IMG/VR virus record: IMGVR_UViG_2526164599_000008 | DNA from: a virus | Taxonomy: Duplodnaviria > Heunggongvirae > Uroviricota > Caudoviricetes | DNA length: 36,480 bases | Strand: one strand, 5' to 3' | Shown here: one piece after another, positions 1-36,480 of the stretch | Layout of the letters: each line of letters begins with the position of its first letter | Numbering within the stretch: the stretch's first letter is position 1 | Made by a program: the position numbers and the translations under genes | The notes under the pieces: generated by a model | Seen by the model: only the letters and a program-made list of their open reading frames with translations | The model's database searches: none | Told to the model about the DNA's origin: nothing

Positions 1-1317
<1,317 letters not shown>

Positions 1318-1328
1318 GTGGATTGAGA

Positions 1329-1351
1329 TGTGGACTGAACTACAGTCCACA
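1329..1351. repeat. Perfect 9-bp inverted repeat with 5-nt loop (TGTGGACTG-AACTA-CAGTCCACA) just 3' of the host gene
   Basis: Read directly from the sequence. Not followed by a T-run on either strand, so not a canonical intrinsic terminator. Could be a host structured element or part of the prophage end. Confidence 0.4.
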
Positions 1352-1370
1352 TCAAGATCGTGTCCGGTTA

Positions 1371-1503
<133 letters not shown>

Positions 1504-1532
1504 CAGAACTCGCTCCAGCCTGATTGCAGATA

Positions 1533-1922
1533 TTACTCTTTTTTCTCCGTATCTACATCGGGTTCATCAGCAAATAGCTTGCCCTGCATCCGATCCAGTT
1601 CTTCTTTTCTTACCCGCTTAACCACGCTGTAGACCCACTGAAGCGAAACACCAAATTTGCGGGCCAGTTCATGGTGGTTACGTCCGTTAAACTCCCTGAA
1701 GATTTCCCGGTCGCGCTGACTGACCTTCCATACCATGCCCATCGGGAAATAAACGTTTTGCCCGCCCCAGACCTGCATCATGCGGTTCGCGACGGCCTGA
1801 CCAATCTGGTCGGCAATTGCGGGCTCAATATCAATAATCTCGCGAACGGTCTCAGAGGTATGCTGTGCCAGTTCCACCAGGAGTTCCGGCCCTTTACTTC
1901 GAAACTGATTCAGGTCGCTCAT
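1533..1922 (-). CDS. mor: Mor/C-family transcriptional activator of middle/late genes
   Basis: 129 aa. C-terminal block FREFNGRNHHELARKFGVSLQWVYSVVKR resembles the Mor/C helix-turn-helix region. GGGAG Shine-Dalgarno 6 nt upstream of the ATG. Last gene of the leftward early operon. Confidence 0.6.
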   Translation of the reverse strand: MSDLNQFRSKGPELLVELAQHTSETVREIIDIEPAIADQIGQAVANRMMQVWGGQNVYFPMGMVWKVSQRDREIFREFNGRNHHELARKFGVSLQWVYSVVKRVRKEELDRMQGKLFADEPDVDTEKKE

Positions 1923-2346
1923 GTTTTACTCCCGCAGCTCTGTGCTGCCACTTCTTCAGTTTCTCAATAACACTGCTTGCCTGTTCAGTATTGAGCCAGC
2001 GCAGGGCGCTGATGCCCGTTTCCCGCTTGATCCACCGCGCTAATGCATTTTCTGAACGGTCACGAACAATGCCGGCAGCAGCCATTTCAAGCCATAGCGC
2101 ACGGATTTTCCTGGACTGCGGATGGTTATCCAGCGGTAAACCGGAGCTGGCTTTTCTGGCAGGCTTAACGCGAAAGCCTTTCCTTTTCATGGATTCCAGC
2201 ACGCAGTTTAGTTGTGTGGTATCCATTCCTTTGGTTGAGGCTTTACCGGTCAGCCCCTGTAACATCTGGCGGTAGGTGTCTTCATCCATACCCAGTTCAT
2301 TACGGGCAATATGAATGAGCTGGATAAGACGTTGTTTAGTCATCAT
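1894..2346 (-). CDS. Mu gp16/GemA-like regulatory protein (DUF1018-like)
   Basis: Track ORF 1894..2385, start trimmed to the ATG at 2346, which is preceded by AAGGAG with a 5-nt spacer. Sequence MTKQRLIQLIHIARNELGMDEDTYRQ... resembles Mu gene-16 family proteins. Confidence 0.5.
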   Translation of the reverse strand: MMTKQRLIQLIHIARNELGMDEDTYRQMLQGLTGKASTKGMDTTQLNCVLESMKRKGFRVKPARKASSGLPLDNHPQSRKIRALWLEMAAAGIVRDRSENALARWIKRETGISALRWLNTEQASSVIEKLKKWQHRAAGVKHERPESVSK

Positions 2347-2551
2347 CGTTGCTCCTTTTACCTGCGCCACCGATATAATCGACATATAAAGGAAGCGCCA
2401 CAGGCCAGCACAGGAACATCACCGACCAGCTAATCCAGTAGCCGGCACCACTGTAACGTGAATAAAACCCTGAACGGCGGTGCAGTTCAGCAGTACACCA
2501 ACCGACAAAACAATACCAGAACAGGGCACATACAACAGATTCAGCCGTCAT
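2336..2551 (-). CDS. Small hydrophobic (membrane) protein, unknown function
   Basis: Track ORF 2336..2665 trimmed to the internal ATG (MTAESVVCALFWYCFVGW...). Two hydrophobic stretches. Short overlaps with both neighbouring genes suggest translational coupling. Confidence 0.4.
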   Translation of the reverse strand: MTAESVVCALFWYCFVGWCTAELHRRSGFYSRYSGAGYWISWSVMFLCWPVALPLYVDYIGGAGKRSNDDD

Positions 2552-2771
2552 TCTGAATATCCCCCCAACTGATATGAATATTACGGGCAGCAATGACAGG
2601 GTCGTTATTCCACCATGCACCTGACATGTATTTTTCAACCTGTTCGCGTCCGGCAATAACACCAATTGTGATCCCCGGCCTTACGTTCTTAAAAAAGGCG
2701 CGGGCAAAAAGGTATCTGGCAGATATTCGGCAGGCTTTTAATTTCCGGCTGTTACCTGATAGCGTAATCAT
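2541..2771 (-). CDS. Hypothetical early protein
   Basis: 76-aa ORF whose start overlaps the stop of the upstream gene by 4 nt. No recognisable motif. Confidence 0.35.
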   Translation of the reverse strand: MITLSGNSRKLKACRISARYLFARAFFKNVRPGITIGVIAGREQVEKYMSGAWWNNDPVIAARNIHISWGDIQNDG

Positions 2772-3451
2772 CTGGCCTCCAGTTTCTGTTGTTCCTGCCC
2801 ACTGACCGGGCGGTGCAGTCTGACGTTCTGCCCTTCACGAAACCCCGCATAGCGCGAGGCGTCGCCATTGCGGCTTCTTCCCGGTTTACGCGCCCTGGTG
2901 GTTTGCGTCTGCGGGTATTTATGTTCCAGCCACTGCTGCATCAGTTCACGTTCGTCATCGGTCAGGGCGAAGGACTGTATTTCACTGATAACGGCCAGCA
3001 CCCAGCCTTCAGCAAACTGGTCACCACGGCTGGTACGGGTGGCAGTTTTTATTCTTTTGTTCTGTGCGCTGATATACTGCTGACGCGCCTTTTTCAGCTG
3101 GCGGGCCAGCACTTCCCAGGTGTACGCAGCCAGTGCGGCCCGTTCCCGGTTGCCGTAGAACCCCACACCCGGATATGTGCCGGGGTGAATTATGGAGTTA
3201 ACACCAAATGCCTCGCGGATGATGTTCATCAGGCCCAGCATGTAGCGCGGTGGACGGAGACTGCCTGTCGGCCAGTAATGACTGATGGTTTCATCAATAT
3301 CACTCATGGCAATGTCGGAATGTGTGATGCCGTGAACATCCATCAGTTTACGGGCGCGGCGCAGTGCCAGAGCAGCCTCATACGGGTTGCCGGATGCTGC
3401 CAGCGCCAGCAACTTTTTCAGTTTTTCAATGTGTTTATCCAAGTCTGTCAT
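2768..3451 (-). CDS. DUF2786-like phage protein
   Basis: 227 aa. N-terminal IEKLKKLLALAASGNPYEAALALRRARKLM matches my memory of the DUF2786 signature. Start overlaps the upstream stop. Confidence 0.5.
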   Translation of the reverse strand: MTDLDKHIEKLKKLLALAASGNPYEAALALRRARKLMDVHGITHSDIAMSDIDETISHYWPTGSLRPPRYMLGLMNIIREAFGVNSIIHPGTYPGVGFYGNRERAALAAYTWEVLARQLKKARQQYISAQNKRIKTATRTSRGDQFAEGWVLAVISEIQSFALTDDERELMQQWLEHKYPQTQTTRARKPGRSRNGDASRYAGFREGQNVRLHRPVSGQEQQKLEAR

Positions 3452-3753
3452 TGTTCAGTATCTCCGGTGTACATGACGCCCAGCCGTGCGGCAAGGCGTT
3501 CCAGTTTTTTCTGTTTGTGGAAGTCAATCAGCCGGTCCATCCCCTGAAGGCGCAACTGCTCTGTCATGATTTCCACGTCTGCCAGCTCTGCCGCGAGGTC
3601 ACTTTCACTGCCCTGTCCGTTCAGGTTGCGGGCAGCACAGGCTGCCAGTTCAGCGGCCTCTTCTGTCAGTTTCAGGGCCTGTGCGTCCGGCCCGAAACGC
3701 TGCAGGGCCAGACGGTAGAGGGCGGTGCGGGTGAGTATGGTGTACCGTGTCAT
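3448..3753 (-). CDS. Hypothetical early protein
   Basis: 101-aa ORF, coupled to its neighbours, helical and acidic. No confident family. Confidence 0.4.
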   Translation of the reverse strand: MTRYTILTRTALYRLALQRFGPDAQALKLTEEAAELAACAARNLNGQGSESDLAAELADVEIMTEQLRLQGMDRLIDFHKQKKLERLAARLGVMYTGDTEQ

Positions 3754-3762
3754 GCTGCGCCC

Positions 3763-4035
3763 TCAGTGATTCCGGCTGACGGTGATGTGCAGACCGCCTT
3801 CTGCAGTGGTTTCCATCCGGTACGGCACCTCATGCGCTGCCGTGTGGGTTAGTGTGTTCACCAGTACCTGCAGGGCAGCCGCCTTTCCGTTGGTCGCCAC
3901 AATGGCCTGAGCGGTCATGCTGATTAGCGCCGTCAGGACGTGCTTCACATCGGTGAGGTCGCGGCATTCACACTCGTTGACATAGTGTTCAACAAGGGTT
4001 CGGGTGCGCTGTCGTGCTTCCTGTGGGGTAATCAT
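3763..4035 (-). CDS. Hypothetical early protein
   Basis: 90-aa ORF in the early operon. Start overlaps the upstream stop (4032..4035). Confidence 0.4.
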   Translation of the reverse strand: MITPQEARQRTRTLVEHYVNECECRDLTDVKHVLTALISMTAQAIVATNGKAAALQVLVNTLTHTAAHEVPYRMETTAEGGLHITVSRNH

Positions 4036-4226
4036 TGCGAGTCCTCCCTGTCAGGGCGGGAGAATTCCATGACGGGCACGTCTGCCGAAAAATGCTGGCT
4101 GCAGTACGGGCAGACCAGGGTGACGCGTACCGCAGGGATGTGGTATTTACCGGACATCACGGCGATGGCGCTGTGAAAACGCAGGGCTGTTATATCCCTC
4201 TCGCACTGAATACATTTAAATATCAT
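4032..4226 (-). CDS. Small zinc-ribbon-like protein
   Basis: 64 aa with two Cys pairs (CIQC ... CPYC). GAGGAG Shine-Dalgarno upstream of the ATG. Confidence 0.45.
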   Translation of the reverse strand: MIFKCIQCERDITALRFHSAIAVMSGKYHIPAVRVTLVCPYCSQHFSADVPVMEFSRPDREDSQ

Positions 4227-4323
4227 AATTTAATTCTCCTCTGTTTCCGGCGTGCAGAAGCCCACGGCGCTGACGCCGGAATAAAAAAGAAAATGTTTTT
4301 ATTAAATAATTAACGTGGTGTGT

Positions 4324-4854
4324 TTACTGCACATCCTGCTCAAAAGGAATTATTGAAAAATCCTCAATATCACTTTTTATGGTAATACCGGGAATATTTT
4401 TCACGGCGTCCTTTTCATTCAGGATAGCGTCTTTATTTATTTCCTCCTTTACACGGATAAAGCGCTCAAGCCCCAGACGTCTCAGTAATTCAATAACATT
4501 ATCCGCCCCACGGATACTGACTGATGGCGGACGGTTTCGCCACTGCACCTCGCCGGTGGTGAGGTTAGCGAACTTCACCTTCCCGTTGCCGGTCAGTTCA
4601 TCACGGTGTGCCTCACACCATGTCTGAATACCGGACTGCAGTTCGGCCATGCGTTTTTTCAGGCTCTCGGTGAGCGGGGCATAACGTGCGGTGATATCGC
4701 CAATGGCGTCATTCATTTCTGTTTCAGCCCTGACCAGTTCACGGTGTGCGTCACCGAGCAGTCTGATGCCCTCAATGACCTCTTCACGTGTCCCCGGCAC
4801 CCAGAGTGCTGCTGCGGCCTTGATACGTTTTGCACCTTTTGTACTTTTTGCCAT
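4324..4854 (-). CDS. gam: Gam-like host-nuclease inhibitor (Mu Gam family)
   Basis: 176 aa, Mu Gam-like length. Position just downstream of the transposition genes. Overall resemblance to Gam family proteins from memory. Confidence 0.6.
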   Translation of the reverse strand: MAKSTKGAKRIKAAAALWVPGTREEVIEGIRLLGDAHRELVRAETEMNDAIGDITARYAPLTESLKKRMAELQSGIQTWCEAHRDELTGNGKVKFANLTTGEVQWRNRPPSVSIRGADNVIELLRRLGLERFIRVKEEINKDAILNEKDAVKNIPGITIKSDIEDFSIIPFEQDVQ

Positions 4855-4881
4855 TTTTTATGATTTCTCCGGTTGTGCTGA

Positions 4882-5151
4882 TTACCACAAAGATTCCGGC
4901 CACACGACGCGACAGCCGTGCAGTTCGAAAACGCCCTGACGGAAATATCCCCTGTGGTCATGTCCGGTATACAGATAACAGGCCTTTCCCTGCTCAAGCA
5001 TGCGCATGCAATGCGCACTCCGGGAAACGCGGATGACAGGTTTGTTCCCCCTGATGGTGATGCTTTGTACATCCGTGTTCGTCGCCTTAAGCGCCATAAT
5101 GGCTGACTGCACTTTGCTGATTTGCTGGTTGATACCTGTGGTGGATTTCAT
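4882..5151 (-). CDS. Hypothetical early protein
   Basis: 89-aa ORF immediately downstream of the ATPase gene. No recognisable motif. Confidence 0.4.
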   Translation of the reverse strand: MKSTTGINQQISKVQSAIMALKATNTDVQSITIRGNKPVIRVSRSAHCMRMLEQGKACYLYTGHDHRGYFRQGVFELHGCRVVWPESLW

Positions 5152-5153
5152 TA

Positions 5154-6320
5154 TTAAACCCCTTTGACAACGTCAGCGTTGACCTGTGGAACCCCGATTT
5201 CAGCAGCCAGATTCATGGCGGCTATTACCAGGTTACTGACGGCCAGCGGATACAGCAGGCTGACCATATTTTTACGATGACTTCCCGGATTGCTCAGGCG
5301 GGCACGTATGGCATCCACTGCGCTGGCGTCCATAATGTCCGTCAGTTGTTTACCGGCCCGTTGCAGTTTGAACGTCAGAAATTCTTCAAGGTTATTGTCC
5401 AGAGGCAGAAGTTCGACCACCTCACAGCGCTGAACGACTTCACGGACTTCCATATTGCGTTCAGACAGTTTTGTCGCCAGTTCCGGCTGACCAATTAGCA
5501 CGATGGACAGCAGTTTTTTGAAACCGGACTCCAGCTCAAAAAAGCGTTTGAGGTGTTTCAGTGTCGGAATGGGCAGACTGTGGGCCTCCTCAATCACCAG
5601 AACGTGGCTGAACCCCGCCTGGCTGCTGTCTTTCAGGACGCGATGCAACTGGCGAAAGCGGGCGTCCTGACTGCGTCTGATGCTTTCCAGTGGTGCGATG
5701 GTACTGATAATGGCTTCGGCAATCGCTGCTGCCTTCAGAGTTTTCCCTTTCACATCGTTGTCTTCCATAGCGATGATGTATGGCTCGATAACAATCACTG
5801 GCGCATTCTCGCGGTTGATACGTTCAGTCAGGTCACGGCGCAGCGTGGATTTACCCGCACCGGACTCACCGATGACGGCCATAAACCCACCATGACGTGC
5901 TGTCTGGTACAACGCCTCACGCACGTAGCGAATGTCCGGGGTGGTGAACACATCATCAGAACCCTGCATGGCTTCGTCGGCGAACGGGTCACGGAAAAGA
6001 CCAAACGCTTTTTTGGTTGCTGGAAATAACACCTGTTTTTTGAGTAACATATTCTCTTCCTCACTGAGGCTCGTTTTATCTGTGGTACCCGATGTACGGG
6101 GCGTGGCCGCGCCCTGTACAGCATCAAAACTCTTCGCTGTATCAATCCCCTGACTTTCCAGCCAGGACGCAAGACGCCGGCGCACTTCTCCGGGGCTGGT
6201 GCGGGGCCACGCGTTATGATTCACAATCTGGGCCAGCGTGGCCTCAGAAACATCGACAGCTCTCGCCACCACCGCCTGTGAAATACGGGCCTCTTTCAGT
6301 TGCTGCTTCAGTACCAGCAT
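5154..6320 (-). CDS. Transposition ATPase (TnpB / Mu B-like AAA+ protein)
   Basis: Walker A GESGAGKST and Walker B-like VLVIEEAH. N-terminal HTH-like region. Track ORF starts at a GTG (6359), but the internal ATG at 6320 has GAGGAGG 5 nt upstream and lies just after the transposase stop. Confidence 0.75.
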   Translation of the reverse strand: MLVLKQQLKEARISQAVVARAVDVSEATLAQIVNHNAWPRTSPGEVRRRLASWLESQGIDTAKSFDAVQGAATPRTSGTTDKTSLSEEENMLLKKQVLFPATKKAFGLFRDPFADEAMQGSDDVFTTPDIRYVREALYQTARHGGFMAVIGESGAGKSTLRRDLTERINRENAPVIVIEPYIIAMEDNDVKGKTLKAAAIAEAIISTIAPLESIRRSQDARFRQLHRVLKDSSQAGFSHVLVIEEAHSLPIPTLKHLKRFFELESGFKKLLSIVLIGQPELATKLSERNMEVREVVQRCEVVELLPLDNNLEEFLTFKLQRAGKQLTDIMDASAVDAIRARLSNPGSHRKNMVSLLYPLAVSNLVIAAMNLAAEIGVPQVNADVVKGV

Positions 6321-6330
6321 GTTTTCCTCC

Positions 6331-8100
6331 TCAGTTGCCGTTAACAATGCTGATAACACTGCTGCGGGCCGGCGTGGTCAGCGTGGCCATGACTTCATCC
6401 AGTGCGGCTTCCGGTACGCCGTCCGGGTACTGTGCCGTTAACTGGCGGTAATGTTCCGGCGTCCAGGTAAGGCCGTTGGCGCTGAACTTCCCGCGCAGGG
6501 CTTTCGCGGCCTCCACATGAGTCATGGGACGCTGTTCAGTGCGCGGTCCGCGTACGTCAGAGGCCTGACCTCGCTTCGGCATATAGGCCGGAAGTGTGGC
6601 GTCATCAATATGTTTATACGGGTCAAGCCGCCCGCCGAACGGCAGCGCCTTCGCCTTGCGTGCGGCAGCTGCATCTGCGGCGTTGTCTGTACCGGTGACC
6701 AGCGCTTCGGTTTCTTTTGCCGCCATCTGCGCCGGGGTTTCCGGCAGGGCTTTGTAACTTTCGCCAAATACCGCCGCGCCTTCAGCAAAGCCAAACTCGT
6801 TCTTTCTGACCTCTTCGACCAGGAAGAACGTCTCGTGGCCGTCCTCACCGGTCAGAACCACCTGTGCCACATCGCTGCGCCACGGGTTACGGGTAATCAT
6901 CAGTTTTTCACCGACCAGTACGCCCGGTACCGTTGATACGTCAAATTCAGTGCCCCGGAACGAGACACGAAGTTTTGGCGTGACTTTGCGGAGTTCTGGT
7001 GCCGCCACAGCCAGTTCACGACATACCTCAACGGAAGGCGCTTTTTTCAGCTGCTCAGCAGTAATCTTCAGCCAGATATCCGTGCGGGTTTTACCGTGGC
7101 GGCTGTGAACAGCCGTGGCGTTAAAGTGGCTGCGCCATTTCGCGGCCAGCGCGTTGAGTTCTTCCAGACTGTGAACCGGCCGGAACTTCAGACCCGGCTC
7201 CAGCTTGCGTTCGATAATGTCACGCGCCTTTTCCACCTGTCCGGTGGCGCGGGCGTTATGCGGCTTGTGCGCTATCAGGTCAATGCCCAGTGAGCGGCAC
7301 ATGTTTTTCGTCATACCCGCGGTGTTTGCCGAACCGGGGTCGAGATAGAGTATTTTTGGCACGCCGTGCAGCACGTCTGCGCCGCCACGCTCCTGCATGG
7401 CGTTGATAAGCACAGAACACAGGTTCTCACCGGATTCCGCACCCGTCACATACTCAACGTAAATCCAGCCGCTGGCATGGTCGGTAATCTCGTAACTCCA
7501 CACGCGGTCACTGGCGATACGGGCAAGGTTAGCGGGTTTGTTCTTGTAGAACTTCGCGCTGTCCATCACCTGCAGCCCTTTGTGTCCATTGCTCAGGTAG
7601 TAAAGCGTGCAGAGCGAGGCATCAATCTGCCAGACATGATTGGGATGCAGACTGGCCACTTCGGTATGCGGCGCAGGAGCATCCAGTTGTTCCGGGTGCA
7701 GGCCATAGTTACGCAGGGCACGACTGATGGCATCTTCGGACAACGGGAAAAACTCACCGGTGGTTTCATCTGTTCTGCCTGCGGAGATAAAGCCGTTAGC
7801 CCGCAGGGTTTCCACTGCATCCGCGATGGAATAGAGACGCTTACCGTTCTTGCGGGTGGCCTCACGCAGTGTGGCAGATATCAGCGCGGCTTCGTCGCGG
7901 GTCAGGGCGCTGCGTCCGGCATCAGCGCGTTTTTTGCGTTTATCAGTCACAGAGACCTCCTTCAGCCTGCGCAGCAGAGTGGCGCGGGACATGCCAAGTT
8001 CAGCACAGGCAGCGTCGTATATTGCACCGCGTTTACCATGCCCCGCGTCACGTGCCGCGCGGGCGACATAAACCAGTCGTTCAGTCAGGGCAGCATTCAT
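6331..8100 (-). CDS. DDE transposase (rve/Mu-type catalytic core)
   Basis: 589 aa. Candidate catalytic residues: D in HVWQIDAS, D in ILYLDPGSAN, E about 35 residues later in GQVEKA (D,D-35-E spacing). Gene order transposase then ATPase as in transposable phages. Confidence 0.8.
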   Translation of the reverse strand: MNAALTERLVYVARAARDAGHGKRGAIYDAACAELGMSRATLLRRLKEVSVTDKRKKRADAGRSALTRDEAALISATLREATRKNGKRLYSIADAVETLRANGFISAGRTDETTGEFFPLSEDAISRALRNYGLHPEQLDAPAPHTEVASLHPNHVWQIDASLCTLYYLSNGHKGLQVMDSAKFYKNKPANLARIASDRVWSYEITDHASGWIYVEYVTGAESGENLCSVLINAMQERGGADVLHGVPKILYLDPGSANTAGMTKNMCRSLGIDLIAHKPHNARATGQVEKARDIIERKLEPGLKFRPVHSLEELNALAAKWRSHFNATAVHSRHGKTRTDIWLKITAEQLKKAPSVEVCRELAVAAPELRKVTPKLRVSFRGTEFDVSTVPGVLVGEKLMITRNPWRSDVAQVVLTGEDGHETFFLVEEVRKNEFGFAEGAAVFGESYKALPETPAQMAAKETEALVTGTDNAADAAAARKAKALPFGGRLDPYKHIDDATLPAYMPKRGQASDVRGPRTEQRPMTHVEAAKALRGKFSANGLTWTPEHYRQLTAQYPDGVPEAALDEVMATLTTPARSSVISIVNGN

Positions 8101-8103
8101 TGG

Positions 8104-9015
8104 TTATGCCTCCAGCCCGTTAATCTGTGGCGTCGGCTCAGTCAGCCATGAAGGCGCGGCATTGCCTGTTGGCTCATCCGGCAGGTCAAATGTGGAGCGC
8201 AGGCTACGCGCTGTGCTTTCCAGTTGACAGACCAGGCCTGCCATGAAGTCTCTGGGGGTATCAATCATGTTTTCAGCACAATATGCGCACAGCGTCTCAA
8301 AAGCGCTGGACAGTCGAACGGCGATAGCAGATTCCGCCTCAACCGCTAATGCTGTCACTTCCGCCCGCAGCTTCTTAACCTCTTCATCAGGCTCAGGCGG
8401 CTGAATACGGGATTTCTTCTCCAGTCTGGTGGAGAGTGAGTCTATTTTTTCATTTTTGTCAGCGAGTACGCGCTGTTGTGCTGCGTTGGTTTCGCGCGCT
8501 TCGCGCAGGGCCTGACGCAATTCACGTACTGACATGCGATCAACGTCGTCAAGCGTCAGGCCGGCAACTGTGCCGCCGTCGGCCAGTTCGGCAAGCTCTT
8601 CGTCGTCTTCTGTCATTAATTCGAAAAGTTTGGCTTTTCCCAAATGTGCCAACGTTGGCACATTTGGTTTCAGCGCCGGGGATAAGTATTTTGTCGATGC
8701 TTGCATCATTCTCACAGATGTCCGGTATGCCAGCCCCAACTCACTTTCAAGAATCTTTATAAACTCCCCGTGTGGTTCATTTTCCTTAAGGATTATCAGC
8801 CGCTTACCTGCCTCCAGCATGGCCTCAGCGCTCTGTGCCATATAAAAGCGTGCCTCATGGACAACACGATCGCGCTCATAGGGCAGACCATCGCCGAACT
8901 GTTGCATGATTTCCATGCGATGCTGTGTCATGGCGTTTAGACTGACATTGAGATCATCCGACAGCGGTACCTCGACGTTCAGTTCAGTGCTAACCGGTGA
9001 TTTGGTGCGTCCCAT
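8104..9015 (-). CDS. Hypothetical early protein with coiled-coil character
   Basis: 303-aa ORF tightly coupled upstream of the transposase gene. No confident family. Confidence 0.45.
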   Translation of the reverse strand: MGRTKSPVSTELNVEVPLSDDLNVSLNAMTQHRMEIMQQFGDGLPYERDRVVHEARFYMAQSAEAMLEAGKRLIILKENEPHGEFIKILESELGLAYRTSVRMMQASTKYLSPALKPNVPTLAHLGKAKLFELMTEDDEELAELADGGTVAGLTLDDVDRMSVRELRQALREARETNAAQQRVLADKNEKIDSLSTRLEKKSRIQPPEPDEEVKKLRAEVTALAVEAESAIAVRLSSAFETLCAYCAENMIDTPRDFMAGLVCQLESTARSLRSTFDLPDEPTGNAAPSWLTEPTPQINGLEA

Positions 9016-9025
9016 TGATTACTCC

Positions 9026-9334
9026 TTACAAACGACTACCTGAAATAACACGTTGGTTGATTTCGTTAATGCGATCCTGTGCACGTGCCATCTCGTTACT
9101 GTGGGCCATGGCGATCTGCAGCAACTGGATGCCTGGTGCGAAACGCCCGTTTTCTAGTTTCAGAGCCAACCCTTCTTCAATGAGCGTGTTAAGTGCCCGG
9201 TTGATGTTTGCCGGTGATTCGTGCAGTGCAACCGCTAGTTCCCCGTTAGAAACACCGTTCAAAGCGTGGCCACGTAAGGCCTTAAGAACGCGCAAAATAC
9301 GGGTACCTGAGCTTGATGTATTTGGTTTATTCAT
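9026..9334 (-). CDS. Small winged-helix DNA-binding protein
   Basis: 102 aa. RILRVLKAL...GVSNGELAVALHESPANINRALNTLIEEGL resembles an IclR/MarR-type winged HTH. Confidence 0.45.
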   Translation of the reverse strand: MNKPNTSSSGTRILRVLKALRGHALNGVSNGELAVALHESPANINRALNTLIEEGLALKLENGRFAPGIQLLQIAMAHSNEMARAQDRINEINQRVISGSRL

Positions 9335-9561
9335 GACGCCTCCTTAAGGATACCGGGGGTAACTTCTTTACCTATTGCAACCGATAGATCTCGCAAAATC
9401 CGATAAGTCAAACGACCGCGAGGTAGTTCACTTTTACCAGCCCAGCGACTGACTGCCTGGGTGACTGTTCGTGGTTCATAGCCCGCGTTAAGCGCGAACT
9501 GGCGCAAGCTACTGCCTCGTTCAACCAGCCGTGCCCGAACTTGTTGTTTGTTCATATGCAC
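9331..9561 (-). CDS. ner: Ner-like DNA-binding regulator (Ner/Nlp family)
   Basis: 76 aa. First gene of the leftward early operon, divergent from the repressor. HTH-like segment SLRQFALNAGYEPRTVTQAVSRW. Confidence 0.55.
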   Translation of the reverse strand: MHMNKQQVRARLVERGSSLRQFALNAGYEPRTVTQAVSRWAGKSELPRGRLTYRILRDLSVAIGKEVTPGILKEAS

Positions 9562-9643
9562 CGTGTTCCTGTTAGGTTATGATGTACTCTATTGGGTCTA
9601 TTGTACACACCCAAATGAGTGTGTCAAATTGAGATATGTTCAA
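9562..9643. promoter_or_regulatory. Divergent early promoter/operator region between ner-like and repressor genes
   Basis: About 80-bp intergenic region containing the inverted repeat ACACAC-N8-GTGTGT (around 9606..9625), a candidate operator. Confidence 0.45.
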
Positions 9644-10051
9644 ATGAGTACAAAAGAGAGATTGCGTGAAGTGATGGATGCTAATGGCATGACAATAAAG
9701 GCATTATCTAACTTATCAAAAATTCCATATCGCTCACTTCAAAACTATTTGCGTGGAGAGAGAGAACCAAACGCAGAGGCTCTTGTTGCGCTAAGCACCC
9801 ATTTGGGTGTATCGATCGATTGGCTACTTACCGGTAAAGAACATATTCCATCTAAAGAAATTGTTGCTGTACCAACACAACATCAATTCAGCCCGTCAGA
9901 CCTTAAAATGCTTGAACTTCTAAACCAGTTAGATCCTGAGGTTCGGCGAGATCTCATGCGAGGCGCTGAAGAAAAACAGCGTGTGATTGAGATGGAAAAA
10001 CAACTGAAGGAATTATCCGCAACGATTGAGCGGTTAAAAAATGTGGGTTAA
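9644..10051 (+). CDS. Immunity repressor, XRE-family HTH (Mu c-like role)
   Basis: Track ORF 9548..10051 trimmed to the ATG at 9644 (MSTKERLREVMDANGMTIKALSNLSKIPYRSLQNYL), a classic HTH_3 pattern. Divergent from the early operon. Confidence 0.65.
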   Translation: MSTKERLREVMDANGMTIKALSNLSKIPYRSLQNYLRGEREPNAEALVALSTHLGVSIDWLLTGKEHIPSKEIVAVPTQHQFSPSDLKMLELLNQLDPEVRRDLMRGAEEKQRVIEMEKQLKELSATIERLKNVG

Positions 10052-10121
10052 TGTGTTCCTAACGAGAACATATAGCAGAAATTATTTGCCATTAAGCAAT
10101 AAAAAATAAGGTGGATAGCTA

Positions 10122-11129
10122 ATGTCTGAGCAGACCATTGAAGTTAAACACGTTGTAGTTCACATTTTAGACAAACAACAAAATGGAGACGCTTCTGAGA
10201 GATTGAGTCCTGAAGAAGGTCTAGTTACTGAAGCCTCCCAGCGCCTTATAAACGATATTTGTGCAAAATATGCAGGACGCACAGGTAAAGGTTATGGCTA
10301 TTTTGAAGGCGATACGGATAACTATCCTATGGAACGAATGGCTGGGGACTTTCTCGAAGGTGTTGATGATTTCTACCAAAGTTCCTGCCGAATGATGCAT
10401 CACCTGACGGAACGTTCTCAGCGAGAAAACATGGCTACTGGTGGTTATGTTCTTTTTGCAAATATCGTGATAGGACACAATGAACACCTGTTGATAGCTA
10501 TTGTAAGCGCTACCATTGGATCCACTGTCACAGATGATTTTAACATCCAAGATAGTACCTATCTTGATATTGCTAAGCTGCGTATGGCTGGGCGCATTGA
10601 CTTAACCGCGTGGGAAAGTGGCGCAGAGCGCTATATCAGTTTTCTTAAGGGGCAAGGTAATGTTTCAAACTATTTTAAACAGTTCCTCGGCTGTAATGAT
10701 GTCTTAATCGCCAAACGAGAGTCTGAAAAGTTACGTGACGTTTTAAAAGCATTTGCGGCAGAGAAAGGACTTGACGGCGCTGAAAAAGATGCATTTCTTA
10801 AGAGTGCGTTTGAACACTTACATGCACTAAGTAAGGCTGGTGAACCACTTAGTCTTGAAACCCTTGTTAATGCCATTTGGCCCCAGGCTCCCGAGGAGTT
10901 ATCTGGTAAACTTGCTGCTGAAGAGTTGGAGTTATCGGATGGCTTCGTTCCTGATGGTCGAGTCATTCGGGCTCTGGTATCTTTTAAAGGCAAGTCTAAA
11001 TATTGGGAACTTAAGTTTGACCGGGAAGGGAAAACTGAAGGCTATATTGATTATGATCCGGAAACAAATATTATCACCCTACGTAATGTACCTGAAGAAT
11101 TTAGGGAAATGTGGATGACTGAGGTTTAA
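10122..11129 (+). CDS. NdpA/YejK-like nucleoid-associated protein homologue (cargo gene)
   Basis: 335 aa, the same length as E. coli YejK. Blocks GGYVLF, LLIAIVS, YLDIAKL, RIDLTAWESGAERYISFLKG, FKQFLG align by eye with YejK blocks as I remember them. AT-richer than the flanking phage genes. Confidence 0.5.
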   Translation: MSEQTIEVKHVVVHILDKQQNGDASERLSPEEGLVTEASQRLINDICAKYAGRTGKGYGYFEGDTDNYPMERMAGDFLEGVDDFYQSSCRMMHHLTERSQRENMATGGYVLFANIVIGHNEHLLIAIVSATIGSTVTDDFNIQDSTYLDIAKLRMAGRIDLTAWESGAERYISFLKGQGNVSNYFKQFLGCNDVLIAKRESEKLRDVLKAFAAEKGLDGAEKDAFLKSAFEHLHALSKAGEPLSLETLVNAIWPQAPEELSGKLAAEELELSDGFVPDGRVIRALVSFKGKSKYWELKFDREGKTEGYIDYDPETNIITLRNVPEEFREMWMTEV

Positions 11130-11131
11130 TC

Positions 11132-12337
11132 GTGGCGATTTCATTTGAGATGCTGACAGATCTGTATCGTCGTATGGAATTCCAAGAGGGGTTTCGTGTC
11201 GGTTCGCTGTTGCTCTTAGATCAGTCCGATTGTGATCTGGTTGATACTTTGCTTGATGATCCTCGTGAATATGGTCTTTCTATTGATACAGGCACTATCG
11301 CTCCAGGTAACACGATCATCCTACGTGTGACGTCACCACGGAGTGGACTGGGACTTGTGTTTTCCACCCATGAAAAATTGCTAAATGCTCCAAAGCATCA
11401 GTGCCTTGAGCCAGCTAATTACTTCATCCTAGAAACAAAGTTTCGTAATGATGATGAAGATATCCCCGTTTTCATCAGCAACTACCGGAAGATTCTCGAG
11501 TTCGTTAACCTGCTAAAAGAGGCCGCGGCCTACTTTGATAACTCAACTTGTCAGTTAGTTTTTCTGAAAAAAGAAGTTATCAAGCTATTACCGCACTTCG
11601 CTGCAGAAAATGTACAAAATTTGCAAAGAGAGTATCTTGATAACCTTATAGCTTGTTTCAATGATGATACCCATAAGGATCAGAAGCTAGATATTCTGAT
11701 TGAAAGTATCCAAGCAGTTAGTGATGGAATTGATTCACCTCTAGTATTCGCTTATTTACTGGACAATATTCAGCGTCTGCATGAAAAGTTTCTGAAAGGG
11801 TATCGTATCTACTCTTCTGGATTCTCTTATGACAAAGTAATGGATCAACTGCGTGCTGCAAAAGTCGAAGAAATGGGTAAAATCCACAAAGCGTTTTCAG
11901 ATATCCAGAACCATATACTTGGCATTCCTGTTGCCTCTGTTATCGTAGCTACCCAATTCAAAGTGGCTACGAAATGGTCAGGCCAAGGGATAACAAACAC
12001 AATAATTCTTCTGGGATGCATTTTTGCTGCAACGTTAATCTGGCTGGCACTTTCGAACCAGATGCAATCTATAAAGGCCTTAGGCGAAGAAATTGAATAC
12101 AAAGAAAAACAGATTAATAAGGAATATTCCTTCATTAAAGATGACGTGGCTGGTGTATTTAGCAGTATTTCTGCGCGACTAGACACGCAGAAACGTACGT
12201 TCTGGATTATACGTGGTGTTCTAGTTATGGGAATTATTACCGCTATCACTGTTTATTTTTGGTACACAAAACCAGCCCTTGACTTCATGCAGTACTTGAT
12301 TCACTGCATGAAGTCTTACTATTCGGTCAAAAGTTGA
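11132..12337 (+). CDS. Unknown protein with two C-terminal transmembrane helices, operonic with the NdpA-like gene
   Basis: 401 aa. GTG start 2 nt after the upstream stop with GAGG upstream. N-terminal soluble region of about 285 aa has no motif I recognise. Hydrophobic helices ITNTIILLGCIFAATLIWLALS and FWIIRGVLVMGIITAITVYFWY. Confidence 0.55.
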   Translation: MAISFEMLTDLYRRMEFQEGFRVGSLLLLDQSDCDLVDTLLDDPREYGLSIDTGTIAPGNTIILRVTSPRSGLGLVFSTHEKLLNAPKHQCLEPANYFILETKFRNDDEDIPVFISNYRKILEFVNLLKEAAAYFDNSTCQLVFLKKEVIKLLPHFAAENVQNLQREYLDNLIACFNDDTHKDQKLDILIESIQAVSDGIDSPLVFAYLLDNIQRLHEKFLKGYRIYSSGFSYDKVMDQLRAAKVEEMGKIHKAFSDIQNHILGIPVASVIVATQFKVATKWSGQGITNTIILLGCIFAATLIWLALSNQMQSIKALGEEIEYKEKQINKEYSFIKDDVAGVFSSISARLDTQKRTFWIIRGVLVMGIITAITVYFWYTKPALDFMQYLIHCMKSYYSVKS

Positions 12338-13097
12338 GGATAATGAGTTCCTTCTTGCGACTGGATTTGCCAGTGATCTTGAGGTTGTAGCTGATATCAA
12401 CCGACTGAATATTTAGACCGTTGAATGCCTGCCGCATTTCCGGGATATCGTTCACCGATATAATCATCTTCCCTTTGATCCTGCGTGCTAAATCTGCCAT
12501 ATGATCATAATTTTCTAGTCCGAACTCCACACCATAACCTTCCGTTCCCCAGTATGGAGGGTCACAGTAGAACAACGTATGCGGGCGATCATATCGTTCT
12601 ATGCACTGTTGCCAGTCCATGTGTTCTATGACCGTTCTGGAAAGCCGCAGGTGTGCCGCTGACAGTTCTTCTTCAATACGCAGCAGGTTGAAGCGTGGCG
12701 GGGATATGGTGGAGGTACCAAAGCTGTGCTCCGCCACCTTGCCTCCAAACGCCTGCTTCTGAAGGTAGTAGAACCGTGCTGCACGCTGGATATCCGTCAG
12801 TGTTTCTTCCGGGGTGATCTGCAGCCATTTGTAGATCTGCCGGCTGACCAGCGCCCATTTGAACTGGCGTACAAATTCTTCCAGATGATGTTTTACCACC
12901 CGATACAGGTTCACCAGTTCACCGTTGATATCATTAATGACTTCGATCTTGCCGGGTACCTTAAGAAAATAGAGCGCTGCTGCCCCACAAAACGGCTCCA
13001 CATAACATTCATGCGCCGGAAACAGCGGCAGGATGTGTTTTGCAAGGCGGCGTTTGCCACCAATCCATGGAACGATGGGTAATGTCTGCATTTTCAT
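12327..13097 (-). CDS. DNA N6-adenine methyltransferase, Dam-like
   Basis: 256 aa. AdoMet motif VEPFCGAAALYF and catalytic DPPY. Opening PWIGGKRRL matches the Dam family. Convergent with, and overlapping by 11 nt, the membrane-protein gene. Confidence 0.8.
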   Translation of the reverse strand: MKMQTLPIVPWIGGKRRLAKHILPLFPAHECYVEPFCGAAALYFLKVPGKIEVINDINGELVNLYRVVKHHLEEFVRQFKWALVSRQIYKWLQITPEETLTDIQRAARFYYLQKQAFGGKVAEHSFGTSTISPPRFNLLRIEEELSAAHLRLSRTVIEHMDWQQCIERYDRPHTLFYCDPPYWGTEGYGVEFGLENYDHMADLARRIKGKMIISVNDIPEMRQAFNGLNIQSVDISYNLKITGKSSRKKELIILNF

Positions 13098-13344
13098 AAT
13101 CTGTAAGCCTTTTACAATTATAAAAAATATGGCAGGCTAGTCTGGTCTCGCGAGACTGACTGAACCTCGGTCGGCTCACAGCGCATTCCTGTGGGGCGAT
13201 GGCCAGCCCGGTGTTCGGGTACCGGGCTGGTCGTTCTTTCAAAGTCATCATGCAGTGCACGTTTACATCTTCACTATTAACGCTGTTTAAAATCCGTATC
13301 CCGCCACATTTGTGATGCTGTCTCCACCAAACGAGGAGACACAC
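13098..13344. promoter_or_regulatory. Intergenic region upstream of the lysis/late operon; candidate late promoter
   Basis: About 250 bp non-coding. Contains the 12-bp palindrome GTCTCGCGAGAC and the stem-loop CCAGCCCGGT...ACCGGGCTGG. AGGAG Shine-Dalgarno before the ATG at 13345. Confidence 0.4.
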
Positions 13345-13695
13345 ATGAAAAACCTGAAAAAATTCATTCCCCCTGTTAAAAAACCTCGCCTCAGCGGCTG
13401 GCTGCTGACCTCAGTGCTGTTGCTGGGCATCATCGCTCTGGTCTCGCCACAGCAGTTGCCTGTTGTGATCTACAAGCTGGCACTTATCACGCTGGCAGCA
13501 GTGCTGGGTTACTGGCTTGACCGTTCGCTCTTCCCCAAAGCCCGTCCCGGTCAGTACCTGAAACATGACGACAGGCTGATGGCTGAAGGGCGTTTCCCGG
13601 TACAGACCGGCCTTCACCTGGTGTTTTCTGCTGCGTTAATCCGCCGTGCACTGATTGTTGCAGCGGTCTGCCTGGCTGTGGCAACAGGACTGTGA
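13345..13695 (+). CDS. Holin-like small membrane protein
   Basis: Track ORF 13312..13695 trimmed to the ATG at 13345. About 116 aa with two or three hydrophobic helices. Sits immediately upstream of the endolysin. Confidence 0.45.
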   Translation: MKNLKKFIPPVKKPRLSGWLLTSVLLLGIIALVSPQQLPVVIYKLALITLAAVLGYWLDRSLFPKARPGQYLKHDDRLMAEGRFPVQTGLHLVFSAALIRRALIVAAVCLAVATGL

Positions 13696-14426
13696 CCATG
13701 AACTGGCCTCAAATCACCCTCATTATTCTGTTCGCCTTTGGTCTGGGCGTAACCGCCATCAGACACGGAGAACCACGTAACGATAAATACAGCTTCTGGT
13801 GGCAGCTTGCTGGCAACCTGGTGATTGTCTGGCTGCTCTGGTGTGGCGGCTTTTTCAGCCAGGCATGCGCAGCGCAGCCCCCGCAGGCTGCGCTGCAGTA
13901 TCGCGATGATGTGATCCGTAATGCCCGGCTTGAATGGGGACTGTCTGCGCCGGTGGCCGATTTCGCCGCGCAACTGCATCAGGAAAGCGGCTGGCGACCT
14001 GATGCGATCTCGCCGGCTGGCGCTCAGGGACTGGCGCAGTTCATGCCTGCCACTGCCGACTGGATAAGCCAGTTGATACCGATGCTGAGCAGTCGTGAGC
14101 CGTTTAATCCGGCATGGGCTATCCGGGCGCTGGTCAGCTATGACCGCTGGCTGTGGCAGCGTGTCAGCGCCGCCAGTGACTGCGAGCGTATGGCCATGAC
14201 ACTGTCGGGCTATAACGGTGGTCTGGGCTGGGTACAACGGGACAGGCGGCTTGCATCACAGAAAGGTCTGGACAGCACCCGCTGGTTCGGACATGTCGCC
14301 ACGGTGAATGCCGGACGCAATGCGGCCAGCTGGCGGGAGAACCGCCATTATCCGCAGCGCATCCTGCGCGAACTGGCACCGCGATATCTCACATGGGGAG
14401 GCAGCAGTTGTGCGGCATCTGGTTAA
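13692..14426 (+). CDS. Endolysin, lytic transglycosylase (SLT domain), possibly signal-anchor-release type
   Basis: SLT signature ESGWRPDAISPAGAQGLAQFMPATA. Hydrophobic N-terminus ITLIILFAFGLGVTAI. Overlaps the upstream stop. Confidence 0.75.
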   Translation: MTMNWPQITLIILFAFGLGVTAIRHGEPRNDKYSFWWQLAGNLVIVWLLWCGGFFSQACAAQPPQAALQYRDDVIRNARLEWGLSAPVADFAAQLHQESGWRPDAISPAGAQGLAQFMPATADWISQLIPMLSSREPFNPAWAIRALVSYDRWLWQRVSAASDCERMAMTLSGYNGGLGWVQRDRRLASQKGLDSTRWFGHVATVNAGRNAASWRENRHYPQRILRELAPRYLTWGGSSCAASG

Positions 14427-15060
14427 AAAGCTGCCGTGGCGCGGCATTCTGCTGGCCATTCTTATCAATGCCTTTCTGGTCGGCCTGTATGCCATGGGAT
14501 ACAGAAGTGGTCATGACTCTGCAAAGCGTGACGGTGATACCGCGCTCAGTCAGTTGCAGTCAGCATTTGACGCGTACAAAACGGAGCAGGCAACGCTTGA
14601 GAATGCTGCGCTGCGGGCCTGGGCCAGACGGTATCAGGAGCAGGTGGCCGCCGGGCAGCGGGCTGAAGCCGGTTATCTTGAGCAGATTGCTCAACTGGAG
14701 AGCCGGAACAAACAACTACAGGGGCAAATTAACGATGTCACACAGCGCTGGATTGATGAAAAAGGTAAGAGCCATCCCATTGAGTGCGTGTTTACTCGCG
14801 GTTTCGTGCGCCAGTACAACGCCGCACTCGGATATGACAACGCATCCGTCGACACCGGTCATTCAGACTCAGTTGCCGCCGCTGGCACCCGCTCTGGCAC
14901 AGCGACCGGGCAACCTGAAACCACTGACACCCGGTTACGCGATTCGGGTGTCTCCCAGCGTGACGTTCTCGCCAACATCATCGACAACGCAGGACAATGT
15001 CGTCGCTGGCGGAACCAGATAAACGCGTTACTGGATGAACGGGAAGGATTACAGAAATGA
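14410..15060 (+). CDS. i-spanin (Rz-like)
   Basis: Track ORF 14308..15060 trimmed to a GTG at 14410 preceded by GGGGAGG. N-terminal TM helix ILLAILINAFLVGLYAM followed by a coiled-coil-like region. Immediately follows the endolysin. Confidence 0.6.
   Translation: MRHLVKKLPWRGILLAILINAFLVGLYAMGYRSGHDSAKRDGDTALSQLQSAFDAYKTEQATLENAALRAWARRYQEQVAAGQRAEAGYLEQIAQLESRNKQLQGQINDVTQRWIDEKGKSHPIECVFTRGFVRQYNAALGYDNASVDTGHSDSVAAAGTRSGTATGQPETTDTRLRDSGVSQRDVLANIIDNAGQCRRWRNQINALLDEREGLQK
14756..15022 (+). CDS. o-spanin (Rz1-like lipoprotein) embedded in the +1 frame of the i-spanin gene
   Basis: Internal ATG of track ORF 14393..15022. MKKVRAIPLSACLLAVSCAS carries a lipobox (AVSC). Pro-rich mature part. 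Wholly contained in the i-spanin gene. Confidence 0.6.
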   Translation: MKKVRAIPLSACLLAVSCASTTPHSDMTTHPSTPVIQTQLPPLAPALAQRPGNLKPLTPGYAIRVSPSVTFSPTSSTTQDNVVAGGTR

Positions 15061-15383
15061 CACTGCAGGTTGAATTCTGGACGGTGGTGAGTTTTCTGCT
15101 CACCTTCATGGGGTTTGTGGGAGGGCTCGCCAAATGGTTGTTCAGTAAAACAGAAGAACGCCAGGCGGCACGATTCGCCTCCCTTGAACAGGCCCTGCAA
15201 CAGTCCGCCTCCAACTGGGGCGAGCTGGAAAAAGAATTTATGCGATTTAAAGCGGATTTACCGCTGAATTATGTCCGTCGCGAGGATTATATCCGTGGCC
15301 AGACAGTCATCGAGGCCAAACTGGACGCGCTTTATAACAAACTGGAAGTGGTACAGCAGTACCGCAATACCGGAGGTCAATAA
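15057..15383 (+). CDS. Hypothetical membrane-anchored protein
   Basis: 108 aa with N-terminal TM helix and coiled coil. Overlaps the upstream stop. Confidence 0.45.
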   Translation: MTLQVEFWTVVSFLLTFMGFVGGLAKWLFSKTEERQAARFASLEQALQQSASNWGELEKEFMRFKADLPLNYVRREDYIRGQTVIEAKLDALYNKLEVVQQYRNTGGQ

Positions 15384-15694
15384 TGGTCGATATTACCCGG
15401 GTACGCCGCGAATCCCTGCGCTGGAGTTTGCTGGTTGCCCTGAACAAAACCCGCCCTTACACCGCCAGTGAAACGTTGCTGCTGGACGTGTCCCGCGCCA
15501 TCTACCCGGACACCACACCGCTGGAACTGCGCCGCGAACTGGATTATCTGGCTGACCGTAAAATGGTTGAGCTGGAGAAAAAACCTTCTGGCGACTGGTT
15601 TGCTGACCTGACCCGCCTCGGCGTAGACCTGGTGGAATACACCGTGGAATGTGGTCCGGGTATTGCCCGCCCGGAAAAGTACTGGAGTGAATAA
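15383..15694 (+). CDS. Hypothetical late protein
   Basis: 103-aa ORF, coupled to its neighbours, upstream of the terminase genes. Confidence 0.45.
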   Translation: MVDITRVRRESLRWSLLVALNKTRPYTASETLLLDVSRAIYPDTTPLELRRELDYLADRKMVELEKKPSGDWFADLTRLGVDLVEYTVECGPGIARPEKYWSE

Positions 15695-16239
15695 TGGCCA
15701 GACGCAGCACAATAGAAAAGCTGCCGGAAGACGTGCGCCGCTGGCTTGAACGGGCGCTGACTGAATCCGGCTTCAGCGGGTATAACGAGCTGGAGTCCCT
15801 GCTGCGTGAGCGGGGGTACGTCATCAGCAAATCCGCTATCCATCGCTATGGACAGAAGATTGAGCGCCGCTATGGTGCTATCCGTGCGGCAACAGAAGCG
15901 GCCCGCATGCTGACCGAAGGCGCAGCAGACGATCAGGATGCGCGTTCGGAGGCTGTGATAGCCCTTATTCAGACCGAGCTGTTCGAGAGTATTGTCCAGT
16001 TGCAGGAGGCGGAAGAAGGTGAAGTCGATCCTAAAGAACGCGTGGCCCTGCTGTCGAAGGTGGCGAAGAATGTGGCTACGCTGTCCCGCGCGTCCGTCAA
16101 CCTCAAAAAGTTCCAGTCTGAAGTACGGGCCAGAGCGCAGCAGGCAGCCAGCAACGCCGAGAAAATTGCCCGTAAGGGGGGACTGTCAAGCGACGCAGTA
16201 CAGGCGCTTCGTCGCGAGATTCTGGGGATTGCCACATGA
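15694..16239 (+). CDS. Terminase small subunit (Mu gp27-like)
   Basis: 181 aa, directly upstream of the large terminase. Basic N-terminal region, helical. Confidence 0.5.
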   Translation: MARRSTIEKLPEDVRRWLERALTESGFSGYNELESLLRERGYVISKSAIHRYGQKIERRYGAIRAATEAARMLTEGAADDQDARSEAVIALIQTELFESIVQLQEAEEGEVDPKERVALLSKVAKNVATLSRASVNLKKFQSEVRARAQQAASNAEKIARKGGLSSDAVQALRREILGIAT

Positions 16240-17831
16240 CAAAATCATCCGGAGTGATTTTAAACGCCGCTGGCGGCGGCCCCGAAGGGATGAGTCCCAT
16301 GGACGGGAGGAATAACCTTGCTCCCGTTTTGCCTGATACCTCGGCGCTGGATGCCCCTCCCGTTCTGTTGCCTTACCAGCAGCGCTGGGTGGCAGACACC
16401 TCTCCGCTTAAGGTGATAGAAAAGAGCCGTCGTACCGGTATTACATGGGCTGAGGCATCCGATAACGTACTGACCGCCGCCTCTTCTGCGCCAGCAGGCG
16501 GGATGAATGTGTATTACATCGCTTATAACCAGGACATGACCGTCGAATACATTCAGGCGTGTGCGATGTGGGCACGGGCATTCAACTATGCGGCCAGTGA
16601 AATTGAAGAAGGATTCTGGGAAGAGGACGACGACGACAAACACATCAGGACTTACACCATCAAATTTCCTGACTCCGGCTTTCGTATTGTTGCGCTCTCC
16701 AGCCGCCCGTCTAACCTGCGTGGCCGTCAGGGTATTATTGTTATCGACGAAGCGGCGTTCCATGAGCAACTGGACGAACTGCTGAAAGCGGCGCTGGCGA
16801 TGCTTATCTGGGGGGGAAAGGTACGCGTTATCTCCACCCATAACGGTGACGACAATCCGTTCAATACGCTTATCGGGGATATCCGTGCCGGACGTCAGGG
16901 AGGCAGCATACATCGCATCACTTTCCGGGAAGCCGTATCTGAGGGGCTGTTCCGGCGCGTCTGTCTGCGCACCGGGAAGGAATGGTCGGAGGCATCCGAG
17001 CAGGCCTGGATGGCATCGGTGTACAAATTCTACGGTGCCGGCGCATCCGAAGAGCTTGACTGTATTCCGGCCAACGGTGGCGGTGCCTGGCTGTCCCGTG
17101 CCCTGATAGAGTCCCGCATGTCCGCTGATACGCCGGTATTGCGTCTGACCTGCAAGGAAGGTTATGAACTGCTGTCTGATGAGGTTCGCTTCCGCGAGAC
17201 GCAGGACTGGCTTGATGAGTATCTGAAACCCTTGCTGGAGGCACTCCCCACTGATGCCCGCTCTTTCCTGGGGCGCGACTTTGGCCGTAGCGGTGATTTG
17301 TCGGTGGACTATCCCCTGCTGCAGGAGAAGAACCTGGTACGACGCGTGCCATTCGTACTGGAGCTGCGTAACGTGCCGTTCAGACAGCAGGAGCAAATCA
17401 CCTGGTATCTGATGGATGGCCTGCCCGGTCTGCTGGGTGCAGCGTTTGATGCCCGTGGTAATGGTGCCTATCTGGCTGAATACGCCATGCAGCGCTACGG
17501 CTCCAGCCGGGTTCAGCAGGTGATGCCAACCGAAGGCTGGTACCGGGAGCATATGCCTCCGGTCAAAGCTGCACTGGAAGACGGTAACCTGGTGGACTTA
17601 CCAAAGGATGAAGACACACTGGATGACCTGCGGGCCGTTCAGGTGGTGAACGGTGTCCCCCGCGTACCGGAGCAACGCTCAAAAGCAAAGGCTGACGGTG
17701 GTAAACGCCACGGGGATTCAGCCATCGCACTGGCGCTGGCGTATTTCGCCAGCCGTGAAATTAACAAAGGGCCGGTGAAGGCAAGCTCACGCCGTCGTCG
17801 TCAGGCGGCCCGTATGCTGGAGGGATTCTGA
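16236..17831 (+). CDS. Terminase large subunit (Mu gp28-like)
   Basis: 531 aa. Position between the small terminase and portal. Acidic patch EEDDDDKH. Size typical of large terminases. Confidence 0.7.
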   Translation: MTKSSGVILNAAGGGPEGMSPMDGRNNLAPVLPDTSALDAPPVLLPYQQRWVADTSPLKVIEKSRRTGITWAEASDNVLTAASSAPAGGMNVYYIAYNQDMTVEYIQACAMWARAFNYAASEIEEGFWEEDDDDKHIRTYTIKFPDSGFRIVALSSRPSNLRGRQGIIVIDEAAFHEQLDELLKAALAMLIWGGKVRVISTHNGDDNPFNTLIGDIRAGRQGGSIHRITFREAVSEGLFRRVCLRTGKEWSEASEQAWMASVYKFYGAGASEELDCIPANGGGAWLSRALIESRMSADTPVLRLTCKEGYELLSDEVRFRETQDWLDEYLKPLLEALPTDARSFLGRDFGRSGDLSVDYPLLQEKNLVRRVPFVLELRNVPFRQQEQITWYLMDGLPGLLGAAFDARGNGAYLAEYAMQRYGSSRVQQVMPTEGWYREHMPPVKAALEDGNLVDLPKDEDTLDDLRAVQVVNGVPRVPEQRSKAKADGGKRHGDSAIALALAYFASREINKGPVKASSRRRRQAARMLEGF

Positions 17832-19327
17832 TGGCGAGGGGTATCTGGGTTTCACCCGATGAATTTGTTGCTTTTTCTGAGCCTCAGAAATCACTGACCG
17901 CGCAGATTGCCTCCCGCAGCCGCGCGATCGACTTTTACGGACTGGGCATGTATCTGCCCAATCCTGATCCCATTCTCAAGGCTCAGGGACGGGATATCCG
18001 TATCTACCGCGAACTGCGCACCGACCCGCTGGTCGGGGGCTGTATCCGCAGACGTAAAGCAGCGCTTAAATCGCTGGAGCGTGGACTGGAGCGTGGTCAC
18101 GCCTCTGCCCGGGTCTTCCGTTTCATCCGCGACATGCTCGACGATCTGGATCTGTCCCGCATCATCGGTGAAATGAGCGATGCCGTGCTCTACGGGTATC
18201 AGCCCTGTGAAATCATGTGGGGCCGTTCGGTCAGGTCGTGGGCGGTGACGGATATTGTCGGCAAACCGCCTGAGTGGTTTCAGTTTGATACGGACAACTG
18301 CCTGCGCTTCCGGGCGCGTGATGCGGGTGTGGAGGGTGAGCTGCTGTCACCGTCAAAATTCGTGGTGCCGGCACAGGATGCCTCGTATGACAATCCTTAC
18401 GGTTTCCCGGACCTGTCCATGTGCTTCTGGCCGGTCGCCTTCAAGAAAGGCGGGATGAAATTCTGGCTCCGCTTTGCCGAAAAGTTTGGCTCCCCGTGGG
18501 TGATCGGTAAGCACCCGAGGGGTGCAAATGATGCAGAGATTGAAAAACTGCTGGACTCCATGGAGCAGATGGTGGAGGACGCGGTGGCCGCCATCCCCGA
18601 TGACAGCAGCATCGAACTCAAAGCCGCGGATGGTAAGGCGGACAGCAGCGAGGTATTCCGCGAGCTGATCACACTGTCACGCAGTGAGATCTCCATTGCA
18701 TTACTCGGTCAGAATCAGACCACGGAAGCGAACAGTAACAAGGCCTCTGCACAGGCCGGGCTGGAGGTAACGGCTGATATCCGCGATGCGGATGCGGACA
18801 TCATTCAGGCGGCAGTGAATCAGGTCATCAGAACGGTGGTCACCCTGAACTTCGGCGATGTGCCGTGTCCGGTCTGGGCCATGTGGGAACAGGAGGCCAT
18901 TGATGACACCCGTGCCACCCGCGACGAAAAACTCACCCGGGCGGGTCTGCGTCTGACCCCGCAGTACTTCAAGCGTGAGTACCAACTGCAGGACGGCGAT
19001 ATTGACGAGACACCACCGTCGGAACGACAGAATAACATGCTGCCGCTGTCATTTGCCGAGGCGATTGATGCTGATATTCAGGCTCAGCAGCAGCTTGACG
19101 ACGCGCTGGACATTCTGATGAACGGAGGCGCGTTAAATGGCACGCTGGAACCCGTCCTGGCACCTCTGTTCAGGCGGGTCGAAAATGGGGTTAACCCGTC
19201 TGAGCTGCTGGGCGAACTGGCGGAGCTCTACCCTCAGATGAACACGGACGATCTGCAGGAGCGGCTGGCCCGCATTCTCTTTGTGACAAATATCTGGGGG
19301 CGTCTGCATGAGCGTGACAACGGCTGA
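17831..19327 (+). CDS. Portal protein (Mu gp29-like)
   Basis: 498 aa, immediately after the terminase. Size and order as in Mu-like head modules. Confidence 0.65.
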   Translation: MARGIWVSPDEFVAFSEPQKSLTAQIASRSRAIDFYGLGMYLPNPDPILKAQGRDIRIYRELRTDPLVGGCIRRRKAALKSLERGLERGHASARVFRFIRDMLDDLDLSRIIGEMSDAVLYGYQPCEIMWGRSVRSWAVTDIVGKPPEWFQFDTDNCLRFRARDAGVEGELLSPSKFVVPAQDASYDNPYGFPDLSMCFWPVAFKKGGMKFWLRFAEKFGSPWVIGKHPRGANDAEIEKLLDSMEQMVEDAVAAIPDDSSIELKAADGKADSSEVFRELITLSRSEISIALLGQNQTTEANSNKASAQAGLEVTADIRDADADIIQAAVNQVIRTVVTLNFGDVPCPVWAMWEQEAIDDTRATRDEKLTRAGLRLTPQYFKREYQLQDGDIDETPPSERQNNMLPLSFAEAIDADIQAQQQLDDALDILMNGGALNGTLEPVLAPLFRRVENGVNPSELLGELAELYPQMNTDDLQERLARILFVTNIWGRLHERDNG

Positions 19328-20129
19328 ACTGGCGTACTGCATGACGCTTCCCCCGAAGCGGGCAATCAACTACCTGAAGTCCAAAGGGTATCAGATTACC
19401 TGGGACTGGGAAGAAATGTGGCAGGAGGCCCATGCCCGCGCCTTTACCGTTGCTAAAGTGACCCGCCTGGATATCCTGGAAGATATTCGCGGGGCACTGC
19501 AGCAGGCTGTCGATGAAGGAAAAACCGATCGCTGGTTCCGGCAGGAGCTGGAGCCGGTGCTGAAGCGTAAGGGATGGTGGGGACCACGTGACACGACTGA
19601 CCCGGTAACGGGTGAGCCAGTCACCATTCAGCAGGGCAGTCCGTGGCGGCTCGATACCATCTTTCGCACCAATATGTCCGTACTCTACAGCGCCGGTCGT
19701 TGGGCGGAACAGATGGAAAACGTCGACGACAGGCCGTACTGGATGTATACCGGCATCAACGACAGCCATACCCGCAGGAGCCATCTGGCGCTGCATGGTC
19801 TGGTGCTGCGCTGGGATGACCCGTTCTGGCAGGCATTTTACCCGCCGAACGGCTGGCGCTGCCGCTGTAGTGTGATTGCCCTGAGTGCGGCGGATGTACG
19901 TGCCCGTGGCCTGAAGGTTATCAGCTCCGGCTCTGCCATGGGCCAGGAACTGAAACTGGTCTCAGAGAAAACCGGCGAAATGCGGAACGTGGCCACCTTT
20001 AATACCGGCACCACGAAGGTGACCACCGACGTCGGCTGGTCTTATGCACCGGGGGCAGCATACCGTCCCGACCTGGCCCGCTATCAGGGTACGCTTCAGC
20101 CACTGGCACAACAGGAACTGAGAGGATAA
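19308..20129 (+). CDS. Head morphogenesis protein (Mu F-like)
   Basis: 273 aa. Conserved block DSHTRRSHLALHGLVLRWDDPFW...GWRCRCSV matches the Mu F-family signature from memory. Confidence 0.65.
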   Translation: MSVTTAELAYCMTLPPKRAINYLKSKGYQITWDWEEMWQEAHARAFTVAKVTRLDILEDIRGALQQAVDEGKTDRWFRQELEPVLKRKGWWGPRDTTDPVTGEPVTIQQGSPWRLDTIFRTNMSVLYSAGRWAEQMENVDDRPYWMYTGINDSHTRRSHLALHGLVLRWDDPFWQAFYPPNGWRCRCSVIALSAADVRARGLKVISSGSAMGQELKLVSEKTGEMRNVATFNTGTTKVTTDVGWSYAPGAAYRPDLARYQGTLQPLAQQELRG

Positions 20130-20131
20130 CA

Positions 20132-20590
20132 ATGGCTTCCGATAACCTGGTCAGTATCACCATTAACGATAAATCCCTGCGCCGGAGCCTCCGTGCGCTG
20201 GATCTTGCTGCCACAGACCTGGAGCCCGCGATGCGCAAAATTGCCGGAACCCTGCTGGCGGAAACACAGTTTAACTTTCTTGATGAGGGGCGTCCGGGGT
20301 GGATGCCCTCGCTGGCAGCGGAAGAGCGTGACGGGCAGACACTGCAGGATACCGGGCGTCTGATGGGGTCAGTATCAACCGACCATGACGACCGGCAGGC
20401 TGTTGTGGGGACCAACGTTGTTTACGGTGCCATTCACCAGTTCGGGGGTAAAACGGGGCGTAATGAGTCTGTTGAACTTCCGGCCCGCCCGTTCCTGCCG
20501 GTGACGGGGGATGGAGAACTACAGCCTGAAGTGGTAATCCCCATCCTCGATACCATTGTCCGCCATCTTGAATCAGCGGCCCGTCGCTGA
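20132..20590 (+). CDS. Virion morphogenesis protein (Mu G-like)
   Basis: 152 aa following the F-like gene, as in Mu. Confidence 0.5.
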   Translation: MASDNLVSITINDKSLRRSLRALDLAATDLEPAMRKIAGTLLAETQFNFLDEGRPGWMPSLAAEERDGQTLQDTGRLMGSVSTDHDDRQAVVGTNVVYGAIHQFGGKTGRNESVELPARPFLPVTGDGELQPEVVIPILDTIVRHLESAARR

Positions 20591-20804
20591 GTTTTCTCTC
20601 TTCAGGCGGGTGATTTATCATTGCCAGCGAATGAGGGGCTGTATTACCTTTATAAAGGCTTTACAGCCTCTGTTTTATAACCGCCTCCGGTTCACCGTAT
20701 TGCTTTCCCTGTCCTTCTCCCCTGATGTTTTCTAAAGCAGATTAAAATCGCCGGGCCTGCATTTCTCACAAACTGTCTCCGACAACATAACGCGGGACAG
20801 CAAA
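20591..20804. promoter_or_regulatory. Intergenic gap in the head module with nested palindrome; candidate late promoter and/or terminator
   Basis: About 214 bp non-coding. GGCTGTA...CCTTTATAAAGG...TACAGCC followed by CTGTTTTAT. Mu has a C-dependent promoter upstream of gene I at the equivalent position. Confidence 0.4.
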
Positions 20805-21920
20805 ATGTCAGCCATTCACATTTTTAAAGCCGGTACTCATACCGATATGCACGGCAAAAAACTGCCGTTCACGCCAGACGATCTTGCCGCCTGCGTGAAA
20901 GCCTATGACCCGTCCGTCCATGAAGCACCACTCGTGATTGGTCATCCCAGAACGGAAGACCCGGCGTGGGGCTGGGTGAAAGCCCTGTCGCTCAGCGGCG
21001 TCGATCTGATGGCAGAGCCTGCCCAGCTGGACCCGCAGTTTGCTGAGATGGTCACCGACGGACGATTCAAAAAAGTGTCCGCCTCTTTCTACCTCCCGGA
21101 TTCACCGTCCAATCCGAAGCCCGGCGTGCTCTACCTGCGCCATGTGGGCTTTCTCGGGGCACAGCCACCTTCCGTCAAGGGGCTGAAACAGGTGTCCTTC
21201 AGTGAGCAGGAAGAAGGTGTGGTGGAGTTCGCCGACTGGCAGGCCATCACGAATGCCTCCCTGTGGGGAAAGCTGCGCGATTTTCTGATCGCCCGCTTCA
21301 GTCTGGACGAAGCAGAAAAAGTCCTGCCGGAATGGCAGCTCAACAATCTGCGCGAAGAGGCGTACCGCGACACACCGTCGCAGGATGCAGCAGGTGCGCA
21401 ATTCAGTGAGACAGGCCAGGTGCCGTCTTCCGCAAGTAACGAGGAATCATCGATGACAAAAGAAGAGATTGAAGCCCTTCAGGAGGAGAACCGCCGCCTG
21501 AAGCAGCAGGCTGCTGATCGCGATGCGCGTGATGCACAGGTCAGACAGGAGCAACTGCATAAGGACAATGTGGCCTTTGCAGAAAAACTGGTCGCAGAGG
21601 GCCGTCTGGCTCCCCGCGCCTCCTCCGTGGTGGTTGCCCTGCTGGATGCCGTCGCCGGTGGCGACAAGCCGGTGGAGTTTGCTGAGGGGGAAAGCCGCAC
21701 ACCGCTGGCCACCGCCTTTCGTTCATTGCTCTCCGACGGGGAGCCGGTGATGAATTTCGCCGAACAGGCCACAAAAGAGCGTGTCGGCGACACGGTGAAG
21801 GTGGATGTGGCAGAGTTTGCGGAAGCCGATCCTGAGCGTCTGGCCCTGCATCAGAAAGCAGTGGCCCTGTCCAAAAAAGAAGGCATCAGCTATGAGGCTG
21901 CTGTCGCACGCTGCCTGTAA
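20805..21920 (+). CDS. Head maturation protease / scaffold (Mu I-like)
   Basis: 371 aa, N-terminal region resembles Mu I. C-terminal half is charged and helical (scaffold-like). Confidence 0.6.
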   Translation: MSAIHIFKAGTHTDMHGKKLPFTPDDLAACVKAYDPSVHEAPLVIGHPRTEDPAWGWVKALSLSGVDLMAEPAQLDPQFAEMVTDGRFKKVSASFYLPDSPSNPKPGVLYLRHVGFLGAQPPSVKGLKQVSFSEQEEGVVEFADWQAITNASLWGKLRDFLIARFSLDEAEKVLPEWQLNNLREEAYRDTPSQDAAGAQFSETGQVPSSASNEESSMTKEEIEALQEENRRLKQQAADRDARDAQVRQEQLHKDNVAFAEKLVAEGRLAPRASSVVVALLDAVAGGDKPVEFAEGESRTPLATAFRSLLSDGEPVMNFAEQATKERVGDTVKVDVAEFAEADPERLALHQKAVALSKKEGISYEAAVARCL

Positions 21921-21934
21921 TTTAAGGAGAGAGC

Positions 21935-22888
21935 ATGTCTGATTACTTAAAAGGTAAACGTGTCGTTGATCCGGTACTGACCAGTATCGCCCGTGGCTAT
22001 AAAAATGCCGCATTCATCGGCGAACGTATTTTCCCCGTCGTGCTGACGGACAAGGAAGGCGTGCGTGTACCGACCTTCGGGAAAACCGCCTTTGTGGAAT
22101 ATGACACCGAGCGTGCCGTCGGGGCGGACAGCAATGTTCTGGTTCGTGAAAAAACAGGCACGCTGGACCTGGTGCTGGGTGAACACGATCTGGCTGCGCC
22201 GGTGGACTATCGCGAGCAGGCGGAGTCCATGTTTAACGAAGAGAGCAAGGCCATCCGTCGCGCCACGAATGGCGTGAACCTGCGCCGTGAACTTATCGCT
22301 GCCCGTCTGGCTCAGGATGAAAAGGTCTACCGTACCGGGCACGTCAAAAAACTGACAGCCAGTGATCGCTGGGCCGGTGGTAAGGGGGACCCCATCGGGG
22401 TGATTGAAGCCGGTATGGAAGCGGTCCGTACGGCCACGGGGCTGCGTCCTAACCTGATGACCATGGGGGCCGGCGTGATGGCGCTGCTGAAGTTCCACCC
22501 GGCGATTCAGGCCGCCATCGGAGCCAACGAACGCAAGCGCATCACCACAGAAATCCTGCAGGACCTCTTTCAGATCGAAGAGATCGTCATCGGTGCCCCA
22601 GTCTCCCTGCCGTCCATGAAAGCGGCAATGGATAAGAACAGCGTGCCGGCGGATATCTGGGGAGACAATCTGATGCTGCACTATGTCGGCAAACCGCAGC
22701 CGGGGGCGGACAGCGCGGACGAGAACGAGCCGTCCTTCGGCTACACCCTGCGTCGTAAGGGGATGCCTGTTGCCGACAAATACGACGGAGCCGGTGGCAA
22801 GGTGAAGTACTGCCGTTATACCGATATCTACAAAGTCGCCGTGGTTGGTGGCGATGCCGGGTATCTCATTACCGGTATCAGTAAATAA
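21935..22888 (+). CDS. Major capsid protein
   Basis: 317 aa directly after the protease/scaffold, with a strong upstream AGGAG. Size typical of major head proteins. Confidence 0.7.
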   Translation: MSDYLKGKRVVDPVLTSIARGYKNAAFIGERIFPVVLTDKEGVRVPTFGKTAFVEYDTERAVGADSNVLVREKTGTLDLVLGEHDLAAPVDYREQAESMFNEESKAIRRATNGVNLRRELIAARLAQDEKVYRTGHVKKLTASDRWAGGKGDPIGVIEAGMEAVRTATGLRPNLMTMGAGVMALLKFHPAIQAAIGANERKRITTEILQDLFQIEEIVIGAPVSLPSMKAAMDKNSVPADIWGDNLMLHYVGKPQPGADSADENEPSFGYTLRRKGMPVADKYDGAGGKVKYCRYTDIYKVAVVGGDAGYLITGISK

Positions 22889-22897
22889 GGAGGCGTT

Positions 22898-23236
22898 ATG
22901 GGAACCACTCAGCAGGTCATTCTGATCACAACCGTAACGGCAGGGGCAGCACTGGCACAGCAGCGTTTTGTCGGGGCAGATAATACCCCCTGTAAAGCCG
23001 GTGCCGCAGCGCTCGGGGTTGCCGAAGTGGATGCTGTTACCGGCGACAGCACGCCGGTGAGCGTTCTGGGCATTATTGCTGTCGAGGCCGGGGCCGCTGT
23101 CAGCCGTGGTGTGGCTGTTCAGTCAGATGCTCAGGCCAGAGCCGTGCCGCAGTCCGGCGACGGTAAATCCTGTGGTATTGCACTTGATGAAGCCGGGGGT
23201 GAAGGCGACGTCATTCGTATCCTGCGCGGGGTGTGA
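22898..23236 (+). CDS. Small Ala/Gly/Val-rich head-associated protein
   Basis: 112-aa ORF just after the capsid gene, with GGAGG upstream. Confidence 0.4.
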   Translation: MGTTQQVILITTVTAGAALAQQRFVGADNTPCKAGAAALGVAEVDAVTGDSTPVSVLGIIAVEAGAAVSRGVAVQSDAQARAVPQSGDGKSCGIALDEAGGEGDVIRILRGV

Positions 23237-23237
23237 C

Positions 23238-23684
23238 ATGTACTGCACCCTGGAGGATTTGCTTGCGCAGGTGCCGGAGCGGACGCTTATCGAGCTCACC
23301 AGTGAAGAGATGGACTTCGACTCGCCTGCAACAGTGAATACCCGTGTGGTGGACAGCTGTATCCGCTATGCCGACGAGCTGATTGATGCCCATCTGCGCG
23401 GACGCTATATCCTGCCACTGGCAGAGATACCGACTGTTCTGCGGGACATTGCCATCACGCTGGTCCGTTACCGGCTCTACGCCCGCCGCCCGGAAGGTGA
23501 CCTCCCGGATACGGTGAAGGATGACCACAAAGAAGCGCTGCGGCAACTCAGGGAGTTACGTGATAACAGGCTCACGCTGGGGCTGCCGTCCACTCAGAAA
23601 GATGTGCCTGAGCCTGGCGAGTTTCGTGTACGCAGTCGCCCGGCCACTTTCGGCGGTCGTGACGGTTTACTGGAGAAATACTGA
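23238..23684 (+). CDS. Head-tail connector-type protein (Mu gp36-like)
   Basis: Track ORF 23076..23684 trimmed to the ATG at 23238, 1 nt after the upstream stop. MYCTLEDLLAQVPERTLIELT... Confidence 0.45.
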   Translation: MYCTLEDLLAQVPERTLIELTSEEMDFDSPATVNTRVVDSCIRYADELIDAHLRGRYILPLAEIPTVLRDIAITLVRYRLYARRPEGDLPDTVKDDHKEALRQLRELRDNRLTLGLPSTQKDVPEPGEFRVRSRPATFGGRDGLLEKY

Positions 23685-24148
23685 TGAACGTTCTGCCCGT
23701 CCTTGATGCGGTACTGGCCCGGTTACGCGAGAAGCTGCCGCAACTGCAGGTGGAGTACTTCCCGGAGAAACCGGCTGAATATCGCCTGAACCATCCGGTT
23801 GGCGCGTTGCTGCTGAGCTATGCCGGTTCGCGCTTTGACAGGCCGGATGATACCGGTGCGGTGATCCAGTCTCAGACTATCCAGCTCTGCGTCACGGTGG
23901 TCTTCCGCCAGCTCAACGGTAAAAAAGGGGCGATTAATGTCCTGGATGCTGTCCGCCGCATTCTCGGTGGCTACACCCCGCCCGGCTGCCGCCGCCGTAT
24001 CTGGCTGACCCGCGAGGTGTTTATCGGTGAAGTCAGGGGGCTGTGGCAATACGCCCTCGACTTCGCGACTGAAAGCATCTTTATCGAAGACAGCGATTTA
24101 CCGTCCGGCCCGCTGTTAACCGAAGTGAACTATGAGGAAAGCGAGTGA
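23684..24148 (+). CDS. Head-tail joining protein (Mu gp37-like)
   Basis: 154 aa, coupled to the upstream gene. Confidence 0.4.
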   Translation: MNVLPVLDAVLARLREKLPQLQVEYFPEKPAEYRLNHPVGALLLSYAGSRFDRPDDTGAVIQSQTIQLCVTVVFRQLNGKKGAINVLDAVRRILGGYTPPGCRRRIWLTREVFIGEVRGLWQYALDFATESIFIEDSDLPSGPLLTEVNYEESE

Positions 24149-24399
24149 TGAAAGCATACCGCTATTCCGGCCCGGCCAGCGGCGTCACGCTGTCGGACGG
24201 AACCGAAATCCTGCTCTGGCCGGGGAAGGCGGTTTCCCTGCCGGAGGAGCATGACTACGTGAAGGTACTGGTGGCGCTGAAGCATCTGACGCCGGTACCA
24301 GAAGATACTAAACCCGCCGTCACACCGGCTGTGCAGTCACCAAAGCGCAGAAGCAGCAGTGACAGCGAAGTGAAAACGGAGGACGCCCATGGCAGCTAA
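24145..24399 (+). CDS. Hypothetical small protein
   Basis: 84 aa immediately upstream of the sheath gene. Confidence 0.4.
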   Translation: MMKAYRYSGPASGVTLSDGTEILLWPGKAVSLPEEHDYVKVLVALKHLTPVPEDTKPAVTPAVQSPKRRSSSDSEVKTEDAHGS

Positions 24400-25816
24400 C
24401 TATCTGCATGGTCCCGAAACCATTGAGGTGGAAAACGGAGCCCGCCCGGTTAAAACGGTGAAATCTGCCGTTATTGGCCTGATTGGTACCGCCCCGATGG
24501 GGGATGTCAATACGCTGGTACAGTGCCTGTCTGAGAAAGACGCAGCGGCATTTGGCAGCCAGTTCACCGGCTTTACCATTCCGCAGGCGCTGGATGCGAT
24601 TTATGACCATGGTGCAGGCACCGTTCTGGTCATTAACGTCCTCGACCCGGCGAAACATAAAACGGCGATCGAGGATGAGGTGGTTACCTTTGACAAATCG
24701 ACAGGGCAGGCCAGACTGGCGCATCCGGTTGTCGCTAATGTGGTGGTGAAAAACAGTGAAGGCAGCACCACCCACACGGCGAACACGGACTACCGTGTTG
24801 ATGCGCAGGCGGGTGTGCTCACGAACCTGGGCAAGGCTATTGAGGCCGGTGGCAGCGTGAAGGTGAGCTATGAGTACGCGGACCCGTCGAAGGTGACTGC
24901 GGCGGACATCATCGGCGGGGTGAACAGCGCCGGAAACCGAACCGGCATGAAGCTGCTTAACGACAGCTTCAACCTGTACGGCTATTTCGCCAAAATTCTG
25001 ATTGCGCCGGTGTTCTGCACCCAGAAGAGTGTCGCAGTTGAGCTTATCGCCATGGCAGAGAAGCTGGGCGCGGTAACCTACATTGATGCGCCTGTCGGTA
25101 CCACCTTTGCACAGGCTCTGGCAGGTCGTGGCCCGGAAGGCACCATCAACTTCAATACCAGCTCCGACCGCGTCCGTCTGTGCTATCCGCATGTGAAGGT
25201 ATATGACCCGGTGACAAACACAGAGCGTCTGGAGCCGCTCAGCCAGCGTGCAGCAGGTCTGCGTGCCAGAGTCGATCTGGACAAGGGCTACTGGTGGTCA
25301 TCCTCCAATCAGGAGATTCTGGGGATCACCGGCGTGGAGCGCCAGCTGTCCGCGATGATTGATGACCCGCAGAGTGAGGTAAACCTGCTTAACGAACAGG
25401 GGATCACCACGGTATTCAGCAGTTACGGCAGCGGCCTTCGTCTGTGGGGTAACCGGACGGCAGCATGGCCAACGGTCACCCATATGCGTAACTTTGAGAA
25501 CGTTCGCCGCACCGGTGATGTGATCAACGAGTCCATTCGTTATTTCAGCCAGCAGTACATCGACATGCCGATTACTCAGGCGCTGATTGATGCACTGACG
25601 GAGTCGGTCAACGCCTACGGTCGCAAAATGACTGGTGATGGTGCGGTACTGGGCTTCCGTTGCTGGTTTGATCCGGCCCGCAATCCGGAGACGGAGCTGG
25701 CCGCCGGGCACCTGTTGCTGAGCTACAAATATACGCCACCACCGCCGCTGGAGCGACTGACGTTTGAGACTGAGATCACCTCGGAATACCTGTTAACCCT
25801 GAAAGGGGGCAACTGA
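24389..25816 (+). CDS. Tail sheath protein
   Basis: 475 aa followed directly by a tube-sized gene. Contractile-tail gene order sheath, tube, chaperone, tape measure. Confidence 0.75.
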   Translation: MAANYLHGPETIEVENGARPVKTVKSAVIGLIGTAPMGDVNTLVQCLSEKDAAAFGSQFTGFTIPQALDAIYDHGAGTVLVINVLDPAKHKTAIEDEVVTFDKSTGQARLAHPVVANVVVKNSEGSTTHTANTDYRVDAQAGVLTNLGKAIEAGGSVKVSYEYADPSKVTAADIIGGVNSAGNRTGMKLLNDSFNLYGYFAKILIAPVFCTQKSVAVELIAMAEKLGAVTYIDAPVGTTFAQALAGRGPEGTINFNTSSDRVRLCYPHVKVYDPVTNTERLEPLSQRAAGLRARVDLDKGYWWSSSNQEILGITGVERQLSAMIDDPQSEVNLLNEQGITTVFSSYGSGLRLWGNRTAAWPTVTHMRNFENVRRTGDVINESIRYFSQQYIDMPITQALIDALTESVNAYGRKMTGDGAVLGFRCWFDPARNPETELAAGHLLLSYKYTPPPPLERLTFETEITSEYLLTLKGGN

Positions 25817-26337
25817 TGTCAAAGATTGAGATAAACCGCATCACGAATGCCAACATCTATCTGGATGGTACTAACCTGCTGGGACGGGCTGAGGAAGTTA
25901 AACTCCCCGATGTCTCCATGATTATGCAGGAACACAAGGCGCTGGGGATGGTGGGTAAGGTGGAACTCCCGGCTGGTTTTGACAAACTGGAAGGCGAAAT
26001 CAAATGGAACAGCTTTTACCGCGATGCGATGCTGTCTGCCGCTAACCCGTACAGGTCGCTGGCACTGCAGTGTCGTTCCAGCGTCCAGCGCTACAGCTCG
26101 CAGGGGCTGATTGACGAAATCCCGCTGGTCACCTTCCTGACGATTATGTTCAAGAAGAACCCTCTGGGGACGTTCAAACAGCACGAGAACGCCGAGTTCT
26201 CCAGTAGCTTCACCTGCACGTATATCAGACAGGTACTGGATGGTGAAGAGCTGCTGCAACTGGACTATCTGGCCAACATCTTCCGGGTCGGCGGTGTTGA
26301 TCAACTGACTGACTACCGTATCAATATCGGGGGCTGA
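25816..26337 (+). CDS. Tail tube protein
   Basis: 173 aa directly after the sheath gene. Confidence 0.7.
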   Translation: MSKIEINRITNANIYLDGTNLLGRAEEVKLPDVSMIMQEHKALGMVGKVELPAGFDKLEGEIKWNSFYRDAMLSAANPYRSLALQCRSSVQRYSSQGLIDEIPLVTFLTIMFKKNPLGTFKQHENAEFSSSFTCTYIRQVLDGEELLQLDYLANIFRVGGVDQLTDYRINIGG

Positions 26338-26339
26338 CG

Positions 26340-26621
26340 ATGAGTGTTGAACTGACGGATAAAGGAAGACGATGTGCGGCACTGGGCATGTCAAATGGTA
26401 CGTGGTTTACCCTCCTTGATATTCCGGGGGTGGAAACCCTTTTTAATACCCGTAAAACCAATGACCCGATTGACTGCACACGTTCAAAGGCCCGCAAACT
26501 GGCGGATTTGATTGAAGCATGGGAGCCTCCCGACCACTGGTTCTCCGGCACCGGCAAATCTGAGGGAAAGACGCTTCTCATCGCTTTCCTGCGTAACTGC
26601 AAGGGGTTTCGCACTTGCTGA
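26340..26621 (+). CDS. Hypothetical small protein
   Basis: 93 aa followed by the hairpin AGGGGC-TCCG-GCCCCT and a T-rich stretch. Confidence 0.4.
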   Translation: MSVELTDKGRRCAALGMSNGTWFTLLDIPGVETLFNTRKTNDPIDCTRSKARKLADLIEAWEPPDHWFSGTGKSEGKTLLIAFLRNCKGFRTC

Positions 26622-26718
26622 CATCACAGGGGCTCCGGCCCCTTCTTCTTAATCTCCTTTAATATCCGTCACGCGCTTCTCCCGACATACTGCCCTGAAC
26701 TTACACAGGAGCACAATC

Positions 26719-26991
26719 ATGTCACAGACCCCATCCGATACTTTTAAATTGTCTTATCCCTTCACCACTGCTGCAGGCACCAGAATTGAGCAGGTTGAAC
26801 TGAAACGCCTGACGGTAAAAGACCTGAAGCAGGTGCGCAAAATCAGCAAAAACCCGGCAGACTGGGACGAACCGCTGATTGCCCGCAGTACTGGTCTTCT
26901 CCCGGAAGATCTCGACAATATGGATCTGGCTGATTACCTGCAGTTACAGAAACGATTTCAGCTCATCACGGGGATGGGTGAGAGCAACTAG
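26719..26991 (+). CDS. Tail assembly chaperone (P2 gpE-like)
   Basis: 90 aa upstream of the tape measure. Overlapped by a second ORF, the hallmark of tail chaperone frameshift pairs. Confidence 0.6.
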   Translation: MSQTPSDTFKLSYPFTTAAGTRIEQVELKRLTVKDLKQVRKISKNPADWDEPLIARSTGLLPEDLDNMDLADYLQLQKRFQLITGMGESN

Positions 26992-27136
26992 GGCGCTGAC
27001 GCAGGCGCAGGGGCTGCTGGCGAGATGGTTCCGGTTTCAGCCGGGGGAGATTGATGCCCTCGATACTGACGATCTGGAGATGTGGCTGGAGCAGGCTGAA
27101 GAGCAAATAAAAAGCGAGTACGGCGACAAATCATAG
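26879..27136 (+). CDS. Frameshift extension of the tail assembly chaperone (E' equivalent), +1 frame relative to the chaperone
   Basis: Overlaps the chaperone ORF by 113 nt in the +1 frame and ends about 75 nt before the tape measure. Probably expressed only as a frameshift fusion. Confidence 0.5.
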   Translation: MPAVLVFSRKISTIWIWLITCSYRNDFSSSRGWVRATRALTQAQGLLARWFRFQPGEIDALDTDDLEMWLEQAEEQIKSEYGDKS

Positions 27137-27211
27137 TACAGACAGCCGCCAGTAGCGGCTGTTCTGCGTTATCCCCTCACGTCTTTTCACCTTCCCCGGA
27201 GGTTAACCACT

Positions 27212-29902
27212 ATGTCGGGACAGTTTTCAGTCGGCGTTGTTATCGGCGGGATGATTGGTAGCACATTCCGTTCTGCAATGAGCGGTACCCGCCGTGCGCT
27301 TGATTCCCTGAGCGATACCTCACGCCGCCTGCAGGAACGTCAGAACGCTTTAACCCGTGCAACAGAACGTTATGGTCAACTGGGTTCTTCCCGGATGCAG
27401 CATCTCAACAGCGAGCTGCTGCGGGTAAGCCGCACCATGGAGCAAATTGAGCGCCAGCAGCGCCGTCTGTCAGCGGCATCCGCTACCAGTGATGCGCTGA
27501 AAGCTAACCGCATGGCGCTGTATGGTCAGGGGATTGAAGCGTATGGCATGGCACAGACTGTTTATCATACGGTTTCCCCTGCCGTTCAGCAGTCCATGTC
27601 TTTTCAGGACAAAATGATTGATATGTCGATCACCGCAAAATATGACAATAAAACGCGGGATGGACTTGCCGGACAGATAAAAGGCTGGGCGCTTAAATAC
27701 AATCAGTATCAGGATGAGCTGCAGGAGGCGGTGGGTTCACTCATCAGCGACAATATTGATAATGTGTCAGATATCGGTTTTCTGATGCCGGATATTGCCC
27801 GCGCGGCAACGGCAACACGCACGTCTGCTCAGGACTGGGCAAAAGTGGCCGCAGTCTGGCAAAACTCCCTGAAAGGTGCGGCCAGAGATTTTGGTGCCGT
27901 TCAGAATATTATGGCTTATGCCGGTGACCAGGGGTCATTTGAAATCCCGGATCAGGTCAAGTGGATGCAGTCCCTGGCCCCAATGATGGCGGGTATTGCC
28001 AGTGGAAAAGAGGCTGTTGCTGAAATCGGGGCCAGTCTCCAGATAGCAAAAATCGGTGCAGGTTCCACCGACGAAGCAGCCAATAATTTTAAAAACTTTC
28101 TTACCAAAATTTTTGCCCGCGATACTCAGAAACAGTTTGCTGATCTGGGTATTGATTTGCAGGGATCTATTGCGAGTTATAAAGCTGCGGGGATCTCTCC
28201 GATTGAAGGGATGTTGAGTGTTATAGAACGTTACCTCAATGCCAAAAGCCCCGAAGCGCTGGCCGGCTTCAAATCAGCCATGAAAATAAAGAATGATACG
28301 GCAAGAGATGAGGCACTTCAGGCTCTGGCGAAAAACTTTGGTCTGGGCGATATGTTCGCGGATATGCAGGTCATGGCATTTATCCGCCCGATGCTGGCCA
28401 ACATGGACAGATATCGAGAGATCCGTGCCGGTGCTCTCAGGGCTGCGGATAACGATTTGCTTGCCAGTGCTTATGATCAGCGGCTGAAATCTCCCCTTGA
28501 AGCCACTAAAACACTTATGGTCAGCAGTCGCGATCTGGCAATTACGCTGGGCGATCAATTAGCTCCATCTTTTATTTCTTTGACTCAGGAACTGCTTCCA
28601 CTCATTCAGGGGGCAAAACACTGGGTAGCGACTCACCCGCAATTTGTCAGTGGGGCTTTTAAGCTCATCAGTGCGCTCCTTGCGATTAAGATAGCGACTG
28701 TTGGTCTCAAACTGGGGCTGAATCTCCTTATTTCCCCCTTTGTAAGTGTCTGGAAAAATGCTGTTTTACTTCGGGCCAACTGGCTTCGTCTGTCGCTCGC
28801 ACTGGGGCAAGGCGGTAAGCTCCGCTGGCTGGTGACCGGATTTAGCGCCGTCGCCAGAGGAGCCAGAACACTGAGTGGCGTGCTCTCCGAGGGGCTGGTT
28901 CGCGGAATTATGCTCGCCGGACGTGCTGTTCTCTGGATTGGACGTGCGCTGATGATGAATCCCATCGGTCTCGTTATCACCGCTGTCGCGGCAGCAGCTT
29001 ACCTTATCTACCGCAACTGGGGGGCAGTCAGTGGCTGGTTTAAACAGCGCTGGGCAGACATTCAGGAAGCCTTTAACGGCGGCATTGTGGGAATTGGTAA
29101 GTTACTGATTAACTGGTCGCCGGCAGGCCTGCTCTATAAAGCCTTTGCAGCTGCGCTGAAATATCTTGGTGTTGATCTGCCGGCAAAGTTTACCGACTTC
29201 GGTGGCCATCTTGTCGATGGTCTGATTAACGGTATCAAAAACAAATGGGAGTCGCTCAAATCCAGTGTAACCGGAATGGGTGACAGCATCAGTGGCTGGT
29301 TCAGCGAAAAGCTGGGCATTCATTCGCCGAGCCGCGTGTTTATGGGCTTTGGTGACAATATCGCGCAGGGGGCCGCCATTGGCCTGCAGCGGACCACTCC
29401 GCTTGCAGCTCTGGCCGGGCAGCGAATGGCCAGTGAACTGCTCCCCAGAATGCCCGTGAGCATCCAGGGGCCAGAAATACGGGATAACACTTCAGGTGTT
29501 CGCTTCAGTATGCCGTTGCCCGATATCAATGGGTTTATGTCGTCTGCTAAAAATGCGATCGGAGCCGTAATCAATAGTTTGTCTTCCATGCCCGCTATTC
29601 CGCTCTCCACCCGGGCATCGATTTTACCAGGGCAACGTCTGGCAAATGAGATGACACCGGATGTTCCCCGTATCCCCTCGCCTGAAATCCTGGCTGCCGG
29701 ATATTCAGGCCGTGGTGCAGCTGCAACCGGCGGTGGAACGTCTGGTGGTATCCAGGTCAGCTTTAATCCTCAGTTTTTCCTCAATGGCAGGGAAACCACA
29801 GCGCCTGCAGGACTGACTGGTGCCCTGAATATGAGTCTGCATGAGCTGGAAAAAATGCTGGAGCGTCTGCTGGCTCAGAAACAACGTAAGGAGTACCGCT
29901 GA
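27212..29902 (+). CDS. Tail tape measure protein
   Basis: 896 aa, helical N-terminal half, hydrophobic central segments, Gly/Ala-rich C-terminus. Follows the chaperone pair. Confidence 0.8.
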   Translation: MSGQFSVGVVIGGMIGSTFRSAMSGTRRALDSLSDTSRRLQERQNALTRATERYGQLGSSRMQHLNSELLRVSRTMEQIERQQRRLSAASATSDALKANRMALYGQGIEAYGMAQTVYHTVSPAVQQSMSFQDKMIDMSITAKYDNKTRDGLAGQIKGWALKYNQYQDELQEAVGSLISDNIDNVSDIGFLMPDIARAATATRTSAQDWAKVAAVWQNSLKGAARDFGAVQNIMAYAGDQGSFEIPDQVKWMQSLAPMMAGIASGKEAVAEIGASLQIAKIGAGSTDEAANNFKNFLTKIFARDTQKQFADLGIDLQGSIASYKAAGISPIEGMLSVIERYLNAKSPEALAGFKSAMKIKNDTARDEALQALAKNFGLGDMFADMQVMAFIRPMLANMDRYREIRAGALRAADNDLLASAYDQRLKSPLEATKTLMVSSRDLAITLGDQLAPSFISLTQELLPLIQGAKHWVATHPQFVSGAFKLISALLAIKIATVGLKLGLNLLISPFVSVWKNAVLLRANWLRLSLALGQGGKLRWLVTGFSAVARGARTLSGVLSEGLVRGIMLAGRAVLWIGRALMMNPIGLVITAVAAAAYLIYRNWGAVSGWFKQRWADIQEAFNGGIVGIGKLLINWSPAGLLYKAFAAALKYLGVDLPAKFTDFGGHLVDGLINGIKNKWESLKSSVTGMGDSISGWFSEKLGIHSPSRVFMGFGDNIAQGAAIGLQRTTPLAALAGQRMASELLPRMPVSIQGPEIRDNTSGVRFSMPLPDINGFMSSAKNAIGAVINSLSSMPAIPLSTRASILPGQRLANEMTPDVPRIPSPEILAAGYSGRGAAATGGGTSGGIQVSFNPQFFLNGRETTAPAGLTGALNMSLHELEKMLERLLAQKQRKEYR

Positions 29903-30786
29903 TGTTTGCCGTACTGGGTGATATTGAGTTTGAGCTGATTACCTACTGGGACGGCTTCGAGGCCACGTTCGGCGTCGATTATGCGGAGCATGCCCGCATC
30001 GGGGGTAAGCCTGGCCTGCAGTTCGTCGGCGACAGGCTGGACGAAATCCAGATAACTCTGGTTTTCCATCAGCATTATTGTGTACCCGATGTGGAGCTGG
30101 CGAGACTGCGAACAGCCATGAAAGCCCATCAGGCACTGGCGCTGGTCTTCGGCAACGGTGACTATCGCGGCTGGTTCGTGATTACCGATGTGACTGCAAC
30201 CAGCGAGCAGACTGACAGTACCGGCAACGTGCTGGCTGTCAGTGCCACCGTGTCTCTCCGGGAATACACCGGTGACCCGAAAAATCCTCTGCAACCACCG
30301 GCAATACGCACGAAGCTCCCGGGTGTCGGGGCGGTCTCCGGTGCCATACCTTCACCTTCAGGGGTGGCGCAGTTCATCCGCAACGGCGTCAACTATGCGA
30401 AACAGGCGCAGTCTGTACTCCAGACCACTATCAGCGCCGTTCGGGTGACACAGAAAATGAAGGATAACCCCGTTGTCGCACTGACCCGTGTGCCGGGGCT
30501 GATGAGCGGACTGGGTAATATCTCCGGGGCTCTGGGGAAAAGTGTTCCGGCGTTTAACGCACTCTCTGAATCCATGCCCGATGCCATCAGTCTGGCCAGA
30601 ACAGCCAGCGAAGCAGCCACGTATGTACAGCAGGCACAGTCTGCGCTGAGTGGTGTGGACAAAAGAAATATTGCAGATGCTCTGGATACCGTTTCCGGGC
30701 AGCTTAACGCCGCCGGCACAGCATTCAACCGCATGTCTCCGGGATTAAGTGCAATGGCCGCCAGAATACTGACGAGGAGTGTGTGA
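29902..30786 (+). CDS. Tail protein with P2 gpU-like N-terminal domain and long Ala/Ser/Gly-rich C-terminal extension
   Basis: N-terminus MFAVLGDIEFELITYW...GGKPGLQFVGDRLDEIQITLVFH...GDYRGWFVITDVT follows the gpU pattern from memory. About 170 extra C-terminal residues. Confidence 0.55.
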   Translation: MFAVLGDIEFELITYWDGFEATFGVDYAEHARIGGKPGLQFVGDRLDEIQITLVFHQHYCVPDVELARLRTAMKAHQALALVFGNGDYRGWFVITDVTATSEQTDSTGNVLAVSATVSLREYTGDPKNPLQPPAIRTKLPGVGAVSGAIPSPSGVAQFIRNGVNYAKQAQSVLQTTISAVRVTQKMKDNPVVALTRVPGLMSGLGNISGALGKSVPAFNALSESMPDAISLARTASEAATYVQQAQSALSGVDKRNIADALDTVSGQLNAAGTAFNRMSPGLSAMAARILTRSV

Positions 30787-30998
30787 TGTTTCTTGAACAT
30801 GTTACCCGTGACGGAGAGCGCTGGGATTCGCTGGCATGGCAGTACTACGGTGACCCGCTGGGCTATCCCCGGATTATTGCCGCCAATCCGCACGTGGCCA
30901 TCACGCCGGTGCTGCCCTCCGGGCTGTTGTTACTGATCCCGGTGATTGAGGCTGAAGAAGCCCGTACAGAAGAGGATATTGCCCCATGGCTGAGATAA
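30783..30998 (+). CDS. Tail protein X (P2 gpX-like, LysM-like)
   Basis: 71 aa. GERWDSLAWQYYGDPLGYPRIIAANPHV...LPSGLLLLIP matches the gpX pattern. Confidence 0.65.
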   Translation: MMFLEHVTRDGERWDSLAWQYYGDPLGYPRIIAANPHVAITPVLPSGLLLLIPVIEAEEARTEEDIAPWLR

Positions 30999-32140
30999 AC
31001 AGCACTGCGCAAGTCACATCAGCGTTAACCGGCGTCAGCGATGTGCTGACACCGGTGTTCACTTTGTGGTATCTGCAGAAAAACATCACCTCTGATATCG
31101 CGCCTTATGTCACCCGTGTGACCTGGAGCGATAACATCAAAAATGAGTCCGATACCATTGAGGTGGAGCTGGACGACACCGATGGCCGCTGGCTGGATAA
31201 ATGGTATCCGGGCAAGGGTGACACGCTGACGCTGAAAATGGGCTATCAGGGCGAGAAGCTGCTGTCCTGCGGTACGTTCTCTATAGACGAGATCGAAGTG
31301 AGTTCGCCCGCTTCCGTTGTTTCTATCCGTGGGGTGGCCACCTCGGTTAACAGTGCCCTGCGGACTAAAACCAGTCGTGGTTTTGAGAACACCACGCTGG
31401 CAGCTGTTGCGGGGCGGATTGCCAGAAAGCACCGACTGAAACTGGTGGGCAGCATTGAGTCCATCAGAATCGACCGGGTGACCCAGTATGCTGAAACCGA
31501 CGTGGGTTTTCTGCGCCGGCTGGCCAGCGAGTATGGTTATGCAGTGAAAGTGGTCAGTGACCAGCTGATTTTTTCTCATCTGGCCACACTGCGCAGTCAG
31601 GAGCCGGTCAGGCAGTTAAAACCGCAGGATGTGGCCCGCTTTTCCCTGCGTGACACCATCAACCGGGTCTATAAATCTGCAAAGGTAAAACACCAGAAAA
31701 GCAGCAGTAAAAAACTGATCGTCTACGAAGCTGATGGTGGTACCCGTGAAAGCGACAAAAAGCTCAAAGGTGGTAAGGTTACCAGCGCTGACTCACTTAA
31801 AGTTAACAGCCGCGTCAGCGACCCGGACAGTGCCCGGATTAAAGCGGATTCAGCACTGGCCAGACATAACGAATACCAGCAGAACGGCTCCCTGACGCTG
31901 ACGGGAACACCTCAACTGACAGCAGGCAACAAAATTGAACTGGTGGGTTTTGGGCAGTTATCCGGGCCATGGCTCATAACCACTGCCCGCCATGCGTTTG
32001 ACCGTAACAGCGGCTACACCACAGAGCTGGAAGTGGCACGGGGGCCAGTCACAAGAGGGAAAAAACAAAAAACTCAGAAACTCACGGTTTATCACCCGGA
32101 TGGCAGTACATCGACGGTGATTAAGGAGAAGAAAAAATGA
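30986..32140 (+). CDS. Tail protein D (P2 gpD-like)
   Basis: 384 aa following the X-like gene, in P2 order U-X-D. Confidence 0.65.
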   Translation: MAEINSTAQVTSALTGVSDVLTPVFTLWYLQKNITSDIAPYVTRVTWSDNIKNESDTIEVELDDTDGRWLDKWYPGKGDTLTLKMGYQGEKLLSCGTFSIDEIEVSSPASVVSIRGVATSVNSALRTKTSRGFENTTLAAVAGRIARKHRLKLVGSIESIRIDRVTQYAETDVGFLRRLASEYGYAVKVVSDQLIFSHLATLRSQEPVRQLKPQDVARFSLRDTINRVYKSAKVKHQKSSSKKLIVYEADGGTRESDKKLKGGKVTSADSLKVNSRVSDPDSARIKADSALARHNEYQQNGSLTLTGTPQLTAGNKIELVGFGQLSGPWLITTARHAFDRNSGYTTELEVARGPVTRGKKQKTQKLTVYHPDGSTSTVIKEKKK

Positions 32141-32733
32141 CTGGTGTCACTCGTCAGGTCGGTACGGTCAGTGCCGTTGATGCCGACAGGGTTCAGGCCC
32201 GCGTTCGTCTGCCTGAATGCGATAACCTGCGCACAAACTGGCTTAACGTGCTGCAGCGCAATACCCAGGATAACAAAGATTACTGGCTCCCTGACGTGGG
32301 GGAGCAGGTTGAGGTGCTGCTCGATGCCAACGGCGAGGATGGTGTTATTCTGGGCGCGGTGTATTCAGACGTCGATAAACCACCGTTCAGTGACAAAAAT
32401 ATCCGGGGAACCCGGTTTGCTGATGGTGCAGAGTACAGCTACAACCGGAAGACGCACACTCTGACCATCCGGGGCGGCATTGAGCATATTGTCATTGAGT
32501 GTGGTGCTGATGTGGTATTGAAAACACAGAAAGCCACGATTGACGCACCGGAAACCGAACTTACCGGAGATCTGCGTGTCAGGGGTAAGCTGATTTACGA
32601 AGGAGGCATGGCGGGTTCTGGTGGTGAAGGTGTTACCGCGACCATCCATGGCAATATCGAGATTAAAGGGAATGCCCATGCCACGGGCAGTATGTTGTCT
32701 GATGGCGAAAACTCCAGCCACCACTCCCACTGA
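32137..32733 (+). CDS. Baseplate spike/assembly protein V-like
   Basis: 198 aa. N-terminal OB-fold-like region and Gly-rich C-terminus ending in SSHHSH. Confidence 0.65.
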   Translation: MTGVTRQVGTVSAVDADRVQARVRLPECDNLRTNWLNVLQRNTQDNKDYWLPDVGEQVEVLLDANGEDGVILGAVYSDVDKPPFSDKNIRGTRFADGAEYSYNRKTHTLTIRGGIEHIVIECGADVVLKTQKATIDAPETELTGDLRVRGKLIYEGGMAGSGGEGVTATIHGNIEIKGNAHATGSMLSDGENSSHHSH

Positions 32734-32787
32734 GCTTTTTAAACGCCTTTAATATCAGCGTTCCCGCACGGGGGCAATACTGCCCCC

Positions 32788-33135
32788 ATGAAAACAACCT
32801 CAGTATTCTGGCAACCGACCCTGCAGGCTCCCGGCGAAATTGTCCGGGGGCTGGATGATATCCGGCAGGCGATTCAAATTATCCTGCGGACTCCCCGCGG
32901 CAGCGACCCGCATCGCCCGGAGTTCGGCAGCAATCTGCATCTTTATATCGACTGGCCTGTAGACCGGGCCATTCCGCATGTGGTGCGCGAATCCGTCGAT
33001 GCCATCCGGCGCTGGGAGCCCCGCTGCCAGCTTATGTCAGTTAAACCCGCCGTCGACGGCGAACATCTTACGCTCCGGGTGAGCTGGAAAGGCTCAGACG
33101 GACAGACCCGGACTCAGGAGCTGCTATGGCGCTGA
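32788..33135 (+). CDS. Baseplate protein W-like (gp25/GPW family)
   Basis: 115 aa. GLDDIRQAIQIILRTPRGSDPHRPEFGSNL matches the GPW/gp25 signature. Confidence 0.7.
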   Translation: MKTTSVFWQPTLQAPGEIVRGLDDIRQAIQIILRTPRGSDPHRPEFGSNLHLYIDWPVDRAIPHVVRESVDAIRRWEPRCQLMSVKPAVDGEHLTLRVSWKGSDGQTRTQELLWR

Positions 33136-34229
33136 CAGAACCCGATTTTATTGAACGCGATGCCGACAAAATCACGGCAGAAATGATTGCGAAGTATGAA
33201 GCGGATACCGGCAAAACGCTGTACCCGGCACAGGCAGAACGTCTGCTGATTGATCTGTGGGCCTATCGCGAAATGCTGGTCAGGGTTGCGGTACAGGAGG
33301 CAGCAAAGCAGAATCTGGTCGCCTTTGCCCGTGAGCCGATGATTGATTACCTCGGTGAACTGGTCGGTGTATACCGTCTTGCCGCGCAGCCTGCCACTAC
33401 CACGCTCCAGTTCTCCGTAGATGAGGCACTGGCCATTGATGTGCTGATCCCGGCAGGCACCCGCGTCAGCGCTTCCGACAGCGTTATTTTTGCCACCGAT
33501 ACAGATGTGGTACTGAAGGCCGGATTGCTGCTGGTCAATGTCACGTCCACCTGTACCGAACCCGGTACCGCTGGTAACGGCTGGCAACCTGCGCAGGTCA
33601 GTCAGTTACTCGATGAGATTGATAACGTCGACCTGCTGGTGAGCAATCTGACGGCCAGTTCCGGCGGTTCAGAACAGGAAGACGATGACAGGCTCCGGGA
33701 GCGTATCAGGCTGGCCCCGGAGTCATTCACCAATGCCGGAAGCCGTGGCGCATACCGCTTTCATGCCATGCAGGCCCATCCCAACATTGTCGATGTTGCT
33801 GTGCTTTCCCCGGTTCCCGGGACCGTAGATCTGTATCCGCTGCTCAGTACCGGTCTGCCGGACGGCGGTGTTCTCACGCTGGTAGAGAGTTTCTGCTCTG
33901 ATGAGAAAGTCAGGCCACTCACTGATACAGTGCGGGCTAAAACACCAGTGAAGGTGGATTACACCATTGAAGCCAAGATTACGATCTATCGTGATCAGGA
34001 TGCCAGGTCTGTAAAAGATGCCGCTAACAGCGCCATACAGAACTGGGTGGCATCACGTGCCGCCACGCTGGGGCGCGATATTGTCCCCAGCCAGATTATC
34101 AGTGCATTGTCCGTTTCCGGGGTGTACCAGGTTGAACTGGTGACACCGGCACTGCGGGTGGTGGCAGAAAACGAATGGGCAAACTGTACGGCAATCACTC
34201 TTAACATGACTGGAGTGTCTGATGACTGA
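33126..34229 (+). CDS. Baseplate protein J-like
   Basis: 367 aa directly after the W-like gene, overlapping its stop. Confidence 0.65.
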   Translation: MALTEPDFIERDADKITAEMIAKYEADTGKTLYPAQAERLLIDLWAYREMLVRVAVQEAAKQNLVAFAREPMIDYLGELVGVYRLAAQPATTTLQFSVDEALAIDVLIPAGTRVSASDSVIFATDTDVVLKAGLLLVNVTSTCTEPGTAGNGWQPAQVSQLLDEIDNVDLLVSNLTASSGGSEQEDDDRLRERIRLAPESFTNAGSRGAYRFHAMQAHPNIVDVAVLSPVPGTVDLYPLLSTGLPDGGVLTLVESFCSDEKVRPLTDTVRAKTPVKVDYTIEAKITIYRDQDARSVKDAANSAIQNWVASRAATLGRDIVPSQIISALSVSGVYQVELVTPALRVVAENEWANCTAITLNMTGVSDD

Positions 34230-34800
34230 GCCATTACAACTCCCGCCACCGCTTGAGGGTGATATCAGTCTCAGGACGCTGGGAAGACTGGCAGGACGGC
34301 TGGATAACATCGACCTGAGCGTACTGATGGTCTTTCTCGTCGATATCGTCGACAGTTCCGCGCTGCCATGGCTGGGCGAGCAGTTCTCACTGTCTGGCGA
34401 TGGCTGGGAGCTGGCGGAATCGGACGATGTTCGCCGCATGCTTATAAAAGCAGCCATCGAACTGCACCGGTATAAAGGGACGCCGTGGTCAATCCGGGAA
34501 GTTATCCGCCGTTTTGGCTTTGGTGAAGTGGATCTGATTGAAGGCACAGGTCGTCTCAGTTACGACGGCAATCGCAGCTATAACGGACTGTTTGTTCATG
34601 GAGATGCAGCCGCCTGGGCAGTTTATCGCGTTATTCTGAAACAGCCCATTACTAACGATCAGGCCGCGATGCTGCGTCAGACGCTGGCTGCATTTGCACC
34701 GGCCCGCTGCCATCTGGCCAGCCTGGAGTATCAGTCTGTGGCCATTCGCTATAACAATACCGCCATCCATGATGGCAGTTATAACCACGGGAGCAGTTGA
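34222..34800 (+). CDS. Baseplate/tail protein I-like
   Basis: 192 aa after the J-like gene, in P2 order V-W-J-I-H-G. Confidence 0.55.
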   Translation: MTEPLQLPPPLEGDISLRTLGRLAGRLDNIDLSVLMVFLVDIVDSSALPWLGEQFSLSGDGWELAESDDVRRMLIKAAIELHRYKGTPWSIREVIRRFGFGEVDLIEGTGRLSYDGNRSYNGLFVHGDAAAWAVYRVILKQPITNDQAAMLRQTLAAFAPARCHLASLEYQSVAIRYNNTAIHDGSYNHGSS

Positions 34801-35900
34801 TTATGGGAAACCTGAATGAAACAGAAAAGTGGGAAGAAAATATCTATCAACTGGAGACATCAGATCCGGTTCTGGGTGGTGCAGACGGGATATCAAATCG
34901 AGCCCCCCGGCAACTGGCAAACAGGACGAAATGGCTGAAGAAAAAAACGGAGGAAGCCGCACAGTCACTGGCTGAACACGTACGTTCCCGTAACCACCCG
35001 GACGCGACACTGACAGCTAAGGGGTTCACCCAACTGAGCAGTGCCACCAACAGCACCTCTGAAACGCTGGCCGCCACACCAAAGGCCGTCAAGGCTGCAT
35101 ATGACCTGGCTGCCGGCAAGGCCCCCGTCAGCCATACTCACCCGTGGAGTCAGATAACGGGAGTGCCTGCTGCCTCGCTGACGGCAAAAGGCACCGTACA
35201 ATTGAGCAGTGACATCAACAGCACGTCTGAAATACTGGCCGCCACACCGAAAGCGGTCAAGGCTGCATACGATCTGGCAAACGGAAAACAACCGGCAGAT
35301 GCCACGCTCACTGCTCTGGCAGGACTTGCCACTGCAGCAGATCGGTTGCCTTATTTTACCGGAGCAGACCGCGCAGCACTGACAACCCTTACAGCTATTG
35401 GTCGCGCTATTATCGCTATGGGCAGTATAAAAGAAGTCCTCAATTACCTTGGTTTAGGAGAAGGTTCTGCACTGCCCGTTGGTGTGCCCGTTCCGTGGCC
35501 CTCAGCAACACCACCAACGGGCTGGCTGAAATGTAACGGTGCAGCATTTTCTTCTGAAATGTACCCAAATCTGGCAAAGGTTTACCCAACGTTAAAATTA
35601 CCTGATTTACGCGGTGAGTTTATCCGTGGCTGGGATGATGGGCGCGGGGTGGATGCCGGAAGGGGCATCTTAAGCATGCAGGGGTGGTTAACAGGAAGTC
35701 ATTATCATAATATTCGGTCATGGGATGCGTGGGATAACACGGTACTGGTGCCAAATGACAAAAGAGGGATAGTCCGTTGTCGACAGATAACGCCGTCCGG
35801 CAAGGTGCAATTAACGGTAGGTTTACCAGTCAATACAGAACGGAATCCTCAGATGGGAATGAAAACCGCCCACGCAATATTGCCTTCAATTATATTGTGA
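34797..35900 (+). CDS. Tail fibre protein with tandem fibre repeats
   Basis: 367 aa. Two roughly 40-aa repeats (LTAKG..QLSS..NSTSE.LAATPKAVKAAYDLA) typical of tail-fibre repeat motifs. AT-richer 3' part. Confidence 0.65.
   Translation: MIMGNLNETEKWEENIYQLETSDPVLGGADGISNRAPRQLANRTKWLKKKTEEAAQSLAEHVRSRNHPDATLTAKGFTQLSSATNSTSETLAATPKAVKAAYDLAAGKAPVSHTHPWSQITGVPAASLTAKGTVQLSSDINSTSEILAATPKAVKAAYDLANGKQPADATLTALAGLATAADRLPYFTGADRAALTTLTAIGRAIIAMGSIKEVLNYLGLGEGSALPVGVPVPWPSATPPTGWLKCNGAAFSSEMYPNLAKVYPTLKLPDLRGEFIRGWDDGRGVDAGRGILSMQGWLTGSHYHNIRSWDAWDNTVLVPNDKRGIVRCRQITPSGKVQLTVGLPVNTERNPQMGMKTAHAILPSIIL
35007..35294 (+). repeat. Tandem coding repeat (2 copies of about 120 nt) inside the tail fibre gene
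   Basis: Amino-acid repeats at residues about 71..110 and 127..166 of the fibre protein, with matching nucleotide similarity. Confidence 0.6.
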
Positions 35901-35910
35901 GAACCGCATA

Positions 35911-36480
35911 ATGAATAACGCGATATTAAATGATGACCTTATTGCCGTACAGGCAGGAAACATCGTCGTTTATAACTATGATGGTGAGACACGGGAATAT
36001 ATTTCCGAATCAACTGAATATCTTGCTGTGGGTGTCGGTATTCCGGCAAATTCCTGTTTAGATGCCCCGGGCGCACATAAAGCGGGCTATGCTATCCGCC
36101 GTTCGGAGAATTTAAGTTCATGGGAGTATGCGCCAGACCATCGTGGTGAAACCGTCTATAGCACTGACACGGGAAACACCGAAGAAATCACGGCGCTGGG
36201 TGACTACCCGAAAACTACAACCACTATCGCCCCGTTAACACCATACGATAAATGGGATGGTGAAAAATGGGTGACAGATACTGAGGCACAACATCGTGCC
36301 GCAGTAGAAGCGGCAGAAACCAAGCGCCAGTCACTGGCTGATGCGGCAATGGCTTCCATAAGTCTGATTCAGTTGAAGTTGCAGGCCGGGCGGAAGTTGA
36401 CGCAGGCAGAAACCACCCGGCTTAATGCCGTGCTGGATTATATAGACGCGCTGAACGCAATGGATATAAACATGTACCAG
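35911..36480 (+). CDS. Tail fibre assembly protein (partial, 3' end beyond window)
   Basis: Open frame from the ATG about 10 nt after the fibre stop to the window end. Not in the ORF track because no stop is reached. Position and N-terminal sequence resemble tail-fibre assembly chaperones. Confidence 0.5.
   Translation, partial: MNNAILNDDLIAVQAGNIVVYNYDGETREYISESTEYLAVGVGIPANSCLDAPGAHKAGYAIRRSENLSSWEYAPDHRGETVYSTDTGNTEEITALGDYPKTTTTIAPLTPYDKWDGEKWVTDTEAQHRAAVEAAETKRQSLADAAMASISLIQLKLQAGRKLTQAETTRLNAVLDYIDALNAMDINMYQ

Follow-up and report, generated by a model that had tools for sequence, protein, structure and literature searches.

The late region of a BcepMu-like transposable prophage of Escherichia coli, contained in a 36,480-nt stretch of DNA that we call the window, presents an exact repeat. 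The 11-mer CCTTTAATATC occurs on the plus strand at 26656-26666, inside the 97-nt gap upstream of the tail chaperone gene, and again on the plus strand at 32746-32756, inside the 54-nt gap upstream of a gene for a W/gp25-like baseplate protein (Table 1). What is this sequence doing in front of two different late genes? A reading made from the DNA alone, which we refer to as the sequence-only reading, had correctly located both copies and had offered two possibilities, a late promoter element or an activator binding site. Taken by itself the pair is unremarkable, the whole window holding 378 identical 11-mer pairs against around 170 in shuffled sequences. Among the five gaps of the late region, however, which total 833 nt, only about 0.08 shared 11-mer pairs are expected, and CCTTTAATATC is the only 11-mer common to any two of them. 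When one mismatch is permitted, there are 5 matches to the 11-mer compared with 0.38 expected.

The dyad and its four sites

The two gaps, described by the sequence-only reading as otherwise dissimilar, have more in common than the 11-mer. In both of them it extends upstream to a 19-bp element (CTTAATCTCCTTTAATATC before the chaperone gene, TTTAAACGCCTTTAATATC before W) and in both the sequence ATACTGCCC starts exactly 20 nt past the last base of the motif. Rather than 11 bp, the element measures 19 bp and has two parts, and the window contains four copies of it rather than two. The 11-mer is the half proximal to the predicted promoter of an A/T-rich imperfect dyad whose consensus, T-yyy-TAAA-cc-n-CTTTAAWAKC, places two TTAA cores 10 bp apart. 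The corresponding pattern, TTWAA-N5-TTTAAWATC, has four occurrences on the late strand, which stand before the lysis genes, the head protease gene, the tail chaperone gene and the baseplate gene W. We refer to the predicted promoters at these places as Plys, PI, PE and PW, respectively.

The four sites were also recovered with a matrix (PWM) made from 39 sites upstream of W in relatives with W proteins 45-80% identical, and containing no sequence from the window. Scanned against both strands of the window, this matrix returns the four as its top four matches (Table 1), while the best unrelated score is 12.6 bits and the maximum scores of 200 shuffled sequences have a mean of 10.4 bits and a 95th percentile of 15.3. 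Since the Plys site has dyad character, its reverse complement ranks fifth in the window, at 18.3 bits. The matrix scan found no copy of the site in the early control region at around 9560-9660. A composite pattern joining the motif to a downstream element, TTTAAWATC-N18-22-ATNCT, has 3 matches in the window compared with 0.00 expected; the Plys site is among those that fit it.

Table 1. Coordinates of the genes, predicted sites and structures discussed in the text.
Feature	Position	Strand	Remarks
Mor/C-family transcription activator gene, 129 aa	1533-1922	minus	Pfam PF08765 Mor, E=1.3e-43
Plys predicted activator site, ATTAACGCTGTTTAAAATC	13276-13294	plus	PWM 19.4 bits, rank 4 in window, both strands
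Plys predicted -10 GATGCT (13314-13319), discriminator GTCTCC, predicted +1 A at 13326	13314-13326	plus	
PI (head operon) predicted activator site, TCTAAAGCAGATTAAAATC	20731-20749	plus	PWM 20.4 bits, rank 3; pattern search
PI predicted -10 CAAACT (20769-20774), discriminator GTCTCC, predicted +1 near 20781	20769-20781	plus	
GC-rich hairpin AGGGGC-TCCG-GCCCCT, then TCTTCTTAAT	26628-26643	plus	top terminator-like match of scan
PE (tail chaperone) predicted activator site, CTTAATCTCCTTTAATATC	26648-26666	plus	PWM 28.5 bits, rank 2; includes 26656-26666
PE predicted -10 CATACT (26686-26691), discriminator GCCCTG, predicted +1 A at 26698	26686-26698	plus	
Tail chaperone gene	26719-26991		Pfam Phage_TAC_7, E=1.9e-22
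PW (baseplate) predicted activator site, TTTAAACGCCTTTAATATC	32738-32756	plus	PWM 32.2 bits, rank 1; includes 32746-32756
Inverted repeat GGGGGCA-ATAC-TGCCCCC	32770-32787	plus	encloses predicted PW -10, ends at W start codon
PW predicted -10 AATACT (32776-32781), discriminator GCCCCC, W ATG (32788-32790)	32776-32790	plus	
W/gp25-like baseplate gene	32788-33135		Pfam GPW_gp25

Conservation was assessed, as the sequence-only reading had proposed, by a search of related prophages, and here 70 loci, belonging to Enterobacterales, Burkholderiales, Neisseriales and others, carry the motif ahead of W. In all, 88 related loci (1.78 Mb), which by shared descent are not independent samples although the spacers between their conserved blocks have fully diverged, contain 189 sites on the late strand versus 28 on the other. 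Most of the former (150 of 189) lie no more than 200 nt upstream of a W, chaperone or protease gene, and in 184 a hexamer of the form.A...T stands exactly 19 nt past the site. A site is present upstream of the chaperone gene in 49 of the related loci, with the hexamer at 19 nt in every one, and an equivalent site upstream of the protease gene in 31. Within the family the half-site cores are nearly invariant.

The same late-operon placement recurs in phages of Pasteurella, Pseudomonas and Burkholderia. Pasteurella phage AFS-2018a carries CTTTAAAGCGCTTTAAAATC four times, and Pseudomonas phage Komp_PAO1_1 carries CTTTAAACCCGATTAAAAGCC four times, in each case before the lysis, protease, chaperone and W genes. 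The promoter layout is also seen in Salmonella, Pectobacterium, Photorhabdus, Xenorhabdus, Burkholderia, Chromobacterium and other genera, as well as in tail-only clusters resembling tailocins; sequence from the chaperone region is present in 641 of 5,426 complete E. coli genomes. Where morons have been inserted between V and W, as with a 3.3-kb gtr insertion in Salmonella and one of 364 bp in Ralstonia, the insertion is upstream of the site, which stays beside W. In Rhizobium phage RR1-B the same three places are occupied by copies of another palindrome.

Downstream hexamers and predicted starts

All four predicted late promoters in the window share one layout: the 19-bp site, 19 nt, a -10 hexamer, 6 nt and a purine. 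Among 158 unique promoters of the relatives, the hexamer has A at -11 and T at -7 in 97% of cases each, and the spacer is nearly without information. Counted from the predicted, not mapped, +1, the dyad spans -50 to -32 with its centre at around -42.5. Positions -35 to -30 of the four promoters read TATCAG, TATCCG, AATCCG and AATCGC, matching TTGACA at none or one of six positions, and a scan with the sigma-70 consensus called none of the four.

The predicted start positions, 13326, 20781, 26698 and 32788, are read from the -10 hexamers and may shift by 1-2 nt. Downstream of Plys there follows a holin gene, with a Shine-Dalgarno sequence GAGGAG at 13333-13338 and its ATG at 13346, the Pfam holin domain lying further downstream. 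The head protease (I-like) gene starts at 20805, after PI. From PE a 21-nt leader would include GGAG at 26708-26711 ahead of the chaperone ATG at 26719. In the one start-site map found for a BcepMu lysogen, from dRNA-seq of uninduced Burkholderia cenocepacia J2315 biofilms (PMC4603805, Table S3), no starts are listed at the predicted late promoters, the only late-strand starts of the prophage being upstream of gp20 and inside V. Since the lysogen was uninduced, these data neither support nor refute the predicted late starts.

Upstream of PE stands a GC-rich hairpin, which the sequence-only reading had put forward as a possible terminator of the preceding gene. This remains a plausible suggestion. 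The hairpin has 6 pairs, five of them G-C, a 4-nt loop and a folding energy of -12.8 kcal/mol (z=-2.6), and is followed by a tail, TCTTCTTAAT, which is T-rich but interrupted and extends into the PE activator site. GC-rich hairpins with T-rich tails but with other stems are found at the same place in four relatives, namely KP12, BcepMu, a Salmonella remnant and a Ralstonia phage. Relatives have cleaner T runs; BcepMu, for example, has GGCCCGCTTCGGCGGGCC followed by TTTTTT. The hairpin is the putative intrinsic terminator of the transcription unit for head, sheath and tube.

The candidate activator and other explanations

The protein most obviously suited to the four sites is encoded by the prophage itself. 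The final gene of the early minus-strand operon specifies a Mor/C-family activator that is 31% identical to Mu Mor and 37% identical to the C-terminal portion of Mu C, and that matches PDB entries 1rr7 (Mor) and 9l0x (C). A tblastn search found no second Mor/C homologue in the window. By analogy with Mu, the four dyad sites are probably bound by this Mor-like protein.

We consider it likely that the dyad is the docking site of a single Mor/C-family activator serving four late promoters, each with its -10 hexamer 19 bp downstream. On this model the activator, produced from the end of the early operon, would occupy the dyad, which is centred some 42.5 bp ahead of the start and overlaps the place where a -35 is missing, and would bring host sigma-70 RNA polymerase to a -10 of the form NAnACT exactly 19 bp downstream. 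The lysis, terminase and portal genes would then be read from Plys; those for head, sheath and tube from PI; the chaperone, the tape measure and the genes through V from PE; and the baseplate genes W, J and I, together with the fibre genes, from PW. The PI unit would be ended by the hairpin just upstream of the first copy of the 11-mer, while a transcript from PW would have the A of the W start codon as its first base, so that W would be translated leaderless.

The layout matches that of the late promoters of phage Mu, in which a -10 hexamer occurs without a -35 and a 16-bp imperfect dyad centred at -43.5 lies within a 19-bp required region from -52 to -34 (PMC2582627). The predicted prophage promoters likewise would use host sigma-70, with a -10 in the absence of a -35 and with a dyad over the -35 region; dyad lengths are 16-19 bp in the two phages and the centres, at -43.5 in Mu and around -42.5 here, are close. 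Each phage has four serial promoters, those of the prophage being predicted, on one strand, before lysis, head (I) and tail or baseplate genes, and each encodes a Mor/C-family activator. The -10 regions are alike too, with TAGACTGCC at Mu Plys and CAAACTGAC at Mu PI compared with NAnACTGyC in the prophage, and the CAAACTG around the -10 of Mu PI is the same as in prophage PI.

The binding sites, in contrast, differ, the prophage having TTAAA-N-CTTTAAWATC where Mu has C sites of a TTAT/ATAA type such as TTATGCCCCAATAA at Pmom. When the prophage-family matrix was run on the Mu genome nothing reached 14 bits, the best score being 11.3 and on the wrong strand. We could therefore reject the idea that this is a regulon of Mu C's own DNA specificity, since the Mu late promoter sequences differ and the matrix finds nothing in Mu. 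Other differences are that the prophage has one activator rather than a cascade of Mor and then C, that its tail promoters stand before the chaperone gene and W rather than before P and mom, and that one of its promoters is predicted to give a leaderless mRNA.

Another parallel is the Mu middle promoter Pm, which is activated by Mor and in which the Mor site lies at -51 to -36 (PMC4287176). In Mu as in the prophage the gene for the activator concerned closes the early operon; there is a resemblance between the Pm region, GTAAAGCCGGTTAATCCGGCTTTTTTT, and BcepMu-type sites, GTAAAGCCGATTAAAAG; and at Pm, as at PE, the operon before it has a terminator-like hairpin that adjoins the activator site or overlaps with it. 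Unlike Pm, however, which is a single promoter for the next regulator C, the sites of the prophage appear to let its Mor-like protein drive the structural and lysis operons directly.

The set of sites is the expected Mu-style design in a relative and is conceptually not new. Our literature search, which did not take in the BcepMu genome paper of Summer et al. (2004, J Mol Biol), returned no described late promoters for BcepMu-like phages or related tailocins. The value of the sites lies in the operon map and activator regulon that they suggest for BcepMu-like transposable prophages, a common family. They indicate which operons one Mor-type switch would turn on; the consensus and the fixed spacing from site to hexamer can be used for annotating late promoters; and the elements that inducible phage or tailocin expression systems would need are indicated. 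The sites also help to explain why the gap between V and W tolerates insertions such as the gtr O-antigen modification operon, because, on this model, the baseplate genes downstream have a promoter of their own.

The assignment to the Mor-like protein is made by analogy with Mu, and the site is unlike Mu C sites, so it could be asked whether the promoter layout is right but the dyad is bound by some other early protein of the phage or, in the manner of an UP element, by a host nucleoid protein. The A/T-rich site is of a kind, and in a position, where alpha-CTD/UP elements or IHF or Fis sites are often seen. We nevertheless regard such a binder as improbable. The site differs between phages but is uniform within each genome, which suggests that the specificity is encoded by the phage and not supplied by the host, and a shared host factor would have to span Escherichia, Burkholderia, Pasteurella and Pseudomonas. 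The sole Mor-family gene of the window, moreover, sits where Mu has mor. In a Salmonella tail-only remnant that keeps the site before W, the Mor gene has been retained together with the lysis and tail genes. TTAA cores 10 bp apart would also fit the contacts in two adjacent major grooves seen in cryo-EM complexes of Mor and C (bioRxiv 10.1101/2025.05.02.651988). Among other phage proteins, the repressor and Ner-type proteins are unlikely binders, as the site has no copy at around 9560-9660.

Another explanation, contained in the sequence-only reading, places the sigma-70 -10 hexamer within the motif itself, at TAATAT. Starts would then lie around 7 nt downstream, near 26672 and 32762. Both TAATAT and the TAAAAT of the other two sites in the window match TATAAT at five of six positions. 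Yet the sixth position, which falls in column -33, is T in only 63% of the 158 unique promoters and G in 34%, G-type examples being GATTAAAAGCC in Komp and GATTAAAAGACC in BcepMu; TTAAAAG is the reading at all four sites of Komp and at two of BcepMu. The A and T positions of the hexamer 19 nt downstream, in contrast, are conserved at 97%. A -10 inside the motif would account neither for the equally conserved upstream half-site nor for the 19-nt spacing in 184 of 189 sites or the fixed distance of 31-33 nt to the W ATG, has neither a -35 hexamer nor a TG extension upstream, and would give W a leader of around 25 nt with no Shine-Dalgarno sequence. TAATAT was accordingly rejected as the main -10, on the variability of its sixth position and the conservation of the downstream hexamer, and we think it improbable. 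Of the proposals in the sequence-only reading, then, that of a late promoter element stands, with the activator site the most likely of its two options, while the -10-like TAATAT that it pointed to inside the motif is probably not the -10. Since the TAAWAT half-site is itself a good -10 match in this phage, a start around 7 nt past it, perhaps a minor one, may nonetheless be used here.

The motif might instead act in RNA, as a boxA/nut-like antitermination signal or a processing signal at operon junctions in read-through transcripts. The boxA core, GCTCTTTAAC, has CTTTAA in common with the motif, all four copies would be transcribed on read-through from an upstream promoter, and the site at W is followed by a conserved hairpin. 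Against this, the strongest conserved partner of the site is a sigma-70 type -10 at exactly 19 nt, a spacing that argues for a geometric constraint at the level of DNA. The positions that define boxA (GCTC) are not those conserved here, Plys, as the first of the late promoters, is not preceded by a late operon, and no Rfam family matches anywhere in the window. With its conserved positions elsewhere and its spacing to the -10 fixed, a boxA/nut-like signal was rejected as very improbable.

That two A/T-rich intergenic stretches simply match by chance has, despite the frequency of identical 11-mer pairs in a 36-kb window, a negligible probability and was dismissed, given the low number of pairs expected among the late-region gaps, the return of both sites and two more as the best four by a matrix without window sequence, and the retention of the motif at both places over several bacterial orders while the flanks diverged.

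The start of gene W

No Shine-Dalgarno sequence and no alternative start codon is found in the region upstream of W, and the distance from the end of the site to the W ATG is held nearly constant, at 31 nt in 49 loci, 32 in 9, 33 in 11 and 30 in 1. The corresponding distances are variable elsewhere, ranging over 52-75 nt ahead of the chaperone gene and 35-60 nt ahead of the protease gene. In all 70 loci the -10 hexamer ends 6-8 nt ahead of the W ATG. From the lack of a Shine-Dalgarno sequence and the fixed distance, the W mRNA is predicted to be leaderless, with the A of the ATG (32788) as its +1.

There is a precedent in phage P2, where the promoter PV (V-W-J-I-H-G), activated by Ogr, is like PW in giving a P2-type baseplate and fibre operon its own late promoter. 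The V coding sequence of P2 begins right at the annotated transcription start, 10308, which implies a leaderless P2 mRNA, and the same is predicted for W in the prophage. P2 differs in that Ogr is a zinc-finger activator whose TGT-N12-ACA site, annotated at 10239-10266, lies at a greater distance upstream, and in that its operon begins with V, whereas V in the prophage belongs to the upstream operon and the promoter lies between V and W. A leaderless W mRNA, as predicted, would carry the P2 precedent to a second activator family.

The PW region also contains an inverted repeat (Table 1). The segment 32734-32800 folds with an energy of -19.3 kcal/mol (z=-3.2), and hairpins are found upstream of W in most of 45 unique relatives, with stems that differ and a mean z of -2.0. 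In the register of the Escherichia type covariation is modest, 73% of cells being paired compared with 68% after shuffling, and 5 of 7 pairs show double changes. RNAalifold gives a weak consensus of 3 pairs, as the register of the stem shifts between lineages.

A stable hairpin before the start codon is shared with T4 gene 25, a homologue in the gp25/W family. In T4 it reportedly lies directly upstream of the start codon, as described by Nivinskas et al. in 1999, and is said to bring a distant Shine-Dalgarno sequence near the AUG. The W hairpin, unlike that of T4, has no Shine-Dalgarno sequence upstream in any lineage and encloses the predicted -10 hexamer. The T4 gene 25/38 idea, in which the hairpin would bridge a split Shine-Dalgarno sequence, was rejected for W on this absence of any SD-like sequence upstream; the GGGGG of the 5' arm, 13 nt away from the AUG, is itself part of the stem. 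Translational coupling of W to V was also rejected, the two being separated here by the 54-nt gap and in Salmonella by 3.3 kb, where the upstream element is still kept.

It is conceivable, though we think it doubtful, that the inverted repeat at PW is an element in its own right, which would block translation of W from read-through transcripts or direct their processing to a 5'-terminal AUG. If that reading is true, leaderless mRNA would be the only form in which the baseplate and fibre operon is translated, and the repeat would mark a combined boundary of transcription and translation of a kind undescribed for Mu-like or P2-like tails. Inverted repeats of the PW type, with varied stems, are present in many lineages, in both prophages and tail-only, tailocin-like clusters.

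A repeated element and four predicted late promoters

The 11-bp string CCTTTAATATC occurs exactly at 26656-26666, upstream of the tail-chaperone gene (Pfam Phage_TAC_7), and at 32746-32756, upstream of the gp25/W-family baseplate gene, as the sequence-only reading had noted. Across the whole window an identical 11-mer pair means little (378 are present versus about 170 in shuffles); among the five late-region gaps, 833 nt in total, this is the only 11-mer common to any two, with around 0.08 pairs expected. Both copies are part of a 19-bp element reaching upstream, CTTAATCTCCTTTAATATC before the chaperone gene and TTTAAACGCCTTTAATATC before W, and exactly 19 nt past each element there is a -10-like hexamer with a C-rich stretch (CATACT-GCCCTG-A and AATACT-GCCCCC-A). 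The two gaps, initially described as otherwise dissimilar, thus have more in common than an 11-bp match, and the number of copies also proves to be four rather than two. The pattern TTTAAWATC-N18-22-ATNCT matches three times in the window versus 0.00 expected, the third instance being upstream of the holin gene, and a looser bipartite pattern gave a fourth site upstream of the head protease gene. We call the corresponding predicted promoters Plys (lysis), PI (head protease), PE (tail chaperone) and PW (baseplate W). They agree with TTGACA at 0-1 of six bases in the -35 positions, and none of them was called in a sigma-70 consensus scan.

Coordinates of predicted promoters and associated features (window positions unless a relative is named)
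Feature	Position	Strand	Sequence	Details
Plys	13276-13294	+	ATTAACGCTGTTTAAAATC	-10 GATGCT; discriminator GTCTCC; predicted +1 A 13326
PI	20731-20749	+	TCTAAAGCAGATTAAAATC	-10 CAAACT; discriminator GTCTCC; predicted +1 G 20781
PE	26648-26666	+	CTTAATCTCCTTTAATATC	-10 CATACT; discriminator GCCCTG; predicted +1 A 26698
PW	32738-32756	+	TTTAAACGCCTTTAATATC	-10 AATACT; discriminator GCCCCC; predicted +1 A 32788
Mor-family gene	1533-1922	-		Pfam PF08765, E=1.3e-43
93-codon ORF	26340-26621			Between tube gene and hairpin; weak DUF7739 match, below Pfam cut-off
Hairpin upstream of PE	26628-26643	+	AGGGGC-TCCG-GCCCCT	Top terminator-like match of scan; -12.8 kcal/mol
Inverted repeat at W start	32770-32787	+	GGGGGCA-ATAC-TGCCCCC	Encloses PW -10 hexamer, ends at ATG
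BcepMu protease promoter	7283-7333 (BcepMu)			-10-N6/7-ATG
Bise promoters	6157-6211, 9640-9694, 19701-19755 (Pseudomonas phage Bise)			-10-N6/7-ATG
Salmonella V-W insert region	18790-22116 (Infantis SARB27 locus)			STM4203-4219 region
Ralstonia V-W insert	19363-19714 (phage YO107_2)			364 bp

A position weight matrix was derived from 39 unique W-upstream sites in relatives whose W protein is 45-80% identical, with the window sequence excluded. When both window strands were scanned, the top four matches were the four promoter sites, at 32.2, 28.5, 20.4 and 19.4 bits. In fifth place came the Plys site in reverse complement, a reflection of its dyad character, and the best unrelated match reached 12.6 bits. 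In 200 shuffles the maximum score had a mean of 10.4 and a 95th percentile of 15.3. The same matrix found no match of at least 14 bits in Mu or in the P2 V-operon segment examined.

Conservation among relatives

Conservation was assessed in relatives from a phage collection (BcepMu, phiE255, KP12, a Ralstonia phage, two Pseudomonas phages, a Pasteurella phage, a Rhizobium phage and a Salmonella remnant) and in 80 prophage loci from a single scan of species-representative genomes. Genera among the latter are Erwinia, Pantoea, Pectobacterium, Brenneria, Photorhabdus, Xenorhabdus, Dickeya, Lonsdalea, Burkholderia, Chromobacterium, Iodobacter, Dechloromonas and Lysobacter. The motif search in related prophages that had been proposed finds it kept upstream of W in 70 loci, where the flanks are not conserved, and upstream of the chaperone gene in 49. 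Over 1.78 Mb, sites of at least 14 bits number 189 on the late strand versus 28 on the other; 150 of the 189 lie no more than 200 nt upstream of a W, chaperone or protease gene, and most of the remainder precede lysis or other head genes. A.A...T hexamer is found exactly 19 nt past the site in 184 of these 189 cases. As the matrix spanned the site columns only, conservation of the -10 is independent of site selection. Taken together, 158 unique promoters yield the consensus T(-52) yyy TAAa(-48 to -45) cc n CTTTAAWAKC(-41 to -32) for the site, followed by a near-uninformative spacer and then [G/C]AtA[C/A]T(-12 to -7), G, n and CCCC, with A(-11) and T(-7) each at 97%.

The TAATAT within the motif, originally suggested to be -10-like, is a good -10 match in the window. 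However, T is present at its sixth position in 63% of unique promoters versus 97% for the downstream hexamer, and, if TAATAT were the -10, nothing would account for the half-site upstream of it, for the unvarying 19-nt spacing or for the constant distance to the W ATG (see below). On these grounds we regard TAATAT as part of the putative activator site.

Divergent phages carry their own variants of the site, which recur within a genome at equivalent gene junctions: CTTTAAAGCGCTTTAAAATC four times in Pasteurella phage AFS-2018a, CTTTAAACCCGATTAAAAGCC four times in Pseudomonas phage Komp_PAO1_1 and a related site three times in Pseudomonas phage Bise. BcepMu has CTAAAGCCGATTAAAAGACC upstream of its holin and protease genes.

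A different repeated element is seen in a more distant relative, Rhizobium phage RR1-B (positions 6654, 13731 and 18768), where T-rich sequence follows a near-perfect palindrome, TGACCGGAACCGRGTTCCGGTCA, at three corresponding junctions, upstream of the protease, tape measure and W genes. It could serve as a terminator, as another kind of activator site, or as both.

Comparison with Mu and the proposed activator

The window has the gene order of the BcepMu family of transposable phages, and its late half is 98.8% identical to Escherichia phage PhiKM, classified as a Bcepmuvirus, and 87% to Klebsiella phage KP12. The early genes, on the minus strand, comprise transposase A and B, gam, gemA and, last, a Mor-family gene, the only one in the window, which shares 31% identity with Mu Mor and 37% with the C-terminal part of Mu C. 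The late genes start on the plus strand at about 13.3 kb and run from lysis, terminase, portal, homologues of Mu F and G, head protease and capsid to a P2-type tail cluster of sheath, tube, chaperone, tape measure, U, X, D, V, W, J, I and fibres. The prophage region (window 26300-27000 compared) is carried by 641 of 5,426 complete E. coli genomes, in most cases with at least 99% identity and never in more than three copies, and a definition of the regulon is useful for that reason. Three ORFs outside the conserved BcepMu backbone, 10122-11129 and 11132-12337 on the plus strand and 12327-13097 on the minus, separate the lysis promoter from a repressor-like gene (9548-10051) and are possible cargo or accessory genes.

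Mu late and middle promoters are used by host sigma-70 and have a -10 hexamer without a -35 (PMC2582627; PMC4287176). Their sites are 16-bp imperfect dyads centred at -43.5, and a 19-bp region from -52 to -34 is required for activation (PMC2582627). Mu C binds the dyad at Plys, PI, PP and Pmom (PMC2582627) and Mu Mor that at Pm, from -51 to -36 (PMC4287176). In cryo-EM structures of Mor and C activation complexes, two adjacent major grooves are contacted just upstream of the -35 region, and the activators touch alpha-CTD, sigma region 4 and the beta flap (bioRxiv 10.1101/2025.05.02.651988). The window sites, counted from the predicted start, span -50 to -32 with a centre near -42.5 and contain two TTAA cores 10 bp apart; the layout is that of the Mu late and middle promoters. 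The initial suggestion of a late-promoter or activator-site element was right in kind. The -10 regions of Mu Plys (TAGACTGCC) and PI (CAAACTGAC) also resemble those of the window, and the Mu Pm region, GTAAAGCCGGTTAATCC, resembles BcepMu-type sites, whereas the window site differs in sequence from the Mu C site.

The most economical reading is that a single Mor-like protein, made from the end of the early operon, would bind the four dyads and recruit RNA polymerase, giving a cascade of two steps, early to late, compared with three in Mu. Both this binding and the exact start sites are predictions. These would be Mu-type, Mor/C-dependent late promoters of the BcepMu lineage, set apart by their own site consensus, by a single activator and by a baseplate operon predicted to be leaderless; the mechanism is one that a specialist would already expect and no departure in kind from Mu-type promoters. 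The literature searched yielded no description of late promoters in BcepMu-like phages or related tailocin clusters, dRNA-seq tables for B. cenocepacia J2315, with its BcepMu prophage uninduced, contain no late starts, and no Rfam family matched in the window.

The start of W and neighbouring hairpins

Gene W is probably leaderless, its ATG being the +1. The site ends 31 nt before the W ATG in 49 loci, 32 in 9, 33 in 11 and 30 in 1, and in most loci the -10 hexamer ends 6 nt before it. Only a transcription start at the ATG itself would lead one to expect a distance this constant. Elsewhere the distance is 52-75 nt (chaperone promoter) or 35-60 nt (protease promoter), and those genes have ordinary leaders with Shine-Dalgarno sequences. 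No Shine-Dalgarno sequence precedes the W ATG in any lineage compared, and no alternative start codon was found. A precedent exists in P2: according to its RefSeq record, transcription of the V-W-J-I-H-G operon begins on base one of the V coding sequence. The -10-N6/7-ATG arrangement is seen too at the BcepMu protease promoter and at three promoters of Bise, where the ATGs likewise have no Shine-Dalgarno sequence. Leaderless late genes seem, judging from these arrangements, to recur in the BcepMu family and not to be special to W.

The gap between V and W serves as a site of foreign-gene insertion. The Salmonella LT2-type remnant has a 3.3-kb gtr operon (gtrA, a glycosyltransferase and a gtrC-like gene) here, bounded by copies of CCCGGTAAGCGCAGAAGCGCCACCGGGC, and the Ralstonia phage a shorter insert. 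In each case the activator site stays downstream of the insert and adjoins W, which fits a promoter that belongs to W. The Salmonella locus (8056-23416) lacks head, terminase and transposase genes but has a complete P2-type tail cluster, together with lysis genes and a gene of the Mor family; by its gene content it is a tail-only, tailocin-like remnant. It retains the activator site upstream of W, and its lysis genes have a degenerate upstream copy, TTATTAAAGCCCTTTTCGTTC, with GATACT 19 nt on.

The 67 nt around the inverted repeat at the W start fold with -19.3 kcal/mol (z=-3.2). Most of 45 unique relatives have a hairpin here (mean z -2.0) with different stems, such as GCGGC/GCCGC, AGCGCCA/TGGCGCT, GGCGAT/GTCGCC and GCCCTG/CAGGGC; formal covariation support is modest because the hairpin register shifts between lineages. 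A split Shine-Dalgarno device was considered and rejected, there being no SD-like sequence upstream of the hairpin.

The hairpin upstream of PE, already suspected to be a terminator, is terminator-like, and GC-rich hairpins with T-rich tails but other stems occupy the equivalent place in KP12, BcepMu, the Salmonella remnant and the Ralstonia phage. It is plausibly the intrinsic terminator of the head, sheath and tube unit. Its T-rich tail extends into the first half-site of PE; Mu has a similar arrangement at Pm, where the early terminator adjoins the Mor site. The 93-codon ORF before it is found only in E. coli/Klebsiella-type relatives, while in BcepMu, phiE255 and the Salmonella remnant the hairpin directly follows the tube gene; the ORF resembles a small gene inserted at this point.

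The gap separating the Mu G-like gene from the protease gene holds a further conserved element upstream of the PI site, at 20637-20680: a hairpin, GGCTGTA...TACAGCC, with a T run after it. BcepMu (7210-7240) and many other loci share the hairpin loop, TTTATAAAGGCTTTAC. The equivalent gap in Mu is occupied by the strong gyrase site (annotated at Mu 17879), and the element could act as a terminator, as a gyrase site, or as both.

Follow-up and report, generated by a model that had tools for sequence, protein, structure and literature searches.

How a single long tail assembly chaperone could be produced from two overlapping open reading frames, when the second lies in the +1 frame of the first, is the question raised by this locus. 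The window analyzed here, which is the whole stretch of 36,480 nucleotides of the virus record IMGVR_UViG_2526164599_000008, comes from a BcepMu-like transposable prophage of E. coli, and its gene content includes a Mu-type transposase, a MuB-like ATPase, a Mu portal and Mu F. Phage PhiKM, a 99%-identical relative, is classified in Bcepmuvirus, and the element was found in 641 of 5426 complete E. coli genomes. An initial annotation of this DNA had proposed that the long product is made by a +1 (or -2) shift, possibly at the stop codon of the chaperone gene. The analyses described below indicate, with a probability of roughly three in four, that the long chaperone is instead made by a +1 slip on a conserved CGA-UUU-C sequence, in which the peptidyl-tRNA-Phe would move from UUU to UUC.

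Genomic Context and Frames of the Chaperone and Its Extension

Pfam searches revealed that the neighbors of the chaperone gene form a P2-type contractile tail module, composed of the sheath gene (24389-25816), the tail tube gene FII (25816-26337, + strand; PF04985 Phage_tube, 2.9e-53) and the tape measure gene (27212-29902, + strand; PF10145 PhageMin_Tail, 1.7e-20), with gpU, X and D located 3' of the latter. Between the tube and tape measure genes, the frame-0 tail assembly chaperone gene occupies positions 26719 to 26991 of the + strand, with an ATG start and a TAG stop at 26989-26991, and encodes 90 amino acids. Residues 8-82 matched PF10109 (Phage_TAC_7; E=1.9e-22, 79.5 bits against a cut-off of 25), a family which carries the Pfam title “Phage tail assembly chaperone proteins, E, or 41 or 14”, and the protein also matched phrog_166 “tail protein” (5.5e-30). 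Judged by these similarities, the gene is a homolog of P2 gpE, Mu gp41 and BcepMu gp41. The 90-residue form belongs to the window allele; the protein has 111 amino acids in most E. coli copies, and its homologs mostly have 104 to 113.

The second open reading frame extends from 26879 to 27136 on the + strand, ends with a TAG at 27134-27136 and overlaps the chaperone ORF by 113 nt. Since the two starts are 160 nt apart (26879-26719 = 160 = 3x53+1), it lies in the +1 frame of the chaperone, and both the offset and the overlap given in the initial annotation were confirmed when coordinates and frames were recomputed. The two overlapping ORFs are located 5' of the tape measure gene, and the second one, which lacks a conserved start, is kept as an alternative-frame extension, a feature of the conserved programmed frameshifts of tail assembly chaperones (the Xu, Hendrix & Duda 2004 class). 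The extension matched phrog_8286 (1e-32), while a scan of NCBIfam with the chaperone and the extension gave no match. Translated after the proposed shift (26960-27136, + strand), it comprises 58 codons plus stop and would read SSSRGWVRATRALTQAQGLLARWFRFQPGEIDALDTDDLEMWLEQAEEQIKSEYGDKS. This peptide includes a P2 GpE (E')-like segment (27017-27115, + strand; residues 100-132 of the predicted fusion; PF06528 Phage_P2_GpE), which in the window fusion scored 18.3 bits (E=0.0016), under the gathering score of 23. Among 20 predicted fusions of relatives, PF06528 matched 15, the best at 1.1e-6, and PF10109 matched all 20.

A classical -1 frameshift was rejected at this locus, because the -1 frame is closed by two stops, a TGA at about position 26978 and another one before 26995, and such a shift gives no extension. 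In agreement with the initial annotation, no in-phase X_XXY_YYZ heptamer exists within the overlap; the gene has a single one, A_AAC_CCG at 26850, which is located 5' of the +1 ORF and leads into the closed frame.

Conservation and Selection of the +1 Frame

In the comparison of overlap geometry, all intact relatives checked, which number about 130 distinct sequences and range from E. coli to Pseudomonas, Ralstonia and BcepMu, had the extension in the +1 frame. The sample comprised 32 Enterobacterales genome loci and 80 viral contigs, the Pseudomonas and Ralstonia/Burkholderia-like clades, BcepMu itself, three more distant Salmonella, Ralstonia and Pseudomonas phage or prophage records, and two short-tailed variants from Citrobacter and Salmonella prophages (L155 and L156). 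The need for a shift into the +1 frame, and not for the classical -1 shift, is thus a conserved property of these loci rather than an artefact of a single sequence. Farther away within PF10109, Pasteurella phage AFS-2018a, L149 and L150 have the extension in the -1 frame with classical A_AAG sites. The initial annotation had also presented a non -1 shift as unusual; the +1 geometry was borne out, but its rarity had been overstated, as both -2 shifts (in Mu, of the same Pfam family) and +1 shifts of tail chaperones are published (PMC5009743).

The ratio pN/pS was calculated by the Nei-Gojobori method from 80 unique ungapped sequences. Before the TTT-C motif described below, it was 0.23 in frame 0 and 1.10 in the +1 frame; from 26990 to 27052 the values were 2.08 and 0.27, and from 27053 to 27133 they were 1.28 and 0.43, respectively. 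The +1 frame is therefore under purifying selection 3' of 26990, and together with the recurrence of the +1 geometry in all intact relatives this indicates that the arrangement is not due to chance. In the variable linker between these regions (26960-26988), neither frame was favored (0.52-0.66 in frame 0 and 0.52-0.71 in +1), so that selection alone places the shift no more finely than 26950-26990. The third-position entropy signal moves to the +1 frame from about 26962-26975. At the protein level, the extension is near-invariant, with the consensus LLARWFRFQP(G/S)E(I/L)D..L...(L/F)E.WL..A..QIK.E.G, and the Pseudomonas and BcepMu clades carry a variant of it, LLLVLRMQPSEI...

A rival reading, which underlies the annotation by PGAP and most gene callers, is that no recoding takes place and the extension is a small “GpE family” protein of its own, translated from an internal start. 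PGAP annotates it separately, as a 46-aa “GpE family phage tail protein”, and phrog_8286 and 30 database clusters consist of stand-alone small ORFs. However, start codons reach at most 47% of the 80 unique sequences at any +1 codon column between 26957 and 27026, and at the column with this value the window has ACG. The lengths of the called extension ORFs vary from 33 to 84 aa, and the homologous extensions of P2 (E') and Mu are proven to be made only as fusions. In addition, the +1 frame is open in all clades back to the TTT-C motif, with stops immediately upstream of it, which makes independent initiation quite improbable. The 30 representative extension homologs obtained from a search of 1.84 billion proteins had 33 to 112 aa; 29 of them were short stand-alone calls with differing starts and the one of 112 aa was a truncated indel variant, and no full-length natural in-frame fusion was present among them.

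The Frame-0 Stop Is a Rare Allele

The chaperone stop was the site originally suggested for the shift, through +1 slippage at AAC-TAG-G (26986-26992) that would give a fusion reading ...GMGESN|RALTQ... A stop codon in the A site can stimulate a +1 shift, as in prfB, and +1 is clearly the selected frame from 26990 onwards. The stop, however, proved to be far from general. When its allele was counted in 589 E. coli genomes with exact 61-mers centered on the codon, TAG was found in only 6 of the 589 copies and CAG in 560; phage PhiKM is another carrier of the CAG allele. Likewise, chaperone homologs of 99% identity have CAG at the position of the window TAG and read ...GESN-Q-GADAGAGAAGEMVPVSAGGD, the 111-aa forms P0006 and P0003 read ...SNQGADAGAGAAGEMVPVSAGGD, and GAA or AAA is present in other genera. 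Frame 0 in relatives stops 9, 11, 12, 25, 27, 30 or 32 codons after Phe80, and in the Citrobacter variant L155 it ends upstream of the window TAG position, so that a shift site shared by these phages must be located further 5'. Besides, tRNA-Asn cannot re-pair from AAC to ACU, and the site has no SD-like element upstream. Slippage at AAC-TAG-G is thus very improbable.

The TAG at 26989-26991 (+ strand) is better described as a derived amber allele, which shortens the frame-0 tail by 21 codons and is not the shift site. The C to T change that creates it is synonymous in the +1 frame (ACC to ACT), and strains with the window allele have their chaperone marked by PGAP as a pseudogene with an “internal stop”. 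Taken together, the varied frame-0 stops and the frame-0 pN/pS of 2.08 after 26990 indicate that the frame-0 tail is read out without being under selection, and the amber allele probably does no harm.

A Conserved TTT-C Within the Bounded Interval

Stop codons in relatives delimit the interval in which the shift can occur. On the 5' side, the Ralstonia and Pseudomonas clades have a +1-frame TGA three codons upstream of the aligned TTC; on the 3' side, L155 has a frame-0 TAA nine codons after the TTT. If the site is positionally shared, the shift therefore takes place within about 12 codons, 5' of the window TAG. Within this stretch, TTT-C (26956-26959) comprises the only nucleotides that are invariant in all clades. 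It was identical in all of the roughly 130 distinct relatives, those of the GC-rich Pseudomonas, Ralstonia and BcepMu clades among them, and no other 4-mer was invariant when 24 diverse sequences were aligned over 96 nt; in the lone apparent exception, L016, an upstream 1-nt deletion was found and CGATTTC is still present. The residue 3' of Phe80 varies (Q/L/R/H) and the first base of its codon is always C. TTT followed by C is otherwise uncommon in the tail genes of the window (5 of 44 TTT codons).

Synonymous variation is also suppressed around this motif. At AAA CGA TTT CAG (26950-26961, + strand), the frame-0 pS of the 80 unique sequences was 0.07, compared to 0.61 in the preceding 81 nt, and the third-position entropy per codon was 0.00-0.35, compared to 0.5-1.9 elsewhere. 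Arg-Phe is a conserved motif of the frame-0 protein as well, and thus part of this conservation acts at the amino acid level. Of 84 enteric-clade sequences, 82 have CGA before TTT, as does the Ralstonia-like clade, whereas CGA represents only 4.6% of the Arg codons in the window tail genes; the Pseudomonas and BcepMu clades have GTG, ACG or TCC instead.

Runs of G in the same region were considered as other places for the shift. The most serious rival is a Mu-like shift on ACG GGG A (26968-26974), where tRNA-Gly would slip by -2 (or +1) to give ...LITG(G)|WVRATR... Mu gp41, of the same Pfam family, has a verified -2 shift on CGG GGG CGA followed by G-E-W-L-R; in the window, GGGG at 26970-26973 is followed by W-V-R in the +1 frame. 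Moreover, Gly85 is invariant in the enteric clade and is followed by an invariant +1-frame Trp, the Mu junction aligns between F80 and W86, and selection cannot separate the frames in 26960-26988. The run itself, on the other hand, is not conserved: the corresponding sequence is ATC GGA TTG in Photorhabdus, ACA GGT CTG in Brenneria and AGC ATG in the Salmonella locus L035, and the run is also absent in the Ralstonia, Pseudomonas and BcepMu clades. A -2 re-pairing on the window run would place GGG-decoding tRNA on CGG, with a first-position mismatch, and its codons have no synonymous-site constraint (third-position entropy of 1.23 for GGG and 1.85 for ACG). These differences make a shift on this run unlikely.

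Further 3', a run of five G (27043-27047) was considered as a junction because 138-aa database proteins join there. A shift or an indel at this run would give ...PVSAG|EIDAL..., and P0002, P0010 and P0007, as well as L011, a copy from Erwinia tracheiphila, are in-frame fusions exactly at this point. Nevertheless, frame 0 ends 5' of the run in the window and in the 104-aa class, the run is missing in Photorhabdus, Brenneria and Xenorhabdus, and upstream of it there is the near-invariant +1 peptide LLARWFRFQP, in which changes are synonymous only in the +1 frame. Other database “fusions” of 138 aa join at scattered positions and resemble assembly indels. The use of this run as the natural shift site is thus extremely improbable. 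The GGGG at 27010-27013 (CA GGG GCT) was rejected as well, as Pectobacterium has CAGGCGCTG at this position and Photorhabdus has no run.

Proposed Mechanism and Predicted Products

The locus is proposed to encode a tail-assembly chaperone pair of the gpE / gpE+E' (lambda G/GT) type, with the shift at CGA_UUU_C (26953-26959, + strand) as the putative recoding site. Most ribosomes would stay in frame 0 and produce the short chaperone, of 90 aa in the window. A minority would shift to +1 with the peptidyl-tRNA-Phe on UUU (26956-26958) and CGA in the E site; the tRNA-Phe (anticodon GAA) would re-pair with the overlapping UUC (26957-26959), and decoding would restart at AGC (26960). The predicted fusion has 138 aa and a mass of about 15.6 kDa, formed by residues 1-80 followed by SSSRGWVRATRALTQAQGLLARWFRFQPGEIDAL...GDKS, and its junction would read ...LQKRF|SSSRGWVRATR..., where the Phe is F80. 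Lambda gpGT and P2 gpE+E' suggest by analogy that the N-terminal domain, common to both products, may bind the tape measure protein and that the extension may recruit the tube protein.

The movement from UUU to UUC is a perfect +1 re-pairing, while a -2 movement would face GAU, UGU, CGU or CCU, with no match; a -2 shift at TTT-C is therefore not supported. From the sequence comparisons, we infer that the event is ribosomal and that its direction is +1 and not -2. Among 5.8 billion proteins, no curated fusion protein with the predicted junction was found, and the search of PDB sequences with a profile of the fusion returned a chance match only (E=0.08).

Conserved stimulatory elements were not detected around the site. 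RNAalifold predicted 0 pairs for a conserved downstream structure over 24 sequences, the single-sequence RNA folds differ among relatives, Rfam gave no match at E<=1, and no upstream SD-like stimulator is visible in CTGCAGTTACAGAAACGA. The codon that enters the A site after UUU (CAG, CUG, CGG or CAA) is not obviously slow. Given that no conserved stimulator was found, the +1 slip appears to be largely intrinsic and of low efficiency, expected at roughly one percent to a few percent, as would fit lambda G/GT, where the ratio of fusion to chaperone is known to be low. That CGA, a weakly pairing codon, contributes from the E site is speculation.

Significance of the Site

Tail-chaperone frameshifting (-1, -2 in Mu, and +1) and UUU_Y sites of +1 shifting are both already established, and the proposed site in the window is thus apparently an unannotated further case of a known phenomenon, which overturns nothing, non -1 chaperone frameshifts being established already. 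No description of a +1 chaperone shift in Bcepmuvirus was found in the searchable literature, with an earlier mention possible in Xu et al. (2004), and the authors of the KS10 paper stated that no slippery sequence was found in their gp41-like gene. In hundreds of E. coli genomes and in the BcepMu record, the gene pair is annotated as two unrelated genes, as a pseudogene or with another slippage assignment, and a defined CGA_UUU_C +1 rule would let annotation pipelines join the pair correctly.

A bolder reading, which is explained below and has somewhat less than an even chance, concerns the BcepMu-like clade as a whole, whose members occur in about 11% of complete E. coli genomes and range as far as Pseudomonas, Ralstonia and Burkholderia. 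If it is true, the (CGA/UCC)_UUU_C motif would be the bacterial equivalent, found in nature, of the influenza PA-X UCC_UUU_CGU cassette, and would offer a clean setting in which to test the E-site effect on +1 shifting. At this conserved bacterial +1 site, which appears to be free of stimulators, the natural E-site variants (CGA, UCC, GUG and ACG) would lend themselves to direct comparison.

Comparison With Known Systems

One of the closest known parallels is the gpE / gpE+E' pair of phage P2 (GenBank AF063097). Both loci combine PF10109 with an extension, which in the window resembles PF06528 at a score under the cut-off, both are located between the tube and tape measure genes, and the product sizes are 91/142 aa in P2 and 90-111/138 aa in the window and its relatives. 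An HMM built from the predicted fusions aligned with P2 gpE+E' from end to end, through the extension, and the invariant Phe aligned with the Phe of the annotated P2 -1 site (GGT TTT TTG), at the end of the N-terminal domain. P2, in contrast, uses a -1 tandem slip at T_TTT_TTG, on a run of seven T, whereas the slip proposed here is a +1 movement of a single tRNA on UUU_C without a homopolymer; the P2 T-run is absent, and the extension occupies the other alternative frame.

In Mu, gp41 / Mu_56 (AF083977) has a verified -2 frameshift, for which the record cites PMID 15469818. Mu gp41 and the window chaperone belong to the same Pfam family, and the extension of each lies in the +1 frame of its chaperone. 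The Mu junction (CGG GGG CGA, ...ERG|GEWLR) is located just before the conserved Trp, aligning between F80 and Trp86 of the window product. However, the -2 slip on CGG_GGG_C re-pairs GGG with GGG, while the window family has no conserved G-run and allows only a +1 re-pairing on UUU_C; at ACG_GGG_A in the window, a -2 movement would place the tRNA on CGG. In addition, Mu gp41, with 144 aa, is the longer protein, and there is little sequence similarity between the two extensions. The locus is thus expected to function as P2 E/E+E' and Mu gp41 do, yet it has neither the -1 T-run of the former nor the -2 G-run of the latter. The logic would also be that of lambda gpG / gpGT, a locus flanked by the major tail gene and the tape measure gene, from which extended and short chaperone are made at a fixed low ratio; lambda, a siphovirus, uses a -1 tandem slip on G_GGA_AAG and has no sequence similarity to the window.

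BcepMu (AY539836, Bcepmuvirus) is a phage of the same type and has the same gene order in gp41-gp43. Its gp41 is the PF10109 homolog, gp42 is the +1-frame extension of gp41, with a longer linker than in the window, and the corresponding site is TCC TTT CGC. In the GenBank record, the role of lambda-G analogue is given to gp42, with gp43 as the product of slippage from it, and no gp41-gp42 +1 fusion is annotated. The BcepMu UCC_UUU_CGC is the influenza A PA-X cassette, UCC_UUU_CGU, in all but the last base, and in PA-X the E-site codon contributes to the shift (Atkins et al., 2016, PMC5009743). According to the same review, UUU_Y sequences are +1 shift-prone in E. coli argI and apparently in Yersinia YopN-TyeA. 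As in these cases, the window has an in-frame UUU, for the P site, followed by a pyrimidine, with no need of an adjacent stop codon. The new frame is open from at most three codons 5' of the site and is under selection 3' of it. The known sites belong to different genes and organisms, and the enteric A-site codon, CAG, is not a known slow codon.

Considered together, these systems raise the idea, to which we give somewhat less than an even chance, that PF10109 proteins reach their extended form by three recodings at one codon position: -1 on T_TTT_TTG in P2, -2 on G_GGG_G in Mu and an apparently undescribed, stimulator-less +1 on (CGA/UCC)_UUU_C in the BcepMu-like phages. One protein family would in that case have changed the direction of recoding while keeping its position.

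TAG allele and frame-0 terminator of the chaperone gene

The chaperone gene carrying the TAG allele, with an amber codon at 26989-26991 of the window, is annotated by PGAP as an 'internal stop' pseudogene (locus L001, NZ_CP054232, 3421-3756), and this allele was present in 6 of the 589 genomes. The natural frame-0 tails following Phe80, the TTT codon of the proposed shift site, ranged from 8 to 31 residues. Comparison with relatives further revealed that third-position choices in the +1 frame generate frame-0 stops (window 27043-27047 and 27028-27036), and thus the terminator of frame 0 moves freely. For instance, the use of AGA rather than CGG for Arg in the +1 frame creates a frame-0 TAG within GTT TAG ATT, while AGT GAG yields a frame-0 TGA. 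The frame-0 tail shortened by the TAG is unselected, and the pseudogene label is probably a false alarm.

In several genome or assembly copies, 1-nt indels join the chaperone and the extension in frame. These copies include the loci of Erwinia tracheiphila (L011) and Apirhabdus apintestini (L016) and the database proteins P0002, P0004, P0016, P0020, and P0106. The position of the indel differs among them, being located in the G5 run, in the G4 run, near codon 91 or 5' of CGATTTC. Such fusions could represent sequencing errors or constitutive-fusion mutants of decaying prophages.

Genomic context

The left part of the window starts with a host gene encoding PAP2 and dual-specificity phosphatase domains (1-1317), after which the Mu-like transposable prophage begins. 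The minus strand of this region encodes a MuB-like AAA ATPase (5154-6359) and an rve transposase (6331-8100), and further along come an NA37-family nucleoid-associated protein (10122-11129), a Mu portal (17831-19327), and Mu F (19308-20129). A 93-aa ORF (26340-26643; phrog_1239, with a weak DUF7739 match) is inserted between the tube gene and the chaperone gene, and after it comes a hairpin resembling a terminator (26628-26643). PGAP tags this ORF as 'frameshifted' in strain EcPF7, and in the related locus L156 the slot is occupied by another gene (PF13876).

Downstream, a small reverse-strand ORF of 86-99 aa separates the chaperone extension from the tape measure gene in many relatives (Citrobacter L155, 1426-1686; L156, 1384-1683; L036, approximately 1895-2105; equivalents in L037 and L038), and its Ralstonia copy is strongly hydrophobic. 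It is absent from window 27137-27211, a gap of a mere 75 nt, where a hairpin (CAGCCGC-cagta-GCGGCTG, then TTCTGCGTT; 27143-27161) lies downstream of the extension stop and ahead of the start of the tape measure gene. Alignment of close relatives showed that the stem is kept and the loops differ. The hairpin, which fell under the T-run threshold of the terminator scan, may function in attenuation or in mRNA stability.

Comparison with BcepMu

In the GenBank record of BcepMu (AY539836; L152, 5603-6364), gp42, which follows the PF10109 homolog gp41, carries the label of lambda-G analogue, and gp43 is described as the product of slippage in gp42. However annotated, gp43 is a GC-rich ORF in the same frame as gp41, for which the present comparison gave no homology support. 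Reading frame and homology identify gp42 as the +1-frame extension of gp41, with TCC TTT CGC as the predicted site.

Follow-up and report, generated by a model that had tools for sequence, protein, structure and literature searches.

The 54 bp that separate the V-like baseplate spike gene from the W-like baseplate wedge gene of a Mu-like prophage raise the question of whether this gap controls baseplate gene expression on the mRNA or at the level of transcription initiation. The original prediction had pointed to a motif present a second time in the same DNA and followed by a stem-loop which ends directly at the ATG of the W-like gene. It had proposed that this structure either sequesters the translation initiation region and thus regulates baseplate stoichiometry, or marks an internal late promoter or RNA processing site. 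The gap, the motif and the stem-loop were all located where they had been described (Table 1).

The DNA analysed (36,480 nucleotides, referred to as the window) is a BcepMu-like (Bcepmuvirus) transposable prophage of the Mu-like type and is 99.7% identical to Escherichia phage PhiKM over the stretch compared. The minus strand carries the early genes and the plus strand those for lysis, head and tail, the tail genes being P2-like. The V-like open reading frame terminates with TGA at 32731-32733, and since an in-frame stop is present at 32740, the ATG at 32788 is the sole start codon available to the W-like gene. The gap has the tape-measure, hub and spike genes on one side and the wedge and fibre genes (W-, J-, I- and H-like) on the other. 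The J-, I- and H-like genes carry ribosome sites of their own; that of the J-like gene, AGGAG, is located right before its ATG at 33126 within the end of the W-like gene.

Table 1. Positions of the elements of the V/W gap, its flanking genes, the three sister promoters and the presumed activator gene in the window.
Feature	Position	Strand	Sequence or detail
Mor/C-family transcription activator gene	1533..1922	-	Pfam PF08765, E = 1.3e-43; 129-aa product
Predicted sister late promoter before lysis cassette	13277..13319	+	site TTAACGCTGTTTAAAATC; -10 GATGCT 13314-19; ATG 13345
Predicted sister late promoter before gene in Mu gene I position	20732..20774	+	site CTAAAGCAGATTAAAATC; -10 CAAACT 20769-74; ATG 20805
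Predicted sister late promoter before tail-chaperone gene	26649..26691	+	site TTAATCTCCTTTAATATC 26649-66; -10 CATACT 26686-91
V-like baseplate spike gene	32137..32733	+	Pfam Phage_base_V / Phage_spike
V/W intergenic gap	32734-32787	+	54 bp
Putative activator site, 18 bp	32739..32756	+	TTAAACGCCTTTAATATC; top weight-matrix match of the window
Spacer, 19 nt	32757..32775	+	first 13 nt vary freely among relatives; last 6 nt form most of the hairpin 5' arm
Inverted repeat/hairpin	32770..32787	+	GGGGGCA (32770-32776), loop ATAC (32777-32780), TGCCCCC (32781-32787); fold -15.1 kcal/mol
-10-like hexamer	32776..32781	+	AATACT; spans last 5'-arm base, ATAC loop and first 3'-arm base
GC-rich discriminator	32782..32787	+	GCCCCC; most of the hairpin 3' arm
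W-like (GPW/gp25, Mu gp46-type) baseplate wedge gene	32788..33135	+	Pfam PF04965, E = 4.8e-12

The shared motif was confirmed as an exact 11-mer, CCTTTAATATC, which occurs at 26656 and 32746 and nowhere else in the window. An identical 9-mer, ATACTGCCC, stands 3' of either copy, separated from it by exactly 20 nt that are unrelated between the two places (11 nt + N20 + 9 nt), and the bases 5' of both copies match as well (TTAA-N3-CC). In the V/W gap the 9-mer corresponds to the loop and most of the 3' arm of the hairpin. Motif and hairpin thus belong to one bipartite element, most likely as the two parts of a phage late promoter. Searching with a loose pattern for the upstream block returned only four places in the window (13277, 20732, 26649 and 32739), all on the plus strand and all in gaps ahead of late blocks, namely the lysis cassette, the head genes, the tail-chaperone gene and the W-like gene. 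All four sites have, at a constant distance on their 3' side, the sequence A(T/A)(A/G)CTG, for which the pattern had not selected. A 19-nt spacer separates each site from a -10-like hexamer within a common xAxxCTG block, and none of the sites has a -35 element; a sigma-70 promoter scan of the V/W gap likewise detected no -35/-10 pair. Matches to the 11-mer with one mismatch (19996, and 32659 and 35922 on the minus strand) lack a -10 block at the right distance and were discarded as chance occurrences. An IHF-type site was also considered, but a comparison by eye with WATCAANNNNTTR gave no fit.

The 18-bp site contains the dyad TTAAA (32739-43)/TTTAA (32748-52) with its centre at 32745.5. The 11-mer, located at 32746-32756, represents the right half of this dyad site (TTAAA-N4-TTTAA-TATC) together with adjacent bases. 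In general form the site reads TTAAA-N4-TTTAA (equivalently TTAA-N6-TTAA) plus (T/A)A(T/G)C on its 3' side. A weight matrix was constructed exclusively from the corresponding sites at the V/W junction in seven further lineages, leaving out the window itself. With this matrix, four matches of at least 18 bits (18-22.5) were obtained in the window, at 32739, 20732, 26649 and 13277, again all on the plus strand, whereas Markov shuffles of the window yielded 0.07 matches at a cut-off of 16.5 bits, so that the feature is real and by far exceeds chance expectation. Applied to other phages, the matrix found all four genome positions occupied by a site in Pseudomonas phage Komp_PAO1_1 and in Klebsiella phage KP12, and three of them in BcepMu. 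Of the three possibilities raised originally, an internal late promoter is strongly supported by these data, the motif being the putative activator-binding half.

The three sister promoters are predicted to give rise to leaders of 20-30 nt, with a clear Shine-Dalgarno (SD) sequence in the lysis (GAGGAG) and tail-chaperone (AGGAG) leaders and no clear one in the head-gene leader downstream of 20732. For the promoter at 26649, the predicted start at about 26698 would result in a 21-nt leader ahead of the gene at 26719 (Pfam Phage_TAC_7). The gene at 20805 shows no Pfam match in the window copy; in BcepMu it is annotated as 'Mu I equivalent'.

A candidate for the protein binding these sites is encoded by the phage itself. 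The product of the gene at 1533..1922 shares 31% identity with Mu Mor and 37% with Mu C, and a search for paralogues within the window detected no further Mor/C-type gene. This single Mor/C-family protein is presumably the binder of the four sites. Phage Mu possesses four late promoters with the C consensus TTAT-N5-6-ATAA (PMC12867686), in which a -10 element is present and a -35 element absent; protein C recognises an imperfect dyad of 16 bp that has its centre at -43.5 and extends over the -35 region, the required bases being those from -52 to -34 (PMC2582627).

The arrangement in the window closely resembles that of Mu, for which the start sites compared were drawn from papers later than the original mapping work. 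In both phages four promoters, in Mu Plys, PI, PP and Pmom under control of protein C, head late operons with a -10 and no -35 element, and a Mor/C homologue is encoded by the phage. In both, a 14-16-bp imperfect dyad with A/T-rich 4-bp half-sites 6 bp apart is centred about 43 bp upstream over the -35 region; for a start at 32788 or 32789 the dyad centre of the V/W site would be located at -42.5 or -43.5, respectively. The block conserved among relatives (32735-32756) would correspond to -53 to -32 with respect to the predicted start at 32788, compared to -52 to -34 in Mu. Similarity extends to the -10 and downstream bases, which read TAGACTG in Plys and CAAACTG in PI of Mu and AATACTG and CAAACTG in the window. 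The half-sites, in contrast, are TTAA/TTAA in the window and TTAT/ATAA for Mu C, and the window carries one Mor/C gene where Mu carries two (Mor plus C). The V/W site thus has the same architecture with another specificity and is not a Mu C site. Its position differs as well, as the gp45 and gp46 genes of Mu overlap with no promoter between them, and Mu has Pmom and PP instead. An 8-mer of the spacer, TCCCGCAC, which is also found in the spacers of Mu Plys and PI, was judged a coincidence; it occupies another position there and is not conserved in close relatives. We consider it highly likely that the V/W gap represents a Mor/C-type late promoter. A literature search returned no paper on the late promoters of BcepMu-like phages.

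W-like genes with their upstream DNA were collected from one genome-collection scan, four viral-contig scans and phage records, and the W starts were assigned by tblastn. Among 162 distinct upstream variants, 150 carried a site of at least 14 bits, and in 149 of these 150 the ATG followed 31 or 32 nt after the site. Most of the low-scoring remainder was accounted for by degenerate sites at unchanged spacing, by contigs cut short or by an artefact from a cloning vector. Further analysis was performed with 143 distinct site-plus-spacer variants, which fall into four clades (enterobacterial, Salmonella-type, Burkholderia/Ralstonia and Pseudomonas). The distance from site to ATG is 31 nt in 127 and 32 nt in 16 of them, and the TTAA...TTAA of the site is nearly invariant, while the spacer sequences are essentially unrelated between the four clades.

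A sigma-70 -10 element depends above all on A at -11 and T at -7. With numbering from the A of the ATG (+1), 92% of the 143 variants have A at -11, 72% have A at -8, 93% have T at -7 and 92% have C at -1, and positions -6 to -2 are generally G/C-rich. The conserved A and T are thus spaced as needed for transcription to begin with the A of the ATG. In the window, the -10 hexamer ends 6 nt before the ATG, with C at -1 and A at +1. All 143 variants start with ATG, and an SD-like tetramer between -18 and -4 was observed in only five of them.

A -10 hexamer rather than an SD sequence upstream of the start codon is the signature of leaderless genes, and in E. coli leaderless translation requires a 5'-terminal AUG, GUG working poorly (PMC4633059). 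The W-like upstream region displays this combination of an ATG start and a -10 element in place of an SD. Based on the fixed distance between site and ATG, the register of the -10 element and the near absence of SD sequences, the W mRNA is probably leaderless, with a start at 32788 that is predicted from geometry alone. Leaderless genes known in E. coli are mostly those of lambda, P2 and Tn1721, and leaderless translation in this host is reportedly inefficient, reaching approximately 10% of that of leadered mRNAs (PMC4633059). Such an efficiency would be odd for a structural gene unless a low output of W is wanted.

Taken together, we propose that a dimer of the single Mor/C-family activator binds the dyad TTAAA-N4-TTTAA, the centre of which, about 43 bp upstream of the start, overlaps the usual -35 position, and that the activator, once in place, brings sigma-70 RNA polymerase to the weak -10 element AATACT (32776-32781). 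Transcription would then begin with the first base of the start codon (32788), yielding a leaderless W-like mRNA; we infer this exact nucleotide because the -10 hexamer is followed by six G/C bases leading into CA. The promoter would add transcription of the wedge and fibre genes above the read-through from upstream, and since a separate ribosome site is available to each of the J-, I- and H-like genes, this additional transcription would serve them as well, leaving only W dependent on leaderless initiation. The hairpin results from the complementarity between the G-run just 5' of the -10 element and the C-rich discriminator. It would be missing from the leaderless transcript and could act solely on read-through RNA from upstream late promoters, for instance from 26649, on which a stable stem would abut the W AUG devoid of an SD. 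As a whole, the explanation by an activator-dependent late promoter, one of four alike, that produces a leaderless W mRNA appears likely to us. Regulation of baseplate stoichiometry, as originally suggested, would be reasonable by means of a promoter positioned between the hub/spike and the wedge/fibre genes, which should raise transcription of the latter, but not by masking of an AUG or SD.

To our knowledge, the late transcripts of Mu are not leaderless. A closer parallel for the predicted start is provided by P2, in the RefSeq record of which transcription of the V operon is annotated to start exactly where the V coding sequence starts. As in the window, an activator-dependent late promoter heads a baseplate/tail-fibre operon (V-W-J-I-H-G), and transcription starts on the first base of the first coding sequence, mapped in P2 and predicted in the window. 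The two systems differ in that the P2 activator Ogr is a zinc-finger protein unrelated to Mor/C, that its site is located further upstream (10239-10266 for a start at 10308), and that in P2 the leaderless gene is V, whereas in the window V lies upstream of the promoter and W is the gene predicted to be leaderless.

The hairpin itself was evaluated separately. Its predicted RNA fold was not equalled by any of 200 dinucleotide shuffles (z = -3.3). In the enterobacterial clade, to which the window belongs, it is present in 25 of 27 variants, and the 5' arm GGGGCA is almost invariant although the 13 nt preceding it vary freely; this strong conservation beside a free spacer is not accounted for by the promoter model alone. 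Within this clade 94% of the cells are paired compared to at most 64% with the partner columns slid, and the changes in the six inner pairs are compatible with G.U pairing except for one A.C cell. The outer pair switches between G-C and A-U and is often unpaired. Support from covariation is modest, as 17-19 of 500 shuffles reached the observed score for the enterobacterial clade, the range over this and the Salmonella-type clade being 17-25 of 500. The Salmonella-type clade carries other stems in the same place (for example GGGGT...ACCCC and AGGC...GCCT) with some exchanges between A-U and G-C, for which the statistics are weak.

Family-wide, the last 22 nt before the ATG of every distinct variant were folded and compared with dinucleotide shuffles. 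The mean z was -2.6 in the window's clade, -1.3 in the Salmonella-type clade, -0.5 in Burkholderia and -0.26 in Pseudomonas, and in the latter clade 50 of 70 variants show no hairpin, yet spacing and -10 element are kept. Some of the hairpins spotted visually in BcepMu, Ralstonia and Salmonella did not surpass their shuffles, and a family-wide hairpin was rejected, since only the window's clade was clearly structured in this test. Conservation of the hairpin, the lack of which the original prediction had listed among what would count against it, thus holds with its pairing for the enterobacterial clade and fails across the family, unlike the geometry of promoter and ATG. Judged by these comparisons, the stem is a clade-specific addition outside the conserved mechanism, and any specific role that it might have is put forward with low confidence.

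One such role, which would be an addition to the promoter and not an alternative to it, is that of an insulator acting only on polycistronic RNA arriving from upstream, where the stem might block the internal AUG lacking an SD or shield an RNA end, either the 3' end of the V-containing RNA or the 5' end of W-J-I-H RNA after processing. The clade-specific conservation with substitutions compatible with pairing speaks in favour of this possibility. So does a terminator-like stem with a T-run inside the spacer of 10 out of 97 Pseudomonas/Burkholderia variants, which, being situated at the same junction, suggests recurrent selection for coping with upstream transcripts at this place. Most relatives, however, have neither type of stem, the window's stem is not followed by a U-run on either strand, and the three sub-functions are indistinguishable from sequence. 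We therefore regard insulation as a tentative proposal, less probable than not.

That the hairpin acts as a translational operator, masking the W-like initiation region on the mRNA and tuning its translation, as originally envisaged, is improbable, even though the stem is very stable, adjoins the AUG, is conserved in the enterobacterial clade with changes that preserve pairing, shows some A-U/G-C exchanges in the Salmonella-type clade, and would be included in read-through RNA from the 26649 promoter. The W AUG begins one base after the stem and is not part of it, and there is no SD within or 5' of the stem that could be hidden. Moreover, the loop with the adjoining ends of the arms coincides with the -10 element and the rest of the 3' arm with the discriminator, so that transcripts from the gap's own promoter should lack the hairpin. 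The weak folding in the Pseudomonas and Burkholderia clades and the modest covariation argue against an operator as well. In addition, C-to-T changes in the 3' arm would be equally tolerable in a pyrimidine-rich discriminator, and the same C/T alternation is found in the unpaired discriminators of the sister promoters (CTGYCY). Stem-loops directly upstream of a baseplate or tail-fibre start codon are also present in T4 genes 25 and 38, the former encoding gp25, which shares its Pfam family (GPW_gp25) with the W-like protein. In these T4 genes the stem brings a distant Shine-Dalgarno sequence near the AUG, whereas none of the variants compared here has an SD 5' of the stem.

A further reading, in which the motif itself (TAATAT) would serve as the -10 element of an ordinary sigma-70 promoter with the hairpin in its 5' UTR, is very improbable. 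TAATAT and TAAAAT of the window sites do resemble TATAAT, but 83 of the 143 relatives have G instead of the most critical base, the last T (TAAAAG), against an almost constant TTAA...TTAA dyad; there is no -35 element, the conserved block would reach only to about -27, and neither the A and T at -11 and -7 nor the fixed spacing of 31-32 nt would be accounted for. An intrinsic terminator or attenuator between the two genes, for which a G+C-rich stem in an intergenic gap might be taken, is the least probable of all, as a T/U-run is absent from both strands (ATGAAAAC comes next after the stem, with AUGAAAAC on the plus and GTGCGGG on the minus strand), the terminator scan called a hairpin at 26628 but not the V/W stem, and Rfam 15 at gathering score gave no match anywhere in the window.

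With the Mor/C-type late promoter as the preferred reading, the V/W gap would represent a promoter of the Mu type with a new recognition sequence at a new genome position, heading an operon in which the first gene is predicted to be leaderless in a conserved manner. Going further, the wedge gene might be translatable solely from leaderless mRNA supplied by its own Mor/C-type promoter throughout the family (Enterobacterales, Burkholderia, Ralstonia and Pseudomonas), with the enterobacterial hairpin silencing the same AUG on read-through RNA; this extension is speculative and we consider it unlikely. If it were true, the supply of wedge protein would be set solely by one promoter and by the capacity of the cell for leaderless (70S, IF2/IF3-sensitive) initiation late in infection, and the design would recur in gene V of P2, there combined with an activator of another kind.

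For BcepMu-like phages, the analysis provides a late-transcription map consisting of a candidate Mor/C recognition sequence, TTAA-N6-TTAA, and four promoters. These phages are common as prophages: among 5426 complete E. coli genomes, 820 matched the junction at some identity and 586 over at least 80% of the query. The W-like genes would also constitute a large and evolutionarily deep set of candidate leaderless genes, of which few Gram-negative examples are known. Finally, the site may aid annotation, as it marks operon starts and mosaic joints. It also flags at least one start codon, that of BcepMu gp32, as probably misplaced.

At the V/W junction, five of the related loci (L015, L052, L081, L082 and L092) have the gap in common from CTTNTTAAAC on, with unrelated DNA upstream (before position ~9945 or equivalent), and several of the E. 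coli matches (H32-H34 among the relatives concerned) start at window position 32650 or 32735. A recombination (mosaic) joint is therefore located right at the left edge of the activator site. In L103, a Mu-like prophage remnant of Salmonella Infantis SARB27, a gtrA/gtrB/gtrC-like O-antigen glucosylation operon (8987-11822; STM4204-4206 equivalents) was found inserted with the V-like gene on one side and the activator site and W-like gene on the other. Downstream of this insertion, the promoter persists, with the ATG still at its 31-nt spacing.

At the tail-chaperone late promoter, a terminator-like hairpin adjoins the promoter in the window (see table) and in BcepMu, where GGCCCGC-TTCG-GCGGGCC-TTTTTT occupies the equivalent place. 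This arrangement suggests a unit boundary consisting of a terminator followed by a promoter. An imperfect palindrome was also observed in the window, and similar palindromes are present in the equivalent gaps of BcepMu (GTAAAGTTTTATAAAGGCTTTAC) and of the Pseudomonas relative Komp_PAO1_1 (GTAAAGCTTTATAAAGCTAC). In Mu, the matching gap carries the annotated gyrase cut site.

Inverted repeats near two late promoters of the window
Feature	Coordinates	Sequence	Location
Imperfect palindrome, 38 bp	20634-20671	arms AGGGGCTGTATTACCTTTA / TAAAGGCTTTACAGCCTCT, core CCTTTATAAAGG	upstream of the 20732 late promoter, in the gap separating the G-like gene from the gene at the Mu gene I position
Terminator-like hairpin	26628-26648	AGGGGC-TCCG-GCCCCT + T-rich tail	immediately 5' of the late promoter for the tail chaperone

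The spacer of the W promoter contains the 8-mer TCCCGCAC (window 32763-32769), which also occurs in the spacers of the Mu late promoters Plys and PI, where it falls inside the 10-bp match reported for them. Its distance to the -10 in the window differs from that in Mu, and the 8-mer varies among the close relatives of the window; its occurrence in both is therefore probably a coincidence.

At the promoter of the Mu I equivalent in BcepMu (L100, 18812-18865), the annotated ATG of gp32 (18850) falls within the predicted -10 GATGAT, and a second in-frame ATG lies 12 nt downstream, 7 nt past the hexamer. The downstream ATG may be the true start of gp32, and this may be a second leaderless gene in BcepMu.

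Two individual records deserve mention. In L276 (IMGVR_UViG_3300050189_000002), a lac operator and a pET-type ribosome-site sequence (GGAATTGTGAGCGGATAACAATTCC...AAGAAGGAGATATACC ATG) precede the W-like homologue; this so-called 'viral contig' comes from a cloned expression construct and represents no natural locus. The record of Klebsiella phage KP12 clone KP12_2 (OM835952.1, L101) carries Vequintavirinae in its taxonomy line; the phage has the gene content and gene order of a BcepMu-like transposable phage, with 88.6% identity to the window across the V/W junction. An additional match to the activator-site matrix (18.6 bits, 458(-)) was detected in KP12 within a DNA-invertase gene adjoining the tail-fibre genes.

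Follow-up and report, generated by a model that had tools for sequence, protein, structure and literature searches.

Tail-fibre region of a BcepMu-like Escherichia coli prophage: very probably one half of a Gin/Cin-family multiple-inversion host-range switch

Invertase-driven tail-fibre switches form a well-known class. In the G segment of phage Mu, which is served by the invertase Gin, the fibre gene is split into a constant and a variable part at a 26-bp site, the tip is followed by an assembly gene, and the invertase is encoded immediately after the invertible DNA; Mu has two sites, two tips and two assembly genes, U and U'. The C segment of P1 (Cin) and the Min system of p15B, the latter with six sites, are multi-cassette fibre switches that use invertases of the same family, but they are found on plasmid prophages and involve a different fibre shaft. 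A layout with three inverted repeats that give four variants with three C-termini has been published for a P2-like prophage of EPEC E2348/69, in which PCR shows that all four variants coexist (Goldberg et al. 2014, PMC4272514), and rearrangement of the fibre genes has been reported for the 'Burkho_phiE255' prophage of ST131 (bioRxiv 10.1101/2022.05.07.487787).

The window described here (the whole stretch of DNA that was analysed, 36,480 nucleotides, IMG/VR record IMGVR_UViG_2526164599_000008) ends at position 36480, which is also the end of draft contig AIHI01000010.1 (GCA_000250375.2). Its fibre region very probably represents the promoter-proximal half of a Gin/Cin-family multiple-inversion tail-fibre host-range switch, carried by a BcepMu-like prophage of E. 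coli. The switch belongs to the class outlined above, and its layout of three sites, four isomers and three tips is the one already published for the EPEC E2348/69 locus, with which it was compared by layout; the latter, however, resides in a P2-like integrase phage, whereas the present element is transposable. As in Mu, a 26-bp site divides the fibre gene, tfa comes after the tip and the gene for the invertase directly adjoins the invertible DNA, and the sites of the two systems have the core region ACC-NN-GGTTTA in common. Unlike Mu, the present locus has three sites and three tips, a single tfa, a TT core where Mu has TC, and no com or mom genes; its collar-type tip is unrelated to the tip of Mu S, which matches in the fibre-repeat region only (E 9e-6). 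The ST131 prophage (EC958) has the same backbone and the same order, namely the constant part (Sc), the site, a variable part (Sv), tfa, two inverted variable parts and the invertase, but carries a third fibre repeat in addition to the two seen here, a different set of three tips and a different tfa. The features on which the comparison is based are the following.

33126-34229: baseplate J (open reading frame list and Pfam).
34222-34800, plus strand: P2 gpI-like tail protein I, which closes the run of baseplate genes ahead of the fibre gene (Pfam Tail_P2_I, E 1.2e-24).
34803-35900, plus strand: fibre open reading frame with two Phage_fiber_2 repeats and a Collar domain (open reading frame list and Pfam).
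34803-35450, plus strand: constant part Sc, from the ATG to the crossover core (open reading frame; GC 0.545).
35010-35119, plus strand: fibre repeat copy 1, Phage_fiber_2 (Pfam and DNA repeat comparison).
35178-35287, plus strand: fibre repeat copy 2, Phage_fiber_2 (78% identical to copy 1).
35437-35462, no strand: left crossover site, TCCTCAATTACC TT GGTTTAGGAGAA, with its TT core at 35449-35450.
35451-35911, plus strand: variable part Sv1, the tip now expressed (Pfam, PDB matches and three-cassette alignment).
35481-35624: collar domain in Sv1 (Pfam Collar, PF07484, E 5e-14, 52.4 bits, above the gathering score).
35681-36140, plus strand: AT-richest core, covering the unique fibre tip and the Tfa N-terminal domain (GC 0.459).
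35700-35708: HxH motif in Sv1.
35766-35768, plus strand: G run one base short, GGG for GGGG (comparison with the 30 best relatives listed).
35911-36480, plus strand: tfa, tail-fibre assembly gene, 190 of 203 codons (Pfam Caudo_TAP, PF02413, E 2e-25).

The first 1371 nt of the window are host DNA of E. coli (ynbC/ynbD/azoR). The remainder (1372-36480) is 99.969% identical, with 9 mismatches and 2 one-base gaps, to a prophage of E. coli DLI.5a, and the prophage of strain E30 is equally near (∼99.97%); both of these genomes are complete. The three copies occupy three different chromosomal sites, with a host gene or region interrupted at each. Genes of the element code for a DDE transposase with an annotated ExeA-family protein beside it, and for Gam and Mor. 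The transposase shares 98% identity with the one encoded by Escherichia phage PhiKM, classified in Bcepmuvirus. Its best relatives beyond E. coli and Klebsiella are those of the Burkholderia phages phiE255 and BcepMu (69% identity), and Mu is absent among the 25 best-ranked of the 69 records that match the transposase. As in BcepMu, the early operon runs outward, and the gene order and the P2-type tail and baseplate are likewise those of BcepMu and phiE255. Judged from its sequence, the backbone is that of a BcepMu-like transposable prophage of E. coli and not of Mu, because of this transposase kinship and the outward-reading early operon. Identity as a Mu prophage (Muvirus) was considered and is ruled out by the transposase relatives and by the early operon reading outward and not inward from the left end. 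The first-pass annotation, which had drawn the comparison with Mu, was correct as to an invertible fibre segment but not as to the backbone.

The fibre open reading frame likely starts at ATG 34803, with GGGAG 9 nt upstream, rather than at TTG 34797. In its constant part it is 94–98% identical to the fibre genes found in PhiKM and in the ST131 prophages; similarity to PhiKM ends at 35279 and that to the ST131 prophages near 35650. Pfam reports two matches to Phage_fiber_2 (PF03406; E 5.7e-38, 128.7 bits, above the gathering score). In DNA the repeats are two 110-nt copies, 168 nt from start to start, and in protein they are two units of ∼37 aa with a spacer of ∼19 aa between them. Tandem Repeats Finder reported no array for the fibre repeats, since they are spaced and not head to tail; of the two tandem 40-aa repeats proposed from the sequence at first sight, the two repeats are thus present while a strictly head-to-tail arrangement is not. 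The PGAP annotation splits this fibre gene in every relative examined.

Downstream of the constant part, Sv1 is composed of the collar domain, the HxH motif, a unique tip and a conserved C-terminal strand. Its sequence matches PDB entries 2XGF and 9CUY, and the conserved strand aligns with the T4 gp37 tip and with a solved short tail fibre; the ...NIAFNYIVR motif, which relatives have in frame, is out of frame in the window. The tfa gene lies directly 3' of the fibre gene, and its ATG at 35911 overlaps the fibre stop codon in the frame of the conserved end. Tfa is made up of Caudo_TAP_N and Caudo_TAP domains, the full 203-aa protein from a 99.97%-identical prophage matching Caudo_TAP with an E value of 9e-31, and a PDB sequence search with Tfa gave no match. 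The assembly gene is truncated, as noted at the outset, because the source assembly breaks at 36480. A fibre with a collar-type receptor-binding tip, followed by the Tfa chaperone, makes up 34803-36480 (Pfam; the T4 gp37 tip is matched in the PDB sequence search), in agreement with its initial description as a host-range module. No receptor is assignable from the nearest tips with a characterised phage (P2-like, HK97 Stf), which are ∼53–59% identical, mostly in the collar.

Base composition sets this part of the fibre and tfa apart from the late operon. Segments of 1030 nt across the late operon (13345-34796) have a mean GC of 0.565 (sd 0.024), and the value of 0.493 for 35451-36480 falls in the lowest 0.24% of them; quantitatively, composition is not uniform, and the AT-richness ascribed to the C-terminal part of the fibre and to tfa on first reading is real. 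The drop in GC starts at the crossover site and not at an arbitrary C-terminal point, and the entire module, from crossover site through invertase, is at ∼0.49. The GC of 35681-36140 is below that of every 460-nt segment of the late operon. In Mu Tfa, according to a passage of PMC9608196 that cites North et al. 2019, a variable N-terminal domain binds the fibre and a conserved C-terminal domain trimerises. Here the AT-richest stretch corresponds exactly to the tip plus the Tfa N-terminal domain, with conserved sequence bounding it, and therefore marks a co-adapted unit of tip and chaperone; 35681-36140 is a co-adapted exchange unit.

The same unit is found on other backbones. The unique tip together with the Tfa N-domain (35660-36140) recurs at 98–99.4% identity in ∼65 complete E. 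coli genomes, and in the two of these that were examined the cassette resides in P2-like prophages with an identical (WP_001057725.1) or near-identical Tfa. These P2-like prophages have different baseplate and shaft genes, and carry 5–6 tip cassettes, one tfa and a Gin-like invertase. The nearest phage relative is the P1-like vB_EcoM-673R5, with 73% amino acid identity in the Sv1 tip and 84% DNA identity over tip and tfa. Occurrence of the same tip and tfa in P2-like prophages indicates that the cassette has been horizontally exchanged, as the first-pass annotation had suggested. The only fibre of BcepMu, 785 aa long, has an acyltransferase after it, and tfa, cassettes and invertase are all absent there; the switch is therefore an enterobacterial acquisition.

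The left crossover site is located inside the fibre gene, at the junction of the constant and variable parts. Its pattern occurs once in the window (0.02 expected by chance), and the site is identical to that of the EC958 prophage at 26 of 26 positions and to Mu gix (TTATCCAAAACC TC GGTTTACAGGAA) at 17 of 26. The DNA that would follow the contig end can be read in the 99.97%-identical prophages of DLI.5a and E30, where the 203-codon tfa is followed on its 3' side by two cassettes on the opposite strand (Sv2 and Sv3), the invertase and the prophage end. Sv2 and Sv3, which are seen only in these relatives, are inverted and promoterless open reading frames of 157–158 codons with Collar domains and a ...RPRN(I/V)AFNYIVRAA end; each has a partner crossover site ahead of it, the second site of the locus being ...GAAAACG TT GGTTTGGGGGAA and the third ...ATAAACG TT GGTTTAGGGGAA. 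A repeat of 215–235 nt is common to the expressed gene and both inverted cassettes and begins exactly at TTGGTTT. Neither Sv2 nor Sv3 has a tfa of its own, so that three tips are served by a single tfa. The invertase is a protein of 190 aa with Resolvase and HTH_7 domains (Pfam E 8e-51 and 1e-12); over residues 1–181 it is ∼78% identical to Mu Gin (structures 3UJ3 and 4M6F; E 1e-93), and the 5' part of its gene aligns well with Mu gin. Extension of the sequence in these near-identical prophages thus reveals the alternative cassettes, Gin-like serine invertase gene and crossover sites that an invertible fibre segment, as first suspected by analogy with Mu, calls for.

Inversion itself is evident in the sister prophage that lies beside aroA in ST131 (e.g. 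EC958), whose invertase protein (WP_000904922.1) and 26-bp left site are identical to those described here. One site facing two others makes four isomers and three alternative tips possible. The isomers expected for the sister prophage, if inversion at the TT cores is conservative, were constructed and set against natural genomes. All 3500 nt of predicted isomer B are present without mismatch (100.000%) in E. coli AR_0055, and predicted isomer D agrees with strain 4/0 at 100.000% over 2861 nt. At least 12 complete genomes contain the full-length synthetic Sc-Sv2 junction at 100% identity, and 64 records match it at 99% or more; the reference orientation is the commonest. The exact prophage is in one orientation in all three of its copies (the window, DLI.5a and E30), and inversion is therefore demonstrated for the sister prophage only.

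These observations suggest how the switch may operate. The constant part (34803-35450), which carries the two fibre repeats, would attach to the baseplate, and the 26-bp site at 35437-35462 joins it to the exchangeable Sv1, with its collar and receptor-binding tip, tfa coming after. Past the contig end there would be two promoterless tip cassettes in the opposite orientation, with a crossover site before each, and then the serine invertase gene. The invertase is expected to cut at the TT core and to invert the DNA between the fibre-gene site and either distal site, which would join Sv2 or Sv3 in frame to the constant part and so generate four isomers with three tips. A Fis-dependent recombinational enhancer in the 5' part of the invertase gene may be used, and the distal part is probably still present in this genome; exact-protein look-ups of Sv2-type proteins, made for the rest of the prophage in GCA_000250375.2, returned other assemblies only. 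Inversion would be expected to change host range, most likely through recognition of lipopolysaccharide (LPS).

The copy in the window departs from its relatives within the module. Eight of the nine mismatches with DLI.5a, and both gaps, fall within 35456-36474. Six of the mismatches form a patch at 35456-35507, directly 3' of the core, in which DLI.5a and E30 equal their own Sv2 while the window matches the EC958 site; the match to Sv2 points to gene conversion among cassettes. Half-site exchange by inversion was considered as a cause of the patch and rejected, because the right half-site travels with its cassette, and since the first ∼60 nt of Sv1 equal Sv2 in DLI.5a and E30, gene conversion between cassettes fits better. 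The other differences include the short G run, where the window has 481 nt against 482 in every one of the 30 E. coli genomes listed as its best matches. The frame is shifted from codon 323 and, owing to the missing G, the open reading frame ends at 35900 instead of 35911; the conserved end (...ENRPRNIAFNYIVRTA and the stop codon) is read in the other frame (35777-35911). There are also substitutions at 35775 (C, Leu to Pro) and 35821 (G, silent), and a second one-base deletion (a single G) in tfa at ∼36474, 6 nt before the contig end.

It is about equally likely that the Sv1 frameshift is an error of the draft assembly or a real lesion that hits only this one tip. We consider it slightly more likely than not that reads from isomers, or from paralogous tip and tfa cassettes in other prophages of the same genome, were merged to give the frameshift, the substitutions and the truncation, the real gene being intact and encoding 369 aa. 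The contig stops inside tfa, and drafts very often break in this module, many contigs of 1.5 kb consisting of only Sv2, tfa and Sv1; moreover, paralogous cassettes at 98–99% identity are common in E. coli prophages and the indels lie in homopolymers. However, the contig continues undisturbed through the crossover site and the shared repeat of 230 nt, where a break would usually be expected. Alternatively, and with a chance that is appreciable though below even, the gene is a real pseudogene, in which one-base deletions in tip and tfa inactivate adsorption in the present orientation, so that the prophage is either decaying or fibre-competent only after inversion. None of the 30 best relatives listed shares the missing G or the substitutions at 35775 and 35821 with the window, substitutions are atypical of homopolymer errors and, the conversion patch aside, four of the five differences over 35 kb are concentrated in this 1 kb. 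Such a lesion is harder to reconcile with both indels being losses of a single G in G runs, one of them 6 nt short of the point where the draft contig stops, with the other 34 kb having no indel, and with the frameshifted protein being found on AIHI01000010.1 only.

The switch may change more than the tip, since only one tip has tfa after it and two of the four isomers turn tfa away: inversion to Sv2, or directly to Sv3, points the sole tfa away from the late promoter. A scan of the distal region for promoters and terminators found sites no more often than in shuffled sequence, and so gives no support for a leftward promoter that would express the inverted tfa. We raise, as a tentative and rather unlikely extension, a two-layer host-range switch that alternates between a fibre that Tfa folds and caps and fibres whose folding needs no dedicated chaperone. 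If this were true, a genuine frameshift in Sv1 would be a lesion that can be bypassed by inversion.

It is improbable that the fibre is instead a fixed mosaic without active switching, its tip and tfa acquired by homologous recombination and the distal cassettes or the invertase lost or inactive here, for although all three copies of the exact prophage share one orientation and the gene-conversion patches among cassettes indicate homologous recombination at work, three genomes are too few for minority isomers to be expected, the invertase open reading frame is intact in the relatives and identical to that of the inverting ST131 prophage, and the crossover site is identical to that of this sister at every one of its 26 positions.

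A multiple-inversion switch of the Gin/Cin family, the reading that we prefer for this region, leaves existing knowledge of how such switches work unchanged. Its use is in part for annotation, in that the expressed tip cannot count as the only specificity of the phage; the module is also a pitfall for annotation and assembly, with the fibre gene fragmented by PGAP and drafts routinely broken inside it. For the biology of these phages, the locus illustrates cleanly how a host-range inversion module passes between unrelated backbones, P2-like, P1-like and BcepMu-like.

Within window 1372-13300, the early genes of the prophage, encoding the transposase, an ExeA-family protein, Gam and Mor, form a minus-strand operon that runs outward to the left prophage end and is divergent from the late operon. 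This arrangement of early and late genes is of the BcepMu type and not of the Mu type. The insertion sites differ in all three copies of the prophage (the window, DLI.5a and E30). An island of AT-rich DNA separates the repressor from the lysis genes:

Window 10122-13097: AT-rich island, GC 0.41-0.46, flanked by repressor and lysis genes

The proteins encoded there are an NA37 nucleoid-associated protein (Pfam 1e-80), a Dam-type D12 methyltransferase and a 401-aa protein that has no Pfam match and a weak match to KwaA (PADLOC, 8e-5); the island may be accessory or defence-related.

Two annotated peculiarities concern tail genes. The tail assembly chaperone gene (window about 26719-27136; 1720-2137 in L001, the near-identical prophage locus of a complete E. 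coli genome) is flagged with an 'internal stop' and is overlapped by a GpE-family ORF, as would be expected from programmed frameshifting in chaperones of the P2 E/E+E' type rather than from a defect. The intact fibre ORF, of 371 or 445 codons, is cut by RefSeq (PGAP) into 'partial' pseudogene pieces and a short 'phage tail protein' in all genomes examined (L001 9798-10913, locus L004 4798-6135 and relatives), which appears to be an artefact caused by the repeats and cassettes.

The invertible unit also leaves its mark on draft genomes. Many draft E. coli assemblies hold a separate contig of ∼1.5 kb that carries only the tip cassettes Sv2 and Sv1 with the fibre assembly gene tfa between them (L017-L026, 1.47-2.05 kb) and ends in the shared repeats, so the unit routinely breaks short-read assemblies. 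Larger tip arrays are found in two P2-like prophages:

L013 2124-6984: P2-like fibre-tip array
L014 2100-7473: P2-like fibre-tip array

These arrays comprise five or six tip cassettes, a Gin-like invertase and a single tfa, which always lies directly 3' of the Sv1-type tip; most tips therefore have no dedicated chaperone gene.

The ST131 prophage occurs as isomer D in E. coli strain 4/0 (L008, NZ_CP023849.1, 2502-6971), where it matches the predicted inversion product exactly as far as the third crossover site. Past that site, the invertase and aroA are replaced by sequence from a P2-like prophage, namely its fibre shaft and tail protein I (WP_000071724.1). The strain 4/0 chromosome has apparently been rearranged by recombination between two different prophages at a crossover site.
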